DNA from: an uncultured Actinomycetota bacterium
GTDB lineage: Bacteria > Actinomycetota > Humimicrobiia > Humimicrobiales > Humimicrobiaceae
Direction: 5' to 3'
Assembly: GCA_964558475.1 (NCBI GenBank)
Contig: CAZLEB010000001.1
Location: forward strand, 1 to 49,878
DNA length: 49,878 nt
Part shown: positions 1-49,878 of the stretch, piece after piece
How positions within the stretch are numbered: position 1 is the first letter of the stretch
How the letters are laid out: the number at the start of each line of letters is the position of its first letter
Program-made: the position numbers and the translations under genes
Notes under the pieces: generated by a model
The model's input: only the letters and a program-made list of their open reading frames with translations
The model's database searches: none
What the model was told of the DNA's origin: nothing

Positions 1-2
1 TT

Positions 3-872
3 GGCATTGATTCTATAATTATGGGGAACGGTACGGATCAGATTATTGAGATGATTTGTGATAGTTTTATTGAACCCGGAGAAAGTATCGTAATCGCTGA
101 TCCCACTTTTTTAATTTACGAAAAGTCAGCCGTAAAGTGCAGCGGGACGGTAATTAAAGTTCCTTTAAAAAAACTCAGGCAGGATGCAGAAATGCTGGTT
201 GGTGCCATAAATAAAGAAACAAAAATATTATTTCTGACAAATCCCCACAATCCGACAGGAACTAATATCAACCAGAAAGAGTTTGATTATATTGTGGAAA
301 ATATAAAAGAAAATGTATTACTGGTTGTAGATGAAGCCTACTGTGAGTATGTGCCGGATAGAGAAAAGATTAATACTATAGAATATCTCTCTAAATATAA
401 TAATCTTGTGATCCTAAGGACATTTTCGAAGATTTACGGGCTGGCAGGATTAAGAATCGGATATGGAATATCTGACAGCTTAATCATTTCCGCGATAAAT
501 AAGGTAAGACTACCATTCAATGTAAATTCAATTGCACAGAAAGCTGCTGCGGCTGCATTGGAAAATGAATTCTATATTAATGAAATCAGGAACAGGATAG
601 AGGAAGAAAAGGATAATTTTTACAACGTTTTAATGAAAAACGGAATAGGCTTCATTAAGTCATATACAAATTTTATTTTGATTAATACTGGTGAGAATAG
701 TGATATAATTGTGGAGGAACTTCTTAAAAATGGATTTATAGTAAGGCCCGGGAAAAATCTTGGAGTACCCGGGTATATCAGGGTTACTGTAGCTTTACCG
801 GAGATAAATGTGAAATTCTTAACGGCTTTTACAAAAATATTTAACAACCTATATAAAAAGGAAAAGGTATAA
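3..872 (+). CDS. hisC: Histidinol-phosphate (HisC/CobD-type, class II PLP) aminotransferase, 5' end cut by window edge
   Basis: The frame stays open back to nt 3 (GIDSIIMGNGTDQII...), so the Met at 21 is internal. Motifs NPHNPTG, VVDEAY and RTFSKIYGLAGLRIGYG (PLP-lysine region). Confidence 0.8.
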   Translation, partial: GIDSIIMGNGTDQIIEMICDSFIEPGESIVIADPTFLIYEKSAVKCSGTVIKVPLKKLRQDAEMLVGAINKETKILFLTNPHNPTGTNINQKEFDYIVENIKENVLLVVDEAYCEYVPDREKINTIEYLSKYNNLVILRTFSKIYGLAGLRIGYGISDSLIISAINKVRLPFNVNSIAQKAAAAALENEFYINEIRNRIEEEKDNFYNVLMKNGIGFIKSYTNFILINTGENSDIIVEELLKNGFIVRPGKNLGVPGYIRVTVALPEINVKFLTAFTKIFNNLYKKEKV

Positions 873-876
873 GAAA

Positions 877-1716
877 ATGGAAACAGTAGTTACCGGTAAA
901 GGAACCGAAGTCAGGTTTGGATTGAATCTGCCCACAGTTATTATAGCCGAAAGAATTAATCCCACCGGAAGAAAGTCTTTAGCAGATGAGTTGAAACATG
1001 GTAAATTTAACATTGTTAGAGAAGACGCCGTAAAGCAAACTAAAGCAGGGGCGCACATAATTGATATAAATGTAGGAGCAGTTGGTGTGGATGAAGTTGA
1101 TATACTGCCGAAAGCAGTTAAGACGGTTATGGAAGTAACCGGTCAACCTCTTTGCCTTGATTCTGCAAATCCAAAGGCGCTGGAAGCGGCTCTGAAGGTT
1201 TACCCATATAAGGCTCTTATCAACTCAGTTAATGGTAAAGAAAAGTCGCTGGAAGAAATTTTACCCATGATAAAAGATAGCGGGAGCGCAGTTATATGCC
1301 TTACAATGGATGATAATGGCATCCCGGATAATGTTGAAGAAAGATTTGAAATCGCCAGAAAAATAATAAAGAGAGCAGAAGCTATTGGAATAAAGAAAGA
1401 GGATCTAGTGTTTGATTGTCTAGTCATGGCTAATGCAACAAACTCCAATTCTGCAAAAATCACATTGGAAACTCAAAGGAAAGTTGCCAGAGAATTCGGG
1501 GTATCAATCACCGGTGGCTATTCTAATGTTAGTTTTGGAATGCCAGACAGAGAGCTGCTTAATATTCATTTTATAACTATGGGTATTGTGAATTGTTTAT
1601 GTGCTCCTATCGTTGATCCTTTGACAAGCGGTATTTCGGAAGCGATAAAAGCAGCAGATTTTCTTGCGGGCAGGGATCCGTATGGTATAAAATATATATC
1701 TTACTATAGAAAGTAA
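877..1716 (+). CDS. Pterin-binding domain methyltransferase (methyltetrahydrofolate:corrinoid methyltransferase, AcsE/MetH-pterin-domain-like)
   Basis: Starts 4 nt after the upstream gene. Contains IIAERINPTGRK...AGAHIIDINVG...LCLDS...SNVSFGMP, the TIM-barrel pattern of DHPS-like pterin-binding proteins. Confidence 0.7.
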   Translation: METVVTGKGTEVRFGLNLPTVIIAERINPTGRKSLADELKHGKFNIVREDAVKQTKAGAHIIDINVGAVGVDEVDILPKAVKTVMEVTGQPLCLDSANPKALEAALKVYPYKALINSVNGKEKSLEEILPMIKDSGSAVICLTMDDNGIPDNVEERFEIARKIIKRAEAIGIKKEDLVFDCLVMANATNSNSAKITLETQRKVAREFGVSITGGYSNVSFGMPDRELLNIHFITMGIVNCLCAPIVDPLTSGISEAIKAADFLAGRDPYGIKYISYYRK

Positions 1717-1771
1717 TTGTTTTTTATTTTATAATTTCAATTACCTATTAACAATTAAAATAGGAGAGAAA

Positions 1772-2869
1772 ATGGCAAAGGTTATCGTAAAGAATCTAAC
1801 AAAAAAATTTGATGATGTGATTGCTGTTAATAACATGAACAGCACTGTCGAAGACAGGGAATTCATGGTTCTGGTAGGACCATCAGGTTGTGGAAAAACC
1901 ACCATGTTGCGTATGATTGCAGGACTGGAAGAGGTAACGGAAGGTGAAATTTATATCGGGGACAGGTTAATTAATAATGTTGCTCCAAAGGACAGGGATA
2001 TAGCAATGGTTTTCCAGAACTATGCTCTCTACCCTCATTTTAATGTCTATAATAACATGGCATTTGGATTAAGACTTCGAAGGGTGCCTAAACTGGAAAT
2101 TGATAAAATGGTACACGAAGCGGCAAAAATTTTAAAAATTGAAGACCTATTAAAGAGAAAACCAAAACAACTTTCCGGAGGACAAAGACAGAGAGTTGCT
2201 TTAGGAAGAGCAATTGTAAGAAACCCTAAAGTATTTTTAATGGACGAGCCACTATCCAATCTTGATGCAAAACTTAGAGTTCAGATGAGAACAGAAATTG
2301 CAAAACTTCACAAGAGACTTAATGCCACTATAATATATGTAACCCACGATCAGACCGAGGCTATGACTATGGCAGATAAGATAATTATTATGAAAGATGG
2401 AATAGTACAGCAGACTGGTAAACCACAGGAAGTATATGACAATCCAGGCAATATGTTTGTAGCTGGATTTATAGGAAGCCCTGCAATGAATTTTTTAGAT
2501 GCTACTGTTACTGACAGGATAACTCTAAAAAGCAACATATTTGAACTTAATACAACTGATAAGATTAAGAAAGTAATTAAAGATAACAAACTAATAGGAA
2601 AAGAAATAATATTAGGAATTAGGCCTGAAGATCTGGAAGACAGTAATTTTGTACAGGATATCCCTGCGAATAATACAATTACTGCAAATGTTGAAGTTAC
2701 AGAGCCTATGGGTGCTGAAATCTATGTATATATTGATATTGAAGGAGTTCTAATAACAGCAAGGGTTAATCCCAGATCCAAATACGAAAGTGGTGATAAG
2801 GCAATCTTATATGTAGATATTGACAAAATACACTTATTTGATAAAGATACAGAAAAATCTTATATGTAA
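1772..2869 (+). CDS. Sugar-type ABC transporter ATP-binding protein (MalK/UgpC/MsmX-like) with C-terminal TOBE-like domain
   Basis: Walker A GPSGCGKTT, signature LSGGQRQRVALGRA, Walker B FLMDEPLSNLD, H-loop VTHDQ. SD GGAGAG lies upstream of the ATG. Confidence 0.9.
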   Translation: MAKVIVKNLTKKFDDVIAVNNMNSTVEDREFMVLVGPSGCGKTTMLRMIAGLEEVTEGEIYIGDRLINNVAPKDRDIAMVFQNYALYPHFNVYNNMAFGLRLRRVPKLEIDKMVHEAAKILKIEDLLKRKPKQLSGGQRQRVALGRAIVRNPKVFLMDEPLSNLDAKLRVQMRTEIAKLHKRLNATIIYVTHDQTEAMTMADKIIIMKDGIVQQTGKPQEVYDNPGNMFVAGFIGSPAMNFLDATVTDRITLKSNIFELNTTDKIKKVIKDNKLIGKEIILGIRPEDLEDSNFVQDIPANNTITANVEVTEPMGAEIYVYIDIEGVLITARVNPRSKYESGDKAILYVDIDKIHLFDKDTEKSYM

Positions 2870-2924
2870 ATTTATAAGAATATCTGAGTAGTAATTAAAC
2901 AGTGGTTGGCTAATTTTTGTTAAT

Positions 2925-2970
2925 AAAGTAAAGCACAATAGTATAGTTATTGTGCTTTACTTTTTATTTT
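2925..2970 (+). terminator. Rho-independent terminator after the ABC ATPase gene
   Basis: Perfect 16-bp stem AAAGTAAAGCACAATA / TATTGTGCTTTACTTT with a 7-nt loop, followed by TTATTTT. Confidence 0.8.
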
Positions 2971-3239
2971 ATGTAGCATGAATACCGCTTTTTAATTAGA
3001 GTAACATTTTTTATATCTTTTTTATTTTAACTGCAGCTATTTTTTTATATCTTATTCATAGTATCCAGTATCCTTACATTACTCCCTGTTCAAATAAATT
3101 TTTTTCTACTCTAAATTTCTTCTTTGATTATCTTTACTTCCTTAGATAAATCTTTTAATCTTATCTTTGTATAATAAAGGTTTGTTTTTCTTCAAAAGAG
3201 ATATATTAAAGAATAATAGCAGTGGTAAATGGAGGTAAA

Positions 3240-4580
3240 ATGGGAAAGAAATTCAAAAGAAATTTTGTTTTTGGTATAGCAACATCGTCCTATCAAATAG
3301 AAGGGGCTGCTGCGGAAGATGGAAAAGGTCCTTCCATATGGGATATATTCTGCAAGATTCCTGGAAAAATATATAAAGGACATACCGGTGATATTGCATG
3401 TGATCATTATCATAGATATAAAGAAGATATAAAGTTAATGTCAGATATTGGTATAAATGCATATAGATTTTCAATATCATGGCCCAGGATTTTTCCGAAA
3501 AGGGGTACTTATAATCCAAAAGGAATGGAATTTTATAAAAATTTGGTAAATGAACTTATTGCAAGAAATATAAAACCAGTTGCCGCCCTTTATCATTGGG
3601 ACATGCCGATATGGGTTTATGAGATAGGTGGATGGTTAAAAAGAGATTCGGTTAAGTGGTTCGAAGAATATGCTGCAAAGGTATTTGAAGAACTTAATAC
3701 TTCTGTAAAATTATGGTTAACACACAATGAGCCATATTGCCAGCCAATTTATGGGTATGCGGAAGGAATACACGCTCCAGGACATAAAGACATGAGAGAA
3801 GCTTTGATAGCTGCACATCATATTCTACTTTCTCATGGCGCTGCGGTTGAAACTTTTAGAAAGTATGACTTCAAAAATAGTGAAATTGGAATAACTCTTA
3901 ATTTGATTCCCGCCTATCCTGTATCTGACTCTAAGGAAGATGTAGAAGCGGCTTATAGATCTGATGGCATGTCTAATAGATGGTTTCTGGATCCTATTTT
4001 TAAATCTTCTTATCCCGAGGACATGAAGAAAGTATTTAATAAATTTGTAGGTGAGTTTGATTTTATATGTGATGGAGATTTGGAGAAAATATCAGTTAAA
4101 AATGATTTTCTGGGAGTAAATTATTATGCGAGTGATCTTATTAAGTTTTCCAGGGATTCAAAATTTGGCTTTGAGAATGCCAGGAGCAATTTTGAAAAAA
4201 CTACCATGGGTTGGAACATCTGGCCGGAACCTTTATATAATCTTATAAAAAGACTAAAGCAGGAATATACAGGAATACCGATTTATATTATGGAAAATGG
4301 CGCTGCATTTGATGATATCCTTTCTAGCGGGAAAAGGGTACACGATGTTAAAAGGATAGATTATATTAAAAGGCATTTAATGGAGATTGCCAAACTGAAT
4401 GAACAGGGGGCGGACGTAAGAGGATATTTCATCTGGTCTATAATGGATAATTTTGAATGGCAGCATGGTTATTCCAAAAGATTCGGGATTATTTTTATAG
4501 ATTACAAGACACAGGAGAGGATATTAAAGGACAGTGCAATATGGTATAAGGACTTAATTAGGTATAGGATTATAAAATAA
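3240..4580 (+). CDS. bglA: GH1 beta-glucosidase / 6-phospho-beta-glucosidase family
   Basis: GIATSSYQIEGA, acid/base LTHNEP and nucleophile YIMENG motifs. ATG 3240 is preferred over the listed GTG 3222 because GGAGG (3231-3235) sits 4 nt upstream. Confidence 0.9.
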   Translation: MGKKFKRNFVFGIATSSYQIEGAAAEDGKGPSIWDIFCKIPGKIYKGHTGDIACDHYHRYKEDIKLMSDIGINAYRFSISWPRIFPKRGTYNPKGMEFYKNLVNELIARNIKPVAALYHWDMPIWVYEIGGWLKRDSVKWFEEYAAKVFEELNTSVKLWLTHNEPYCQPIYGYAEGIHAPGHKDMREALIAAHHILLSHGAAVETFRKYDFKNSEIGITLNLIPAYPVSDSKEDVEAAYRSDGMSNRWFLDPIFKSSYPEDMKKVFNKFVGEFDFICDGDLEKISVKNDFLGVNYYASDLIKFSRDSKFGFENARSNFEKTTMGWNIWPEPLYNLIKRLKQEYTGIPIYIMENGAAFDDILSSGKRVHDVKRIDYIKRHLMEIAKLNEQGADVRGYFIWSIMDNFEWQHGYSKRFGIIFIDYKTQERILKDSAIWYKDLIRYRIIK

Positions 4581-4588
4581 TTATGTTT

Positions 4589-4631
4589 GGCATATTGATA
4601 GTTTAAAAGAATGTTTCTTGATGCCTTTTTT
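4589..4631 (+). terminator. Weak candidate terminator after bglA
   Basis: GGCAT...(AAGAA tgt TTCTT)...ATGCC followed by TTTTTT. The outer stem is short and the loop long. Confidence 0.3.
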
Positions 4632-4707
4632 GTAACTGATTGGTTGTGGATTATATTTTAGAACTATAGACATAGACAGGAATACAAATTTTTGAAAAAG
4701 AATTTCA

Positions 4708-4716
4708 TGGTATAAT
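4708..4716 (+). promoter_or_regulatory. Extended -10 promoter element TGgTATAAT upstream of the phosphoesterase/cDPG operon
   Basis: TG-n-TATAAT lies about 57 nt upstream of ATG 4773. No well-spaced -35 (TTGAAA at 4692 is only 13 nt away). Confidence 0.45.
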
Positions 4717-4772
4717 TTATTAGAAGTAAAAAAACTATTTCGACTGAAAATGTATATTTGAAAGGGAAAGTG

Positions 4773-5573
4773 ATGACAGAAAATACTAAGGAAACAGTAG
4801 TAGTTCAAATTTCTGATATTCATGTTGGGGAAAAGCATTTTGTGCCCAGTCTTCTCACCAGGTGTATTGATGAAATAAATGAACTCTGTCCCGATATAGT
4901 GGTTATAACAGGAGATCTTACTGCCAATGGCTTCAGGATGGAATACGATACTTTAAAGAATTATCTCTCTCCTATAAAGTGTAAAAATCTACTGGTCCAA
5001 TTAGGAAACCATGATTCCAGGAATGTAGGATACCTGCATTTTGAAGACATTTTTGGCAGCAGATATATTTCATTTAGCGGTAGTAATGTGACCATTGTTG
5101 CAGCTGATTCAAGTGAACCTGATCTGGATAACGGACAAATTGGCAGGGAACATTATGAATGGATTAAAAATGAATTCAATAAATGTAATAATGATAATTT
5201 TAAAATCTTTGCCATGCATCACCACTTGATATCAATTCCAAATACAGGTAGGGAAAGGAATATTGTAAATGATGCCGGTGATGTTCTGGAAACCTTAGTT
5301 GATGCCGGAGTGGATATGGTGTTATGTGGACATAAACATGTACCGTATCTATGGAGAGTAGAGGACCTGCTGGTAGTTACTGCCGGGACAGTTTCTTGTC
5401 TTAGATTAAGGGGAAAAATTGAACCAAGTTATAATATTATCTATGTAAGAGAGAAAGAAATCGATATATATAGAAGGTCGCCTTTTGATAAAATAGAAAA
5501 AATTTTAGGTGTAGAAAGAATTGGGAAGAAGAGTAAACTCTGTGATAAGTTTATTAAAGAGAAAAAACAATAA
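4773..5573 (+). CDS. Calcineurin-like metallophosphoesterase (CpdA/YfcE-like)
   Basis: Motifs DIHVG, GDLTANG, GNHD, HHH and GHKH in canonical order. ATG 4773 follows AAAGGGAAAG; the listed TTG 4758 is less likely. Confidence 0.85.
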   Translation: MTENTKETVVVQISDIHVGEKHFVPSLLTRCIDEINELCPDIVVITGDLTANGFRMEYDTLKNYLSPIKCKNLLVQLGNHDSRNVGYLHFEDIFGSRYISFSGSNVTIVAADSSEPDLDNGQIGREHYEWIKNEFNKCNNDNFKIFAMHHHLISIPNTGRERNIVNDAGDVLETLVDAGVDMVLCGHKHVPYLWRVEDLLVVTAGTVSCLRLRGKIEPSYNIIYVREKEIDIYRRSPFDKIEKILGVERIGKKSKLCDKFIKEKKQ

Positions 5574-6921
5574 GGATAAGGATCTGATTGCATTAATAGA
5601 TGGAGAGCATTACCCGCAGGTAACCTATGATGCAATTGCAATGCTTAAAAAAATCTATAAAGGCAATTTTAAGGGCATTGTCTTCCTGGGTGGAACCGAG
5701 AAATTGGCGATAAACAATATCGAGGGTTTTTTCGGCGAGAAGGTTTATAGAATTAAGGATATTGATACGGATTTTAAAGCAGCACTTAAATATTTCAAAC
5801 CTGACGTTGTCTATGATTTAAGTGACGAACCTGTGGTAAATTACGTAATTAGAATGAAAATAGCTTCTTTTTGTCTTGCAAATAAATGCAGTTATATAGG
5901 TCCTGACTTTTTATTTTCTTATGAGAAAGAAAATATACACTGCAGCAAACCCACCATAGCAATTATTGGAACAGGTAAAAGAATTGGCAAAACTGCGGTT
6001 AGTTCTTTTATATCTAAAATATATACTTCTGAGGATGTTAATGTATGTATCATTGCTATGGGAAGGGGAGGACCTAAAAACCCTCAGATTATCAAGGGTA
6101 ATAAAATAAATATTACACCTGAATATCTCCTTGATATCAGTAATAAGGGGATGCATGCAAGTTCGGATTATATAGAAGATGCTCTTACAAGTAAGGTCAC
6201 TGCTGTTGGTTGCAGAAGGTGCGGCGGTGGTTTTGGAGGTAAAGTTTTTATGTCGAACATAAAGGAAGGTATAAGTGTTGCTGAAAAATTAAATCCTGAC
6301 CTAATAATAGTAGAAGGAAGCGGTGCCTCTGTTCCGGATGTAGAAGCAGATGCCACTATCTGTGTAATAGGTGCCGGCCAGAACTGGGAAAATATAATAG
6401 GCTATTTGGGAATTTATAGAATACTATCTTCGGACCTGATAATAATTACAATGTGTGAGAAGCCATTGGCAGATCGGGACAAGATAATTTTTTTAGAAAG
6501 AGAAATAAAAAAGATTAATCCGAAAGCCAGTATTATAAAAACGATTTTTAGACCGGAGCCTTTATCCGATATTAATGGTAAAAAAGTTTTTATAGCTATG
6601 ACCGCCAGTAAAATTGTTGAACCTATTATTAGAGATTACATAGAGAACAATTTTAACTGCAGGGTTATGAAGATGAGTTTTAATCTGGGAAATAGAGAAG
6701 AACTTAGAAAGGACTTAGAAAAAAGTAAGGATTATGACACAATAATGACAGAATTAAAGGCAGCTTCGGTAGATGTTGTAACAGATTATGCTTTTAAACA
6801 TAAAAAAGAAATAATATATATGAATAATATTCCTATAGTAATAGGCGGCAATAAGCTGCTAGAAAAGGAATTAAAAAATATATTCTCAAAGGAGAAAGAT
6901 CAATATGGATTCAAGAGATGA
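5521..6921 (+). CDS. cpgS: Cyclic 2,3-diphosphoglycerate synthetase-like protein
   Basis: About 460 aa. N-terminal LIDGEHYPQV, P-loop IIGTGKRIGKTAV and MGRGGP match my recollection of the archaeal cDPG synthetase family. The start is uncertain: TTG 5521 or GTG 5542, and either overlaps the upstream gene. Confidence 0.65.
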   Translation: MGRRVNSVISLLKRKNNKDKDLIALIDGEHYPQVTYDAIAMLKKIYKGNFKGIVFLGGTEKLAINNIEGFFGEKVYRIKDIDTDFKAALKYFKPDVVYDLSDEPVVNYVIRMKIASFCLANKCSYIGPDFLFSYEKENIHCSKPTIAIIGTGKRIGKTAVSSFISKIYTSEDVNVCIIAMGRGGPKNPQIIKGNKINITPEYLLDISNKGMHASSDYIEDALTSKVTAVGCRRCGGGFGGKVFMSNIKEGISVAEKLNPDLIIVEGSGASVPDVEADATICVIGAGQNWENIIGYLGIYRILSSDLIIITMCEKPLADRDKIIFLEREIKKINPKASIIKTIFRPEPLSDINGKKVFIAMTASKIVEPIIRDYIENNFNCRVMKMSFNLGNREELRKDLEKSKDYDTIMTELKAASVDVVTDYAFKHKKEIIYMNNIPIVIGGNKLLEKELKNIFSKEKDQYGFKR

Positions 6922-7861
6922 AAGTGAAGCAAACCCCAGGGTAATAGTAATCTCAGATAAAAAAGGCGGCTTGCCCTTTTCAAAAGGAATACTTGCTTCG
7001 TCTATTTCTGTAACCGGTTTGGATATTTTGACTGCCCATAAAATTGCGCTTGAAATTCAGGATTATTTTCTAAAAAATAAGATATACTCACTGTCTCTTG
7101 GTGAATTAAGGTCACTGGCGTTCAGGTTTATAAAAGATAAAGTCAGTTTGGAATACGCTGAGAGATATTTACTCTGGCAATCTGTTGGTAAACTAGAAAA
7201 ACCGGTTATAATACTTATCGGCGGATCAACCGGTGTTGGAAAATCGACTATAGCTACTATACTGGCAAATAGATTAAATATAACAAGAATAGCTTCTACC
7301 GATGCTATAAGAGAAGTTATGAGAGCTTCGGTGTCGGAGAAATTAATCAGGCCTCTTAGAGGTTCTTCTTTTAATGCATATAAGAATTTAACTCTTCCTC
7401 CTACTGGAGTAGAACCGGTTATCCTGGGTTTCAGGGAACAGGTATTGGCAGTTAATGTAGGTATAGAAGCAATAATAAAAAGAAATATTGAAGAAAAATC
7501 AGATATTGTTATAGAAGGCGCACATGTAGTGCCCGGTTATTTGGATCTTAGAGAATATTCATCCAGGGCTATAATTCAGCAGATAGTTATATCGGTGTCT
7601 GATAAAGATATTCATAAAGAGCATTTCACCAAGAGGACTTTTGAAACTCAGGGTTCAAGGCCCATGGAAAGATATATAAAGCATCTGGACAAAATCATGA
7701 TGATTCAGGATTATATAGAGAAATTGGCAAAAGAGAAAAAAGTTAAAATCATTGAAAACTATAATCTTGATAATGTAGTAAATGAAATATTGGAGTTAAT
7801 ATTTCAAAGGGTAAAAAGCGAATTTAGTAAAGTAGGATCTGAATATAAGAAAATAAGCTAA
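6905..7861 (+). CDS. pgk2: 2-phosphoglycerate kinase-like protein (N-terminal ATP-cone-like region + P-loop kinase)
   Basis: LPFSKGILASS...AHKIALEIQ N-terminus, then Walker A GGSTGVGKST. Overlaps the cpgS-like stop by 17 nt. AAGGAG lies upstream. Confidence 0.7.
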   Translation: MDSRDESEANPRVIVISDKKGGLPFSKGILASSISVTGLDILTAHKIALEIQDYFLKNKIYSLSLGELRSLAFRFIKDKVSLEYAERYLLWQSVGKLEKPVIILIGGSTGVGKSTIATILANRLNITRIASTDAIREVMRASVSEKLIRPLRGSSFNAYKNLTLPPTGVEPVILGFREQVLAVNVGIEAIIKRNIEEKSDIVIEGAHVVPGYLDLREYSSRAIIQQIVISVSDKDIHKEHFTKRTFETQGSRPMERYIKHLDKIMMIQDYIEKLAKEKKVKIIENYNLDNVVNEILELIFQRVKSEFSKVGSEYKKIS

Positions 7862-7864
7862 ACC

Positions 7865-8293
7865 TTATCTTAAAATATAGAATTTTTCGGAAATTTTATT
7901 ATCTCTATTTAAGTAAACCTTTACGTTATAGCTCCCGGGAGAATAAATACCATTTTTTTTGACCAAAAGGATTATAATCTTTCCTGAACCCTTTTGCTCC
8001 GGTTTTACGGTATTACTCTGGATTATTTCGTTAGAATTATCTTCAATTTTTTCCCATTCGACTTTTATTTCATCTTCAGTGGTAAGGTGCTTTACGTCTA
8101 TTATAAGATAGATATTTGAATCCCGGCTGTTAAAGTAGTCGTGGTTGTCCTGACTTAATTCGTTAAAACTGGAGTCTTTACTGGAACTTAAGTAAATATT
8201 TTCAATATCCGGTTTTTTTTGCAGGGTTGTTATTGAAACTATCGTAAGGATTAAAGTTAAGATAATTATAATTAGTATATTTCTTTTTTTCAT
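7865..8293 (-). CDS. Hypothetical membrane-anchored/secreted small protein
   Basis: N-terminal MKKRN + hydrophobic helix ILIIIILTLILTIVSI. No recognisable catalytic motifs. Convergent with the 2PGK-like gene. Confidence 0.6.
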   Translation of the reverse strand: MKKRNILIIIILTLILTIVSITTLQKKPDIENIYLSSSKDSSFNELSQDNHDYFNSRDSNIYLIIDVKHLTTEDEIKVEWEKIEDNSNEIIQSNTVKPEQKGSGKIIILLVKKNGIYSPGSYNVKVYLNRDNKISEKFYILR

Positions 8294-8376
8294 CTGGTTA
8301 CAGAAATACAGGATTTAACAATCACAGGCTATTATAAAAGTTATTTTTAATATTGGCTATAAGTCATTTCCAATAT

Positions 8377-8405
8377 TTGACTAAAATCTTTAATTGATAT
8401 ATATT
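8377..8405 (+). promoter_or_regulatory. Sigma-70-type promoter for the FmdB gene
   Basis: TTGACT (8377-8382), 17-nt spacer, TATATT (8400-8405), about 35 nt upstream of ATG 8441 (SD AAAGGGGG). Confidence 0.5.
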
Positions 8406-8440
8406 TTCTAAATAATTTTGCTAAAGGGGGAAATAAATAT

Positions 8441-8740
8441 ATGCCTATATATAGCTATAAATGTGAAAACTGCGGAAGAATTTTTGATAAATTTCAAAAA
8501 GCTGGATGTAATGACAATATAAAATGCATTTATTGCGATTCTAATACTAATAGATTATTTTCGCCTGTGGGAATAATTTTTAAAGGATCCGGATTTTATA
8601 CTACAGATTATAAATCAAAATCGGGGAATTTTAATAATGCTGCCGGTATTTCAACAAAAAAAGAGAAAGATAATAAAAAGTCAGAAGCCAAATCTTCTGT
8701 TAAAAAGGGAACTACTACAGTACCAAATAAAAATAGCTAA
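8441..8740 (+). CDS. FmdB-family zinc-ribbon protein (CxxC...CxxC) with K/S-rich tail
   Basis: MPIYSYKCENCG...CIYCDS...FKGSGFYTTDY is the characteristic FmdB/CxxC_CxxC_SSSS pattern. Confidence 0.8.
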   Translation: MPIYSYKCENCGRIFDKFQKAGCNDNIKCIYCDSNTNRLFSPVGIIFKGSGFYTTDYKSKSGNFNNAAGISTKKEKDNKKSEAKSSVKKGTTTVPNKNS

Positions 8741-9000
8741 GTCTTAAGTTTTATTGGTATAATGACGATCAAAATGTCTATAAATAATTTTTATCTTATT
8801 ATTAATAATTAATGATTCTATCGGAAGTACAATACTTATTGGTTATACTCTCTATTCTATGATACAATTTTTACCTGAGATTAAAAAATTTATAAGTAAA
8901 CCCTTTAAATAAATAAAGTAAAATGTCAGGGTTTTGAAATTATTTTAAGTTTTTAATGGTTAGGATTTTTATTAAATTTGTTTTATCGGTTTAGAAAAAT

Positions 9001-9552
9001 ATGAAAGTGAAAAAAATATATATTACCTCTCTAATTATTTGTTTTTTACTGGTGCCGATAGTTACAGTTTCATGTTTTAATTCTGATGACACCCAGCAAG
9101 GTGAAATTACTCAAGGTAATGAAACTTCAGAAGTAACAAGCGATGGCTCAGAAAATAATCCGGAGGAAGAATTCGATAATCTTCTGGAGAGTGAAGGTTT
9201 TTTAGAAGTTTTAAGTAGTTTTTTTTACCCTGAGTCTGAATTATTAAAAGCGGAGTCAGTAGAAGGTAATGAAAATTTATTCTATATATTATTGGAAATA
9301 ACGGACAATTCTGAAAAAGTGGAAAAATATTATAAGGATAAAAAAGTTCAGTCAATCTGGAGCAGAGCTGTAATATTCGAAGAAAGTTCAGAAAAAGTCG
9401 AAGAAGAATTTGTGACTTCTGAGAATGAAAATATCCCCGTATTTAAATTTACATATTCCAGCAAGGAAAAAGATAAGGTTGTCAATGTCTTAATTAAAGG
9501 TCTGGAAGAAAGCAGAACCCAAATAATGATTATTTACTGGAATCTGCAGTGA
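9001..9552 (+). CDS. Hypothetical acidic lipoprotein/secreted protein
   Basis: Signal peptide ending in lipobox-like VTVSC. The mature part is E/S-rich with no recognisable domain. Confidence 0.6.
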   Translation: MKVKKIYITSLIICFLLVPIVTVSCFNSDDTQQGEITQGNETSEVTSDGSENNPEEEFDNLLESEGFLEVLSSFFYPESELLKAESVEGNENLFYILLEITDNSEKVEKYYKDKKVQSIWSRAVIFEESSEKVEEEFVTSENENIPVFKFTYSSKEKDKVVNVLIKGLEESRTQIMIIYWNLQ

Positions 9553-9560
9553 ATAGCTAA

Positions 9561-10943
9561 ATGGAAGGTATTAAAACCTTAAAATCAAAAATCTACACAG
9601 TTAGTGAGCTTAATCTTGAGATAAGAAAAAATCTTGAAATAAGTTACCCTGATATATGGCTGGAAGGAGAAGTAAGTAATTTTTATTTCCATGACGGGAA
9701 ACATATGTACTTTGATTTGAAGGATGAGAATTCCAAGATTAAGGTAGTTATGTTTCATGGGAGTAATAAAAATTTACTTTTTGATATAGAAGAAGGCTTG
9801 CATATCTTAATAAATGGTTATGTTTCTGTTTATGAAAAAAGAGGAGAATACCAGATAGTAGCTGTAGATGCCAGGCCCGTAGGTAAGGGTTCACTTATTT
9901 TAGCATTTGAACAGTTAAAAGAAAAATTAGAAAAAAAGGGATATTTTGACCGGATACATAAAAAAAATATTCCCATTCTCCCAAAGAAAATAGGTATAGT
10001 AACCTCTATCGGGGGTGCAGTAATAAGGGATATAATTTTAGTCTTGAAAGATAGATTTGAAAATTTCCATCTTATAGTAAGGGATGTTAATGTTCAGGGG
10101 ATTACCTCAGGTGATGAAATCTGTGAGGCGATAGATGATTTGTGTCAGTATGGAGTGGATGTAATAATATTAGCCAGAGGAGGAGGTTCACTGGAAGACT
10201 TATGGGCGTTCAATACTGAAAAACTTGCTGAAAAAATATTTAATTGTCCCTTGCCCCTGATTTCAGCGGTTGGACATGAAACAGATTATACTATTTCCGA
10301 TTTTGTGGCCGATATGCGTGCTGCTACACCTTCGGTTGCCGGGCAGTTGGTTATATTAAATAAAATGGAAAAAGTGGGATATTTGAGGGAAGTCAATAAA
10401 AAGATTAAAAATCTGATTAATTTAAAAATAGCTCTTCTTAAAAAAGAGGTCAATTTTTTAATTAAAAGAAGAATCTTCATAAAACCAGAGGCTATAGTAA
10501 ATGAATTTACCCAGACTGCCGGTGAACTCCGCAATAAATTAATAGAAAATATGAAAAGACTTATCGGGACAGGAGAAAAAAAAGTATCCGGCTACAGGCA
10601 CTTGATAGATGAAAAAAATATATTAAAAAAAATTTACGTCTATAAAATGGCAATCAAGAACATAGATATAAGAATGATTTCGGATATAAGAAATTTTTTT
10701 AACCTTAAAAAAAGTAAGTTTAAGTTTATATTAGAAAATTTACGGGAGAAAAATCCTATCGCCATATTAGATCGTGGTTTTGCTATAATATATAAAGCGA
10801 AAGAGGATAAAAATATTAAAAGCGTAAATGAGGTAAAGATTAGTCAGAAGGTTAGAATAATGCTCAAGGATGGGGTACTTAATGCAAAAATATTCGATAA
10901 AATATATAAAAAAATAGAATTGGGTTTAAAAAATGAAAATTGA
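9561..10943 (+). CDS. xseA: Exodeoxyribonuclease VII large subunit
   Basis: N-terminal OB-fold (VSELN...IWLEGEVSN), ARGGGSLEDLWAFN and SAVGHETD motifs. Overlaps xseB by 11 nt. Confidence 0.9.
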   Translation: MEGIKTLKSKIYTVSELNLEIRKNLEISYPDIWLEGEVSNFYFHDGKHMYFDLKDENSKIKVVMFHGSNKNLLFDIEEGLHILINGYVSVYEKRGEYQIVAVDARPVGKGSLILAFEQLKEKLEKKGYFDRIHKKNIPILPKKIGIVTSIGGAVIRDIILVLKDRFENFHLIVRDVNVQGITSGDEICEAIDDLCQYGVDVIILARGGGSLEDLWAFNTEKLAEKIFNCPLPLISAVGHETDYTISDFVADMRAATPSVAGQLVILNKMEKVGYLREVNKKIKNLINLKIALLKKEVNFLIKRRIFIKPEAIVNEFTQTAGELRNKLIENMKRLIGTGEKKVSGYRHLIDEKNILKKIYVYKMAIKNIDIRMISDIRNFFNLKKSKFKFILENLREKNPIAILDRGFAIIYKAKEDKNIKSVNEVKISQKVRIMLKDGVLNAKIFDKIYKKIELGLKNEN

Positions 10944-11172
10944 AAAAATGAGTTTTGAAGAGTCTATTAAAAAGTTAGAAGAAATTATTAAGGAACTTGA
11001 AGACGAAAACATATCTCTGCAAGAATCAATGGAAAAATTTGAAATGGGTATAAAACTTTCTTCTAATTGTCTAAAAGAATTAAATGAAGCCGAGGGTAAG
11101 ATAGAAGAACTGACCAAGTCTGAGGACGGTAAACTTGTCACAAAAGAACTGGATTTAGGAAAAGAAAACTAA
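10933..11172 (+). CDS. xseB: Exodeoxyribonuclease VII small subunit
   Basis: 79 aa with the FEESIKKLEEIIKELE helical hairpin pattern, positioned immediately after xseA. Confidence 0.9.
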   Translation: MKIEKMSFEESIKKLEEIIKELEDENISLQESMEKFEMGIKLSSNCLKELNEAEGKIEELTKSEDGKLVTKELDLGKEN

Positions 11173-11381
11173 AGGTTTTTGTAAAGAATTAAAATTTTTA
11201 ATTATCTACTGCCTGCTACCTTATAAATAACCACATATATGAAATATTACCTGCCCGACTATATGTAGTGTAGCATTTAGGTAAACCATACAAAAATTAG
11301 CTATATATAGTTATATATTACTATTAAATAAATACTAAATTAAATAATCATAATTACTTTCATATTTTTTTAAATAAATAG

Positions 11382-11410
11382 TTTACAAATTGATATTTGT
11401 GTGGTATTTT
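11382..11410 (+). promoter_or_regulatory. Candidate dcw promoter (Pmra)
   Basis: TTTACA (11382-11387), 17-nt spacer, TATTTT (11405-11410), with TG at 11402-11403 giving an extended -10 TGgTATTTT. About 75 nt upstream of the mraZ GTG. Confidence 0.5.
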
Positions 11411-11439
11411 ATTGTTGTGATGTGGGGATAAGTGGAGGG
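11401..11439 (+). promoter_or_regulatory. Candidate MraZ operator: phased GTGG repeats
   Basis: GTGGT (11401), GTGGGG (11422) and GTGGAG (11432), plus a degenerate GTTGTG between them, on a 10-11 bp register overlapping or just downstream of the -10. Confidence 0.45.
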
Positions 11440-11485
11440 AAAAGGATGTAAATCCCTAAAGAATAAATAGGAAATGGGGTAAAGA

Positions 11486-11920
11486 GTGTTTTCAGGAACC
11501 TATCAGCGGACAATTGATAGTAAAGGAAGGGTTTTTGTACCTTCTATATTTAGAGAAGAATTTGTAAAAGGCTTGATGATATCAAAGGGATATGGTTTAA
11601 AGTGCCTTTGTTTGTTTTCAATGGAAAAATGGGAAAAAATTGATGAAAAAATAATTGAAAACAAAGTTGCCGAAGGCGATGTTCAGGGATTTAAAAGATG
11701 GTTTTTTAGTTCTGCTGTCAAAGAGACCATGGATCAGCAGGGAAGAATCAGAATACCCCAGAATTTAATAGATTATGCAGTGTTTGAGAAAGATATTGTT
11801 ATGGTGGGTGTTTCAAATAGAGCTGAAATATGGAATAAAGAGAATTGGCAGGAATATTACGGTATTGCGGAATCTAAATATAAGAAAAACACGGATGTAT
11901 TTGAAAAATTAGAGCTTTAA
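11486..11920 (+). CDS. mraZ: Transcriptional regulator MraZ
   Basis: Two SpoVT/AbrB-like repeats, DSKGRVFVP and DQQGRIRIP. GTG start. First gene of the dcw cluster. Confidence 0.95.
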   Translation: MFSGTYQRTIDSKGRVFVPSIFREEFVKGLMISKGYGLKCLCLFSMEKWEKIDEKIIENKVAEGDVQGFKRWFFSSAVKETMDQQGRIRIPQNLIDYAVFEKDIVMVGVSNRAEIWNKENWQEYYGIAESKYKKNTDVFEKLEL

Positions 11921-11924
11921 AAGA

Positions 11925-12878
11925 GTGTCATTAATGAATTTGGGAGAGATTCATGTACCGGTTCTTTTAGAGGAGGTTTTATATTATTTAAACTTAAAGC
12001 AGGGCGATATCGTTTTTGACGGAACACTTGGCGGTGCGGGTCATACTATAGAAATAATTAAAGTCATTGCCCCCACAGGCAGAATAATTGGAGTTGAACT
12101 TCATAGCCAGACTATAAGCACCGCCACCAGCAAACTAAAGAAATTTTCCAAAAATGTGGTCCTGATAAATGATAACTTTGCAAATATTAAAAAAATTTTA
12201 AAAAGAATAAATATAAAAAGTATAGACGGAATGTTACTTGATCTTGGATTATCCTCTTTTCTGATTGATGAATCAAAAAGGGGGTTTAGCTATCTTAGAA
12301 ATGAAAAATTGGATATGAGATTTGGAGATAACTGTAATATAAGTGCGTTTGATGTGGTGAATGAATATCCTGAAAAAAAATTAATAGAGATATTCCAAAA
12401 ATACGGAGAGGAGAAATGGTCCAGGTTAATTGCTAGAAACATCGTAAGTTATAGAAAGGCCGGGGTTATAAAAACTACCGGGGAACTTACGGAGATTATA
12501 AAAGGTTCCATACCTAAGAAATTAAGATATTACAGAAAAGGTCATCCGGCAAAAAGGATATTTCAGGCAATCAGGATAGAAGTAAACAAAGAACTTGATA
12601 ATTTAAAAACGGCAATTGAAGATGGTTTTGAAATGTTAGAAAGAGGAGGAAGAATGGTAATAATATCCTACCATTCCCTTGAGGATAGAATAGTAAAGAA
12701 TAGTTTCTTACGATATAAGGGTACATGTACCTGTCCCCCGGATTTTCCGGTATGCATGTGTGGTAAGGAAAAAAGAGCTGAGATTATTACCAGAAAGGCA
12801 GTTAGACCGAAGCCTGAAGAGATTAGCCTGAATCCTCGTTCAAAAAGCGCAAGGCTGAGAGTTTTAGAAAAGTTGTAG
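11925..12878 (+). CDS. rsmH: 16S rRNA (cytosine1402-N4)-methyltransferase RsmH
   Basis: HVPVLLEEV, DGTLGGAGH, DLGLSS and SYHSLEDR motifs. The start is GTG 11925 or ATG 11934. Confidence 0.95.
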   Translation: MSLMNLGEIHVPVLLEEVLYYLNLKQGDIVFDGTLGGAGHTIEIIKVIAPTGRIIGVELHSQTISTATSKLKKFSKNVVLINDNFANIKKILKRINIKSIDGMLLDLGLSSFLIDESKRGFSYLRNEKLDMRFGDNCNISAFDVVNEYPEKKLIEIFQKYGEEKWSRLIARNIVSYRKAGVIKTTGELTEIIKGSIPKKLRYYRKGHPAKRIFQAIRIEVNKELDNLKTAIEDGFEMLERGGRMVIISYHSLEDRIVKNSFLRYKGTCTCPPDFPVCMCGKEKRAEIITRKAVRPKPEEISLNPRSKSARLRVLEKL

Positions 12879-12917
12879 ATTATATTTATTAAAAAGTTAC
12901 ACGAATAATTTTGTGAA

Positions 12918-13454
12918 ATGAACTTAAGACTGGCAGAAGAAAAAGAAATTTATAGAAGAAAATCATATCCTCTCTTGTATCTGGTAAAGACACCGGATAG
13001 CGGAAGAGAGGAAGAAAAAATAGTATATAGCAATATTGGTCTGTTTTACATATTTGTTATAGTTATAATTTTTGCCTGTCTGGGAATTCTTTTAAATATC
13101 GGGCTAAAAATACAGAGTGTAAGTTACCAAAAAAATATATATGAAATTGATGAAATGATTTCTTTAGAAGATGAAAGGAGCGACCGCTTACAGCTGAAAA
13201 TATCAGAGCTAAAGTCGCCATCAAGAATTATTGAAACAGCTGAAGAGGATTTAAATATGAATATGGCTGATAATTTTAAGATAGTTGAGATTTCAGATAG
13301 TGGGCTTGAGAATAATGAGAAAATTTATAATTACATATCCAATAATACAAATACCGCAGTTAAAAATTATGACAGTTTCTTAGGAACAATTTATTATATT
13401 CAGGATATAGTGCTTGTGGTATCAGAAAGTGTATTGACATTTTTTATTCCCTAA
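12918..13454 (+). CDS. ftsL: Cell division protein FtsL-like (bitopic, coiled coil)
   Basis: Single TM (IGLFYIFVIVIIFACLGILL) followed by a coiled coil and the SPSRIIETAEEDLNM motif. Sits between rsmH and ftsI. Confidence 0.75.
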   Translation: MNLRLAEEKEIYRRKSYPLLYLVKTPDSGREEEKIVYSNIGLFYIFVIVIIFACLGILLNIGLKIQSVSYQKNIYEIDEMISLEDERSDRLQLKISELKSPSRIIETAEEDLNMNMADNFKIVEISDSGLENNEKIYNYISNNTNTAVKNYDSFLGTIYYIQDIVLVVSESVLTFFIP

Positions 13455-13474
13455 TTATTATGTTAGTTTAAGAA

Positions 13475-15181
13475 ATGCTTAGGAATAATAATAATATCAG
13501 GATAAACAGGAAAAGAATATATTTCCTGTTTATTTTATTTTCGATGACTTTTTTGTTAATAATATATAGGTTGGTTTCAATTCAGTATCTAAATGCTTCA
13601 GAGTTCATAAGTTATGCGGAATTTCAACATGTAGGTGAATTTGTCCTTAGCTCGAAAAGAGGTGAAATACTGGATAGAAATGGAGTTGAACTGGCGATAA
13701 GCTTAAATGAAAAGACTGTATATGCGAATCCAAAATTAGTCGTTGATTCTAAATACGAATCTGAAATTTTAGCAGAGATATTGGAACTGGATGCGGGAAA
13801 CATAAAAGAAAAGCTGGAAAACAAAGATTTAGGATTTGTGTACATACAGAGAAAGGTTTCCGCAGAAAAAGCCGAAAGAATTATGGAGTACAACCTTCCA
13901 GGTGTGTATATCCAGAGTGAGGCCAGGAGGTATTATCCTTTAAATGATATCGCAGCCTCAATAATCGGGTTTACAGGAGTTGATAATAACGGGCTTTCCG
14001 GAATTGAGTTACAGTATGAAAAAATTTTAAGGGGAATTGATGTTAAAGTAACTTTTGAAAAAGATGTTTTTGGTAATATAATCCCGGTGGAAGATAATAC
14101 ATATAAAGAGCCTATTGACGGTAAAGATGTGGTTCTTACAATTGATTCACAGATTCAATATATCGTACAGGAAAAACTGGAAGAAATTGTATCGGAATAT
14201 AATGCTTTGAGGGCAATTTCCATAGTAATGAACCCTAAAAGTGGTGAGATCTATTCAATGGCATCCTATCCCGGTTTTGATTTAAATAATTACGAAGAGG
14301 CTGATCCGGAGCTTTATAAGATATTAGGTATATCTTTCAACTATGAACCGGGTTCTACTTTTAAAATAATTAACGTTTCATCAGCAATAGAAAATAATTC
14401 GGTCGGCAGATATCAGATGTTTAGTTTAGCTCCTTCTATTAGGGTTGGTGATAGGGTAATTAAAGAAATATTCAGGACTTATTATATCAGTTATACTACC
14501 GAGGAAATAATAAAGTATTCCAGTAATGTGGGGGCTGTTACAATTGCTCTTAGCATGGGAGAAAAAATCTTCTGGGAAGGTATTAAGAAATTTGGATTTG
14601 GCGAACCAACAGGAATAGAATTACCCGGAGAAGAAAGAGGGCTTTTTTATGATTATAAAACCTGGCCCGCATCAACTATAGGAGCGCTGGCTATAGGACA
14701 GAATATTTCGGTAACTCCTCTTCAGCTGCTGAGAGCAGTTTGTGCCATTGCAAATGGGGGATATCTTGTCACTCCCACCATTGTAAAGGAAGTAAAATTA
14801 TTGGAAAATGAAGAAGATGATGTCACACAGATGGAAGAAGGAAGTAGGATTTTAAGTTCAGAGACAGCAAATTCGATTAAGGACATGATGCTTGCTGTAG
14901 TAGAAGGAGGGACGGGAACAAAAGCCCAGATAAGCGGGGTAAAGGTTTGTGGAAAAACAGGTACCGCTGAAAAAGTCAATATAAATGGAGTTGGTTATAA
15001 TGAGGGAAGGCAAATAACCTCTTTTATTGGCTTTGCTCCTTATGAGGACCCTGAAGTTGCAGTAATTGTAGTGGTGGATGAACCACAGGGCAGCGAAAAT
15101 ACAGTCTGGGGCGGAACTGTGGCAGCCCCTGCCTTCAGAGATATAATGGAGTTTTCTTTAAAGAGAGTAAAGACTTATTAA
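13475..15181 (+). CDS. ftsI: Class B penicillin-binding protein / peptidoglycan D,D-transpeptidase FtsI
   Basis: N-terminal TM anchor and PBP dimerisation region. Motifs SxxK (GSTFKI), SxN (YSSNVG) and KTG (GKTGTA). Confidence 0.93.
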   Translation: MLRNNNNIRINRKRIYFLFILFSMTFLLIIYRLVSIQYLNASEFISYAEFQHVGEFVLSSKRGEILDRNGVELAISLNEKTVYANPKLVVDSKYESEILAEILELDAGNIKEKLENKDLGFVYIQRKVSAEKAERIMEYNLPGVYIQSEARRYYPLNDIAASIIGFTGVDNNGLSGIELQYEKILRGIDVKVTFEKDVFGNIIPVEDNTYKEPIDGKDVVLTIDSQIQYIVQEKLEEIVSEYNALRAISIVMNPKSGEIYSMASYPGFDLNNYEEADPELYKILGISFNYEPGSTFKIINVSSAIENNSVGRYQMFSLAPSIRVGDRVIKEIFRTYYISYTTEEIIKYSSNVGAVTIALSMGEKIFWEGIKKFGFGEPTGIELPGEERGLFYDYKTWPASTIGALAIGQNISVTPLQLLRAVCAIANGGYLVTPTIVKEVKLLENEEDDVTQMEEGSRILSSETANSIKDMMLAVVEGGTGTKAQISGVKVCGKTGTAEKVNINGVGYNEGRQITSFIGFAPYEDPEVAVIVVVDEPQGSENTVWGGTVAAPAFRDIMEFSLKRVKTY

Positions 15182-15202
15182 TAATACTGGTGGTTTAAGA
15201 AA

Positions 15203-16705
15203 ATGAAATTACAGGGCTTACTGAAAAATATAGATTATAAGAAGATTTATGGAAGTACAGATATGGATATTAAAAGTCTTTCCATAAATTCTAAAAATGT
15301 AATGGTAAATAATTTATTTATTGCTATTAAAGGCTTAAAATATGACGGACATAATTTTACTGAAGAAGCAGTTTCTAACGGGGCTACTGCATTAATGGTT
15401 CAGAGAAAAGTAGATGTTCCTTCATATATAACCCAGGTTATAGTCAGCAGTACCAGAAAAATATTACCGGTTTTATGTAAAAATTTCTACAGAGATCCCA
15501 GTAAATCATTTAAGCTAATTGGCGTTACTGGAACCAATGGGAAGACAACTACCTGTTATCTTATGGACTCTATTATAAATAAGGCAGGAATGAAAACTTC
15601 GCTTATAACCACCGTAGAGTCTTTTCTGGATGGTAAAAAAACTTTTTTTGACCGTACTACTCCTGAATCTCCTGATTTGAATGACTTTTTTAAAAGAAGC
15701 AGTCAAAAAAAAATAGATGCTGCCTGTATGGAGGTATCCTCTCATTCGATAGATTTACACAGGATTGATTATCTTAGATTTGATTATTTTGTGTTTACAA
15801 ATCTTTCTCAGGATCACCTGGATTATCATAAAGATATGACCAGTTATTTTAATGTAAAAAAGAAATTGTTTATGGGGAAATACAGAAAAATATATGGAGG
15901 AGAAAAAGCGGTTATTAATATTGATGATAGTTATGGAAAAGAAATTTTTAAATCTACTGATCTTAAAAAGTTATCTTATTCAATTAAATCGGATAGGGCG
16001 AGTGTTTGGGCAAGTGATATAAGAAATTCAACTTCTGGAATTGAGATGAAAATAAATACTTCAGGTGGTATAAAGTTTGATATCTCGTCTCCATTATGCG
16101 GATATTTTAATATCTATAATATTCTGGCAGCTGTTAGTGTATGTATCGATATGGGTATAAAGGACAGTTCTATTAAGGAAGGCATAAGATCTTTGCATGG
16201 GGTAGGAGGTAGATTTGAAAGGCTAGATTCCGGTAAAAAATTAATAGTGATAGTAGATTATGCCCATACACCGGATGGTCTGGAAAATGTACTGTCGACT
16301 ATAAGGCAAATATTGAAACCGGGGGGGAGAATTATATCGGTTTTTGGATGCGGTGGTGATCGTGACAGGAAGAAAAGAAAAATTATGGGCCGGATTTCAG
16401 GGCAGTATTCTGACTTTACGGTTTTAACTTCTGATAACCCAAGGTCTGAAAGACCGGACTCCATAATAAGTATGATAGAAGAAGGTCTAATTGAATCAGA
16501 CAGTAAAGAATATATTAAAGAAACTGACAGGAAAAAAGCAATATTTATAGCTCTGGAAATGGCACTGGAAAATGATGTAGTTCTTATTGCCGGAAAGGGC
16601 CATGAAGATTACCAGGAGTTCAAAGATTACAGAATACCTTTTAGTGATAAGAATGTCGTAAATGAGTGGGCTGCGGGGAAAGATGAAAGAAAAAATAAAA
16701 ATTGA
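15203..16705 (+). CDS. murE: UDP-MurNAc-L-Ala-D-Glu:meso-diaminopimelate ligase MurE
   Basis: P-loop GVTGTNGKTT. The DNPR motif (LTSDNPRSE) is characteristic of mDAP-adding MurE. Confidence 0.95.
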   Translation: MKLQGLLKNIDYKKIYGSTDMDIKSLSINSKNVMVNNLFIAIKGLKYDGHNFTEEAVSNGATALMVQRKVDVPSYITQVIVSSTRKILPVLCKNFYRDPSKSFKLIGVTGTNGKTTTCYLMDSIINKAGMKTSLITTVESFLDGKKTFFDRTTPESPDLNDFFKRSSQKKIDAACMEVSSHSIDLHRIDYLRFDYFVFTNLSQDHLDYHKDMTSYFNVKKKLFMGKYRKIYGGEKAVINIDDSYGKEIFKSTDLKKLSYSIKSDRASVWASDIRNSTSGIEMKINTSGGIKFDISSPLCGYFNIYNILAAVSVCIDMGIKDSSIKEGIRSLHGVGGRFERLDSGKKLIVIVDYAHTPDGLENVLSTIRQILKPGGRIISVFGCGGDRDRKKRKIMGRISGQYSDFTVLTSDNPRSERPDSIISMIEEGLIESDSKEYIKETDRKKAIFIALEMALENDVVLIAGKGHEDYQEFKDYRIPFSDKNVVNEWAAGKDERKNKN

Positions 16706-18113
16706 AAGTATAATATACTGGACAAACTGTAATTTAATTTCAGGAAATAAAAAAAAATATATCGAAAGTATTTCGACTGATTCCAGAACCATAGAAAAAG
16801 GGGATTTTTTTATTCCTCTTACGGGTGAAAATTATAACGGCCATAATTTTATTGAATCAGCCTTAAAAAAAGATGCCGGAGGTTTTGTATTTGAATCGAG
16901 ATATAAAGGAAAATTAGAGCTATGGAAAAGGAGTAGTAAAACTGAAAATTTAGATAATCTTGTAATCTTACAGGCGGATAATAATTTAAATTTTCTAAAA
17001 AATATTGCTTACAACTATATACGTAAATTTAATCCAACGGTTATAGGTATAACTGGAAGTGTGGGTAAGACTACAACTAAAAATTTTCTGGTAAGCATAT
17101 TAAATAAAGAGCATAGAGTTGAATTTACTCCCAGAAACTACAATACTGAAATCGGAGTATCAGAATCGATTCTGGAAATTGATGGCAGAACGGACTTTTT
17201 TATTGCCGAACTGGGTATGAGGGGTAAAGGTCAGATAGAAATGCTTTCCAGTATATGTAATCTTGATATCGGAGCGATTACGGCTGTAGGGGAATCGCAC
17301 ATAACTTTTTTTAAAAACTTACGGGAAATAGCGATGGCAAAAGCTGAAATGGCGGAAATTCTTTACAAAAATAACGGAGTTTTATTTTTAAATAATGATG
17401 ACAGATACAGCAGTTTGATAGAAAAGAAAGTTAATTGCAGGGTTATAAGATTCGGGAGAAATAATAATATCGCATTTAATTTTATAGAAGAAAATGTAGA
17501 TGAGATGGGGAGATTCAACTTTAATTTCTTTAAAGGTGATAATAGAATCACAAATGTGGGTTTGAATATTCCAGGTTATCATAATATATACAATGCCTGT
17601 TGCGCAGCAGCTGTATGCTCATATTTAAATATCAGCGGTGAAACAATAAAAGCAGGAATTGAGGGGGCGCTTATTGAGGGGTCCAGAATGGAAATTATAA
17701 AGAAAAAAGATAAAATAATTATAAATGATTGTTATAATGCCAGTCCCCTTTCTGTTAAAGGAGCTGTTGATACACTGATTTTAATTTCGGAAAAGAAAAA
17801 TATGAGGAGTGTGGCCATATTGGGAGATATGCTGGAATTGGGTAGTGGTTCACCCAGGTTTCATCGGGAAGTTGGAAGGTATTTATCCCAAAAAAAGGTG
17901 GATGTATTGATAGCATTTGGTGAATTTGCCAGTAATATATGCAGGGGTTACAGTAAAAGCAGTGATTTTAATAAAAATAAAAATCTATGTTTTTATTTTA
18001 AGGATAAAAAAGAACTAAGTGGACAGATAGGCAGTTTGCTCCAGTCCGGGGATTTGGTTTTAATAAAGGGTTCGAGAGCAAATAAAATGGAAGATATTAT
18101 AAATTTAATATGA
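16683..18113 (+). CDS. murF: UDP-MurNAc-tripeptide:D-Ala-D-Ala ligase MurF
   Basis: GITGSVGKTTTKN P-loop. ATG 16683 (after GGGGAAAG) is preferred to ATG 16662. Overlaps the murE stop. Confidence 0.93.
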   Translation: MKEKIKIESIIYWTNCNLISGNKKKYIESISTDSRTIEKGDFFIPLTGENYNGHNFIESALKKDAGGFVFESRYKGKLELWKRSSKTENLDNLVILQADNNLNFLKNIAYNYIRKFNPTVIGITGSVGKTTTKNFLVSILNKEHRVEFTPRNYNTEIGVSESILEIDGRTDFFIAELGMRGKGQIEMLSSICNLDIGAITAVGESHITFFKNLREIAMAKAEMAEILYKNNGVLFLNNDDRYSSLIEKKVNCRVIRFGRNNNIAFNFIEENVDEMGRFNFNFFKGDNRITNVGLNIPGYHNIYNACCAAAVCSYLNISGETIKAGIEGALIEGSRMEIIKKKDKIIINDCYNASPLSVKGAVDTLILISEKKNMRSVAILGDMLELGSGSPRFHREVGRYLSQKKVDVLIAFGEFASNICRGYSKSSDFNKNKNLCFYFKDKKELSGQIGSLLQSGDLVLIKGSRANKMEDIINLI

Positions 18114-18127
18114 ATAGGAACTAATAT

Positions 18128-19141
18128 ATGACCTGGATATTTTTATCAATAATAATAGGAGGTTTATTATCGCTACTTGCTACACCTCTATTTATAAAGT
18201 TTCAAAAGAATAAAAAAATTGGAGAAAAGATTCGCATTGACGGTCCAAAAACACATTCTGTTAAAACAGGTACGCCGACTATGGGTGGTATAATATTTGT
18301 CCTGTCTTCCATAACTGCATTTACCGCGGTGAGCCTTATTAAATATTACCGTCATGAAGTTTACAGTATAGAGGGAATATTTGCTCTTTCCATATTACTC
18401 CTGTGCAGCCTGATAGGATTTATTGATGATTATATGGCATTAAAAAAACAGAGATCGCTTGGTCTAAGGGGGTGGGTAAAGATATCTCTTCTGGCTGTAG
18501 TATGTGTATATTTCATATTGTTTTCAAAATATATACTTGATGCCGGTACTTACATAGGTATACCTTTTACCGATATGAAGATTGAAATGGGAAACTGGTA
18601 TTATATTATTGTTGTATTAATTATTATCAGCACCACTAATGCGGTTAATTTGACCGATGGTCTCGATGGTCTTGCTGCCGGGGCTTCCTCGATTGTTCTG
18701 GCTGTATTCTGTTTTATTGCGTTTTTGGAATGGTCCGTACTTGATATTTCTTATGGGATAGATATTGCAGTAGTTGGTGGAGGAACGCTGGCTGCATGTA
18801 TAGGGTTTTTATGGTGGAACACAGCTCCGGCCGAAATTTTTATGGGAGATACCGGCTCACTTGGGCTGGGGGGACTGATAGCGGCAGTCGCAATAATTTT
18901 AAAACAGGAAATTTTGTTAATTGTAATCGGAGGGCTTTTTGTTATCGAGACACTGTCGGTAATTATTCAGGTTTTATGGTTTAAGATTTTTAAGAAGAGA
19001 GTGTTTAAAATGGCTCCCATTCACCATCATTTTGAACTTCTCGGGTGGCTTGAGATTAAGGTTATCATAAGGTTCTGGCTTGTGTGTATCTTATTTGCTG
19101 GAGTAGGATTTTTTATTTATTACTTAAAATTCATAGATTAA
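18128..19141 (+). CDS. mraY: Phospho-N-acetylmuramoyl-pentapeptide transferase MraY
   Basis: Polytopic membrane protein with NAVNLTDGLDGLA, GDTGSLGLGG and MAPIHHHFE motifs. Confidence 0.97.
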   Translation: MTWIFLSIIIGGLLSLLATPLFIKFQKNKKIGEKIRIDGPKTHSVKTGTPTMGGIIFVLSSITAFTAVSLIKYYRHEVYSIEGIFALSILLLCSLIGFIDDYMALKKQRSLGLRGWVKISLLAVVCVYFILFSKYILDAGTYIGIPFTDMKIEMGNWYYIIVVLIIISTTNAVNLTDGLDGLAAGASSIVLAVFCFIAFLEWSVLDISYGIDIAVVGGGTLAACIGFLWWNTAPAEIFMGDTGSLGLGGLIAAVAIILKQEILLIVIGGLFVIETLSVIIQVLWFKIFKKRVFKMAPIHHHFELLGWLEIKVIIRFWLVCILFAGVGFFIYYLKFID

Positions 19142-19144
19142 AAA

Positions 19145-20581
19145 ATGGAAGAAAGATTTAATCTTATTAAGGATAAAAATTTACTGGTGATTGGCCTCGG
19201 AAAGACAGGGATTTCTGTAATAAAAAAGTTACTTGATTTATGTTTGTCTATAACCGGAATTGACAATAATCCTGAACTGAATCTGGAAGACGCGTTTGGG
19301 GAGTATCCATATACCGGACGTAATAATTTAAAAATAATACTTGGTAAAGACATATCAGTAGAAAAAGAGGTTATAAAAAGTGCAGATCTCGTAATAGTTA
19401 GTCCCGGAGTTCCTGATAATGTTTCAATAGTAAAACTTGCCCTGGAGAATAAAATTTCTGTCTGGAGTGAACTGGAGCTTGCATGGAGGCTGCTAAGTAA
19501 AGAAGAGCAAAATAGGACGATAGCCGTGACAGGAACCAATGGCAAAACAACAGTAGTTACTCTTATTGGGAGAATTTTTAATGACTCCGGAAAAAATTGT
19601 ATAGTATGTGGGAATGTTGGGCTGCCGTTAATTGATACAATAAATACTGAAAGCAATAGTAACAGCTTAAAGAAAGATTTAATCCGGGTGATAGAAGTCA
19701 GCAGCTTTCAGCTGGAGAAAACATATAAATTCAAACCTCATATCAGTGTGATATTAAATATCACAAGCGATCATATAGACAGGCACGAGACTTTTGAAAA
19801 CTATGGTGATTTGAAATTAAAGCTTCTGGCAAACCAGAATAAGGATGACTGGTCAGTTATTAATATTGATGACCAATATATAAATAAAAAAATTAAAGCT
19901 ATTTCTGAAAAGAAAAATAATCTGCCGGAAATAGTTAAATTTAGCCTTGAACCGAAAGATGATGCAAATCTATTCTATAGAGATAAGCATATTTCCTACC
20001 GGATAGAAGGTAGCAGCGGGGAAATAGATATAAAAGGCTCTTTTTTAAAGGGCAGACATAATATATCTAATATAATGGCTTCTATCGCACCGGCGGTGTT
20101 AATGGATATAAATAAAAAAAGTATTGAAAAAACAATTAAAAATTTTAAGCCCCTGGACCATAGGATGGAATACCTGGGTTTTATAAAAAATATAAGATGC
20201 TTTAATGATTCGAAATCAACGAATCCGGATGCTACTTCGGTAGCCATTAATGACTTTGGTAAAGAAATTACATTGATTATGGGCGGGAAAGATAAAAATA
20301 TGGATTTTTCCGGACTGATTCAGATTCTAAATAAAAAAGTCAAAAATTTAATCTTAATAGGAGAAACTGCACCCAGGATCTACGGCCTTGCTATGGGTAG
20401 TTGTCATGATTATAAGATATATAAATGTAAAACGTTCGAAGCTGCTGTTAAAAAAGGATTTGAAGTCGCCGGTCCCGGAGAAGTTCTAATGCTCTCTCCT
20501 GCCTGTGCCAGCATGGATATGTTCAGGGATTATAAAGAAAGAGGGGATAGGTTTAAAAACCTGGTAACTTCAAAAAAATAA
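19145..20581 (+). CDS. murD: UDP-MurNAc-L-Ala:D-Glu ligase MurD
   Basis: N-terminal Rossmann GLGKTG and P-loop VTGTNGKTT. Position between mraY and ftsW. Confidence 0.95.
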   Translation: MEERFNLIKDKNLLVIGLGKTGISVIKKLLDLCLSITGIDNNPELNLEDAFGEYPYTGRNNLKIILGKDISVEKEVIKSADLVIVSPGVPDNVSIVKLALENKISVWSELELAWRLLSKEEQNRTIAVTGTNGKTTVVTLIGRIFNDSGKNCIVCGNVGLPLIDTINTESNSNSLKKDLIRVIEVSSFQLEKTYKFKPHISVILNITSDHIDRHETFENYGDLKLKLLANQNKDDWSVINIDDQYINKKIKAISEKKNNLPEIVKFSLEPKDDANLFYRDKHISYRIEGSSGEIDIKGSFLKGRHNISNIMASIAPAVLMDINKKSIEKTIKNFKPLDHRMEYLGFIKNIRCFNDSKSTNPDATSVAINDFGKEITLIMGGKDKNMDFSGLIQILNKKVKNLILIGETAPRIYGLAMGSCHDYKIYKCKTFEAAVKKGFEVAGPGEVLMLSPACASMDMFRDYKERGDRFKNLVTSKK

Positions 20582-20587
20582 GGTGCC

Positions 20588-21769
20588 ATGGAAAAGAGAA
20601 GCAATATTAAAAGATATAGTTTTTTAAAAGTTGATATAGAATATTATTTTCTGTTTATCTTAACCTTAATATTATCAATAATAGGCTTAATAATGATATC
20701 TAGCTCTTCTATTTCAGTAGGAGAGAGATATTTTAACGATCCCTATTGGTTCATAAGAAGACAGGTAATATGGTGGACGATATCTTTTGTTTTTTTTATT
20801 TTAGCTTCAAAAATAAACTACCATTATTATAAAAGATTTTCTAACATTATAATTCTTTTATCAATTGGGCTGCTTGCTCTGGTTTTTATTCCCGGTTTTG
20901 GAATTGAGATTAATGGTTACACAAGATGGTTAAATTTATGGTTTTTTAGTGTCCAGCCTTCTGAATTTGTGAAAATAGCTCTGGTTATACTTTTTAGTAA
21001 TGAACTTGATAAGAAATATAAAGATAATAAATATATTAAGAGAATAATTTTCCCATCATTTTTTGCTCTGTGTATAGTCGCTATTTTAATATTTTTGGAA
21101 CCTGATTTGGGTACAATGGTAGTTATAGGATTAGTCGTATTTGTAGTTTTATTTGTTGGTGGGGTAAAGTTTAAGCATTTATTTAGTCTGGGATTTATAG
21201 GGCTTGTGGTAACAGTTGGCTATTTATTTTTAGAAGATTACAGGAGAGAAAGACTTTTTGCTTTTATTGATAGAATAGTTGCCTTAATTCATGGAAGTGG
21301 AGAGATTGGAGAGGTCAATTTCCAAATTTCACAATCATTGATTGCTTTGGGTTCGGGAAACTTAACAGGGGTAGGCCTGGGTAATAGTGTACAAAAATAT
21401 TCTTATCTTCCTGAAGCACATACTGATTTTATTTTTGCCATTATCGGTGAAGAATTAGGTCTGGTAGGTACCATACTCATAGTAATCTTATTTATCCTTT
21501 TTATGTTTTTTGGTATTAGAGTTTGTATAAAAACCAGGGATTATTTTGGAAGGATAATGGCAGCAGGTCTTACCAGTATTATAATTGTACAGGCGATTAT
21601 TAATATTTCCGTGGTCATAGGACTGCTACCGGTAACCGGTCTAACGCTTCCTTTTATTAGTTTTGGCGGTTCTTCACTTCTTATGAGTATGATAGCAGTA
21701 GGTATACTGTTAAATATATCCAGGCATAATACATTGCCTGAAAGAACTCAGAATAATTTGGAAAATTAA
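20588..21769 (+). CDS. ftsW: SEDS-family peptidoglycan glycosyltransferase FtsW
   Basis: About 10 TM segments with LPEAHTDFIF and TGLTLPFISFGGSS motifs. dcw position. Confidence 0.93.
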   Translation: MEKRSNIKRYSFLKVDIEYYFLFILTLILSIIGLIMISSSSISVGERYFNDPYWFIRRQVIWWTISFVFFILASKINYHYYKRFSNIIILLSIGLLALVFIPGFGIEINGYTRWLNLWFFSVQPSEFVKIALVILFSNELDKKYKDNKYIKRIIFPSFFALCIVAILIFLEPDLGTMVVIGLVVFVVLFVGGVKFKHLFSLGFIGLVVTVGYLFLEDYRRERLFAFIDRIVALIHGSGEIGEVNFQISQSLIALGSGNLTGVGLGNSVQKYSYLPEAHTDFIFAIIGEELGLVGTILIVILFILFMFFGIRVCIKTRDYFGRIMAAGLTSIIIVQAIINISVVIGLLPVTGLTLPFISFGGSSLLMSMIAVGILLNISRHNTLPERTQNNLEN

Positions 21770-21806
21770 TATAATTTAAGATTTAAACCTGGCAGGTAAA
21801 ATTTAA

Positions 21807-22937
21807 ATGAGAAAAAAAATATTGATATGCAGTGGAGGTACCGGTGGGCACCTGTACCCTGCTTTAGTTATAATAGAATATATCAAAGATAATTATCCTA
21901 TGTCTGAAGTGCTTTTTATTGGAACTGAAAGAGGATTAGGAAAAGAACTTATAAAAGGGTTTGACGTAAATTATAAAACAGTGAAATCCCGCGGATTAGT
22001 TTTAAATGGAAGTATACTTAAAAAGACTATGAATATAGTAAAGTTTCTTTACTGTTTAACTTTGGGTTTTTTTCAATCATTTAAGATAGTACTGGAATTT
22101 AAACCTGATATAATACTGGGTATGGGTGGTTTCTCTTGTGCTCCAGTTCTTTCAGCTGGTATTTTTATGGGTAAGAAGATAGCCTTACATGAACAGAATT
22201 ATATTCCAGGAAGGTTGAACAGCTTCTTTTCGAAATTTGCAAAATATATTTTTATTAGTTTTAGTGATACCGGCAAATATTTTAAAGTAAGAAAAAGTAA
22301 AATAATTTTTAGCGGAAATCCGTTAAGAAAAGCGATAAGGAAGTTAAAGAACATAAGACCGGAATTTGAGAAGTGGGGCCTGGAAAAAGGACGTTTTACC
22401 ATTGTTGCTTTTGGCGGTAGTCTGGGTGCTGAAAAAATAAATGATACAGTTATAAATCTGTGTGATTATTTTAAGGGTAGTAATAATATTCAGATTTTAC
22501 TTATTTGCGGTAACCGCTTCTACAGCCAGCTTGAGAGAAATAAAAATAATGTTATTAAATCTAAAGATAAATTGATATTTAGAATTTTTCCCTATATAAA
22601 TGAGATGCAGGAAATATACAGAATATCCGATTTGATAATTTCCCGGGCAGGGGCAAATACCATATCTGAAATTATTGAGTGCAATATACCTTCAATACTT
22701 ATACCTTACCCTTACGCAGTAGCCAATCACCAGTTCTATAACGCGGACTTTCTTGCAAGGAAAGGAAAAGCTATTCTTATTAAGGATAAGGATTTTGATA
22801 AGGAAAAAGTAATTGAAGCTATAAAACTACTTGTTGGCAATAACGGAAAAAAATATAAAGAAATGAAAAACATAGAAATTAGTGGTAGTGGAATCGATAG
22901 CGCAGGGATTATTACTTCAAAACTGATGGAGTGCTAA
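21807..22937 (+). CDS. murG: UDP-GlcNAc:lipid I GlcNAc transferase MurG
   Basis: SGGTGGHLYPAL N-terminal motif, GT28 two-domain length, dcw position. Confidence 0.95.
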   Translation: MRKKILICSGGTGGHLYPALVIIEYIKDNYPMSEVLFIGTERGLGKELIKGFDVNYKTVKSRGLVLNGSILKKTMNIVKFLYCLTLGFFQSFKIVLEFKPDIILGMGGFSCAPVLSAGIFMGKKIALHEQNYIPGRLNSFFSKFAKYIFISFSDTGKYFKVRKSKIIFSGNPLRKAIRKLKNIRPEFEKWGLEKGRFTIVAFGGSLGAEKINDTVINLCDYFKGSNNIQILLICGNRFYSQLERNKNNVIKSKDKLIFRIFPYINEMQEIYRISDLIISRAGANTISEIIECNIPSILIPYPYAVANHQFYNADFLARKGKAILIKDKDFDKEKVIEAIKLLVGNNGKKYKEMKNIEISGSGIDSAGIITSKLMEC

Positions 22938-22938
22938 A

Positions 22939-24330
22939 TTGGAAAATGCCGGTAATATTTTAAAAGCAAGTAAGAAGTGTTTTCTAATCGGAATAGGCGG
23001 AGCTGGAATGAGTGCAATAGCTCAGGTACTACATGGTATGGGATTTGCGGTATCCGGTTCTGACATGAAAGAATCCCGCTATACCAATGTTTTAAAAAAT
23101 GAAGGTATTAAGATTTTCATCGGTCATAGTAAAAAAAATATTAAGGGTGCAGATATAGTCGTCTATTCTACAGCGATACCTGATAATAATCTTGAAATGA
23201 AGGCTGCTAAAGAGAAAAGGATTCCTCTTTTTAGCCGTTCCGATATATTAGCCTGGATTTTAAATAGCAGGAAGGGTATAGCCATTTCTGGAACTCATGG
23301 AAAGACTACTACTACTTCTATGATTTCTTTAATTTTCAGAGGATTGGGCCTGGATCCTATTATAATGGTTGGAGGAGAATTAAATGAACTTGGATCAAAT
23401 GCAAGGTATGGAAAGGGGGATTACGTAGTAGCTGAAGCATGTGAGAGTGATGGTTCTTTTTTGAAATACAAGCCATTTATAAGTGTCGTTACCAATATTG
23501 AAGAGGATCATTTTGATTTCTATAATAACATTGAAGAAATAAGACAAAGCTTTTTAAAATTTATTTCTAATACCAGGCCAGGAGGTCTGGTGGTTTTAAA
23601 TAGTGAAGAAACATATATTCAGGATTACTTTAAGTCCGGTGATAAAGAAATTATTTATTATGGGATTAATCCTGGAAATAATATTTATGCCGAGAATATA
23701 AAATTTTCTAATTTTACTTCCTCTTATACTCTGGTTATCGGTAAAGGGAAAAAACCAAAAAAAATAAAAATTAAGTTAAACGTACCCGGTATTCATAATA
23801 TAAAAAACAGCCTGGCTGCTTTTGCGGTATGTTATGGTATGGATCTGGATATGGAGAAAGCCGCTGGTATATTGAAATTTTTTACCGGAGTTAAAAGAAG
23901 ATTTGAAAAAAGAGGGGAGAAAAAAGGTGCTGTAATCTTTGATGATTATGCCCATCATCCTTCAGAGGTAAAAGCAACTCTGGAGGCAGCTGCAGAAGAA
24001 AAGAATAAAAGAATAATTATGGTTTTCCAGCCTCATAGATATTCCCGACTGGCCAACTTAAAAGATAAATTTGGCAGTTGTTTTAACGCGGGTGATATTC
24101 TGGTCATTACCGATGTTTATGGTTCGGGTGAACAGCCGATTCCGGGTATTACCGGTAAAATTCTAATCGACAATCTGATAGACAGTGGTTTTAAAAACAA
24201 GATAATATATATTCCAAAACTGCAGGATGTAACTGAATATCTTGAGAGCAATATGAGGCAAAATGATATGATCCTGCTGATGGGAGCTGGAGATATTACC
24301 AGAGTTACGGATGAAATATTAAAACCTTAA
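22939..24330 (+). CDS. murC: UDP-N-acetylmuramate:L-alanine ligase MurC
   Basis: GIGGAGMSAIA and GTHGKTTTTSM. TTG start with GGAG 7 nt upstream; there is no in-frame ATG before the Rossmann motif. Confidence 0.95.
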   Translation: MENAGNILKASKKCFLIGIGGAGMSAIAQVLHGMGFAVSGSDMKESRYTNVLKNEGIKIFIGHSKKNIKGADIVVYSTAIPDNNLEMKAAKEKRIPLFSRSDILAWILNSRKGIAISGTHGKTTTTSMISLIFRGLGLDPIIMVGGELNELGSNARYGKGDYVVAEACESDGSFLKYKPFISVVTNIEEDHFDFYNNIEEIRQSFLKFISNTRPGGLVVLNSEETYIQDYFKSGDKEIIYYGINPGNNIYAENIKFSNFTSSYTLVIGKGKKPKKIKIKLNVPGIHNIKNSLAAFAVCYGMDLDMEKAAGILKFFTGVKRRFEKRGEKKGAVIFDDYAHHPSEVKATLEAAAEEKNKRIIMVFQPHRYSRLANLKDKFGSCFNAGDILVITDVYGSGEQPIPGITGKILIDNLIDSGFKNKIIYIPKLQDVTEYLESNMRQNDMILLMGAGDITRVTDEILKP

Positions 24331-24376
24331 GTCAATAAAATAAATAATATGGAGCTGGTCTAGGGGAAGATTGAAA

Positions 24377-25297
24377 ATGACCGGGGAAGAGATTAAGAGA
24401 ATAATAAAAAATACTAAACTGGATAACACTGTATTTAATGCGGATACATCTAAGCTAACCTCAATTAAAGCCGGCGGAAAAGTATTATGTTATTTTGTAG
24501 CTCGCAAAATAGAAGATATGAAAAAAATGGTTGAGACCTGTATAGAAAATAAAATTGAGTTTATAGTAATAGGGGATGGTACTAATATTTTATTCAGTGA
24601 TAAATATATTGATCTGGTGCTTATAAAACTGGGGAGCGACTTTAATTATCTGAAGTTTATGGATGGAGGTAAAATTATAGCGGGAGCAGCCTACAATCTT
24701 TTAAAATTTGTAATTAAGGCTGCAGTCAATGGATACGACTTTTCCGAGCTTTCCGGTATACCTGGTACCATTGGTGGAAGTGTTATGGGTAATAGCGGGA
24801 GCAAATACAAGGGAATATGTGATTTTATAAAGGAGATAAGCTATATCTCAAAAAAAGGAGAAAATATCAGGGAAGAGACTGTTGTTTTAAACGAAAACAA
24901 CTTTGGTTACAGGCATTTTTATATTCCTGATTTAATAGTCCTTACCAGAATAGTTTTAAATGCCGGAAGAGCTGATAAAGATGATATTTTAAAAAAGATA
25001 GCAAGCAGGATAAAAAATAAAAAATTGACTCAGCCGGTTAATAGCATAAGTTCCGGTTGTTTTTTTAAGAATATAAATGGTTACTCTAAATCCGCTGGAG
25101 AATTGATAGAAAAATGCGGTCTTATGGGATTTGTTTATGGTGGTGCCAGAGTTTCAGATAAACACGCTAATTTCATTGAGAATTTTGATAATGCCAGCTC
25201 GGAAGATATATTTATCCTTTCAAAAATAGTAAAGAATATGGTTCTGGATAAATTCAAAATAGAACTAGAATATGAAGTAAAGGTAGTTGGATTTTAA
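24377..25297 (+). CDS. murB: UDP-N-acetylenolpyruvoylglucosamine reductase MurB
   Basis: FAD-binding IKAGG...GDGTNILF and SSGCFFKN motifs. ATG 24377 (after AGGGGAAG) is preferred to TTG 24371. Confidence 0.93.
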   Translation: MTGEEIKRIIKNTKLDNTVFNADTSKLTSIKAGGKVLCYFVARKIEDMKKMVETCIENKIEFIVIGDGTNILFSDKYIDLVLIKLGSDFNYLKFMDGGKIIAGAAYNLLKFVIKAAVNGYDFSELSGIPGTIGGSVMGNSGSKYKGICDFIKEISYISKKGENIREETVVLNENNFGYRHFYIPDLIVLTRIVLNAGRADKDDILKKIASRIKNKKLTQPVNSISSGCFFKNINGYSKSAGELIEKCGLMGFVYGGARVSDKHANFIENFDNASSEDIFILSKIVKNMVLDKFKIELEYEVKVVGF

Positions 25298-25298
25298 T

Positions 25299-26276
25299 AT
25301 GTCGGATATATTAGAAAAGTTTCAAAACCTACAGGTAAGAAAAAAGAAAAAATCATTAAAAATTGGAGTAATTGCAGGCGGTATTTCTTCAGAGAGAGAA
25401 ATATCTCTTTTAACCGGGAAAAATATTTATCAGTCATTACTAAAATCGGGATATGACACTGTATTTATTGATTTTAAAAATAATTTTTATAATAAGCTTA
25501 GAAAAATTAATCTGGCATTTCTGGCACTTCATGGGAGATATGGTGAAGACGGTACCGTGCAGGGGTTACTAGAGCTTATGAAAATTCCATATACTGGTTC
25601 GGGTGTGCTGGGGAGTGCTATTGCAATTAATAAGATATTATCAAAGAAGATTATGAAATGTGAAAATATCCTTACTCCGGAATACATTACTTTAGATTTT
25701 AATGACAGACAGGGCATGGTAGAAACGATGTCTCTTATTAATAAAATGCTGTCCTATCCCGTAATAGTTAAACCAAACAGCGAAGGTTCAACAATAGGGG
25801 TTAATATTGCCACCAGTGATGGCCAGCTGGAGCATGCAGTTAAAGATGCATTAAAATATGATAATAAAATCTTAATTGAAAAATATTTTAGCGGAAGGGA
25901 ATTGACCGTTAGTATTATAGGCAACGTGCCGGTCGCTCTTCCAATTATTGAAATAAAACCCAAAAGTGGTTTTTATAACTATAAGGCGAAGTACACCAGG
26001 AATATGACCGAATATATAGTTCCCGCTAAGCTGAATAAAGAAATATCCGGACATATATCGGAAGTGGCAGTAAAGTGCCATAGAGTATTGGAATGCAGTG
26101 GTATATCAAGAGTGGATTTTATATTGGACAGTTGTGAAAATGCCTATGTTTTGGAATTAAATACTATGCCTGGTATGACTGTTACAAGTCTGGTTCCCAA
26201 AGCAGCTGAAGCTGCAGGTATTAATTTTGATTTGTTAGTGGAAATAATATTGGATTTGGCAAATTTAAAAGTGTAA
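25299..26276 (+). CDS. ddl: D-alanine--D-alanine ligase
   Basis: LHGRYGEDGTVQGLLE and ATP-grasp LELNTMPGMT motifs. ATG 25299 lies 1 nt after the murB stop; the listed TTG 25287 is less likely. Confidence 0.95.
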   Translation: MSDILEKFQNLQVRKKKKSLKIGVIAGGISSEREISLLTGKNIYQSLLKSGYDTVFIDFKNNFYNKLRKINLAFLALHGRYGEDGTVQGLLELMKIPYTGSGVLGSAIAINKILSKKIMKCENILTPEYITLDFNDRQGMVETMSLINKMLSYPVIVKPNSEGSTIGVNIATSDGQLEHAVKDALKYDNKILIEKYFSGRELTVSIIGNVPVALPIIEIKPKSGFYNYKAKYTRNMTEYIVPAKLNKEISGHISEVAVKCHRVLECSGISRVDFILDSCENAYVLELNTMPGMTVTSLVPKAAEAAGINFDLLVEIILDLANLKV

Positions 26277-26359
26277 TTTCAGGTGATAAAATTAAAGACA
26301 GCAGAAACATTGTCTTAGCCAGAAAAAGAAGAGTCTTATTAAGGAAATTTTGGAATTTT

Positions 26360-27061
26360 TTGAAATTACTTTTAATTATTGCATTTTTTGCAGCAGCAGT
26401 ATGGGGATTAAACTATTTTTACAATAGCGGGTATTTTAAGATTAAAAATATAGATGTCCAGGATAATACTCATTATGAAGATGAAGAAGTTATAAGTTTA
26501 ATACCCGGAGTAATAGGCACCAATATATTTGAGATAAATAAAAAGGAAGTGGAAGAGACAATAGCCAGTGAGCTAAACTGGGTAAAGGAAGCAGAGCTAG
26601 CCAAGATTTTTCCGGACCGGGTTATAATAAGATTAATTGAAAGAGTACCTAGTCTTAAAATAGTATATAAAGGTGAGTATTTTCTTATTGATAATGAAGG
26701 GGTGGTATTGGAAAAGATCACAAAAGAAGAGCAGGGCAGTTATAAAGATTTGATTCTCGTAAGAAATGCTGTTAGTTATAATATCAATGTAGGAGAAAAA
26801 ATTGCAAAAAAAAATGTCTTAAGCTGTATAGATATTTATAAAGCCTTTGATAGTCAGATAAAAAGCATAATCATGGAAGCAAGACTGGAAGATAATGTTT
26901 CAGGAGATATAGTTTTTGAAACTAAAGATGGGAAAGAAATTATTTTTGGCGACAGCAGTGATATTGTAAAAAAAGTTGAAATATTAAAACAATTGTTAAA
27001 AGAAGAGACGGATTATACTATAATGGATTTAAGGAGCCCTGAGAGTCCGGTAATAAAATAA
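26360..27061 (+). CDS. ftsQ: Cell division protein FtsQ/DivIB (TM + POTRA)
   Basis: TM helix, then a POTRA-like FKIKNIDVQDNTHYEDEEV. The true start is probably upstream (see finding at 26231-26362); 26360 is the first canonical start. Confidence 0.85.
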   Translation: MKLLLIIAFFAAAVWGLNYFYNSGYFKIKNIDVQDNTHYEDEEVISLIPGVIGTNIFEINKKEVEETIASELNWVKEAELAKIFPDRVIIRLIERVPSLKIVYKGEYFLIDNEGVVLEKITKEEQGSYKDLILVRNAVSYNINVGEKIAKKNVLSCIDIYKAFDSQIKSIIMEARLEDNVSGDIVFETKDGKEIIFGDSSDIVKKVEILKQLLKEETDYTIMDLRSPESPVIK

Positions 27062-27077
27062 AAAAGTGGAGGTTCGA

Positions 27078-28331
27078 TTGTCAGCGAATGACGAATATAT
27101 TGTGGGTATTGATATAGGTACTACTAAAGTCACCACTTTGATCGGAAGGGTAGAAAGAAATAATATACTAAAGATAAAGGGCTACGGAATTTCTGGCTGT
27201 AAGGGAATTAAAAAGGGCCTGATTACAGATGTAAACGAAGCTACCAAGTCTATACTCAATTCCATAGAGATGGCTGAGAAATCAACCAAAATGTTTATCG
27301 ATAATGCCTATATAGGAGTTACGGGTAAACATATTTCTTTTGTAAGTAATTGGTGTGAAATAGATATAAGTTCCCCTAACAAAATAGTAAGAAAAGCAGA
27401 TGTAGATAAGCTTATTTACATGGCAAACAAAGTAAATATATCGTCGCAATATGAAATCATTCATACTCTAATCAAACAATTTGTTGTTGATGAAGAAAGA
27501 GGAATAGTGGATCCTATAGGTCTGTCAACAAATAAACTGGCGGTTGAACTTCTGGCTATTTATGGGACAGCTTCTCTAATCAGTAATGTGGTCAATAGTG
27601 TAAAAGCTGCTAAAATAGAGATTGAAGATATAATTATAGAAGCTCTGGCTTCAAGCGAGGCTGTTCTTACTCCGGAGGAGAAGGAGAGTGGAGTAATACT
27701 TCTTGATATTGGAGGGGGAACAACCGATGTTGCAATATATAAGAATAAAAAAATGGTATTTGTATATTGTCTGCCGGTAGGAGGAGATTTAATAACCAAT
27801 GATATTTCTATCGGCCTCAATATAACTTTTTCAAAAGCGGAAGAAATTAAGAAAAAATTTGCTAATGTTGATTTCAATTTTTATGAGACTTTAAATAAGG
27901 TGAATATAGGTGATATTAAGATAGACAGCAACAAAACAACATTAAATATAAGATTGTATAATATAGTAAATTGTAGAGTTAAAGAATTACTGAGCCTGGT
28001 TAAAGGAAAGGTTGAAGGTTTCAGTCTTATGCACGAAGTTCCTTGCGGTCTGGTTATAACTGGAGGGACATCACTGCTTAAGGGTATAGCTCCACTGGCT
28101 AATTCAGTTTTTAATCTACCTGTAAGATTAGGAGTTCCTTATGATACGGAAGGACCTCCAGAAGTAATCGGTAGTCCCATATATTCTACGGGAGTTGGTT
28201 TATTAAAGTATGCCTCTCAACTGGAAAATTACCGTAGTCTTAATCAAATTGGTGAGAAGAGGGAGCTGCATACTTTTATAAATAAATTTAGAGAATTTAT
28301 TTTAAAAATTTTAAAAAATGAAAGCAGGTGA
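27078..28331 (+). CDS. ftsA: Cell division protein FtsA
   Basis: Actin-fold motifs VGIDIGTTKV and LLDIGGGTTDVAIY. TTG 27078 is preferred because GGAGG (27068-27072) lies inside the listed GTG 27066 start. Confidence 0.93.
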   Translation: MSANDEYIVGIDIGTTKVTTLIGRVERNNILKIKGYGISGCKGIKKGLITDVNEATKSILNSIEMAEKSTKMFIDNAYIGVTGKHISFVSNWCEIDISSPNKIVRKADVDKLIYMANKVNISSQYEIIHTLIKQFVVDEERGIVDPIGLSTNKLAVELLAIYGTASLISNVVNSVKAAKIEIEDIIIEALASSEAVLTPEEKESGVILLDIGGGTTDVAIYKNKKMVFVYCLPVGGDLITNDISIGLNITFSKAEEIKKKFANVDFNFYETLNKVNIGDIKIDSNKTTLNIRLYNIVNCRVKELLSLVKGKVEGFSLMHEVPCGLVITGGTSLLKGIAPLANSVFNLPVRLGVPYDTEGPPEVIGSPIYSTGVGLLKYASQLENYRSLNQIGEKRELHTFINKFREFILKILKNESR

Positions 28332-29515
28332 TGAGTGTGAGTTCGGATTTTGATAAAAGTTATTATGCCGTTATAAGAGTCATAGGAGTTGGCGGCGGAG
28401 GCAGCAATGCAATAAATAGAATGATGGAAGATAATTTAAGCGGGTGCGAGTTTGTAGCCATAAATACTGATGCGCAGGCTCTTATGATGTCAAGTGCCGA
28501 CAGGAAAGTATTAATTGGAGAAAGTGGGCTGGGCGCAGGATCCAACCCTGAAATTGGCAGAATAGCCGCTGAAAAATCTATAGAATCTATAAAAGAGGTG
28601 GTAAAAGATGCAGATATGATATTCCTGACAGTGGGTGAAGGAGGAGGAACCGGAACCGGTGCAGCTCCTATTATTGCAGCTGCTGCCAGGGAAGCAGGAT
28701 GTCTGACAGTTGCGGTAGTAACGAAACCATTTACGTTCGAAGGAAGAAAAAGAATGTATCAGGCTGAGGAGGGTGTTGAGAATTTAAAAGATAAAGTTGA
28801 TACTCTTATAATCATACCAAATGATAGACTTCTGGAAATTTCTGATGATAATACCACACTGCTTAATGCCTTTAGACTTGCAGATAATGTGCTTAAAGCA
28901 GGTGTGAGAGGAGTTACCGATCTAATCACCCTGCCAGGACTTATTAATCTGGATTTCGCAGATGTAAGATTCATAATCAAAAATGCAGGGAATGCAATAC
29001 TGGGAGATGGAATGGCATCTGGCGAAAGCAGGGCTATTAAAGCTGCTCAAAATGCAATTAACAGTCCTCTTATAGAAACCTCCATAGAAGGGGCGAGCGG
29101 AATTCTGCTAAATATATCAGGTGGGCCTGATTTAAAGCTATTTGAAGTCAACCAGGCGGCTGAAATTATAAGAAATGCTTCCAGTCCAAATGCAAATATT
29201 ATTTTTGGTGCTGTTATTGATGAAAGTATGAATGATATAGTAAAAGTGACTGTTATCGCTACCGGTTTTGAATCCCGTAAAACCCAGAGGCTGAAAACAG
29301 ATGAGGAACAAAAGAAGAAGAAAGAAGTAGAGAAGAAGCTAGAATCAGACAAGAAGTTAGAGGTAGAGAAGAAGTTATTCGAATTTGAAAAAGATATACT
29401 GTCTGTAAAAGATAAGAAAGAAGGTTTTAAAAAGGTATCCGAACATGACTTCAGGTCTTTAGAGGAAGATGATTATCTTGATATACCTACTTTCCTCAGG
29501 AAAAATAAAAAATAA
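28328..29515 (+). CDS. ftsZ: Cell division GTPase FtsZ
   Basis: GVGGGGSNA and tubulin signature GGGTGTGAAP. C-terminal peptide DIPTFLRK. Start is GTG 28328 or ATG 28331, overlapping the ftsA stop. Confidence 0.98.
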   Translation: MMSVSSDFDKSYYAVIRVIGVGGGGSNAINRMMEDNLSGCEFVAINTDAQALMMSSADRKVLIGESGLGAGSNPEIGRIAAEKSIESIKEVVKDADMIFLTVGEGGGTGTGAAPIIAAAAREAGCLTVAVVTKPFTFEGRKRMYQAEEGVENLKDKVDTLIIIPNDRLLEISDDNTTLLNAFRLADNVLKAGVRGVTDLITLPGLINLDFADVRFIIKNAGNAILGDGMASGESRAIKAAQNAINSPLIETSIEGASGILLNISGGPDLKLFEVNQAAEIIRNASSPNANIIFGAVIDESMNDIVKVTVIATGFESRKTQRLKTDEEQKKKKEVEKKLESDKKLEVEKKLFEFEKDILSVKDKKEGFKKVSEHDFRSLEEDDYLDIPTFLRKNKK

Positions 29516-29529
29516 TTTATTTATTTAAA

Positions 29530-30327
29530 ATGATCAATATGGAAAAGAAATTGACAGATGATCTTCCAGTGTATTTATCCCCTTATTTAAGAAAGAACTA
29601 TGGAATAATTTTTTGCTTTACAACCAGAAATGGCGGATGCAGCAACGGTAAGTTCGGTTCTTTAAATGTTAATTATTATGTAGGTGACAGCAGGGTAAAT
29701 GTTAAAAAGAATAGAAAAATAATTTTAAAGAAACTTGGACTGGAAAGGATAGATCAGATATATTCCGTAAAACAGGTACATGGAAATGGTATATTAAATA
29801 TTGATGAGAATATAAGCTTGAAGTCAGATAGTATACCTGTAGAAGCTGACTGTTTGATAACAGATTTAAAGGATACCCCCATAATGGTAATGGGAGCTGA
29901 CTGTAATTTGGTGCTGATAGCGGATATTAATAAAAAAGTTGTTGCAGCTGTACATGCCGGATGGAAGGGGACCTTAAATGAAATAATGACTGAAGCAATT
30001 TTATATATGAAAAAAAGGTATAAAAGCGAAACAAAAAATATAATAGTAGATTTCGGCCCCAGTATCAGGAGATGCTGCTATAAAGTTGATAGGGCGGTAC
30101 TTGAAAAATTTATAAATAAGTTTGGTTATGGAGATTTTTTTTTAAAAAAAAACAATGATATTTTTTTGGATCTCGTTAGTATTAATTATATGCAGCTGCG
30201 AAGATTAGGGATTAATGAAGAAAATATTTCTGATTGCGGAGAGTGCACTTGTTGCACCAATGGTTTTTTTTCATACCGGAGAGATAAAGTGACCGGCAGG
30301 CAGGCGGGAATAGCAATTATTGAGTAG
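29530..30327 (+). CDS. pgeF: Peptidoglycan editing factor PgeF / YfiH (YlmD) family
   Basis: QVHG, ADC, VHAGWKGT and a C-terminal Cys cluster CGECTCC. Position after ftsZ, as for ylmD. Confidence 0.88.
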   Translation: MINMEKKLTDDLPVYLSPYLRKNYGIIFCFTTRNGGCSNGKFGSLNVNYYVGDSRVNVKKNRKIILKKLGLERIDQIYSVKQVHGNGILNIDENISLKSDSIPVEADCLITDLKDTPIMVMGADCNLVLIADINKKVVAAVHAGWKGTLNEIMTEAILYMKKRYKSETKNIIVDFGPSIRRCCYKVDRAVLEKFINKFGYGDFFLKKNNDIFLDLVSINYMQLRRLGINEENISDCGECTCCTNGFFSYRRDKVTGRQAGIAIIE

Positions 30328-30343
30328 TAGCATTATCTAAATT

Positions 30344-31051
30344 ATGGAAAATAGCGGAAACTTAATAGGAGAGACTGAAAAATTAAAAAGGAATATTAAT
30401 AATTTAAAAGATGAAATGGATAAAATCTGTAAAAAAATCGGCAGGAGCAGTAAAGATATATCGATTATAGCTGCTACAAAATATGCTTCAGCCGGCCAGG
30501 TAAAATTGATTTATAATTTGGGGCTCAGGAATTTTGGCGAAAATAGAGTTGATGAGCTGGAAAAAAAATATAGCGCTGTAGAAAAAGATTCAGTTTGGCA
30601 TTTTATCGGGCATCTACAGAGCAGGAAGGTAAAAAAAGTGGTCCCTCTGGTTGAATTTATACATTCGATAGATAGAATAAGCACTTTAAGTAAAGTGAAT
30701 GATGAGGCGGAGAAGTTAAATAAAATACAGAAATTATTAATAGAGATTAATATTTCCGGAGAGCAGTCAAAGTGTGGTATAAATCCGGATGATTTGTATA
30801 ATTTTCTTAAAGAAACATCAAATTTTAAAAATATTAAAGTAGTGGGCTTGATGACGATGGCACCTCTGACAGATGATTTTGGATTTATAAGGGAAATTTT
30901 CAAAAAGCTGCGAATTCTCCGGGATAAATCAAATGAATATTTCAGCAATATGAATCTGACAGAGCTTTCAATGGGTATGAGTAACGATTATCAAGTAGCA
31001 ATTGAGGAAGGTGCTACAATGATAAGAATAGGTTCTATTATTTTTAAGTAA
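30344..31051 (+). CDS. yggS: YggS/YlmE-family PLP homeostasis protein
   Basis: PLP-lysine AATKY, then HFIGHLQSRK and LSMGMSNDY. Confidence 0.9.
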   Translation: MENSGNLIGETEKLKRNINNLKDEMDKICKKIGRSSKDISIIAATKYASAGQVKLIYNLGLRNFGENRVDELEKKYSAVEKDSVWHFIGHLQSRKVKKVVPLVEFIHSIDRISTLSKVNDEAEKLNKIQKLLIEINISGEQSKCGINPDDLYNFLKETSNFKNIKVVGLMTMAPLTDDFGFIREIFKKLRILRDKSNEYFSNMNLTELSMGMSNDYQVAIEEGATMIRIGSIIFK

Positions 31052-31077
31052 AATTTTAATTATATAGAGGAGGATTA

Positions 31078-31596
31078 ATGAGCAGATTTTTTAAAAAAAC
31101 TCTTTCCTTTTTTGGTTTATCCGATGAGGATGAAATAGATTTAGAGAAAATGGAGAGCAAAGATGCAGGAGGGGTAAAGGCAGGAACATTAAGAGGCAGA
31201 AGAGGTAAAATAGAAGCAAGACATGAAAAGGAGAATCCTAAGAGAGTTCGTATTATTGGTTCAAAACCACCCAGAAAGATCTCATTAATTGGTTCCGGGA
31301 GAGAGAGAGATGGGATAAAATCAAAGGTATTTATCGCAGAGCCAAAAGAATTTGAGGAGATACAGGTAATTGCGGACAATTTTAAGGATGATATTCCTAT
31401 AATAATTAATCTACAGAAAGCCGACCAGGACCTGGCAAAGAGAGTGATCGATTTCTGCAGCGGGCTTGCCTATGCTCTGGAAGGAAATATTAAAAAAGTG
31501 GCAGATAAAGTTTTTTTAATTACCCCCTATAATGTGGAGGTTAGTTCGGAGGAAAAGGAGTTGCTGCGGGAACAGGGTTTTTATGAGCACTTTTAA
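31078..31596 (+). CDS. sepF: Cell division protein SepF
   Basis: N-terminal amphipathic membrane-targeting helix MSRFFKKTLSFFGL, a basic linker, and the conserved C-terminal domain (IINLQ...AKRVIDFCSGLAYALEG). Confidence 0.9.
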   Translation: MSRFFKKTLSFFGLSDEDEIDLEKMESKDAGGVKAGTLRGRRGKIEARHEKENPKRVRIIGSKPPRKISLIGSGRERDGIKSKVFIAEPKEFEEIQVIADNFKDDIPIIINLQKADQDLAKRVIDFCSGLAYALEGNIKKVADKVFLITPYNVEVSSEEKELLREQGFYEHF

Positions 31597-31613
31597 AGAG
31601 GAGGAATAATTAT

Positions 31614-32462
31614 TTGAATAGCTATAGATTGGGTATAATCGGCTGTGGAAATATGGGGGAGGCAATACTTGGAGGAACACTGAATTCCGGTTTCTTAAAA
31701 TCTGATGAAATAATATTCTATGACAAAGATAATTACCGTAAAAATTATATCAAAAAAAAATATAAAATATATTTGTCTGAAGGAATTGCTGAAGTCATAA
31801 AAAAATCCAGTTATATATTGCTGGCTGTAAAACCACAGGACATAAAAACCGTATTGGACGAGATAAAAAGTTGTTTTGATTTTAAGACAAATTCAATTAT
31901 TAGTATCGTGGCTGGAGTACCTACAGATTATATAGAGAAGAGAATTAATTCGAATGTTTCAGTAATAAGAGTGATGCCCAATGCTCCGGCGTTGTTTGAA
32001 AAGGGAATGGCTGCCATAAGTAAAGGCAGGTTTGTAAGAAACAGGGACTTACAGTTCTCTGAAAAATTAATAAAGAGTATAGGTGATTATGTAGTAATTG
32101 AGGAGAAATACCAGAATATAGCAACAGCTTTAAATGGAAGCGGACCAGCTTATTTTTTTCTCTTTTGTAAATATTTGATTGAATCGGGGATACAGAACGG
32201 ACTTGATCCTGAAATATCTAAGAAATTGGTTACCGGTACTATGATAGGGGCAGGTATAGCTATGGAGAAATCAAGAATCGATCTTTCCGGTTTAATTAAA
32301 AAGATTGCATCTCCGGGGGGAACTACTGAAAAAGCCCTGAGAGAATTTGAGAGAAATGGACTTGATAAAGTAGTTTATAGTGCTGTGAAAGTTGCAATGA
32401 AAAGAGCATACGAGTTGCAGGATTTTCTTGACCTGGGGAAATGCAATGAAAGTCTTTATTGA
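31614..32462 (+). CDS. proC: Pyrroline-5-carboxylate reductase
   Basis: IGCGNMGEAIL dinucleotide fold and SPGGTTEKAL motif. TTG start. Confidence 0.9.
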   Translation: MNSYRLGIIGCGNMGEAILGGTLNSGFLKSDEIIFYDKDNYRKNYIKKKYKIYLSEGIAEVIKKSSYILLAVKPQDIKTVLDEIKSCFDFKTNSIISIVAGVPTDYIEKRINSNVSVIRVMPNAPALFEKGMAAISKGRFVRNRDLQFSEKLIKSIGDYVVIEEKYQNIATALNGSGPAYFFLFCKYLIESGIQNGLDPEISKKLVTGTMIGAGIAMEKSRIDLSGLIKKIASPGGTTEKALREFERNGLDKVVYSAVKVAMKRAYELQDFLDLGKCNESLY

Positions 32463-32730
32463 GCTGGTTATTTTCTTTCTTAGAGTTTATATTGGTATAC
32501 TATTTATAAGAATAGTTGTATCATGGTTCAGGATAAGTCCGACAGGTTTTTGGGCAAGGGCTTATAAATTTTTAGTTGACATTACTGAACCATTTTTAAT
32601 AATATTTAGAAAAATTATATCATTAGTAAAGATTGGAAGATTTTACATAGATCTTTCTTATATTGCGGCAATTTTAGTGATTGAGCTGGCGGTGGTATTG
32701 CTGCGTTATATAAGTTATAGATATGTGTAG
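32446..32730 (+). CDS. yggT: YggT/YlmG-family membrane protein
   Basis: About 95 aa with two TM segments, in the ylmG position. ATG 32446 is preferred to the listed upstream start. Overlaps the proC stop. Confidence 0.8.
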   Translation: MKVFIELVIFFLRVYIGILFIRIVVSWFRISPTGFWARAYKFLVDITEPFLIIFRKIISLVKIGRFYIDLSYIAAILVIELAVVLLRYISYRYV

Positions 32731-32750
32731 TAAAAAAAATGGAGGTAATA

Positions 32751-33707
32751 ATGAATATAAATGCAGAGAACATCCAGAAAAAGGAATTTCATATTGTATT
32801 TAAAGGATACAAACCTGAAGAGGTTGATAAATTTTTAGATATTCTTGCAGTAGAATTTGATAGATTACAGAAATCCCAGAGAGAGCTTCAGGAAAATATG
32901 GAAAAATTGAAATATGAAGGTGATAGAGAATCAGTTGAGATGAAAAGAGTTATCCAGGAAGCGCTTGTATCAGCCCACAAGATTGCGGAGGATATAAAAC
33001 AGAAAGCTGAACAAGAGGCGGAAGAAATGCTAAAAACTAAAGTAGCCGAGGAAGAAGAGTCGTATAAGAGCTTATTAAGTAAGAAAACAAAGTTGGAAAA
33101 AGACATACAGGAACTAAACCAGGAATATGAAGACTTTAAAGCTAAAATTTCTAAGATGATAGATGATTTTAAAGAAACTTCTTCAAAATTAGGGGAAGGG
33201 AAATTTCTCAATATCTCAAGAATTGGCAAGATAGATTTTAATGCTGATAGAGTCAGTATAGATGAAAGTATCAGAAAAGATAAAGAACCGGTATATCCTC
33301 CAGAAGAAGAATTAGAAATATTCGGAGCTGCTAAAAGGAAAGAAGAAGAAGAATCAGGAATGGAAGAAATAGAAGAGAGTAGAGAAGAAGGACCTTTTAA
33401 AGAAGAAGAAAAAAAGTATGGAAAAGAAGAAGAAAAGATGTTTGGAGAAGCAGAAAAGCAGTATGGAGAAGAAGAGGAAAAGCAGTACGGAGAAGAAGAA
33501 AAACAGGATGAAGAAGAGGTAAAGCAGCATGAGGAAGAAGGAGGAGAACAGTACGGAGAAGAAGAGGTAAAGCAGCACGAATTTTATGATGGCTCTGGAG
33601 GAATAGAAGAAAGCGATGATGAATACAAGCCAAAAAGAGTCAAGAAGAAAATAGATATAGCCAATCCAGACATAATTAACGATTTCTTTAAGACTGATGA
33701 AGACTGA
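32751..33707 (+). CDS. divIVA: DivIVA-domain protein with long E/K-rich repetitive tail
   Basis: MNINAENIQKKEFHIVFKGYKPEEVDKFLD is the canonical DivIVA lipid-binding N-terminus. GGAGG (32741-32745) sits 5 nt before ATG 32751, so the listed ATG 32739 is unlikely. Confidence 0.9.
   Translation: MNINAENIQKKEFHIVFKGYKPEEVDKFLDILAVEFDRLQKSQRELQENMEKLKYEGDRESVEMKRVIQEALVSAHKIAEDIKQKAEQEAEEMLKTKVAEEEESYKSLLSKKTKLEKDIQELNQEYEDFKAKISKMIDDFKETSSKLGEGKFLNISRIGKIDFNADRVSIDESIRKDKEPVYPPEEELEIFGAAKRKEEEESGMEEIEESREEGPFKEEEKKYGKEEEKMFGEAEKQYGEEEEKQYGEEEKQDEEEVKQHEEEGGEQYGEEEVKQHEFYDGSGGIEESDDEYKPKRVKKKIDIANPDIINDFFKTDED
33401..33580 (+). repeat. Imperfect tandem 24-nt (8-aa [Y/F]GEEEEKQ-like) coding repeat in the divIVA tail
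   Basis: Exact 20-mer GAAGAAGAGGTAAAGCAGCA at 33510 and 33558. Exact 17-mer CAGTACGGAGAAGAAGA at 33483 and 33549. Confidence 0.85.
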
Positions 33708-33966
33708 AACAATTAAGTTAATTATAAGGCCCAGTTCTACTGTTACCGGTATTTATGGTATTTATAGGAATAGAATAAAAATAAAGCTGGCTGCTGTTCC
33801 CGAAAAAGGAAAAGCTAACAAAGAGCTTATAAAATTCATTTCAGGTAAAATAGGAATTCCTAAAAAAAATATAAAAATTATTGCCGGTGAAAAATCAATT
33901 TATAAAGAGATTAGTATAAAATCAGATGAGGATTTAAATTTAACTTCAAAACTTCTTTCCGGTTAA
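33697..33966 (+). CDS. yggU: DUF167 / YggU-family protein
   Basis: 89 aa with KLAAVPEKGKANKELIKFIS...I.IIAGEKS, the YggU pattern. Overlaps the divIVA stop by 11 nt. Confidence 0.8.
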   Translation: MKTETIKLIIRPSSTVTGIYGIYRNRIKIKLAAVPEKGKANKELIKFISGKIGIPKKNIKIIAGEKSIYKEISIKSDEDLNLTSKLLSG

Positions 33967-33999
33967 GTAAGTTTATAACTATACATATTTTTTCTTACC

Positions 34000-34024
34000 T
34001 TAACATAAATTAACCGAGATTAAC
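34000..34024 (+). promoter_or_regulatory. Three TTAAC direct repeats on an exact 10-bp register (candidate operator)
   Basis: TTAAC at 34000, 34010 and 34020, located 25 bp upstream of a TTGACA -35. Confidence 0.35.
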
Positions 34025-34048
34025 TGTGATATTTACCAAAATAATTGT

Positions 34049-34077
34049 TTGACAATTAAACTTTATAATTTTATTAT
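34049..34077 (+). promoter_or_regulatory. Sigma-70-type promoter upstream of the TadZ-like gene
   Basis: TTGACA (34049-34054), 17-nt spacer, TATTAT (34072-34077). Confidence 0.5.
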
Positions 34078-34214
34078 GTATTTATAAGAAATCTACAATT
34101 ATTGTATGATAATTTGATAATGCTCATATTAAAAAAAATACTGGTTATTTAATTAATTTTAGGGAACAAAAAGAGCAAGACGTAATAATTATTTTAATTA
34201 TTGGTATATAAAAA

Positions 34215-35315
34215 ATGGAAATAATTTTAGTTGTTACCGGAGATAATGAATTAGTCGAAAATATACCTAAAATAAAGCTGCAAAATCATAATATATTGGT
34301 TTTAGGCAATATAAACTACATTAAGCATTATTTAGAAGAATATATGCCAAGATATGTTTTATTATCGGCAAAATTCAAAAATTATAGAGAAGTTGCTGAA
34401 TATATAAACAATTTTACCGGTAGTGAACTTTTTATAACTGATATGACTTCTGACTCTGAGGAGAAAAAGAGCGCTATCTCCAAGAATATATACCTGAGAA
34501 AGATTGAAAATATAACAGAACTGGAAAGAGTGCTGAAAATTATAGATGATTTAAATTTAAAAGAAAATATAAAGAAAGAAGACAGTTATAAATTCATACC
34601 CCAGCAGATAATCTCATTTTATTCAATCCAGGGAGGGGTTGGAAAAACCAGCATCGTTTTTAATTTTTCCTGGTATATGAAAGACATTGTTGAAGGGAAA
34701 ATATTAATCATAGATTTAAATTTTTGCGAGGGCCCATCGGATCTGACTATCAATCTGGGCTTGAACCTATCACCAAATTTAAGTATATTTATCGAAAAGA
34801 TCACCCAGGGAAAAGACTGCTTCAATAAATCTATAATAAATCTAGGCAGTGATAATAAAATAGATATCCTTCAGCCACCTCTGTCTATCTATCAGAGTGA
34901 TAAGTTTAATATTGATATGCTGGACAGCATAATTTATTCTGCCAGAAATGAATATGACATTATAATAGCAGATGTCCCTTTCAGATATGATAATATTTCG
35001 CTGGAGATGTTAAATCTTTCTACTGCTTCGGTTTTAGTACTATCTCCTGATATAAAGCTGGCTCCCCGGGTAAGTAATTTTTTAAAGTTTCTTCCGGGCA
35101 GTCAGAGAAAAGGAATTATTTTTAATAAAGTGAGCCGGGATCAGAAGACATATATAGATGAGTATATGAGTATGTTAGGTATTCCTGTATATGACCGGAT
35201 ATCCTTTATACCGGAAGATGACAGGAGAGTACTGACAAATGGCAGGAATTCTTTTAACATTCTGGATTTACAATCAAAAATGCCTGACCTGGGAAATTTT
35301 ATTTTTAAAAAATGA
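34215..35315 (+). CDS. TadZ/CpaE-like protein: degenerate receiver domain fused to MinD/ParA-family ATPase
   Basis: The N-terminal ~120 aa is CheY-like but lacks the acidic pocket. The C-terminal half has Walker A SIQGGVGKTS, A' ILIIDLNF and Walker B YDIIIADVP. No SD precedes the ATG. Confidence 0.7.
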   Translation: MEIILVVTGDNELVENIPKIKLQNHNILVLGNINYIKHYLEEYMPRYVLLSAKFKNYREVAEYINNFTGSELFITDMTSDSEEKKSAISKNIYLRKIENITELERVLKIIDDLNLKENIKKEDSYKFIPQQIISFYSIQGGVGKTSIVFNFSWYMKDIVEGKILIIDLNFCEGPSDLTINLGLNLSPNLSIFIEKITQGKDCFNKSIINLGSDNKIDILQPPLSIYQSDKFNIDMLDSIIYSARNEYDIIIADVPFRYDNISLEMLNLSTASVLVLSPDIKLAPRVSNFLKFLPGSQRKGIIFNKVSRDQKTYIDEYMSMLGIPVYDRISFIPEDDRRVLTNGRNSFNILDLQSKMPDLGNFIFKK

Positions 35316-35698
35316 GTGAAGAGGAAAAATTATATACTATTAAAGAGGTTTCGGAGCTGGTTGGAATCAGCGAATCAGAGATAATAAGGGCGGTTATGCT
35401 AAGGAAATTACCTGCCATAAGAATGGGTAAAGCTATAAGAATAAAAGAAAATGATCTGGAGATATTCTTAAAGGAATTCATCGGTGAAGAAGATATAAGA
35501 ACCGGCCATAGGGAACCGGTCTTATATACGGCTGAACAGGTTGCAAGAATTTTAAAACTATCGGTTGACAATATATGGAATTTGCTTAAAACGGGGAGGC
35601 TTAAAGGATTTAAAATAAGAGAAGGCAGAAGTTCCTGGAGGATTTCGGCCAGTAATCTGGAAGATTTTATAGAAAGCAGAACCAGGCAGCCAATATGA
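35312..35698 (+). CDS. Tandem excisionase/MerR-type helix-turn-helix DNA-binding protein
   Basis: Two internal repeats, LYTIKEVSELVGISESEI...IRIKENDLEIFL and LYTAEQVARILKLSVDNI...WRISASNLEDFI. ATGA start/stop overlap with the upstream gene. Confidence 0.7.
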   Translation: MSEEEKLYTIKEVSELVGISESEIIRAVMLRKLPAIRMGKAIRIKENDLEIFLKEFIGEEDIRTGHREPVLYTAEQVARILKLSVDNIWNLLKTGRLKGFKIREGRSSWRISASNLEDFIESRTRQPI

Positions 35699-35705
35699 TT
35701 TTTAA

Positions 35706-35870
35706 ATGATGAATGGTGATAAGGAGAAAAACCCCGGACCTACTGTCTGGGAGAAGATAGCAATAGTCATAATTGTCATATTGATAATTATTATAATTCT
35801 ATTAATTTTCAACCAGGAAATTAAAGAATATATTGAAGTCTTTAAGAACTGGTATGAAAGTAAAATTTAA
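35706..35870 (+). CDS. Unannotated 54-aa single-pass membrane micro-protein (candidate)
   Basis: My translation: MMNGDKEKNPGPTVWEKIAIVIIVILIIIIILLIFNQEIKEYIEVFKNWYESKI. Starts 8 nt after the HTH gene stop. Below the ORF-track size cutoff. No clear SD. Confidence 0.4.
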   Translation: MMNGDKEKNPGPTVWEKIAIVIIVILIIIIILLIFNQEIKEYIEVFKNWYESKI

Positions 35871-35911
35871 GTAGCAATATTAATGATTTATATTTTTAGG
35901 AGGTGAAAATA

Positions 35912-35983
35912 ATGAAAAAGTTAATAAGAATTTTACTGGTGCTGGGCTCCTTAATCGGAATAGCTTCTTGGATTAGATGGTAA
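35912..35983 (+). CDS. Unannotated 23-aa hydrophobic micro-ORF (candidate)
   Basis: MKKLIRILLVLGSLIGIASWIRW, preceded by a near-perfect SD AGGAGGTGA (35899-35907) 4 nt upstream of the ATG. Confidence 0.45.
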   Translation: MKKLIRILLVLGSLIGIASWIRW

Positions 35984-36012
35984 AATTCATGTTATAATAA
36001 ATCAATATTTTT

Positions 36013-36021
36013 TGATATAAT
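36013..36021 (+). promoter_or_regulatory. Extended -10 element TGaTATAAT upstream of the HD-GYP gene
   Basis: TG-n-TATAAT lies 36 nt upstream of GTG 36057. Confidence 0.4.
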
Positions 36022-36056
36022 GCTCTATATTTTTGTAAATAGAGGCTAAAAAACTG

Positions 36057-37310
36057 GTGAAAAAGAATAGTAATCAGGTGTTAGGGGTATATGTATTTTT
36101 TATATTCTTAATTGGTTTGTCTATATTTACATATATTCTTATAAAGTATAGAGGCATATCAATTATTGGAGTAGTGCTGTTCGGATTATCAGCTTTTATG
36201 GGTGATAATCTATCGGCGCCGCTTCCAAGAACAGGAAGTGTTTCGGTAAATCTTGCAATCTTTCTAGTAAGCTTAATGCTCTTTGGTCCTTCCACAGCCA
36301 TTTTAGTTACAGCAATTTCTTTTTTTAACATCAGAGAGTTTGTTAAAAAAGTTCCTTATTATAAGCACCTTTTTAATGCCGGACAATATTTTATTTCAAT
36401 TGGTATTGCCAGTATTATATTTGAAGAAATTTATAATAGGGATGTAACTAAATTTTTTAGTATAGCAAATATTAGCGTAATTGTTTTATCTGCATTTATA
36501 TGCTTTTTCCTAAATACATTATTAAATACAGGGGCTATTTCTATCAGTGAAAATAAAAATTTTATAAATACATGGATTTACAATTTTGCATGGATAATCC
36601 CTTTTCATATATTTTTAGCTGCTATGTCAATTGCAATATCTTTTATTTATAGATTGTATGGACCTTTTACAATTATATTTACTTCTCTTCCTTTAATAAT
36701 TGCTCAATATACCTACATGCTGAGAATAAAGGAGAGAAAGGCACTTTTAAACAGTATTATGCAGATTGTAAAGATAATAGATGCAAAAGATTCGTATACT
36801 GCGGGTCATTCGGTAAGGGTAGCGGAATATGCCGAAAAGATTGCCAGAAAGTTAAGACTCAGTGAATATGATGTTGAAGTATTAACCAATCTTGCAAATC
36901 TGCATGATATAGGTAAGGTACAGATTGATTTAAGTATACTTAACAAGCCGGGGAAGTTTGATGATGCCGACTGGGTAGAGATGAAGAAGCACCCGGAAGT
37001 GGGTTATAAAATAGTAAAAGAAATCGTCTTTTTAAAAAATTATGCTGAGGCAATTCTCTATCACCATGAAAAAATAGATGGAAAAGGGTACCCACATGGG
37101 ATCAAGGGAGACAGAATACCTTTGTTTGCCAAAATACTAACTGTAGCAGATGCCTATGATGCAATGACCTCCGACAGGCCTTACAGGCAGGCACTCACTC
37201 AAAAAAAAGCAATAAAGGAATTAGAAAAATGTGCCGGTGAAAGTTTTGACAGGAGAATCAGCAATATAATGATTGAGATTATTAAAGAGGAAAGCCTGAC
37301 CAGGTGTTAA
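36057..37310 (+). CDS. Membrane-integral HD-GYP domain phosphodiesterase (cyclic-di-GMP type)
   Basis: About 220 aa of multi-TM N-terminus, then HD (NLHDIGK) and HHEKIDGKGYP. GTG start. Confidence 0.85.
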   Translation: MKKNSNQVLGVYVFFIFLIGLSIFTYILIKYRGISIIGVVLFGLSAFMGDNLSAPLPRTGSVSVNLAIFLVSLMLFGPSTAILVTAISFFNIREFVKKVPYYKHLFNAGQYFISIGIASIIFEEIYNRDVTKFFSIANISVIVLSAFICFFLNTLLNTGAISISENKNFINTWIYNFAWIIPFHIFLAAMSIAISFIYRLYGPFTIIFTSLPLIIAQYTYMLRIKERKALLNSIMQIVKIIDAKDSYTAGHSVRVAEYAEKIARKLRLSEYDVEVLTNLANLHDIGKVQIDLSILNKPGKFDDADWVEMKKHPEVGYKIVKEIVFLKNYAEAILYHHEKIDGKGYPHGIKGDRIPLFAKILTVADAYDAMTSDRPYRQALTQKKAIKELEKCAGESFDRRISNIMIEIIKEESLTRC

Positions 37311-37819
37311 AACAGTATTTTTTAATTTTTCTAAAAAGCCTGCTTATTTTTCTGGCAGGAGCTGCCATAGGTTTTGTATTTTTTTATTTCTTTAAAGGTG
37401 CCAGTGTATTCATAACAGACAAATTCAAAGTACTTCAGGGTATTTTTGGAATACACGAGTATCAGCAAGGAATGTCTTTTAATTATGTTTTTCTGGCTAT
37501 TTTTTTTGGAAATCTTCTTTCAACTATTGGATATTTTACCCTTGGTTTTTTAAAAGCTTCGCTTCCCGTAAGTTTTATTACCGGTATATTTATGATTATT
37601 TTTCTTTTCACGGGGACCATAAGACATGGTGCTTCCATTCCCGGTGAAGTTATAATACTTTCTTCTATTGAGATGTTTTATCGTGTTATGGCTTTAACCA
37701 CCGGGGAATATATAAACAGAAACAGGTTTAAAAATAAAACTATTCCTATAGTTTCTATAGTTATTATTTTTATTCTGTTTATTTCGGCAGTTTTTTATGA
37801 GTTATACCAGCTTTTTTAA
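37304..37819 (+). CDS. Integral membrane protein (possibly SpoIIM/DUF95-like), function unknown
   Basis: Four to five hydrophobic segments. GTG start overlaps the HD-GYP stop (GTGTTAA). The family assignment is weak. Confidence 0.55.
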   Translation: MLKQYFLIFLKSLLIFLAGAAIGFVFFYFFKGASVFITDKFKVLQGIFGIHEYQQGMSFNYVFLAIFFGNLLSTIGYFTLGFLKASLPVSFITGIFMIIFLFTGTIRHGASIPGEVIILSSIEMFYRVMALTTGEYINRNRFKNKTIPIVSIVIIFILFISAVFYELYQLF

Positions 37820-38570
37820 TTGATAGGATGCTCTTTTTATTAAGCTTACTCTTCCACTTATAACTATTGAAAACCAGTTTGAAGAATTTGATGGTGTCTG
37901 TAACAGGATTAACATAGCTTACAAAATCTTTATTATATATAGTGCTTATTGGTATATTTTTAATATTATACCCGAACCAGCTGGATTTGATTACTATTTC
38001 CGGTTCGGTATCAAAATTCTTAGTTTCAAGTTTTATATTCCTTAAAGCTTTTGCGCTTATATACCTGAATCCGGACTGTACATCGCTAATTCTTCTGCCG
38101 GCGATATTGGAAATAATCCATGAGGTAAAGATATTTGTGGCCAGTCTTATAAAGGGCATATTTTTGGTGTTACCCAGTCTATTCCCGATTATTAAATCCG
38201 GATTTTCTTTTTCTATGACTCTTAAGAAGTTTTTAATTTCACCGGTGTTATGCTGTCCATCCGCGTCCAGAGTTATAACTCCGGAGTAATTGTTCTTTAC
38301 AACATGACTAAAACCGGTTCTAAGTGACTGTCCCTTACCCTTGTTTATGGTATGTTTGAGTGGTACTATTTTAAGATTACGGGGAGCTGAAATAGATTTT
38401 ACAGCTTTCATAGTAGTATCGGTGGAACCGTCATCGACAATGATTATATCCAGACCGTATTTAAGACAACTCCTGATTACTGTTTTAATATATTTCTCTT
38501 CATTATAGGCCGGGATGAGAATTGCAGTCCCTCTATTATTTGATTTTATATTGCCGGATTTCATATTCAA
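37779..38570 (-). CDS. Family 2 glycosyltransferase (polyprenol-phosphate sugar transferase-like)
   Basis: ILIPAYNEE, VDDGSTD and LDADGQH motifs. Confidence 0.88.
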   Translation of the reverse strand: MNMKSGNIKSNNRGTAILIPAYNEEKYIKTVIRSCLKYGLDIIIVDDGSTDTTMKAVKSISAPRNLKIVPLKHTINKGKGQSLRTGFSHVVKNNYSGVITLDADGQHNTGEIKNFLRVIEKENPDLIIGNRLGNTKNMPFIRLATNIFTSWIISNIAGRRISDVQSGFRYISAKALRNIKLETKNFDTEPEIVIKSSWFGYNIKNIPISTIYNKDFVSYVNPVTDTIKFFKLVFNSYKWKSKLNKKSILSIKKAGITHKKLPK

Positions 38571-38593
38571 TGTTTTATTGTATAAAAATTCTT

Positions 38594-39190
38594 TTAAAGG
38601 TGATAAATTTCAGTATCTGTAATTATACAGTCAACTTTTATATCATTTTCTAATGCAGGGATACTATTAACTACCTGGATATCAAAGCAAAGTGCTATTT
38701 TTTTTACTCCCTCCGGAATATAAAGGAGGAGTTTATCATAAAATCCTCCGCCGTATCCCAATCGGTTCAGTTTTTTGTCGAAGCCTACTCCAGGAACAAC
38801 AGCCAGGTCGATATCAGAGATATCAGCGGGCCTGCATAATCCGATGGCTGGTTCCATTATGCCATAAGTTCCTTTTTCCAGCTGCTTTTTTAAGTCATTT
38901 ACATAAAAGATATTTAAATTATGTTTATCAATCCGGGGCAGGATTATATTTTTTTTATTTTTTAATGCCTTTTTTATAATTATAGTTACATCAACTTCAC
39001 TTCTAAAGGGATAGTAGATTAAAATATTGTTTGAATTAATGTAATAAACTGTATTAAAAAATTTTTCTGCTATTATTTTGCTTCTTTCTTTTCTATAACG
39101 GACCCGCAGGTTATCTCTTCTATTTTGAATTTTTTTTCTAAGTTTTTCTTTGCAAGAACTGGTTTGATTAAGTTTATTGTTATTCTTCAT
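38594..39190 (-). CDS. 5-formyltetrahydrofolate cyclo-ligase
   Basis: LRKKIQNRR N-terminus, VVPGVGFD and GYGGGFYD motifs. Confidence 0.88.
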   Translation of the reverse strand: MKNNNKLNQTSSCKEKLRKKIQNRRDNLRVRYRKERSKIIAEKFFNTVYYINSNNILIYYPFRSEVDVTIIIKKALKNKKNIILPRIDKHNLNIFYVNDLKKQLEKGTYGIMEPAIGLCRPADISDIDLAVVPGVGFDKKLNRLGYGGGFYDKLLLYIPEGVKKIALCFDIQVVNSIPALENDIKVDCIITDTEIYHL

Positions 39191-40028
39191 AAAAAATTAT
39201 ACATAAACCTCCTGGTCCTAGATGTGTTCCAACTACGGCACCAATATCCACCCTTAATATTTTTTTTGGATTGAATGTCTCCTTTATTCTTTCATACATT
39301 TCGGTTGCATCTTCTTTAGCATCAGAATCTCCCACCGATACTACAAGATTTTGGGGATTTTTTATCATAGTTTTCATGGAATTGATTAGTTCGGTTTTGG
39401 CCTGATTCCATCTTCTGGCGGTTTTAAATTGAGATACCTCACCATCATGAAGGGTGAGTATTGGTTTGATTTCCAAAAGTGAAGCAATGAGCCCTTTTGC
39501 CTTTCCTATTCTCCCGCCTTTTTTTAAATATTCCAGTGTGCTTGGTACAAATAATACTTTGATTTTTGGTTTTAAGTCATAAACCTCTTTTAAAATCTCT
39601 TCTTTTGATTTGCCTTCTTGTGCGAGTTGAGCTGCTTTTAATACAAGGAAACCCAACGCCATGCTAACATATCCGGAATCAACTATCTCTATATCTCTAC
39701 CTGGCATCTCCTTTTTTGCCAGCTCTACAGAATTTATAGTACCTGACATTTTCTTTGAAATATGAATGGAGATTATGCTCTCGCTCTTTTTAAGGATATC
39801 TGTATATACTTCTATAAAATCCTTTGGAGTTGGCTGGGTAGTGGTTGGTAGTTTTTCGGATGACCTGATTTTTTTATAAAATTCGCCTATAGTTATTTCT
39901 TTCCCATCATCTAAAAAAATTTCCTTGTCGAAGATTACTGATAGGGGTATAACTTTTATATCAAGTTTCTTTACCAGGTCTTCCGGTATGTCGGAAGTAC
40001 TATCGGTAATAATTGCTACTTTACTCAT
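39180..40028 (-). CDS. degV: DegV-family fatty-acid-binding protein
   Basis: VAIITDSTSD N-terminus, TTTQPTP motif, about 280 aa. Confidence 0.9.
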   Translation of the reverse strand: MSKVAIITDSTSDIPEDLVKKLDIKVIPLSVIFDKEIFLDDGKEITIGEFYKKIRSSEKLPTTTQPTPKDFIEVYTDILKKSESIISIHISKKMSGTINSVELAKKEMPGRDIEIVDSGYVSMALGFLVLKAAQLAQEGKSKEEILKEVYDLKPKIKVLFVPSTLEYLKKGGRIGKAKGLIASLLEIKPILTLHDGEVSQFKTARRWNQAKTELINSMKTMIKNPQNLVVSVGDSDAKEDATEMYERIKETFNPKKILRVDIGAVVGTHLGPGGLCIIFYEE

Positions 40029-40063
40029 TTTCCCTCCTTATTTTAATTTGTTATTATTATAAT

Positions 40064-40972
40064 TTATGCTTTTTTAAAAATATTTTCAATTAATTTTGCA
40101 AACCTTTTACCTATGAAAATTTCTTTTTTTAAGCCCTCATAATGGCTGAATTTTTTTTCTTTTTTAGAGCCGGTAAGGTGTTTCTCTGCCACATTTCTTA
40201 TATGTGATAGGCCCAATACCTTTATATGCAGGAAATTTGCCATTATGACTTCCGGAACGGTTGACATTCCGACAGCATCAGCTCCTAATTTACGAAAAGC
40301 ACCTATCTCGGCTTTAGTTTCAAGTACCGGACCTTTAACACCTATATATATACCGGTTTTCAGTTCAAGACCAATATCTTTAGCTGTCTTGTTTGCAATA
40401 CTGATAAGTTTTTTATCATATGGGTAACTCATATCAACAAAATAATCATATTGCCTGTTATATTTGCTACCAAAAAATGGATTATCAAACATAAAATTTA
40501 TGTGGTCTTTTATTATCATAATATCGTCTTCATTAAATGAAGGATTTATTCCACCAGCTGAATTTGTAATTATTAAATTATCTGCTGATAGATTAGATAA
40601 TAGATTAACCGGATATACCACATCTTCTATATTATATCCTTCATATAGGTGCAGCCTACCGCAGAATATTAAAATATTTTTATTTCCCAGTTTTCCGTAA
40701 ACAATGGATTTCCCATGTCCCGGTATGGATGGAACTGACATATGGGGTATATCGGAAATATCCAGGGTTATTTTATTCTGCAGGGGTAAAAACTCTATGC
40801 ATCTCGAAAGAAATGAGCCTAATATCAGTCCGAAATTAATCTTTTCAGGAATATAAGAATGCAAGTAGCTGCATGTTTCTTTAATTTTTTCTTTTTTTAA
40901 AAAAGCCGGCTCGTTCATGCAATAAAAAGTGTAATTCTGATTACATATAAGTATTTTTTTAAATTTTAACAT
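40064..40972 (-). CDS. punA: Purine nucleoside phosphorylase (PunA-type)
   Basis: PGHGKSIVYG, GRLHLYEGY, TNSAGG, KGPVLETKAE and GADAVGMSTVPE. The start may be the internal ATG at 40918. Confidence 0.88.
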   Translation of the reverse strand: MLKFKKILICNQNYTFYCMNEPAFLKKEKIKETCSYLHSYIPEKINFGLILGSFLSRCIEFLPLQNKITLDISDIPHMSVPSIPGHGKSIVYGKLGNKNILIFCGRLHLYEGYNIEDVVYPVNLLSNLSADNLIITNSAGGINPSFNEDDIMIIKDHINFMFDNPFFGSKYNRQYDYFVDMSYPYDKKLISIANKTAKDIGLELKTGIYIGVKGPVLETKAEIGAFRKLGADAVGMSTVPEVIMANFLHIKVLGLSHIRNVAEKHLTGSKKEKKFSHYEGLKKEIFIGKRFAKLIENIFKKA

Positions 40973-41010
40973 ACTTTTATATTAAAAATAATTAATATTT
41001 CGGCTTTTTC

Positions 41011-41019
41011 TGGTATAAT
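41011..41019 (+). promoter_or_regulatory. Extended -10 element TGgTATAAT upstream of the binding-protein gene
   Basis: TG-n-TATAAT lies about 57 nt upstream of ATG 41076 (SD GGAG at 41064). Confidence 0.45.
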
Positions 41020-41075
41020 CTTCCTATTATTTTTTTGTATTTCACTTTTTGGTATCTATTTTATGGAGCAAATAA

Positions 41076-42269
41076 ATGAATTTAAAGAAAGTATTTTTAA
41101 ATCCGGCTTTTAAGCTTTTTTTCAAAGTTTTAATAATTTTTACATTAATATACTTATCAGTTAACCTTGTGGCCTGCGAACCCAGGCAAAGAGTGATTAA
41201 GATCGGTAATCAGGCTGTACTTTCAGGTGAGTATGAATCTTTCGGGGAGGATCAGCTGGTCAGTATTGAGCTTGCTGCTTCCAAATTATCTCCTGTAAGA
41301 ATAGGAGGATTTGACTATGAAATTGAAGTAATAACTAAAGACGATGAAGGTAATCCTGAAAAGGCCTTTCTGGTTGCGCAGGAAATGGTAGATGAAGGAG
41401 TAGCTGCCGTAATCGGCTCTACTTTTGATGGAACAACTGAAGTTTCTTTACCAGTTTATGAGGGATATGGTATACCGTTAATTTCTCCATTTGCTCAAAA
41501 AAATGAAATTTCTGAAGAAGGGAATATTTTTTTCAGAATGGTAATGAATAATAAACAGAAAATAGAAAATATTGCTGATTTTATCGCAAGTAATATTAAT
41601 CCACAGAAACTTATACTTATAAATAACCAGGAGGAATATTCGATAGAACTGGTTGATTACCTGAGAGAGGTATTATCCGATTATGGTATAGAGACTCCGG
41701 AACCAATATCAATAAAAATAAGTGAAGAGGATGCCACAGTTATTGCTGAATATCTATTAATAGAGGGACCGGATACTATATTTTTTTGTGCAACCTATAA
41801 TGAACTGGCGTCTCTTATATCTAAAGTAAGGGAAGTTGGTTTAGAGTCGAGATTTATAACCGAAACGCTGGGAATGGATGATAGTATATTTGTTTTAGCA
41901 GATGCGCAGTATCTGGAAGGTTTAATTGCCGTAATTCCCGAACCGCCTTCTCTGGCTAAATATTCTCAGGATCCTAAAGCAGTGAATTTCTGGTATGATT
42001 TTAATAATTATTTAAGCAAGATGGACGACTCTGATATCAGTATTGAGAGCCCGGGAACATATGCTCCTTACTGTTATGATTCTGTTTTTATAATAATTGA
42101 AGCCATGAAAAGATCTAATTCTATTCTACCGGAAGATTACGTGGATGAGCTTAAAGCTATTTCCTATGATGGAATAGTAGGTCATATTGAATTTGACTCT
42201 AATGGCGATAGAGTAGATCCATTATCAACAATTTTTATAGTAAAAGATGGTGCCTGGGTAAGATATTAA
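41076..42269 (+). CDS. ABC transporter substrate-binding lipoprotein, LivJ/branched-chain amino acid-type
   Basis: Signal peptide with lipobox LVAC. Type I periplasmic-binding fold pattern (IKIGNQAVLSGEY...GSTFDG). No permease or ATPase genes adjacent. Confidence 0.75.
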   Translation: MNLKKVFLNPAFKLFFKVLIIFTLIYLSVNLVACEPRQRVIKIGNQAVLSGEYESFGEDQLVSIELAASKLSPVRIGGFDYEIEVITKDDEGNPEKAFLVAQEMVDEGVAAVIGSTFDGTTEVSLPVYEGYGIPLISPFAQKNEISEEGNIFFRMVMNNKQKIENIADFIASNINPQKLILINNQEEYSIELVDYLREVLSDYGIETPEPISIKISEEDATVIAEYLLIEGPDTIFFCATYNELASLISKVREVGLESRFITETLGMDDSIFVLADAQYLEGLIAVIPEPPSLAKYSQDPKAVNFWYDFNNYLSKMDDSDISIESPGTYAPYCYDSVFIIIEAMKRSNSILPEDYVDELKAISYDGIVGHIEFDSNGDRVDPLSTIFIVKDGAWVRY

Positions 42270-43144
42270 TCAGGGACTATGAAATTTAATTTTTTTGGAA
42301 CTATCCTGAAGTTAGCGGGTAATTTGCAGATATATTCGCCATCTGCAAAAACACTGAACCGATATTCACTATCCAATGAAAAGCTGCTTGTCCTAAAAAT
42401 TTCAACATGGGAATCATCTACATGTTTCCCTTCGTATACTTTTGGAAAAATTTTAATGAAATGTAATTTGCTCATTCTTTTTATTATACATATGTCAAAA
42501 AGCCCATCTTCAGGATCAGCGGCGGGGGTTATTTTCATACCGCCTCCATACATAGGCATATTTGAAGCTGCAATCATCATTCCGTAAATTTCTCTGTGTT
42601 TACCGTTATAATTTATAAAAAATTTCTTTGATCTAAATGTAATCAAAGTTTTATAGACCGAATATGTATATTTTGCTGGTCCTTTTACAGGAAATCGGGT
42701 GTTATTTGCAAGATCATTTACCTGTGAATCGAATCCGGAACCGGCAATACATAAGTAATAATATTTATTATTTACGAGTCCCAGATCTATTCTTTTTATT
42801 TTACCTCTCTTTATAATCTTACAGCAGTCTTTAATATCGGATGTTAAACCAAGACATGTTGCAATGTCATTACCGGAACCGGTAGGTATTGCACCCAGAT
42901 TTTTACCAGTTCCAGCCAGGACATTTGCCATATAATGAATTGTACCGTCGCCTCCTACAGCTATAAAATTAGAGAAATCTTTCTCTAACTTAATCTTTGT
43001 AGTATTGATAATATCCTGTAAATTTTTACTTATGTGGATATGATAGTCAAGTTTAAGTTTTTTTAACTCAGATTCAATAAGCTCCTTAATTTCCAGGGCT
43101 TTTCCTTTTGCCGAAGCTGGATTTAAAATAATAAGTGTTTTCAT
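42266..43144 (-). CDS. Diacylglycerol kinase catalytic-domain lipid kinase (DagK/YegS family)
   Basis: ILNPASAKGK and AVGGDGTIHY motifs. The stop overlaps the convergent gene by 4 nt. Confidence 0.88.
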   Translation of the reverse strand: MKTLIILNPASAKGKALEIKELIESELKKLKLDYHIHISKNLQDIINTTKIKLEKDFSNFIAVGGDGTIHYMANVLAGTGKNLGAIPTGSGNDIATCLGLTSDIKDCCKIIKRGKIKRIDLGLVNNKYYYLCIAGSGFDSQVNDLANNTRFPVKGPAKYTYSVYKTLITFRSKKFFINYNGKHREIYGMMIAASNMPMYGGGMKITPAADPEDGLFDICIIKRMSKLHFIKIFPKVYEGKHVDDSHVEIFRTSSFSLDSEYRFSVFADGEYICKLPANFRIVPKKLNFIVPD

Positions 43145-43363
43145 TTCTTTTTATCCCGGTAAATATGACTTAAGATGCCCGCTACCCTTAATGATTAATA
43201 AATACTATATTTTATTTGACTATTTTCAGCAATAATTGTTTTAAAAAATTTTTTCTATAGAAAGTTTCATTTTTACCGTATCCGGATTTATTGACTTTTT
43301 ATTTTGCCTATTATAATCTTTAAATGTTTCTTATCCATTAAAAATTTTAAGGGGGGGTATCCA

Positions 43364-43996
43364 ATGAATATATTTAACAAAATAGTTGTTGTATTGATAT
43401 TAATCTTTTTGGCCTGTCTCTCGATTATTTCTATGGTAAATATTTTTGCGGAATATTTTAAATGGTCGGACCTGGCTTTGAGAATTTTCACTCCGGAATA
43501 CAATATTAGTAAATTTGTTGTTTTTCTTGCTTTACTGGGTATATTTGCCGTAAGTATTCTTTTAATGTTACTGGAATTTTATAGAAAAAGGACAAAAGTG
43601 GCAAATATATCCAGCTCTAAAACAGGAAATGCCATGGTAACGCTGGAAACTATCGCAGGGCAGATAAAAAATGAGGTAATTAAAATAGATGGTCTGGAAG
43701 AAATCAAGGTAAATATAATTCCAAAAACAGCAGGTATTATAATTAATATGAACGCTAAATTAAACGATAATGTGAATATCCCGGAAAAGATGCAGGAAAT
43801 AATAAATGTAGCTAGCGGTATAGTATCGGACAAACTGGGTATTAAAGTTATAAAGACCAATCTTACTATTATTGGTCTTGTTGAAGGAAAAAAGGAAAAA
43901 GAGGTAAAGAAAAAAGAGATTGAAAAAAAGCCGGTTAAAACAAAACCGGAAGAAGCTGAAGATATTTCCGAAACTTCCGATGATAATAGTAGTTAA
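43364..43996 (+). CDS. Membrane protein, possibly Asp23-anchor (AmaP)-like, with K/E-rich tail
   Basis: Two N-terminal TM segments, then a beta-rich segment (MVTLETIAGQIKNEV...KVNI...) resembling the Asp23/AmaP family. ATG 43364 follows GGGGGGG and is preferred to the listed 43304. Confidence 0.5.
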   Translation: MNIFNKIVVVLILIFLACLSIISMVNIFAEYFKWSDLALRIFTPEYNISKFVVFLALLGIFAVSILLMLLEFYRKRTKVANISSSKTGNAMVTLETIAGQIKNEVIKIDGLEEIKVNIIPKTAGIIINMNAKLNDNVNIPEKMQEIINVASGIVSDKLGIKVIKTNLTIIGLVEGKKEKEVKKKEIEKKPVKTKPEEAEDISETSDDNSS

Positions 43997-44094
43997 GACT
44001 AAATAGATACGCTAAATATATTTAATACTATAGTTAAAATAAACAGGTTAAAGTAAAGTTCAAATTTTATTTTTAAAAATGCCGGTTACATAAA

Positions 44095-44168
44095 GCGGAC
44101 TTAGTATATCGGTAGTACATGAGCTTCCCAAGCTCAAGAGGCGGGTTCGATTCCCGTAGTCCGCTCCA
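44095..44168 (+). tRNA. tRNA-Gly (anticodon CCC), CCA encoded
   Basis: Hand-folded cloverleaf. Acceptor stem GCGGACT/AGTCCGC, D stem GTAT/GTAC, anticodon stem TGAGC/GCTCA with loop TTCCCAA. T arm GCGGG-TTCGATT-CCCGT, discriminator T, then CCA. Confidence 0.9.
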
Positions 44169-44285
44169 TTGAAAAGTCACTGGTAACGGCGGGAATTGTT
44201 TTTATTAAATATTTTAAAAAATTAACGTGCATTTTGTAGCTAGGTGGTTTTATGGCAGTTAAGTTCTTAAGAAAGGAAGATCATT

Positions 44286-44438
44286 ATGGCAGATATACTA
44301 TCGGAACTTGATAAATATATCCCCGAGGATAATCCCAGAAAATGGGCAAAACTTTCAAGCGATATTGATTTCAGGAGACTTCAATTAACTCTATTAAAGG
44401 AAATATTAATTGAATTAAAGCAAATCAATGCCAAATAA
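44286..44438 (+). CDS. Unannotated 50-aa ORF immediately upstream of the helicase-nuclease gene (candidate)
   Basis: MADILSELDKYIPEDNPRKWAKLSSDIDFRRLQLTLLKEILIELKQINAK. AAGGAAG lies 6 nt upstream. The stop is 3 nt before ATG 44442. Confidence 0.4.
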   Translation: MADILSELDKYIPEDNPRKWAKLSSDIDFRRLQLTLLKEILIELKQINAK

Positions 44439-44441
44439 TGG

Positions 44442-47400
44442 ATGTTAGATGACAAACTAATAGAGGCTATAAAAAAGAAGAACAGCAACTTTCTGGTGGC
44501 CGGGCCTCCAGGTTCCGGCAAGACTTATACACTTCTGGAGCTTACAAGGTATCTAATTACCACTAAAAAGATAAATCCTAAAAAATTACTAATATTCTGC
44601 TTTAACCGCAGGGGGTCAAAGTTTATAAGAGAGAAGACTACAGCTTTAATAGGCAAGAGCATACTGGAAATTCCCATAGAAACATTCTATTCTTTTTGTA
44701 CCGGTTTTATAAGCGAAGCAAAAATTTTCTTAAGTCCTGAGCAACTAATTAATAAAAATTCCAGGAATAATGAAGATAACGATAATTTCTTCGGGGATAT
44801 AAAGATTTTAAATTCAATGGAGCAATGGAAACTGCTTAAGAATGTCATAAAAATGCTGGACGGAAAAAACTATCCGTATACTTTTAAATATATAAACAGT
44901 AATCTTTTTATTGAGAATAGTTTCATTCAGGAAGTTTTTGATTTTATCCTGCGTGCCCAGGAAAATTTATTTACACCCAGAGAACTGTCGGATAAATTTA
45001 CACCGTTTTTCAGTCCGGTGCTCTCGGAGCTGGTTGGGATATATTCCAGATATATAAAAGAACTAAAAAGCAACCACCTGTATAATTACGGCATGCTGTT
45101 GGAAGAGACGGTCGGTATATTAAAAAATCAGAAGGGAATCAGGGACTACTTCCGGCAGAAGTATGATTATATACTGGTTGATGAACTGCAGGAAATTAAC
45201 AGAGCTCAATTTGAAATCATAAATTATCTTTCAAACTATAACTGTATATTTTTTGGTAACGATGACCAATCTATTTATGCTTTCAGAGGTTCGGCGCCGG
45301 ATAGTTTTAAAGCAGTTTATTTCAAACTAAAACCGGAAAATGTCATTTTCCTGGATAAAAATTACAGAAGTAACAGTATTATAAATGATGTTTGCAAGAA
45401 CTTTATTTGTTTGAGTAAGAATAGAATTCCAAAAGAAATTACTGTTTCTGGTAATAATTCTAATGGAGAATTATATTTAAAGAAATTTCATACCTTGTTG
45501 GAAGAGGCTAATTTTATCTGTCACAAAATTAGATTTCTCCATCTTAAAAAAGGCATAAAACTGGAAGAAATAGCTGTAATTATCAAAGGACTGGGTTACG
45601 AGACTCATCTGATTGAAAATGCATTAATCCAAAATGGTATTCCATTTATAAGAAGGGGCACAAGAAGCCTGCTTGATAATAAACTTGTAAAATATTTGCT
45701 TAACTTAATGAGATTGATACTTGCTGTGAAAGAACTGGCAAGTTCCCAAAAAGTATATGCTGATAATGGGGATTCAGCTAAAAAGCTGGATGTTTTAATA
45801 GAAAATGTAATGCTTTCGGATATTATAAATCTGGAGCCATTATATTTTAAAAAAGTGAAAATTCTATGTTCGGGAAACAGCGGCGGTATCTATAGAGATT
45901 TATGGAGTTATTTTAAGGATCAACATGTTAGAGAAAAAGAAAATAAACGGGTAAATAAAGAGCTTCTTAAAATAGTAAATTTTGTTTCGGCTATTTACGA
46001 ATTAATAAAAATTACAGATAGAGATGTGCTTGAATTTTCTTTAATGCTTATCAGGAACAGGAGACTGGGTATTATAAATTATCTGATAGCCCGGGAAAAT
46101 AATGAAATTGATAATAGAAACCGTTGGAGTAATTTAGGAGATTTTTTACAGAACGTAAAAGATTTTAGCCGGGAAAATAGTCCTAATAGTATTAAGTCAT
46201 TTGTCAATTTTATTGATGATATTATTGAAAATAAATTTACCGAGGAAATCGAAGAGAGCACAAAAGATATAGTTCAAGCCGGTTCAGTTAATATACTGAG
46301 CTTTCATCAATGTAAAGGTATGGAGTTTAAAGCAGTATTCATACCATTTATTAATAGATATTATTTACCTGCAAAATTCATTTTTCCGCAGGCTTTCGAT
46401 ATTCAGATATTTGATTTCCTGCAAACGGGGAAGAGTTTGAATATTGAGGAACTTAAGAAAAGTCATATGGATGGTGAAATCAGGCTTTTTTACAATGGGA
46501 TTACAAGAGCTAAAGAATTTTTATATATTACTTCTAACAGCAGCAGAGAGAAATCTATATTTTTCGAAGAAATGAAGAAAATTTATAAAAGCCTGAATGT
46601 TAAATACAGGAAAATAAATACATTAAATGGAAATAAAAAAAAGAATAAAAAGGAAATGTCTAAAATCGAATCGGAGCTGGATTTTGATTTAAATAATATG
46701 TGGCTTATAAGGAGAAGGGCATTGGTTGCTGCTGCCAAGATGCAGCATAACCTCAAATTTAATCATAATAATTATTTGAATTACATCATTATCTTAAAAT
46801 ATTTCTATCACCCCAGCCAGTGGTGGAATTTTATTATGCCTACCAAAAACAATAGAAACCCTTTCTTATTGTTTCCTGCATCATTTTCATACAGTAATAT
46901 AAATACTTTCAGGGATTGCCCATTTAAATATAAAGTTAGATATTATTTTAATTTAAAAGAAGAGGAGAATATAAGTCTGGTTTTAGGAAATATATATCAT
47001 GAGATAATAAGGATTTTTTTTAAACCTGAAAATAAATCTTTCTCATGGAAAACTCTGGAAGCAATAATAGACGAAGTATTTAAGAGGTCTCATTTTGATT
47101 TTAAATTTTTAAAAAATGAGCTGAAGAAGAAGGCATTGCTGGAATTCAAAAGCTTCTTCGAAAATCTTATGCCCGCTAGTCCCGATAACTCTATAATCGA
47201 AAAAAAATTTTCATTTAAATTGGGTAAAGAAAATATTATCGGAAGAATAGATCAGATAAATATACTGGATGATAAAAACCTGGAACTTGTGGATTATAAG
47301 TCCGGGTCCTCTACATTTAGCGATAAGGATCTTAAGGAGGAAATGCAGCTAAAAATATATAAATTTGCTCTGGATACCAGTAAAGATCTGGAAGATTTTA

Positions 47401-47627
47401 AGTTTATGAAAGTAAAAATGAAATATATATGTCTGGGGAATTTAAAAAAGCCAGTCTACGAGATTCCCGAAGAGTATTGCAACTTCGCTGGAGTCATAAA
47501 TATATTGAATGATATTATTTCAAAAATAAAAAGTGAGAAATTTGACCCGGAACCTAAAAATTATTCTTCATGCTTAAATTGCGTGTTTAAGGTTTTGTGT
47601 CCAAAATATTATGGTCAGAAAAATTAA
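44442..47627 (+). CDS. UvrD-type helicase fused to a C-terminal RecB/AddB-type PD-(D/E)XK nuclease with Cys4 cluster (AddB/AdnA-like subunit)
   Basis: Motor motifs AGPPGSGKT, VDELQE, GNDDQSIYAFRGS, KNYRS, FHQCKGMEF and GITRAKE. Nuclease motifs GRIDQI, LVDYKSG and QLKIYKFA. Cysteines at DCPFKY and CLNCVFKVLC. Confidence 0.85.
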   Translation: MLDDKLIEAIKKKNSNFLVAGPPGSGKTYTLLELTRYLITTKKINPKKLLIFCFNRRGSKFIREKTTALIGKSILEIPIETFYSFCTGFISEAKIFLSPEQLINKNSRNNEDNDNFFGDIKILNSMEQWKLLKNVIKMLDGKNYPYTFKYINSNLFIENSFIQEVFDFILRAQENLFTPRELSDKFTPFFSPVLSELVGIYSRYIKELKSNHLYNYGMLLEETVGILKNQKGIRDYFRQKYDYILVDELQEINRAQFEIINYLSNYNCIFFGNDDQSIYAFRGSAPDSFKAVYFKLKPENVIFLDKNYRSNSIINDVCKNFICLSKNRIPKEITVSGNNSNGELYLKKFHTLLEEANFICHKIRFLHLKKGIKLEEIAVIIKGLGYETHLIENALIQNGIPFIRRGTRSLLDNKLVKYLLNLMRLILAVKELASSQKVYADNGDSAKKLDVLIENVMLSDIINLEPLYFKKVKILCSGNSGGIYRDLWSYFKDQHVREKENKRVNKELLKIVNFVSAIYELIKITDRDVLEFSLMLIRNRRLGIINYLIARENNEIDNRNRWSNLGDFLQNVKDFSRENSPNSIKSFVNFIDDIIENKFTEEIEESTKDIVQAGSVNILSFHQCKGMEFKAVFIPFINRYYLPAKFIFPQAFDIQIFDFLQTGKSLNIEELKKSHMDGEIRLFYNGITRAKEFLYITSNSSREKSIFFEEMKKIYKSLNVKYRKINTLNGNKKKNKKEMSKIESELDFDLNNMWLIRRRALVAAAKMQHNLKFNHNNYLNYIIILKYFYHPSQWWNFIMPTKNNRNPFLLFPASFSYSNINTFRDCPFKYKVRYYFNLKEEENISLVLGNIYHEIIRIFFKPENKSFSWKTLEAIIDEVFKRSHFDFKFLKNELKKKALLEFKSFFENLMPASPDNSIIEKKFSFKLGKENIIGRIDQINILDDKNLELVDYKSGSSTFSDKDLKEEMQLKIYKFALDTSKDLEDFKFMKVKMKYICLGNLKKPVYEIPEEYCNFAGVINILNDIISKIKSEKFDPEPKNYSSCLNCVFKVLCPKYYGQKN

Positions 47628-49878
47628 TGAAACAGAGGAACAACTAAATATACTTGACAGTGAAGCTGATATAAAAAGAGTGATTGCCTGTGCAGGCTCG
47701 GGTAAAACATGGGTAATAACAAGCAGCATTATAAAAATAATAGCGAATGAAGCTTGCAGCCCCGACAGGATACTGGCACTTACTTTTACCAGAAACGCAG
47801 CCGAGAATATGAGAATGAGAATTAAGGAAAATATTGAAAGAGAAATTGATTTTGAAAGTATAGATATCTTTACTTTTAACTCATTTGGAAATGAAATAAT
47901 AACTAAAAACAGCTTTGAGCTGGGATTGGGAAAGGATTTTAAGATTATAAGCAGTAGCCAATCATGGCAAATATTATATGAGATATTTAAAGAACTCGAT
48001 TTAAAGTACTTAAAAGCTGGAAAGAAAATAGGGCAGTTCATACAGTATTTACTTAATTATATAGAAAATTTAAAAAATAATTTGATATCCGGTAGCGAGT
48101 TTGAAGAATATATAAGTAATTATAAGAAGATTCTCGCCGGTTATAAAAGCAAGGCTTTAAGAGCTGAAGAAGAAGAGTTAATTGAAAACCAAAAAGAATT
48201 GTTTGATATTTATTTAAGATACGAAAAAAAGAAAACCATCGGTAACTGTATAGATTATTCGGATCAGGTATTTATGCCTTATTTTTTACTTTTAGAAAAA
48301 AAATCAATAAGAACCAGGTACCAGCAAAAATATAAGTATATATTTGTTGATGAATTTCAGGATACAAATATTTCACAGGCTTATATGCTTTCACTGCTCA
48401 GCAGCCCAGGGCATAATAGACTTATGATAGTGGGTGATGATGACCAGGGAATTTATTCCTTTAGGGGTGCTTGTGTGGAAAATATATTAAATTTCCACAA
48501 TTTTGATAAATTTAAGAACTGCTACGTTAGTGATTTTTATCTTACTACCAACTTCAGATCGGGGACAAACATTATAGATACTGTAAATAATATTATTTCT
48601 TCTAATAAAGGGAGGTTTAAGAAGGAATTAAAGCCGGAAGACAGCAGAAAAGATTCAGAGGTGGTTTTCTATTCCAAAAAGACTCATGAGGGAGAAGCTG
48701 TTGAAATCTGTAGAATCATCAAATATCTTGCGGCCAGAGGAATTAAATTTAAAGAGATAGCTATACTTGCAAGGAGAAAGAGATTTGAGAAGATTGCTGA
48801 AGAGCTTAAATCCAATGGCATTAAATTCGAACTGGTTGGAGGAAAAAATTTTTTCTTTGAACCTGAGATTTTATTTATTATTTCATGGCTTAGGGTAATA
48901 AATGATATAAATGATGAGATATCAATAATATATCTGTTGAAATCAAAAAAATATAAAATTTGTGATCGTGATATTTATTTCATTAAGAAAAAATGGAAAA
49001 ATTCAGAAAATAGAATAAGCATAACCGAAGGAATAATAGATTTTAAAAAGAATCCCTATATTAGTAAAACAGCAAAAGAAAGATTAAAGGATTTTCTGAA
49101 TAGTCTAAAATTTTATATTAGTAAGTCACGAGAATTGGAATTAAAAGAACTAATCAGTCTGATTATTGAAGATTCAGGCATAATGAATGAATTAAAGTCC
49201 GAGTTTGGACCGGTTGCTGGAAAGAAAATTAAAAACATTGAAAACCTCATAAGAATTGCTTCCGATTTCGAGCAGAGTTATATAGAGGGAAATCTTGAAG
49301 GTTTCATGACCTACTTGAAGGATGTAGCAAAAACTGATTATGAAGATCCTGAAACAATGGAATTATCGAATGAAAATTCGGTTAAAGTGATGAGTATACA
49401 TGCTGCTAAAGGGCTTGAGTTCGAGGTGGTTTTTTTGCCAATGCTCTGGAAAAATGATTATCTGGGAAAGACTTCGGAAAAAGGGTTTACGGTTCCCTCT
49501 GAACTACGAAAAGACGGTAGGATATGGAAGGAAAAGAAGAATTTTAAAAGTGCCGGAGATTTCAAGCAGGCTTTGAAGAATATTAAACTTGAGGAGGAAA
49601 GAAGAATATTTTATGTTGCCTGCAGCAGGGCAAAAAAAATCCTGGTTCTGTCTTATAGCGAATACGAAGATAACATAGCTGCCGGCAGTGAGAAAATTAA
49701 AGCAAAGGAAATAGCGCCATTTTTTAACGATATTATAGATAAGGACAACAGATTAAGAATCATCAATCAGGAGGGCTTGGATTTTATAAATTTAAATTAT
49801 AAGAAAGAACTATACAAAGGTTATGAAAATTATAAAGATGTATTCGGCTTTTTAAAGCCTGTTAAAAAGAGAAAAAAG
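47611..49878 (+). CDS. UvrD/PcrA/AddA-family ATP-dependent helicase, 3' end beyond window
   Basis: Not in the ORF track, probably because it has no stop in the window. My translation from ATG 47611 is open to 49878 in every segment I translated (47611 to about 48600, plus motif regions near the 3' end). Motifs ACAGSGKTW, VDEFQDTN, VGDDDQGIYSFRGA, TTNFRS, SIHAAKGLEF and YVACSRAKK. Overlaps the upstream stop by 17 nt. Confidence 0.85.
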   Translation, partial: MVRKINETEEQLNILDSEADIKRVIACAGSGKTWVITSSIIKIIANEACSPDRILALTFTRNAAENMRMRIKENIEREIDFESIDIFTFNSFGNEIITKNSFELGLGKDFKIISSSQSWQILYEIFKELDLKYLKAGKKIGQFIQYLLNYIENLKNNLISGSEFEEYISNYKKILAGYKSKALRAEEEELIENQKELFDIYLRYEKKKTIGNCIDYSDQVFMPYFLLLEKKSIRTRYQQKYKYIFVDEFQDTNISQAYMLSLLSSPGHNRLMIVGDDDQGIYSFRGACVENILNFHNFDKFKNCYVSDFYLTTNFRSGTNIIDTVNNIISSNKGRFKKELKPEDSRKDSEVVFYSKKTHEGEAVEICRIIKYLAARGIKFKEIAILARRKRFEKIAEELKSNGIKFELVGGKNFFFEPEILFIISWLRVINDINDEISIIYLLKSKKYKICDRDIYFIKKKWKNSENRISITEGIIDFKKNPYISKTAKERLKDFLNSLKFYISKSRELELKELISLIIEDSGIMNELKSEFGPVAGKKIKNIENLIRIASDFEQSYIEGNLEGFMTYLKDVAKTDYEDPETMELSNENSVKVMSIHAAKGLEFEVVFLPMLWKNDYLGKTSEKGFTVPSELRKDGRIWKEKKNFKSAGDFKQALKNIKLEEERRIFYVACSRAKKILVLSYSEYEDNIAAGSEKIKAKEIAPFFNDIIDKDNRLRIINQEGLDFINLNYKKELYKGYENYKDVFGFLKPVKKRKK

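What the first reader, a model, noticed from the sequence alone, without database searches (positions are those of the whole stretch)
4708..7861. Archaeal-type cyclic 2,3-diphosphoglycerate (cDPG) pathway operon in a bacterial genome
Two overlapping genes match my recollection of the archaeal cDPG pathway enzymes. The first is cDPG synthetase (LIDGEHYP, GTGKRIGKT, MGRGGP; about 460 aa). The second is 2-phosphoglycerate kinase (PFSKGIL N-terminal region + GGSTGVGKST). Together these convert 2-PG to 2,3-DPG to cDPG, a thermoprotective solute best known from hyperthermophilic methanogens (Methanothermus, Methanopyrus, Methanothermobacter). Here they sit in an unmistakably bacterial context, next to murein synthesis, FtsZ/SepF/DivIVA and xseAB. 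This suggests lateral acquisition or an unrecognised bacterial use of cDPG or 2,3-DPG.
Basis: partly seen in the sequence, partly recalled or inferred. Interest (0 to 1): 0.6.

Follow-up and report, generated by a model that had tools for sequence, protein, structure and literature searches.

The report
Bacterial cDPG operon with partner phosphoesterase
An uncultured soil and sediment actinobacterium carries a tightly coupled three-gene operon: the two enzymes that methanogenic archaea use to make the phosphate-rich solute cyclic 2,3-diphosphoglycerate, plus a conserved phosphoesterase that may be the unidentified enzyme that breaks this solute down.

Summary
[quoted passage not shown] It matches the Methanothermus fervidus crystal structure sequence at E=2.5e-117, and every published ligand-contacting residue I could place is conserved. 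Window 6905-7861 encodes a 2-phosphoglycerate kinase (2PGK; NCBIfam E=5.6e-90, slightly below the equivalog cut-off).

It is a metallophosphoesterase (MPE) with an intact active site, behind a conserved promoter.

'Lateral acquisition' is not supported as a recent event:
- GC3 equals that of the flanking genes.
- The trio is syntenic throughout the organism's class (Humimicrobiia-like Actinomycetota) and in other actinobacterial classes.
- The cDPGS clade is not nested within the methanogen clade.

The family is large. At least 520 species genomes carry it, including many mesophilic bacteria and archaea. NCBI already names these proteins, but I found no paper describing cDPG in bacteria.

The most interesting point is the MPE. 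It accompanies cDPGS and 2PGK in two gene orders across several phyla and both domains, and it is the most constrained of the three genes here. All 6 homologues sampled blind sit beside cDPGS.

Best reading: the operon makes cDPG and probably also turns it over, in a bacterium from non-thermal habitats. No biochemistry was tested. Earlier notes of this scan report the same trio in at least 51 genomes.

The parts
4708..4716 (+). Extended -10 promoter element TGGTATAAT of the operon, about 55 nt upstream of the first start codon
   Evidence: The TATAAT core is invariant and the TGnTATAAT form is present in 8 of 9 aligned upstream regions of relatives whose upstream neighbours differ. The generic two-hexamer scan did not list it, because there is no good -35 at 16-18 nt. 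Function is inferred, not shown.
4773..5573 (+). Metallophosphoesterase (266 aa), Rv0805/GpdQ-like fold; candidate cDPG hydrolase or 2,3-DPG phosphatase
   Evidence: Pfam Metallophos E=4e-16, 60.4 bits against a cut-off of 21.5. All five metal-binding motifs are intact: D15xH17, G47D48, G78N79H80D81, H149-151, G186H187xH189. There is also a family-specific invariant block HHHxxPxPxxGRER. The AF2 model has pLDDT 84.6, and the best PDB folds are Rv0805 and GpdQ. The RBS GAAAGGGAAA before ATG 4773 is conserved in 19 relatives. dN/dS is 0.03-0.07. There is no TM segment.
5542..6921 (+). Cyclic 2,3-diphosphoglycerate synthetase (459 aa from GTG 5542; an alternative TTG start at 5521 would give 466 aa)
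   Evidence: phmmer against PDB 8ORK gives E=2.5e-117. E53/K54, K146/R147/K150/T151, D209, E306, T354, E404 and K406 correspond to M. fervidus E45/K46, K145/R146/K149/T150, D208, E305, T353, E404 and K406, taken from PMC10690619. Relatives carry the precomputed Pfam domain PF27272 CpgS_N. The gene overlaps the MPE stop by 32 nt.
6905..7861 (+). 2-phosphoglycerate kinase (318 aa): N-terminal PFSKGIL domain plus P-loop kinase domain
   Evidence: NCBIfam NF003259 E=5.6e-90, 301.8 bits against a cut-off of 343; NF008994 (a second 2PGK model) E=2.5e-82. The SD AAGGAG lies 10 nt before ATG 6905. The gene overlaps the cDPGS stop by 17 nt. Orthologues are called next to cDPGS in all Actinomycetota loci. 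dN/dS is 0.05-0.09.

Best explanation
Window 4708-7861 is one operon of three translationally coupled genes, MPE, cDPGS and 2PGK, behind its own conserved promoter. It lies in the chromosome of an uncultured low-GC actinobacterium (Humimicrobiia-like; nearest named relative Ca. Hydromicrobium) that lives in soil, sediment, groundwater and wetlands. 2PGK phosphorylates 2-phosphoglycerate to 2,3-diphosphoglycerate. cDPGS then uses a second ATP to close the two phosphates into the cyclic pyrophosphate cDPG. The soluble dinuclear-metal phosphoesterase encoded first is a dedicated partner. Most likely it reopens the ring (cDPG to 2,3-DPG) or dephosphorylates 2,3-DPG, so one operon supplies both synthesis and turnover, as the ppk-ppx operon of E. 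coli does for polyphosphate. Because the habitat is not hot, the likely role is a phosphate, energy and carbon reserve or an anionic solute, not thermoprotection. The operon is an old, vertically inherited part of this lineage, not a recent import from methanogens. Shown: gene identities, active-site conservation, operon structure, synteny, co-evolution, purifying selection, composition and habitat of the DNA. Inferred: that cDPG is actually made, what the MPE's substrate is, and the physiological role. My odds are about 0.9 for the enzyme identities, 0.65 for cDPG being made in vivo, and 0.35 for the MPE being a cDPG hydrolase specifically.
For: Identity of cDPGS: E=2.5e-117 to the crystallised enzyme, with all named ligand residues conserved that I could place. 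Identity of 2PGK: E=5.6e-90 to the 2PGK equivalog model over its full length. Operon: overlaps of 32 and 17 nt, SD sequences, a conserved TGGTATAAT promoter. Link to glycerate-phosphate metabolism elsewhere: other bacterial cDPGS genes sit next to an ApgM-type (L085) or iPGM-type (L069) phosphoglycerate mutase. MPE partnership: the order MPE-cDPGS-2PGK holds in every Actinomycetota locus. The order cDPGS-2PGK-MPE holds in Eubacteriales, Aminicenantes, Bradymonadales, Thermoplasmata and Natronoplasma loci, with the same invariant GRER block. Patristic distances of the three proteins correlate (r=0.69-0.94, Mantel 0/999). The MPE has the lowest dN/dS. Vertical inheritance: GC3 equals the flanks, synteny with xseAB and mraZ is conserved in relatives, and the clade structure supports it. 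Habitat: the DNA is present in 23 soil, sediment, groundwater and wetland runs from about 16 studies. Background from the literature: cDPG turnover, a hydrolase activity without a named gene, and cDPG in the mesophile Methanobrevibacter smithii (PMC1224877).
Against: No metabolite or enzyme data exist for any bacterial member. The literature states that cDPG occurs only in methanogens (PMC10690619). The 2PGK score is below NCBI's equivalog cut-off (301.8 against 343). The cDPG hydrolase described in Methanothermobacter is membrane-bound, whereas this MPE has no hydrophobic segment. None of the 40 Methanobacteriota loci has an MPE within 4 kb of cDPGS. Co-transcribing a synthetase with a hydrolase would be a futile cycle unless the hydrolase is regulated. 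No RNA run holding the gene was found, so expression is unproven. An amino-acid-composition estimate of growth temperature (IVYWREL 0.42, about 59 C) does not exclude thermophily, although this index is biased in AT-rich genomes.
Confidence: 0.6

Rival explanations
1. The operon was recently acquired by lateral transfer from a cDPG-producing methanogen.
For: The biochemistry is known only from methanogens. Identity to M. fervidus cDPGS is about 45%.
Against: GC and GC3 cannot be told apart from the flanks. The trio and its neighbours (small secreted protein, FmdB zinc ribbon, xseAB, mraZ) are syntenic across relatives down to 53-60% cDPGS identity. Methanobacteriota form a clade that excludes all bacterial sequences (99*), and the window's clade is separated from them by a long branch (0.88) and by other bacterial clades. 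Methanogens do not have the operon arrangement.
Confidence: 0.04
2. The pathway makes cDPG, but the MPE is not a cDPG hydrolase. It is a 2,3-DPG phosphatase that returns carbon to glycolysis (2,3-DPG to 2-PG or 3-PG plus Pi), or it sets the 2,3-DPG level.
For: The linkage evidence is the same as for the main reading. MPE distances track 2PGK (r=0.94) more closely than cDPGS (r=0.69). Phosphomonoesterase activity is common in this superfamily; purple acid phosphatases are among the fold matches.
Against: The nearest folds are diesterases (Rv0805, GpdQ). Removing the pathway intermediate would work against the two co-translated enzymes. An earlier AI note reports a two-gene MPE-cDPGS operon without 2PGK in a Rubrobacter-type genome (not checked here).
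Confidence: 0.2
3. The bacterial enzymes have a different end product or purpose. For example, they might supply only 2,3-DPG (cofactor of dPGM-type mutases, or a regulator), or cyclise a related bis-phosphorylated acid. In that case the MPE would trim a phosphorylated precursor to a final solute, as in the synthase-plus-phosphatase pairs of the mannosylglycerate and glucosylglycerate pathways.
For: No bacterial cDPG has ever been reported. The 2PGK is below the equivalog cut-off. The window's cDPGS clade sits on a long branch. Some relatives lie beside GT4 and MGH1-like glycoside hydrolase genes typical of glycosyl-glycerate solutes.
Against: Every residue reported to contact 2,3-DPG, Mg2+ or ADP that could be located is conserved here, and most are invariant or nearly invariant across 45 diverse family members. 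A cell that needs only catalytic 2,3-DPG has no need for a cDPGS. Linkage to phosphoglycerate mutases in other phyla points to C3 phosphoglycerates.
Confidence: 0.12
4. The MPE is an unrelated housekeeping cyclic-nucleotide phosphodiesterase (Icc/CpdA), as databases label it, and is next to the cDPG genes by chance or through shared regulation.
For: JGI names relatives 'Icc protein' or '3',5'-cyclic AMP phosphodiesterase CpdA'. The best PDB relative is the cNMP phosphodiesterase Rv0805.
Against: Scores against the CpdA and SpdA equivalog models are far below their cut-offs (36 against 225; 38 against 400). The linkage holds in two gene orders, in several phyla and both domains, and in 6 of 6 blind samples. 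The coding regions overlap by 32 nt. The MPE co-evolves with its neighbours.
Confidence: 0.05

Closest known systems
cDPG biosynthesis of Methanothermus fervidus, Methanothermobacter and Methanopyrus (2PGK plus cDPGS; PDB 8ORK/8ORU; De Rose et al. 2023, PMC10690619)
   Same: Same two enzyme families. cDPGS aligns end to end, with the Walker A GTGKRIGKT and all placeable ligand residues conserved. 2PGK has the same two-part architecture.
   Different: The host is a bacterium from non-thermal habitats. The two genes are fused into one operon, whereas cDPGS stands alone in 40 Methanobacteriota loci. A metallophosphoesterase is co-translated with them. The cDPGS sequence is about 45% identical and belongs to a separate clade.
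cDPG hydrolase activity of Methanothermobacter thermautotrophicus (Sastry 1992; van Alebeek 1994, as summarised in PMC1224877)
   Same: It catalyses the reaction proposed here for the MPE (cDPG to 2,3-DPG). It is the natural counterpart of cDPGS in a turnover cycle.
   Different: It is known only as an activity; the review read here names no gene. It is described as membrane-bound and inhibited by K+ and Pi, whereas the window's MPE is predicted to be soluble. No MPE is seen near methanogen cDPGS genes.
Class III phosphodiesterases Rv0805 (M. tuberculosis) and GpdQ (Enterobacter aerogenes)
   Same: Same fold (Foldseek E about 2e-14, TM 0.65-0.8) and the same five metal-ligand motifs.
   Different: Only about 20% identity. 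The window's MPE fails the CpdA and SpdA equivalog cut-offs. It carries its own invariant HHHxxPxPxxGRER block and further invariant arginines (R83, R213). Its genomic context is entirely different.
ppk-ppx operon of E. coli (polyphosphate kinase plus exopolyphosphatase)
   Same: This is an analogy only: a phosphoanhydride reserve whose synthesising and hydrolysing enzymes are encoded in one operon.
   Different: The protein families are unrelated, and the reserve is a polymer, not a small cyclic molecule. The analogy rests on general knowledge and was not tested here.

Membership tests
Cyclic 2,3-diphosphoglycerate synthetase (CpgS; PDB 8ORK; Pfam PF27272 CpgS_N) | Full-length similarity to the biochemically and structurally characterised M. 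fervidus enzyme | tested here: met
   E=2.5e-117, 395 bits, query residues 12-435 against chain residues 4-435. Relatives carry the precomputed PF27272 domain. The local Pfam and NCBIfam copies hold no model that hits.
Cyclic 2,3-diphosphoglycerate synthetase (CpgS; PDB 8ORK; Pfam PF27272 CpgS_N) | Walker A GxxGxGK[T/S] carrying the substrate-contacting K145/R146 and K149/T150 | tested here: met
   GTGKRIGKT at residues 143-151. K146, R147, K150 and T151 are invariant in 45 diverse members.
Cyclic 2,3-diphosphoglycerate synthetase (CpgS; PDB 8ORK; Pfam PF27272 CpgS_N) | Trans-subunit E45/K46, Mg ligand D208, and nucleotide contacts E305, T353, E404, K406 | tested here: met
   GGTEK (E53/K54), D209, MCEKP (E306), T354 and TELKAA (E404/K406) all align to the M. 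fervidus positions. The paper's 'P335' could not be placed at that number in the alignment, but the neighbouring FRP motif is conserved.
Cyclic 2,3-diphosphoglycerate synthetase (CpgS; PDB 8ORK; Pfam PF27272 CpgS_N) | ATP-dependent cyclisation of 2,3-DPG to cDPG | not testable with these tools
   This needs an enzyme assay.
2-phosphoglycerate kinase (NCBIfam NF003259 / PRK04220) | Score at or above the curated equivalog cut-off | tested here: not met
   301.8 bits against a cut-off of 343. E=5.6e-90 with coverage 5-299 of 306. The protein is clearly in the family, and this is its best model by far over the paralogous models (149.7 and 94.9 bits). It is outside NCBI's strict equivalog boundary.
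2-phosphoglycerate kinase (NCBIfam NF003259 / PRK04220) | P-loop kinase domain preceded by an ATP-cone-like N-terminal domain | tested here: inconclusive
   The P-loop GGSTGVGKST is present. ATP-cone was not detected in the window protein at E<=10. It is 'weak' or 'faint' in close orthologues and clear in longer 2PGKs of L060 and L085.
2-phosphoglycerate kinase (NCBIfam NF003259 / PRK04220) | Functional pairing with cDPGS | tested here: met
   It is adjacent to and co-evolves with cDPGS (r=0.86) in 38 loci from several phyla and both domains.
Calcineurin-like metallophosphoesterases (Pfam PF00149) | Five metal-ligand motifs DxH / GD / GNH[DE] / H / GHxH, and a score above the gathering cut-off | tested here: met
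   60.4 bits against 21.5. All motifs are present and invariant in 25-36 homologues. The fold is confirmed.
3',5'-cAMP phosphodiesterase CpdA/Icc (NF008359) and 2',3'-cNMP phosphodiesterase SpdA (NF050112) | Score at or above the equivalog cut-off | tested here: not met
   36.0 against 225 for CpdA, and 38.4 against 400 for SpdA. The database names 'Icc' and 'CpdA' for relatives are therefore not supported.
cDPG hydrolase (activity described in Methanothermobacter) | Hydrolysis of cDPG to 2,3-DPG | not testable with these tools
   No sequence is attached to the activity in the literature read, so membership can only be shown by assay.
cDPG hydrolase (activity described in Methanothermobacter) | Membrane association (van Alebeek 1994, via PMC1224877) | tested here: not met
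   The maximum Kyte-Doolittle 19-residue mean is 1.07, and there is no TM segment or signal peptide.

The most novel reading that the evidence does not exclude
cDPG is not a speciality of hot-spring methanogens. It is a widespread small-molecule phosphate and energy reserve, or anionic solute, of mesophilic and largely anaerobic Actinomycetota and several other bacterial and archaeal phyla. The GRER-type metallophosphoesterase encoded with cDPGS and 2PGK is the cDPG hydrolase whose gene has not been identified. One operon therefore forms a complete charge and discharge cycle: 2-PG to 2,3-DPG to cDPG, then back to 2,3-DPG and, through 2PGK running in reverse, to 2-PG plus ATP.
Probability: 0.3. 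Interest if true: 0.75.

Novelty: new variant of a known kind. Interest (0 to 1): 0.55.

Why it matters
Current papers describe cDPG as exclusive to (hyper)thermophilic methanogens, and it is being developed as an industrial protein and DNA stabiliser. If common soil and sediment bacteria make it, three things follow:
- Its assumed role in heat protection needs revising, towards phosphate, energy and carbon storage or charge balance.
- A large pool of mesophilic enzymes, easier to express, becomes available for producing it.
- The breakdown step, known since the 1990s only as an activity, gets a concrete candidate gene that a simple assay can test.

For genome annotation, thousands of proteins now labelled 'Icc' or 'CpdA cAMP phosphodiesterase' would need renaming.

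Tried and rejected
I therefore could not search the window's own genome for ppk/ppx or for the type of phosphoglycerate mutase. I also could not search methanogen genomes for an orthologue of the MPE.
- A 45-sequence alignment was too diverse for the search for related loci. A 12-sequence one worked.
- Only the best 80 of at least 520 genome loci were returned, so the taxonomic census is incomplete.
- The local Pfam and NCBIfam copies have no cDPGS model. Identity rests on the PDB sequences and on precomputed PF27272 labels.
- No RNA-seq run holds the cDPGS gene, so expression is untested.
- Rfam found nothing in the window except one tRNA. Alignment of the leader showed only the promoter and RBS, with no conserved structured element or obvious Pho-type repeats.
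- Literature searches found nothing for bacterial cDPG, 'cDPG hydrolase', Humimicrobiia plus cDPG, or Rubrobacter/Gaiella plus diphosphoglycerate. Matussek 1998 (PMC107676) is not held.
- The AlphaFold model is not available as coordinates in the Python box. I could not measure how far the invariant arginines lie from the metal site.
- The composition-based temperature estimate (59 C) was set aside as unreliable for a 33% GC genome.
- The last homologous-protein search was left unused. A list of the best 120 would have been filled with close actinobacterial relatives and could not answer whether methanogens carry the MPE.


Full report
**What is in the sequence**

Between 4708 and 7861 the + strand carries three ORFs in a row, with overlapping ends:
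- 4758/4773-5573
- 5521/5542-6921
- 6905-7861

The interval actually begins with a third gene, a metallophosphoesterase (MPE), which the same reader had logged as a separate finding (e1-3403691).

The wider context is bacterial. Pfam confirms XseA, MraZ, a class B PBP, a Mur ligase, FtsA, FtsZ, SepF and DivIVA downstream.

**Identity of the two pathway enzymes**

[quoted passage not shown] It also matches a second solved cDPGS (9SXB) at 1e-108.

The structure paper names the residues that hold 2,3-DPG, Mg2+ and ADP: E45 and K46 from the partner subunit, K145, R146, K149, T150, D208, E305, T353, E404 and K406 (PMC10690619). All of these align to identical residues in the window protein. Most are invariant or nearly invariant in an alignment of 45 representatives drawn from clusters at 29-56% identity to the window protein. 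The paper's 'P335' could not be placed at that number in the alignment.

*2PGK.* The third protein matches NCBIfam's 2-phosphoglycerate kinase (2PGK) equivalog NF003259 at E=5.6e-90 over nearly the whole model. At 301.8 bits it is below the curated cut-off of 343. The paralogous models, including mevalonate-3-phosphate 5-kinase, score far lower.

I therefore treat cDPGS membership as established by sequence. I treat 2PGK as a clear family member just outside the strict equivalog boundary, supported by its constant pairing with cDPGS.

**Operon anatomy**

- The MPE stop overlaps the cDPGS start by 32 nt (GTG 5542, preceded by GGGAAGAAG).
- The cDPGS stop overlaps the 2PGK start by 17 nt (AAGGAG lies 10 nt upstream of ATG 6905).
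- The MPE start at ATG 4773 follows GAAAGGGAAA. An equivalent site precedes the start in 19 relatives.
- About 55 nt further upstream is TGGTATAAT (4708-4716). This extended -10 element is conserved in 8 of 9 aligned relatives, although the rest of the leader and the upstream neighbours differ.
- No Rfam family and no conserved structured leader was found.
- All three products are predicted to be soluble.

**Who the organism is and where it lives**

The closest proteins come from MAGs labelled Actinomycetota, Ca. Humimicrobiaceae and Ca. Hydromicrobium (81% identity for cDPGS).

The exact DNA of the operon is held by 23 public runs labelled soil, sediment, freshwater sediment, groundwater or wetland metagenome, from about 16 studies. 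None is labelled as a thermal site. No RNA run holding the gene was found.

A composition-based temperature estimate gave about 59 C. This index is inflated by AT-rich codon usage, so I do not rely on it.

**Was it laterally acquired?**

- GC (0.34-0.35) and GC3 (0.28-0.29) of the three genes equal those of 26 other genes in the window (GC3 0.293+-0.023).
- In relatives down to about 53-60% cDPGS identity, the trio keeps the same order. Most of them also keep the downstream neighbours: a small secreted protein on the opposite strand and an FmdB zinc ribbon, followed in the annotated relatives by xseA, xseB and mraZ.
- The order MPE-cDPGS-2PGK also occurs in Ca. Aquicultor, Thermoleophilia, Gaiellales, Ca. 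Hakubella and others. There it sits in a different chromosomal context (thr genes ... tal, rho).
- In a maximum-likelihood tree of 83 sequences, the window lies in a 21-member actinobacterial clade (SH-aLRT 100) on a long branch. The 40 Methanobacteriota loci plus M. fervidus form one clade (99) that excludes all bacterial sequences. Other bacterial clades and a mixed bacterial/Thermoplasmata clade lie between them.

The tree is unrooted and used the quick search. It rules out a recent origin from within the sampled methanogens. It does not rule out an ancient transfer in either direction.

**Size and spread of the family**

- At least 7,997 clusters at 90% identity match the window protein.
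- There are 172 clusters at 50% identity with E<=1e-30.
- At least 520 species-representative genomes encode a relative. Among the best 80, 38 are bacterial (Actinomycetota, Bacillota, Anaerolineae, Aminicenantes, Bradymonadales) and 42 archaeal. The archaeal ones include the mesophilic gut genera Methanobrevibacter and Methanosphaera.
- Further members are labelled Cloacimonadota, Asgard archaea and Thermococcus.

NCBI already names these proteins '(cyclic) 2,3-diphosphoglycerate synthetase', so the annotation is not new.

In the searchable literature I found no paper describing the pathway or the compound in a bacterium. Current papers state that cDPG is exclusive to hyperthermophilic methanogens. 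An older review does list it in the mesophile Methanobrevibacter smithii and stresses its rapid turnover.

**The third gene**

The MPE has all five metal-ligand motifs of the calcineurin-like superfamily. It also has a block of its own, HHHxxPxPxxGRER, and further invariant arginines.

Its AlphaFold model (pLDDT 84.6) is closest to the class III phosphodiesterases Rv0805 and GpdQ, at about 20% identity. Its scores against the CpdA and SpdA equivalog models are far below their cut-offs. The 'Icc' and 'CpdA' labels given to relatives are therefore generic.

Four observations tie it to the pathway:
1. It precedes cDPGS and 2PGK in every Actinomycetota locus examined.
2. In Eubacteriales, Aminicenantes, Bradymonadales, Thermoplasmata and Natronoplasma loci the order is cDPGS-2PGK-MPE. 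There the MPE is a tandem protein whose first domain keeps the metal motifs and the GRER block.
All six are followed by cDPGS and 2PGK.
4. Patristic distances of the three proteins over 39 sequences (the window and 38 loci) correlate (r=0.69-0.94; 0 of 999 permutations as high). Within the window's clade the MPE evolves most slowly, with dN/dS 0.03-0.07 against 0.08-0.14 for cDPGS.

**Mechanism proposed**

*Supported by homology.* 2PGK converts 2-PG plus ATP to 2,3-DPG. cDPGS converts 2,3-DPG plus ATP to cDPG, ADP and Pi, through the two-step SN2 mechanism described for the M. fervidus enzyme.

*Inferred.* The MPE hydrolyses the cyclic pyrophosphate back to 2,3-DPG, or removes a phosphate from 2,3-DPG. 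Either would give a synthesis and turnover pair in one operon. Phosphoanhydride and phosphodiester hydrolysis are both usual in this superfamily (general knowledge). The invariant arginines would suit a small polyanion, but this could not be checked on coordinates.

A cDPG hydrolase activity has been described in Methanothermobacter, and no gene is named in the review I read. That activity is membrane-bound, whereas this MPE is soluble. No MPE lies near the methanogen cDPGS genes. The two enzymes need not be the same.

Because the habitat is not hot, a role as a phosphate, energy or carbon reserve or as an anionic solute is more plausible than thermoprotection. That part is speculation.

**Supporting context from other lineages**

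- One uncultured bacterium has 2PGK-cDPGS followed by an ApgM-type phosphoglycerate mutase.
- An Anaerolineae MAG has cDPGS followed by an iPGM-like protein.
- Both fit C3 phosphoglycerate chemistry.
- Some Bacillota loci differ: they have GntR-cDPGS-ABC transporter, with no 2PGK or MPE within 4 kb.

**Relation to earlier notes of this scan**

A word search returned 53 notes in at least 51 genomes. The eight shown describe cDPG genes linked to a metallophosphoesterase, and their follow-ups reach the same reading. These are AI notes and are not independent evidence. They do show that this window is one more instance of a recurrent feature, not a singular find.

**Verdict**

The enzymes are right, and a bacterial use is plausible and undocumented in the literature. 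Recent lateral acquisition and thermoprotection are not supported.
- The feature is a variant of a known pathway: new hosts, an operon form, and an added conserved phosphoesterase.
- The finding offers a clear and cheap experimental test.
This prevented the genome-wide co-occurrence test that would most sharpen the MPE hypothesis.

Noticed in passing
L075 6700-7356, L080 4093-4749, L082 6689-7390, L083 6629-7336, L084 6371-7033 (first domains; the ORFs continue for about 560 aa): In the loci with the order cDPGS-2PGK-MPE, the phosphoesterase is a tandem of two MPE domains. The first keeps all metal ligands and the GRER block. The second has lost the ligands (HCGG for GD, AGRD for GNHD, GTSSHP for GHxH) but keeps a related PIPHSREKGLLEDSGD loop. 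It may be a substrate-binding or regulatory pseudo-enzyme domain.
   Followed up: partly
L085 2682-6609; L069 3965-7020: Other bacterial cDPGS genes are followed by phosphoglycerate mutases. L085 has 2PGK (with a clear ATP-cone), then cDPGS, then ApgM (PhosphMutase E=4e-55). In L069 an iPGM-like protein follows; its Pfam hits place the iPGM_N domain (411-540) after the Metalloenzyme hit (107-304), an unusual order.
   Followed up: partly
L027 4-6044; L031 3035-9213: In some Bacillota-labelled MAGs, cDPGS sits between a GntR/UTRA regulator and a three-component ABC importer (SBP, permease, ATPase), with no 2PGK or MPE within 4 kb. This suggests a different use of the enzyme, such as uptake or catabolism of a related phosphorylated acid.
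   Followed up: no
L086 1540-3771; L091 1-3830: Upstream of the MPE-cDPGS-2PGK trio in some lineages lie a GDE/MGH1-like glycoside hydrolase, and in L091 also a GT4 glycosyltransferase and an ApgM-like protein. These genes are typical of glycosyl-glycerate solute metabolism. A TAL/FSA aldolase gene follows the trio in five of the six MPE-seeded loci, and rho follows in all six.
   Followed up: no
window 7865-8293 (-) and 8441-8740 (+): A 142-aa protein with an N-terminal hydrophobic anchor and no family match, and an FmdB-type zinc-ribbon protein, keep their position directly downstream of the operon across most of the Humimicrobiia-like clade (30-75% and 48-69% identity).
   Followed up: partly
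L030-L081 (Methanobacteriaceae loci): cDPGS is present as a solitary gene in many mesophilic Methanobrevibacter, Methanosphaera and Methanobacterium genomes, including gut and rumen MAGs. This does not fit the 'hyperthermophile-only' description in recent papers.
   Followed up: no
PDB 9SXB chain A against window 5542-6921: A third solved cDPGS (436 aa; organism not given by the tool) lacks the residue equivalent to E305: it reads ITLAD--MV where the window has ITMCEKPLA. This nucleotide contact is therefore not universal in the family.
   Followed up: no
window, 29 ORFs pooled: The IVYWREL fraction is 0.42, which gives about 59 C by the Zeldovich formula. This does not match the soil, wetland and groundwater labels of the runs that hold this DNA. 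AT-rich bias is a likely cause, but the discrepancy is unresolved.
   Followed up: no

Follow-up and report, generated by a model that had tools for sequence, protein, structure and literature searches.

To our knowledge, the only established role of TadZ/CpaE proteins is to target Tad pili to the cell pole, and the described members (Eubacterium rectale TadZ 3FKQ, Chlorobium tepidum 3EA0, Aggregatibacter TadZ and Caulobacter CpaE) have the same receiver plus MinD/ParA build as the ATPase considered here. In other Gram-positive bacteria DivIVA recruits ParA/MinD-type ATPases and the winged-helix (wHTH) protein RacA, and the mycobacterial protein Ssd (Rv3660c; TIGR03815, CpaE_hom_Actino), whose gene adjoins TadA and TadB/C homologues, is an actinobacterial CpaE-like ATPase linked to septation. 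BldC and Xis proteins bind direct repeats head to tail. The Walker A-like consensus of TadZ has been given as K/RGGXGXS/T (bioRxiv 10.64898/2026.07.08.737194). In Micrococcus luteus a locus consisting of Mlut_14660 (HTH_17), Mlut_14650 (CpaB) and Mlut_14640 (TadZ/CpaE) has been described, in which the HTH_17 gene beside cpaB and tadZ/cpaE controls com expression and a deletion of it was unobtainable (PMC8467076). This genetic report is the nearest that we found in the literature to a TadZ with a dedicated tandem winged-helix partner in a pilus locus, for which no description was found.

The locus analysed here lies in a window (the whole stretch of DNA that was analysed, 49,878 nucleotides) from the class Candidatus Humimicrobiia, and consists of a TadZ-like ATPase, a tandem HTH protein and a 54-aa membrane protein (TM54), all encoded on the + strand behind divIVA-yggU (Table 1). 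The four ORFs of the original prediction, which are these three and a 23-aa ORF, are all present at the coordinates claimed, the overlap of the ATPase stop with the HTH start (ATGA, 35312–35315) couples the ATPase translationally to the tandem Xis-type HTH, and the distance from divIVA-yggU, put at 250 bp, was measured as 248 bp between yggU and the ATPase gene. Conservation was assessed in 48 GTDB species-level Candidatus Humimicrobiia loci. The order ATPase–HTH–54-aa ORF is kept in 43–44 of the 48 species-representative loci (the exceptions being contig ends or an assembly gap) and there was no counter-example to it among the 48, a recurrence that is more than chance; TM54 follows the HTH gene in 43 loci, the other five comprising four contig ends and one assembly gap (L035). 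A check on gene order in relatives had been proposed, and it showed the ATPase, HTH and 54-aa ORF to be strictly co-conserved behind divIVA-yggU, with the 23-aa ORF separate. Wherever the contig of a related locus extends far enough, divIVA and yggU are found upstream of the ATPase gene, the yggU–ATPase gap ranging from 0 to 435 bp across relatives and being 50 bp or less in six species loci. Gene order across the entire region is well conserved in the class, so the adjacency to divIVA may be historical accident and not functional coupling.

Table 1. Features of the locus and its surroundings (positions are those of the window)
Feature	Position	Strand	Basis or remark
divIVA	32739–33707	+	Pfam DivIVA; tail of dcw cluster
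yggU (DUF167)	33697–33966	+	Pfam DUF167
Three TTAAC direct repeats, 10-bp spacing, just upstream of −35 box	34000..34024	+	Candidate operator
Sigma-70-type promoter, TTGACA-17 nt-TATTAT	34049..34077	+	11/12 consensus positions match
TadZ-like ATPase, 366 aa	34215–35315	+	Pfam, AF2, Foldseek
Receiver-like (atypical receiver) N-domain, residues 1–113	34215..34553	+	AF2 (beta-alpha)5 fold
MinD/ParA-fold ATPase domain, residues 131–366	34605..35315	+	Pfam AAA_31/CbiA; 3EA0 matches
Tandem Xis/MerR-type winged-helix DNA-binding protein, 128 aa	35312–35698	+	HTH_17 x2, TIGR01764 x2
TM54, 54-aa single-pass membrane protein	35706–35870	+	Conserved after HTH
Shine-Dalgarno and 23-aa hydrophobic peptide gene MKKLIRILLVLGSLIGIASWIRW	35898..35983	+	HD-GYP cassette member
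Extended −10 box TGATATAAT	36013–21	+	TG(G/A)TATAAT, conserved between peptide ORF and HD-GYP start
MASE9-HD-GYP phosphodiesterase	36057–37310	+	Pfam MASE9, HD_5, HD
171-aa membrane protein	37304–37819	+	After HD-GYP gene; accessory cassette 36013..37819

A TadZ/CpaE architecture without phospho-acceptor chemistry had been claimed for the ATPase, and this is borne out by the AF2 fold (pLDDT 82, with a disordered linker at residues 115–128 between the domains), by the 3FKQ and 3EA0 matches and by Ser52, which in the alignment occupies the phospho-acceptor Asp position. The best Foldseek matches were 3EA0 (TM 0.73) and full-length TadZ 3FKQ over 361 columns, receiver-like domain included, and a PDB-sequence profile search gave 3EA0 at 1.4e-16. 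Pfam matched AAA_31 at 7.7e-8 and CbiA slightly below cut-off, and Response_reg gave no match to the N-domain. The receiver Asp is kept in more distant homologues (L057 and L058, see below), and in one Humimicrobiia lineage (L056) the ATPase is without the receiver-like domain altogether. The Walker A motif (S-I-Q-G-G-V-G-K-T-S, 34623–34652) has Gln139 at the signature Lys position of the deviant Walker A (KGGxxGK[ST]) and retains the canonical P-loop Lys144; as Q-G-G-V-G-K-T it deviates from the TadZ consensus, and the corresponding sequence in homologues embedded in Tad loci (L057, L058, L066 and L067) is K-G-G-x-G-R-T. Across 25 homologues no substitution was seen at Q139, D167, N169 or D253, and K144 is almost invariant. 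In the alignments N169 falls on the second Asp of the MinD ‘DxD’ (D40; archaeal and Aquifex MinD were compared), the catalytic Asp of MinD/ParA ATPases (MinD D40, Soj D44, McdA D38), and at this position Asn is also found in the Tad-embedded homologues and Ser in 3EA0. According to PDB titles the D-to-A changes McdA D38A and H. pylori Soj D41A go with structures of ATP-bound or mutant complexes, D38 and D41 being equivalent to N169 and MinD D40. The invariance of Gln139 together with Asn169 predicts an ATP-binding, hydrolysis-poor scaffold and not a Min/Par-type patterning ATPase, and on these residues the ATPase is probably hydrolysis-poor. The database that gave the 27 short-CpaF clusters described below holds 125 clusters of the Humimicrobiia ATPase.

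The HTH protein had been described as two tandem excisionase/MerR-like repeats, in agreement with Pfam, in which HTH_17 was found twice (2e-23), and with NCBIfam, in which the ‘excise’ domain TIGR01764 was found twice; unit 1 spans residues 7–57 and unit 2 residues 71–124. The AF2 secondary structure is b-a-a-b-b-a, twice, in a single-sequence model of low confidence (pLDDT 67). With this model (pLDDT 67) the best full-length Foldseek match was TraN 4P0Y (E 4e-4, rmsd about 13 Å), the single domains matched BldC (6AMA/6AMK) and Pukovnik Xis (4J2N) with TM 0.77–0.83 and rmsd of about 1.3–1.4 Å, and RacA was among the matches. Median identity across species is 75% for the HTH protein, compared with 81% for FtsZ and 61% for the ATPase (39–47% in deep lineages). 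By this sequence comparison the HTH protein is about as conserved as FtsZ and under strong purifying selection, and since the ATPase evolves fast and the HTH protein does not, it is the latter that would seem to carry the core function. Xis proper was considered and rejected: the winged-helix fold is present twice, but there is no recombinase gene in the window or flanks.

Upstream of the ATPase gene, TTGACA-17-TAnnnT (mostly TAT(T/C)AT) is kept in all 30 related loci with a yggU–ATPase gap of at least 200 bp. The spaced repeat TTAAC-N5-TTAAC is unique to this site in the 50-kb window (two overlapping matches versus 0.27 expected). In 17 of the 30 loci, which are not phylogenetically independent, the 45 nt upstream of the −35 box contain an exact 5-mer that recurs at a spacing of 10/11 bp (3.2 ± 1.7 in shuffles), and the repeated 5-mers of related loci are mostly (T)TAAC, TTAGC or AACC(T). 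The head-to-tail binding of direct repeats by BldC and Xis proteins fits such phased TTAAC repeats, which we infer to be a candidate operator for the tandem winged-helix protein. Base composition of the module is slightly low, with a GC content of 0.277 in the 34001–35000 bin versus about 0.30–0.35 in the flanking sequence.

Both micro-ORFs of the original prediction are real, in that the 54-aa ORF recurs across species loci and the 23-aa ORF is conserved as a peptide, but only the first belongs with the ATPase and HTH genes. The N-terminal motif of TM54 resembles that of a prepilin, and its amphipathic C-terminus is conserved as EY(I/L)xxFKxWY. In a set of 41 unique sequences G stands at −1 in 16, L or F at +1 in 40 and T at +2 in 35, and both +5 E and +6 K are found in all 41 (K where the class III signal, G|x-x-x-x-E-(Y) ahead of a hydrophobic helix, has Y); the pattern G-(L/F)-T-x-x-E is present in 16 of 41 and Gly −1 is gone in the remaining 25. 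Comparison of TM54 with four Flp proteins by hhalign was not significant (probability 0.6%), and a Pfam pilin search gave no match apart from a sub-threshold Flp1_like for one member; these sequence comparisons give no statistical support for reading TM54 as a pilin. The last ORF (35903–35983) encodes 26 aa if read from a GTG and 23 aa if read from the ATG at 35912, which is preceded by the Shine-Dalgarno sequence AGGAGGTG at 35898–35905. One to three copies lie in tandem, every one of them with a GGAGGTG Shine-Dalgarno and differing from the others by synonymous changes only; the ORF was found in 22 of 23 loci with an HD-GYP gene and in none of 14 without. The 23-aa peptide, proposed as a membrane tether of the ATPase, thus co-varies with the HD-GYP cassette instead and, judging by this distribution, belongs to it and not to the core module. 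The downstream genes were correctly described as an HD-GYP gene and a membrane protein gene (a MASE9 plus HD_5 protein in Pfam, then the 171-aa membrane protein). Of the related loci 23 have the cassette (five of these are duplicate records), and among the 37 in which the sequence continues for more than 2 kb beyond the 54-aa ORF the HD-GYP gene is absent from 14, which means that c-di-GMP control, considered conceivable at the outset, is not a core feature.

Distant homologues (22–25% identity) of the ATPase and tandem HTH protein are adjacent in five Tad loci with pilus motor genes. In L057, L066, L067 and L069 the order is (yraN)-comM-dprA-Memo-TadE-TadZ-like-tandem HTH_17-CpaB-CpaF-TadB-TadC-Flp, and two partial loci (L058 and L059) have ATPase–HTH homologues with TadE upstream. 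Both L057 proteins matched their Humimicrobiia counterparts, TadZ the ATPases at 1e-28 to 1e-32 and the HTH protein the HTH proteins at about 1e-12, and IDLNF(C/S)EGPSD and GFK/RxxxGxxSWR are among the shared motifs. On this sequence evidence the ATPase and HTH protein are homologous to the TadZ–HTH pair of complete Tad loci. The claim that the module is not a pilus component therefore fails on ancestry; of the observation that was to count against it, orthologues embedded in complete tad loci, we found the distant homologues (22–25%) so placed but the Humimicrobiia orthologues (at least 38% identity) never. Removal of CpaB-CpaF-TadB-TadC from the L057-type order leaves TadZ–HTH–small TM protein, as in the window.

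As relatives of both the ATPase and the DNA-binding protein sit in a complete Tad locus, the module is most likely a detached part of a known system and not a new positioning machine. The explanation that we favour, at somewhat better than even strength, is that it is a detached piece of a comM-dprA-type Tad (Flp) pilus locus, a trio that has settled at the end of the division cluster directly behind divIVA-yggU and has none of the pilus motor and platform genes (cpaB-cpaF-tadB-tadC) within ±10 kb. Pilus features have been lost from the trio itself (Gln139 off the TadZ consensus, Gly −1 of TM54 lost in 25/41, the receiver-like domain lost in L056). That the cognate motor has gone and the trio is now regulatory or anchoring is a little more probable than the contrary. 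In such a module the tandem wHTH protein would bind direct repeats one helical turn apart, those of its own promoter included, acting as a regulator or DNA anchor in the manner of TraN or BldC; the ATPase would bind ATP and hardly hydrolyse it, serving as a dimeric scaffold or switch and not as a patterning motor; the receiver-like domain would dock on a cell-pole landmark, as in TadZ, with DivIVA the obvious candidate; and TM54 would tie the complex to the membrane.

The best-surviving alternative, which we consider possible but clearly less probable, is a split but working Tad (competence) pilus with a genuine TadZ, an HTH regulator and TM54 as pilin, and with motor, platform and peptidase genes elsewhere in the genome. 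Split arrangements exist and work, since in M. luteus the tadZ/cpaE, cpaB and HTH_17 genes lie outside the tad clusters and are needed for transformation (PMC8467076). L059 (TadE-TadZ-HTH, then a che cluster) and L068 (CpaB-MinD-like-CpaF-TadB-TadC-Flp) share one assembly accession and may be a single split locus, and 16 of 41 TM54 sequences keep the G-(L/F)-T-x-x-E pattern. Against this, 25 of 41 have no Gly −1, Gln139 violates the TadZ Walker A consensus and L056 has no receiver-like domain. Six Tad proteins used as phmmer queries gave no match in the 50-kb window or within ±10 kb of the 48 species loci, nor did any protein of the short-CpaF clade (27 clusters), the cognate clade, have the low-GC amino-acid composition typical of Humimicrobiia. 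If the motor genes do lie elsewhere in these genomes, our finding reduces to an unusual split tad locus.

It is less probable again, though worth stating, that the trio is a repurposed pilus relic linking DivIVA-marked poles or septa to the chromosome in a RacA-like or nucleoid-occlusion-like manner. A non-hydrolysing scaffold would then dock on DivIVA via its receiver-like domain and hold the tandem wHTH protein on phased repeats, and at the membrane via the 54-aa protein. A division- or pole-related role for the module is conceivable. The position behind divIVA is fixed, and the yggU–ATPase gap is near zero in several lineages. Candidatus Humimicrobiia is a basal actinobacterial class, with no Min genes in the region examined.

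The mechanism originally proposed, a self-contained ParA/MinD-type positioning module with an HTH adaptor and membrane tethers acting on the division site or nucleoid without MinCDE, is in our view unlikely. The absence of tad/cpa and minCDE genes from the 50-kb window on which it drew was upheld by Pfam and phmmer: the Pfam scan, which covered ORFs of at least 90 aa excluding overlapping antisense ORFs and the truncated 3′ end (47.6–49.9 kb), found no Tad or Min genes, and the window has no MinC, MinE or ParB and no second MinD/ParA. The strict co-conservation of ATPase, DNA binder and membrane protein, the place behind divIVA with a near-zero gap in six species loci, and RacA among the Foldseek matches of the HTH protein also speak for it. 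However, the signature Lys is replaced by Gln and the catalytic Asp (MinD D40) by Asn, both invariantly, at residues on which ParA/MinD cycling depends (Q139, N169); the closest relatives of the ATPase are TadZ proteins of pilus loci and not Min/Par proteins; the 23-aa ‘tether’ follows the HD-GYP cassette in its distribution; and fast evolution of the ATPase against slow evolution of the HTH protein suggests that the core function is in the latter. A mobile-element remnant (excisionase plus ParA partition ATPase of a plasmid, phage or ICE), to which PHROGs and PADLOC gave generic matches only (excisionase, ParA-like, mad1-HTH), is effectively refuted by the lack of an integrase or recombinase gene in the window or flanks, by the same chromosomal position across the whole class, by the strong purifying selection on the HTH protein and by a GC content only slightly below that of the flanks.

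Some actinobacterial lineages encode a dedicated tandem winged-helix DNA-binding partner of TadZ within the pilus locus itself, and a whole class keeps the TadZ–HTH pair with a small membrane protein behind divIVA and no pilus motor nearby. This offers a concrete case in which to study the retention or re-use of a localisation factor of a secretion machine together with its regulator, and it points to a possible link, open to test, between DivIVA and the receiver-like domains of TadZ-type proteins in Gram-positive bacteria.

Among known systems, the HTH model has its best full-length match in TraN from the type IV secretion system of Enterococcus pIP501 (4P0Y/4PM3), a double-stranded-DNA binder of about 120 aa composed of two Xis/MerR-like winged helices in tandem and encoded in a secretion-machine cluster, although the model is of low confidence (pLDDT 67), the rmsd is large, there is no detectable sequence relation and TraN has no MinD-like ATPase as its partner. 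BldC of Streptomyces (6AMA/6AMK), Pukovnik Xis (4J2N) and Tn916 Xis (1Y6U) have the same winged-helix unit with a sequence relation at family level only (E 0.007–0.3), whereas the HTH protein of the window fuses two units in one chain and has no recombinase nearby. With MinD/ParA positioning systems and with DivIVA-dependent anchoring in Bacillus (MinCDJ, Soj–Spo0J, RacA) the module has in common the P-loop fold, a DNA-binding partner, a membrane component and a divIVA neighbour, but the ATPase has the signature Lys and catalytic Asp replaced, no MinC/MinE/ParB-like partner, and pilus TadZ proteins as its nearest relatives. The NCBIfam scan gave no match to the Ssd family TIGR03815 at E < 0.1. 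The M. luteus locus is likewise an actinobacterial HTH_17 plus tadZ/cpaE pair away from tad motor clusters in which the HTH protein appears to be an essential, highly constrained partner; it differs in that the small HTH_17 protein has no reported tandem repeat and is divergently transcribed, cpaB and a PAS kinase are in the operon, and there is no divIVA context or 54-aa membrane protein. From TadZ/CpaE proteins the ATPase differs in having Gln and not K/R first in Walker A, in retaining the canonical P-loop Lys, in standing without tad genes within ±10 kb (48 species) and always behind divIVA-yggU, and in the absence of the receiver-like domain from one Humimicrobiia lineage (L056). It is nevertheless these proteins that it resembles most: they provide the best structure and profile matches, 3EA0 too is without the MinD-type catalytic Asp (Ser there), and distant homologues of the ATPase sit in complete tad loci.

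All four ORFs on which the original prediction was built are present as described, and their coordinates are collected in the table with those of the other features discussed. The block lies 3' of a complete dcw cluster (by Pfam and gene calls: mraZ, rsmH, ftsI, murE, murF, mraY, murD, ftsW, murG, murC, murB, ddl, ftsQ, ftsA, ftsZ, yfiH, yggS, sepF, proC, yggT, divIVA, yggU) and 5' of the genes for a MASE9-HD-GYP protein and for a membrane protein of 171 aa. The other large ORFs of the window are housekeeping genes, and five sizeable ORFs matched no Pfam family at the cut-offs applied. The 50-kb window contains no Tad or Min gene, as had been claimed; a second gene of the ParA type was not found either, and an Rfam scan of 33600-36300 gave no credible RNA family, only a single sub-threshold snoRNA match. 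The source names of its homologues assign the sequence to Candidatus Humimicrobiia, which is a basal class of low-GC, uncultured Actinomycetota. With each GTDB species represented by a single genome, 48 loci of the Humimicrobiia type were found; the order divIVA-yggU-ATPase-HTH-54-aa ORF is kept in every one of these whose contig continues, so that the proposed gene order does recur in relatives.

Features of the window and of homologous loci (L-handles), with their coordinates
Locus	Feature	Coordinates	Remarks
Window	Five ORFs without Pfam match	5521-6921; 7865-8293 (-); 9001-9552; 12918-13454; 43304-43996	12918-13454 probably an ftsL-like gene of the dcw cluster, judged by position
Window	divIVA, C-terminal half	33350-33640	Long acidic repetitive E/K/Q/Y/G-rich tail (EEEKQYGEEE...)
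Window	Three TTAAC-like direct repeats	34000-34024	Upstream of -35 box
Window	ATPase ORF	34215-35315	366 aa
Window	HTH ORF	35312-35698	128 aa; ATG overlaps ATPase stop (common bases ATGA)
Window	TM54 ORF	35706-35870	54 aa, single TM
Window	23-aa gene	35898-35983	Hydrophobic ORF; ATG at 35912, six bases 3' of AGGAGGTG
Window	Extended -10 box	36013-36021	Between 23-aa ORF and HD-GYP gene
L008	23-aa gene	3257-3554	
L012, L044, L049, L050, L053	23-aa gene		
L056	Short ATPase	9989-10720	243 aa; Candidatus Humimicrobiales genome
L057	HTH N-terminal extension	11213-11300	
L058	HTH N-terminal extension	2480-2570	
L067	HTH N-terminal extension	6879-6970	
L059	Chemosensory cluster	11141-18738	CheW, CheW, CheA-CheY hybrid, MCP, CheB, CheR-TPR (complete)
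L068	Second Tad locus type	6605-11195	
L070	Second Tad locus type	156-4747	

Sequence profiles gave only weak MinD/ParA matches for the ATPase. An AF2 model built on an alignment of 25 homologues (pLDDT 82) has a (beta-alpha)5 receiver-like domain joined by a disordered linker to a domain of the MinD/ParA type. Its best structural matches in Foldseek were 3EA0, a ParA-family protein of Chlorobium, and, when the whole chain is considered, TadZ of Eubacterium rectale (3FKQ); 3EA0 was also the top match when PDB sequences were searched by profile (1.4e-16). Because of these matches we regard the TadZ/CpaE architecture originally proposed as real, and the accompanying claim of a receiver domain lacking phospho-acceptor chemistry also holds, as the receiver Asp position is occupied by Ser in the alignment. 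The ATPase of one Humimicrobiales locus (L056) lacks the whole receiver-like N-domain; it starts with the Walker A region, immediately at the stop of yggU, and is separated from the HTH gene by a 313-bp gap.

The species scan also returned two loci of about 48% GC (L057 and L058), not near divIVA, in which a distant homologue of the ATPase (22-25% identity) is directly followed by a tandem HTH_17 protein. In L057 the gene order is comM-dprA-Memo-TadE-ATPase-HTH-CpaB-CpaF-TadB-TadC-(Flp)-...-TadG, and three further loci reached by searching with the L057 CpaF (L066, L067 and L069) have the same order, with a small Flp-like gene (RG|SEITEQ...) 3' of tadC. A metagenome scan, for which the query was a single HTH sequence and not an alignment, gave one good locus (L059) with TadE-ATPase-HTH and then, directly 3' and in the place occupied elsewhere by CpaB-CpaF, a chemosensory cluster. 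The L057 TadZ matches Humimicrobiia ATPases at 1e-28 to 1e-32 and the HTH proteins match at about 1e-12, with motifs common to both types in the alignments, and on this sequence evidence the homology of the Tad-embedded pair to the Humimicrobiia ATPase and HTH protein is solid. The Tad-embedded ATPases retain K-G-G-x-G-R-T and match the receiver family weakly. Without cpaB-cpaF-tadB-tadC, the L057-type order would read TadZ-HTH-small TM protein, as it does in the window. As far as ancestry is concerned, the assertion that this is not a pilus component is contradicted by the presence of such homologues inside complete Tad loci (L057, L066, L067 and L069).

The reading we favour, at somewhat better than even confidence, is that a trio derived from a Tad locus has been uncoupled from the motor genes and has taken a fixed place behind divIVA, where it is centred on the winged-HTH protein and includes a TadZ-like scaffold and a membrane protein. 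A split but working Tad system seems to us a good deal less probable. The example of Micrococcus luteus (PMC8467076) shows that a pilus can work with its genes split. As weak and indirect evidence on the other side, the search with the L057 CpaF defined a distinct short-CpaF clade of 27 clusters, none of which had low-GC composition among the 120 matches listed. This clade includes a second type of Tad locus (L068 and L070) consisting of CpaB, a short (248-255 aa) MinD-like ATPase and CpaF-TadB-TadC-Flp, with no receiver domain and no HTH protein; L068 and L059 share one assembly accession.

The self-contained ParA/MinD-type positioning module of the original prediction is less likely again. 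Throughout the ATPase family the signature Lys of the deviant Walker A motif is invariably replaced by Gln (Gln139), with the P-loop Lys retained, and Asn169 is invariant at the position of the catalytic Asp of MinD and Soj. From established knowledge of ParA/MinD proteins this combination is predicted to allow nucleotide binding with little hydrolysis, which would suit a scaffold or switch and not a self-organising patterning ATPase. The observation itself was confirmed, its interpretation only in part. A mobile-element remnant is highly improbable and was rejected along with a role in defence; PHROGs and PADLOC returned matches to generic families only.

The HTH protein contains two HTH_17/'excise' units, each with the winged-helix pattern b-a-a-b-b-a. 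Its structure model rests on a single sequence and is of low confidence (pLDDT 67), so the Foldseek matches are indicative only: over the full length the best was TraN, a dsDNA binder of tandem Xis-like build from the type IV secretion system of pIP501, and single units superpose on BldC and mycobacteriophage Xis, with support at the sequence level also. Median identity to the window protein across about 45 species is 75% for HTH, 81% for FtsZ, 61% for both the ATPase and SepF and 47% for DivIVA, which is less conserved than any other protein of the region; in the deepest lineages HTH (69-80%) remains at the level of FtsZ (71-77%) and the ATPase falls to 39-47%, indicating that no other part of the module is as constrained as the HTH protein. 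Tandem-HTH proteins form a small family: only a handful of such clusters, at 50% identity, came up in a library-wide search. At the N-terminus of the Tad-embedded tandem HTH proteins there is a conserved stretch of about 28 additional residues, M..(K/R)KKDDLRSLIKE(L/I)E, which might be a TadZ-contacting peptide; the Humimicrobiia proteins and that of L066 are without it.

Between yggU and the ATPase gene lie 0 to 435 bp; the gap is no more than 50 bp in six species loci, in which co-transcription with divIVA-yggU is likely. All 30 loci with a gap of at least 200 bp have a promoter, TTGACA-17-TAnnnT (mostly TAT(T/C)AT), and upstream of the -35 box TTAAC-like words occur as direct repeats at 10-11 bp spacing, a paired pattern found nowhere else in the 50 kb of the window. 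An exact 5-mer is repeated at 10/11 bp spacing in 17 of the 30 loci (3.2 in shuffles), these loci not being independent of one another. We read the repeats as a candidate operator, one suited to a protein that binds direct repeats head to tail.

Both micro-ORFs had been assigned to the module, and for the 54-aa protein, conserved after the HTH gene, this stands. Its N-terminal motif (-1 G in 16/41, +1 L/F in 40/41, +2 T in 35/41, +5 E and +6 K each in 41/41) is similar to the signal of prepilins (G|FTLIE, or G|xxxxEY in Flp); a TM helix follows it, and then a conserved tail, EYxxxFKxWY. Alignment by hhalign with four Flp proteins of complete Tad loci placed the conserved Glu in register without being significant, and at E values up to 10 Pfam gave no pilin family for this protein or for the Flp-like proteins themselves; identity as a pilin could not be demonstrated by homology.

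The 23-aa gene belongs instead to the HD-GYP cassette. It is conserved at the peptide level (M(K/R)KLxR(I/V)LxxL(G/A)SL(I/V)GI(A/C)xxV(R/K)W) and occurs in two or three tandem copies in several species, the copies differing by synonymous changes only and each having a GGAGGTG Shine-Dalgarno. It is present in 22 of 23 loci with the cassette and in none of 14 without, and in many species an extended -10 box, TG(G/A)TATAAT, then GCTCTATATTT, lies 5' of the HD-GYP gene; together these place it in an accessory cassette and not in the ATPase module. The conserved box indicates that the cassette has a promoter of its own, and the peptide may act as a small protein that modulates the MASE9 sensor. Since the cassette is missing from 14 loci with enough downstream sequence, HD-GYP was rejected as part of the module.

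In the Tad-derived trio that we prefer, the highly constrained winged-HTH protein would bind direct repeats, the TadZ-like ATPase would act as a hydrolysis-poor scaffold, the small membrane protein would be the third component, and DivIVA is a plausible, putative polar docking partner. TadZ/CpaE is a pole-localising MinD-like ATPase required for assembly of the Tad secretion apparatus (review PMC11407121). Its Walker-like motif follows the consensus K/RGGXGXS/T, and its receiver domain, an atypical one, is believed to contact proteins at the pole (preprint 10.64898/2026.07.08.737194). The nearest experimental precedent for the ATPase-HTH pairing is in M. luteus, where an HTH_17 gene lying apart from the tad clusters adjoins cpaB-tadZ/cpaE; comEA/EC are derepressed by point mutations in this gene, its deletion was not achievable, and knockout of cpaB lowers transformability 10^4-fold (PMC8467076). 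In sum, the window holds an ATPase of the TadZ/CpaE type together with an HTH_17 partner.
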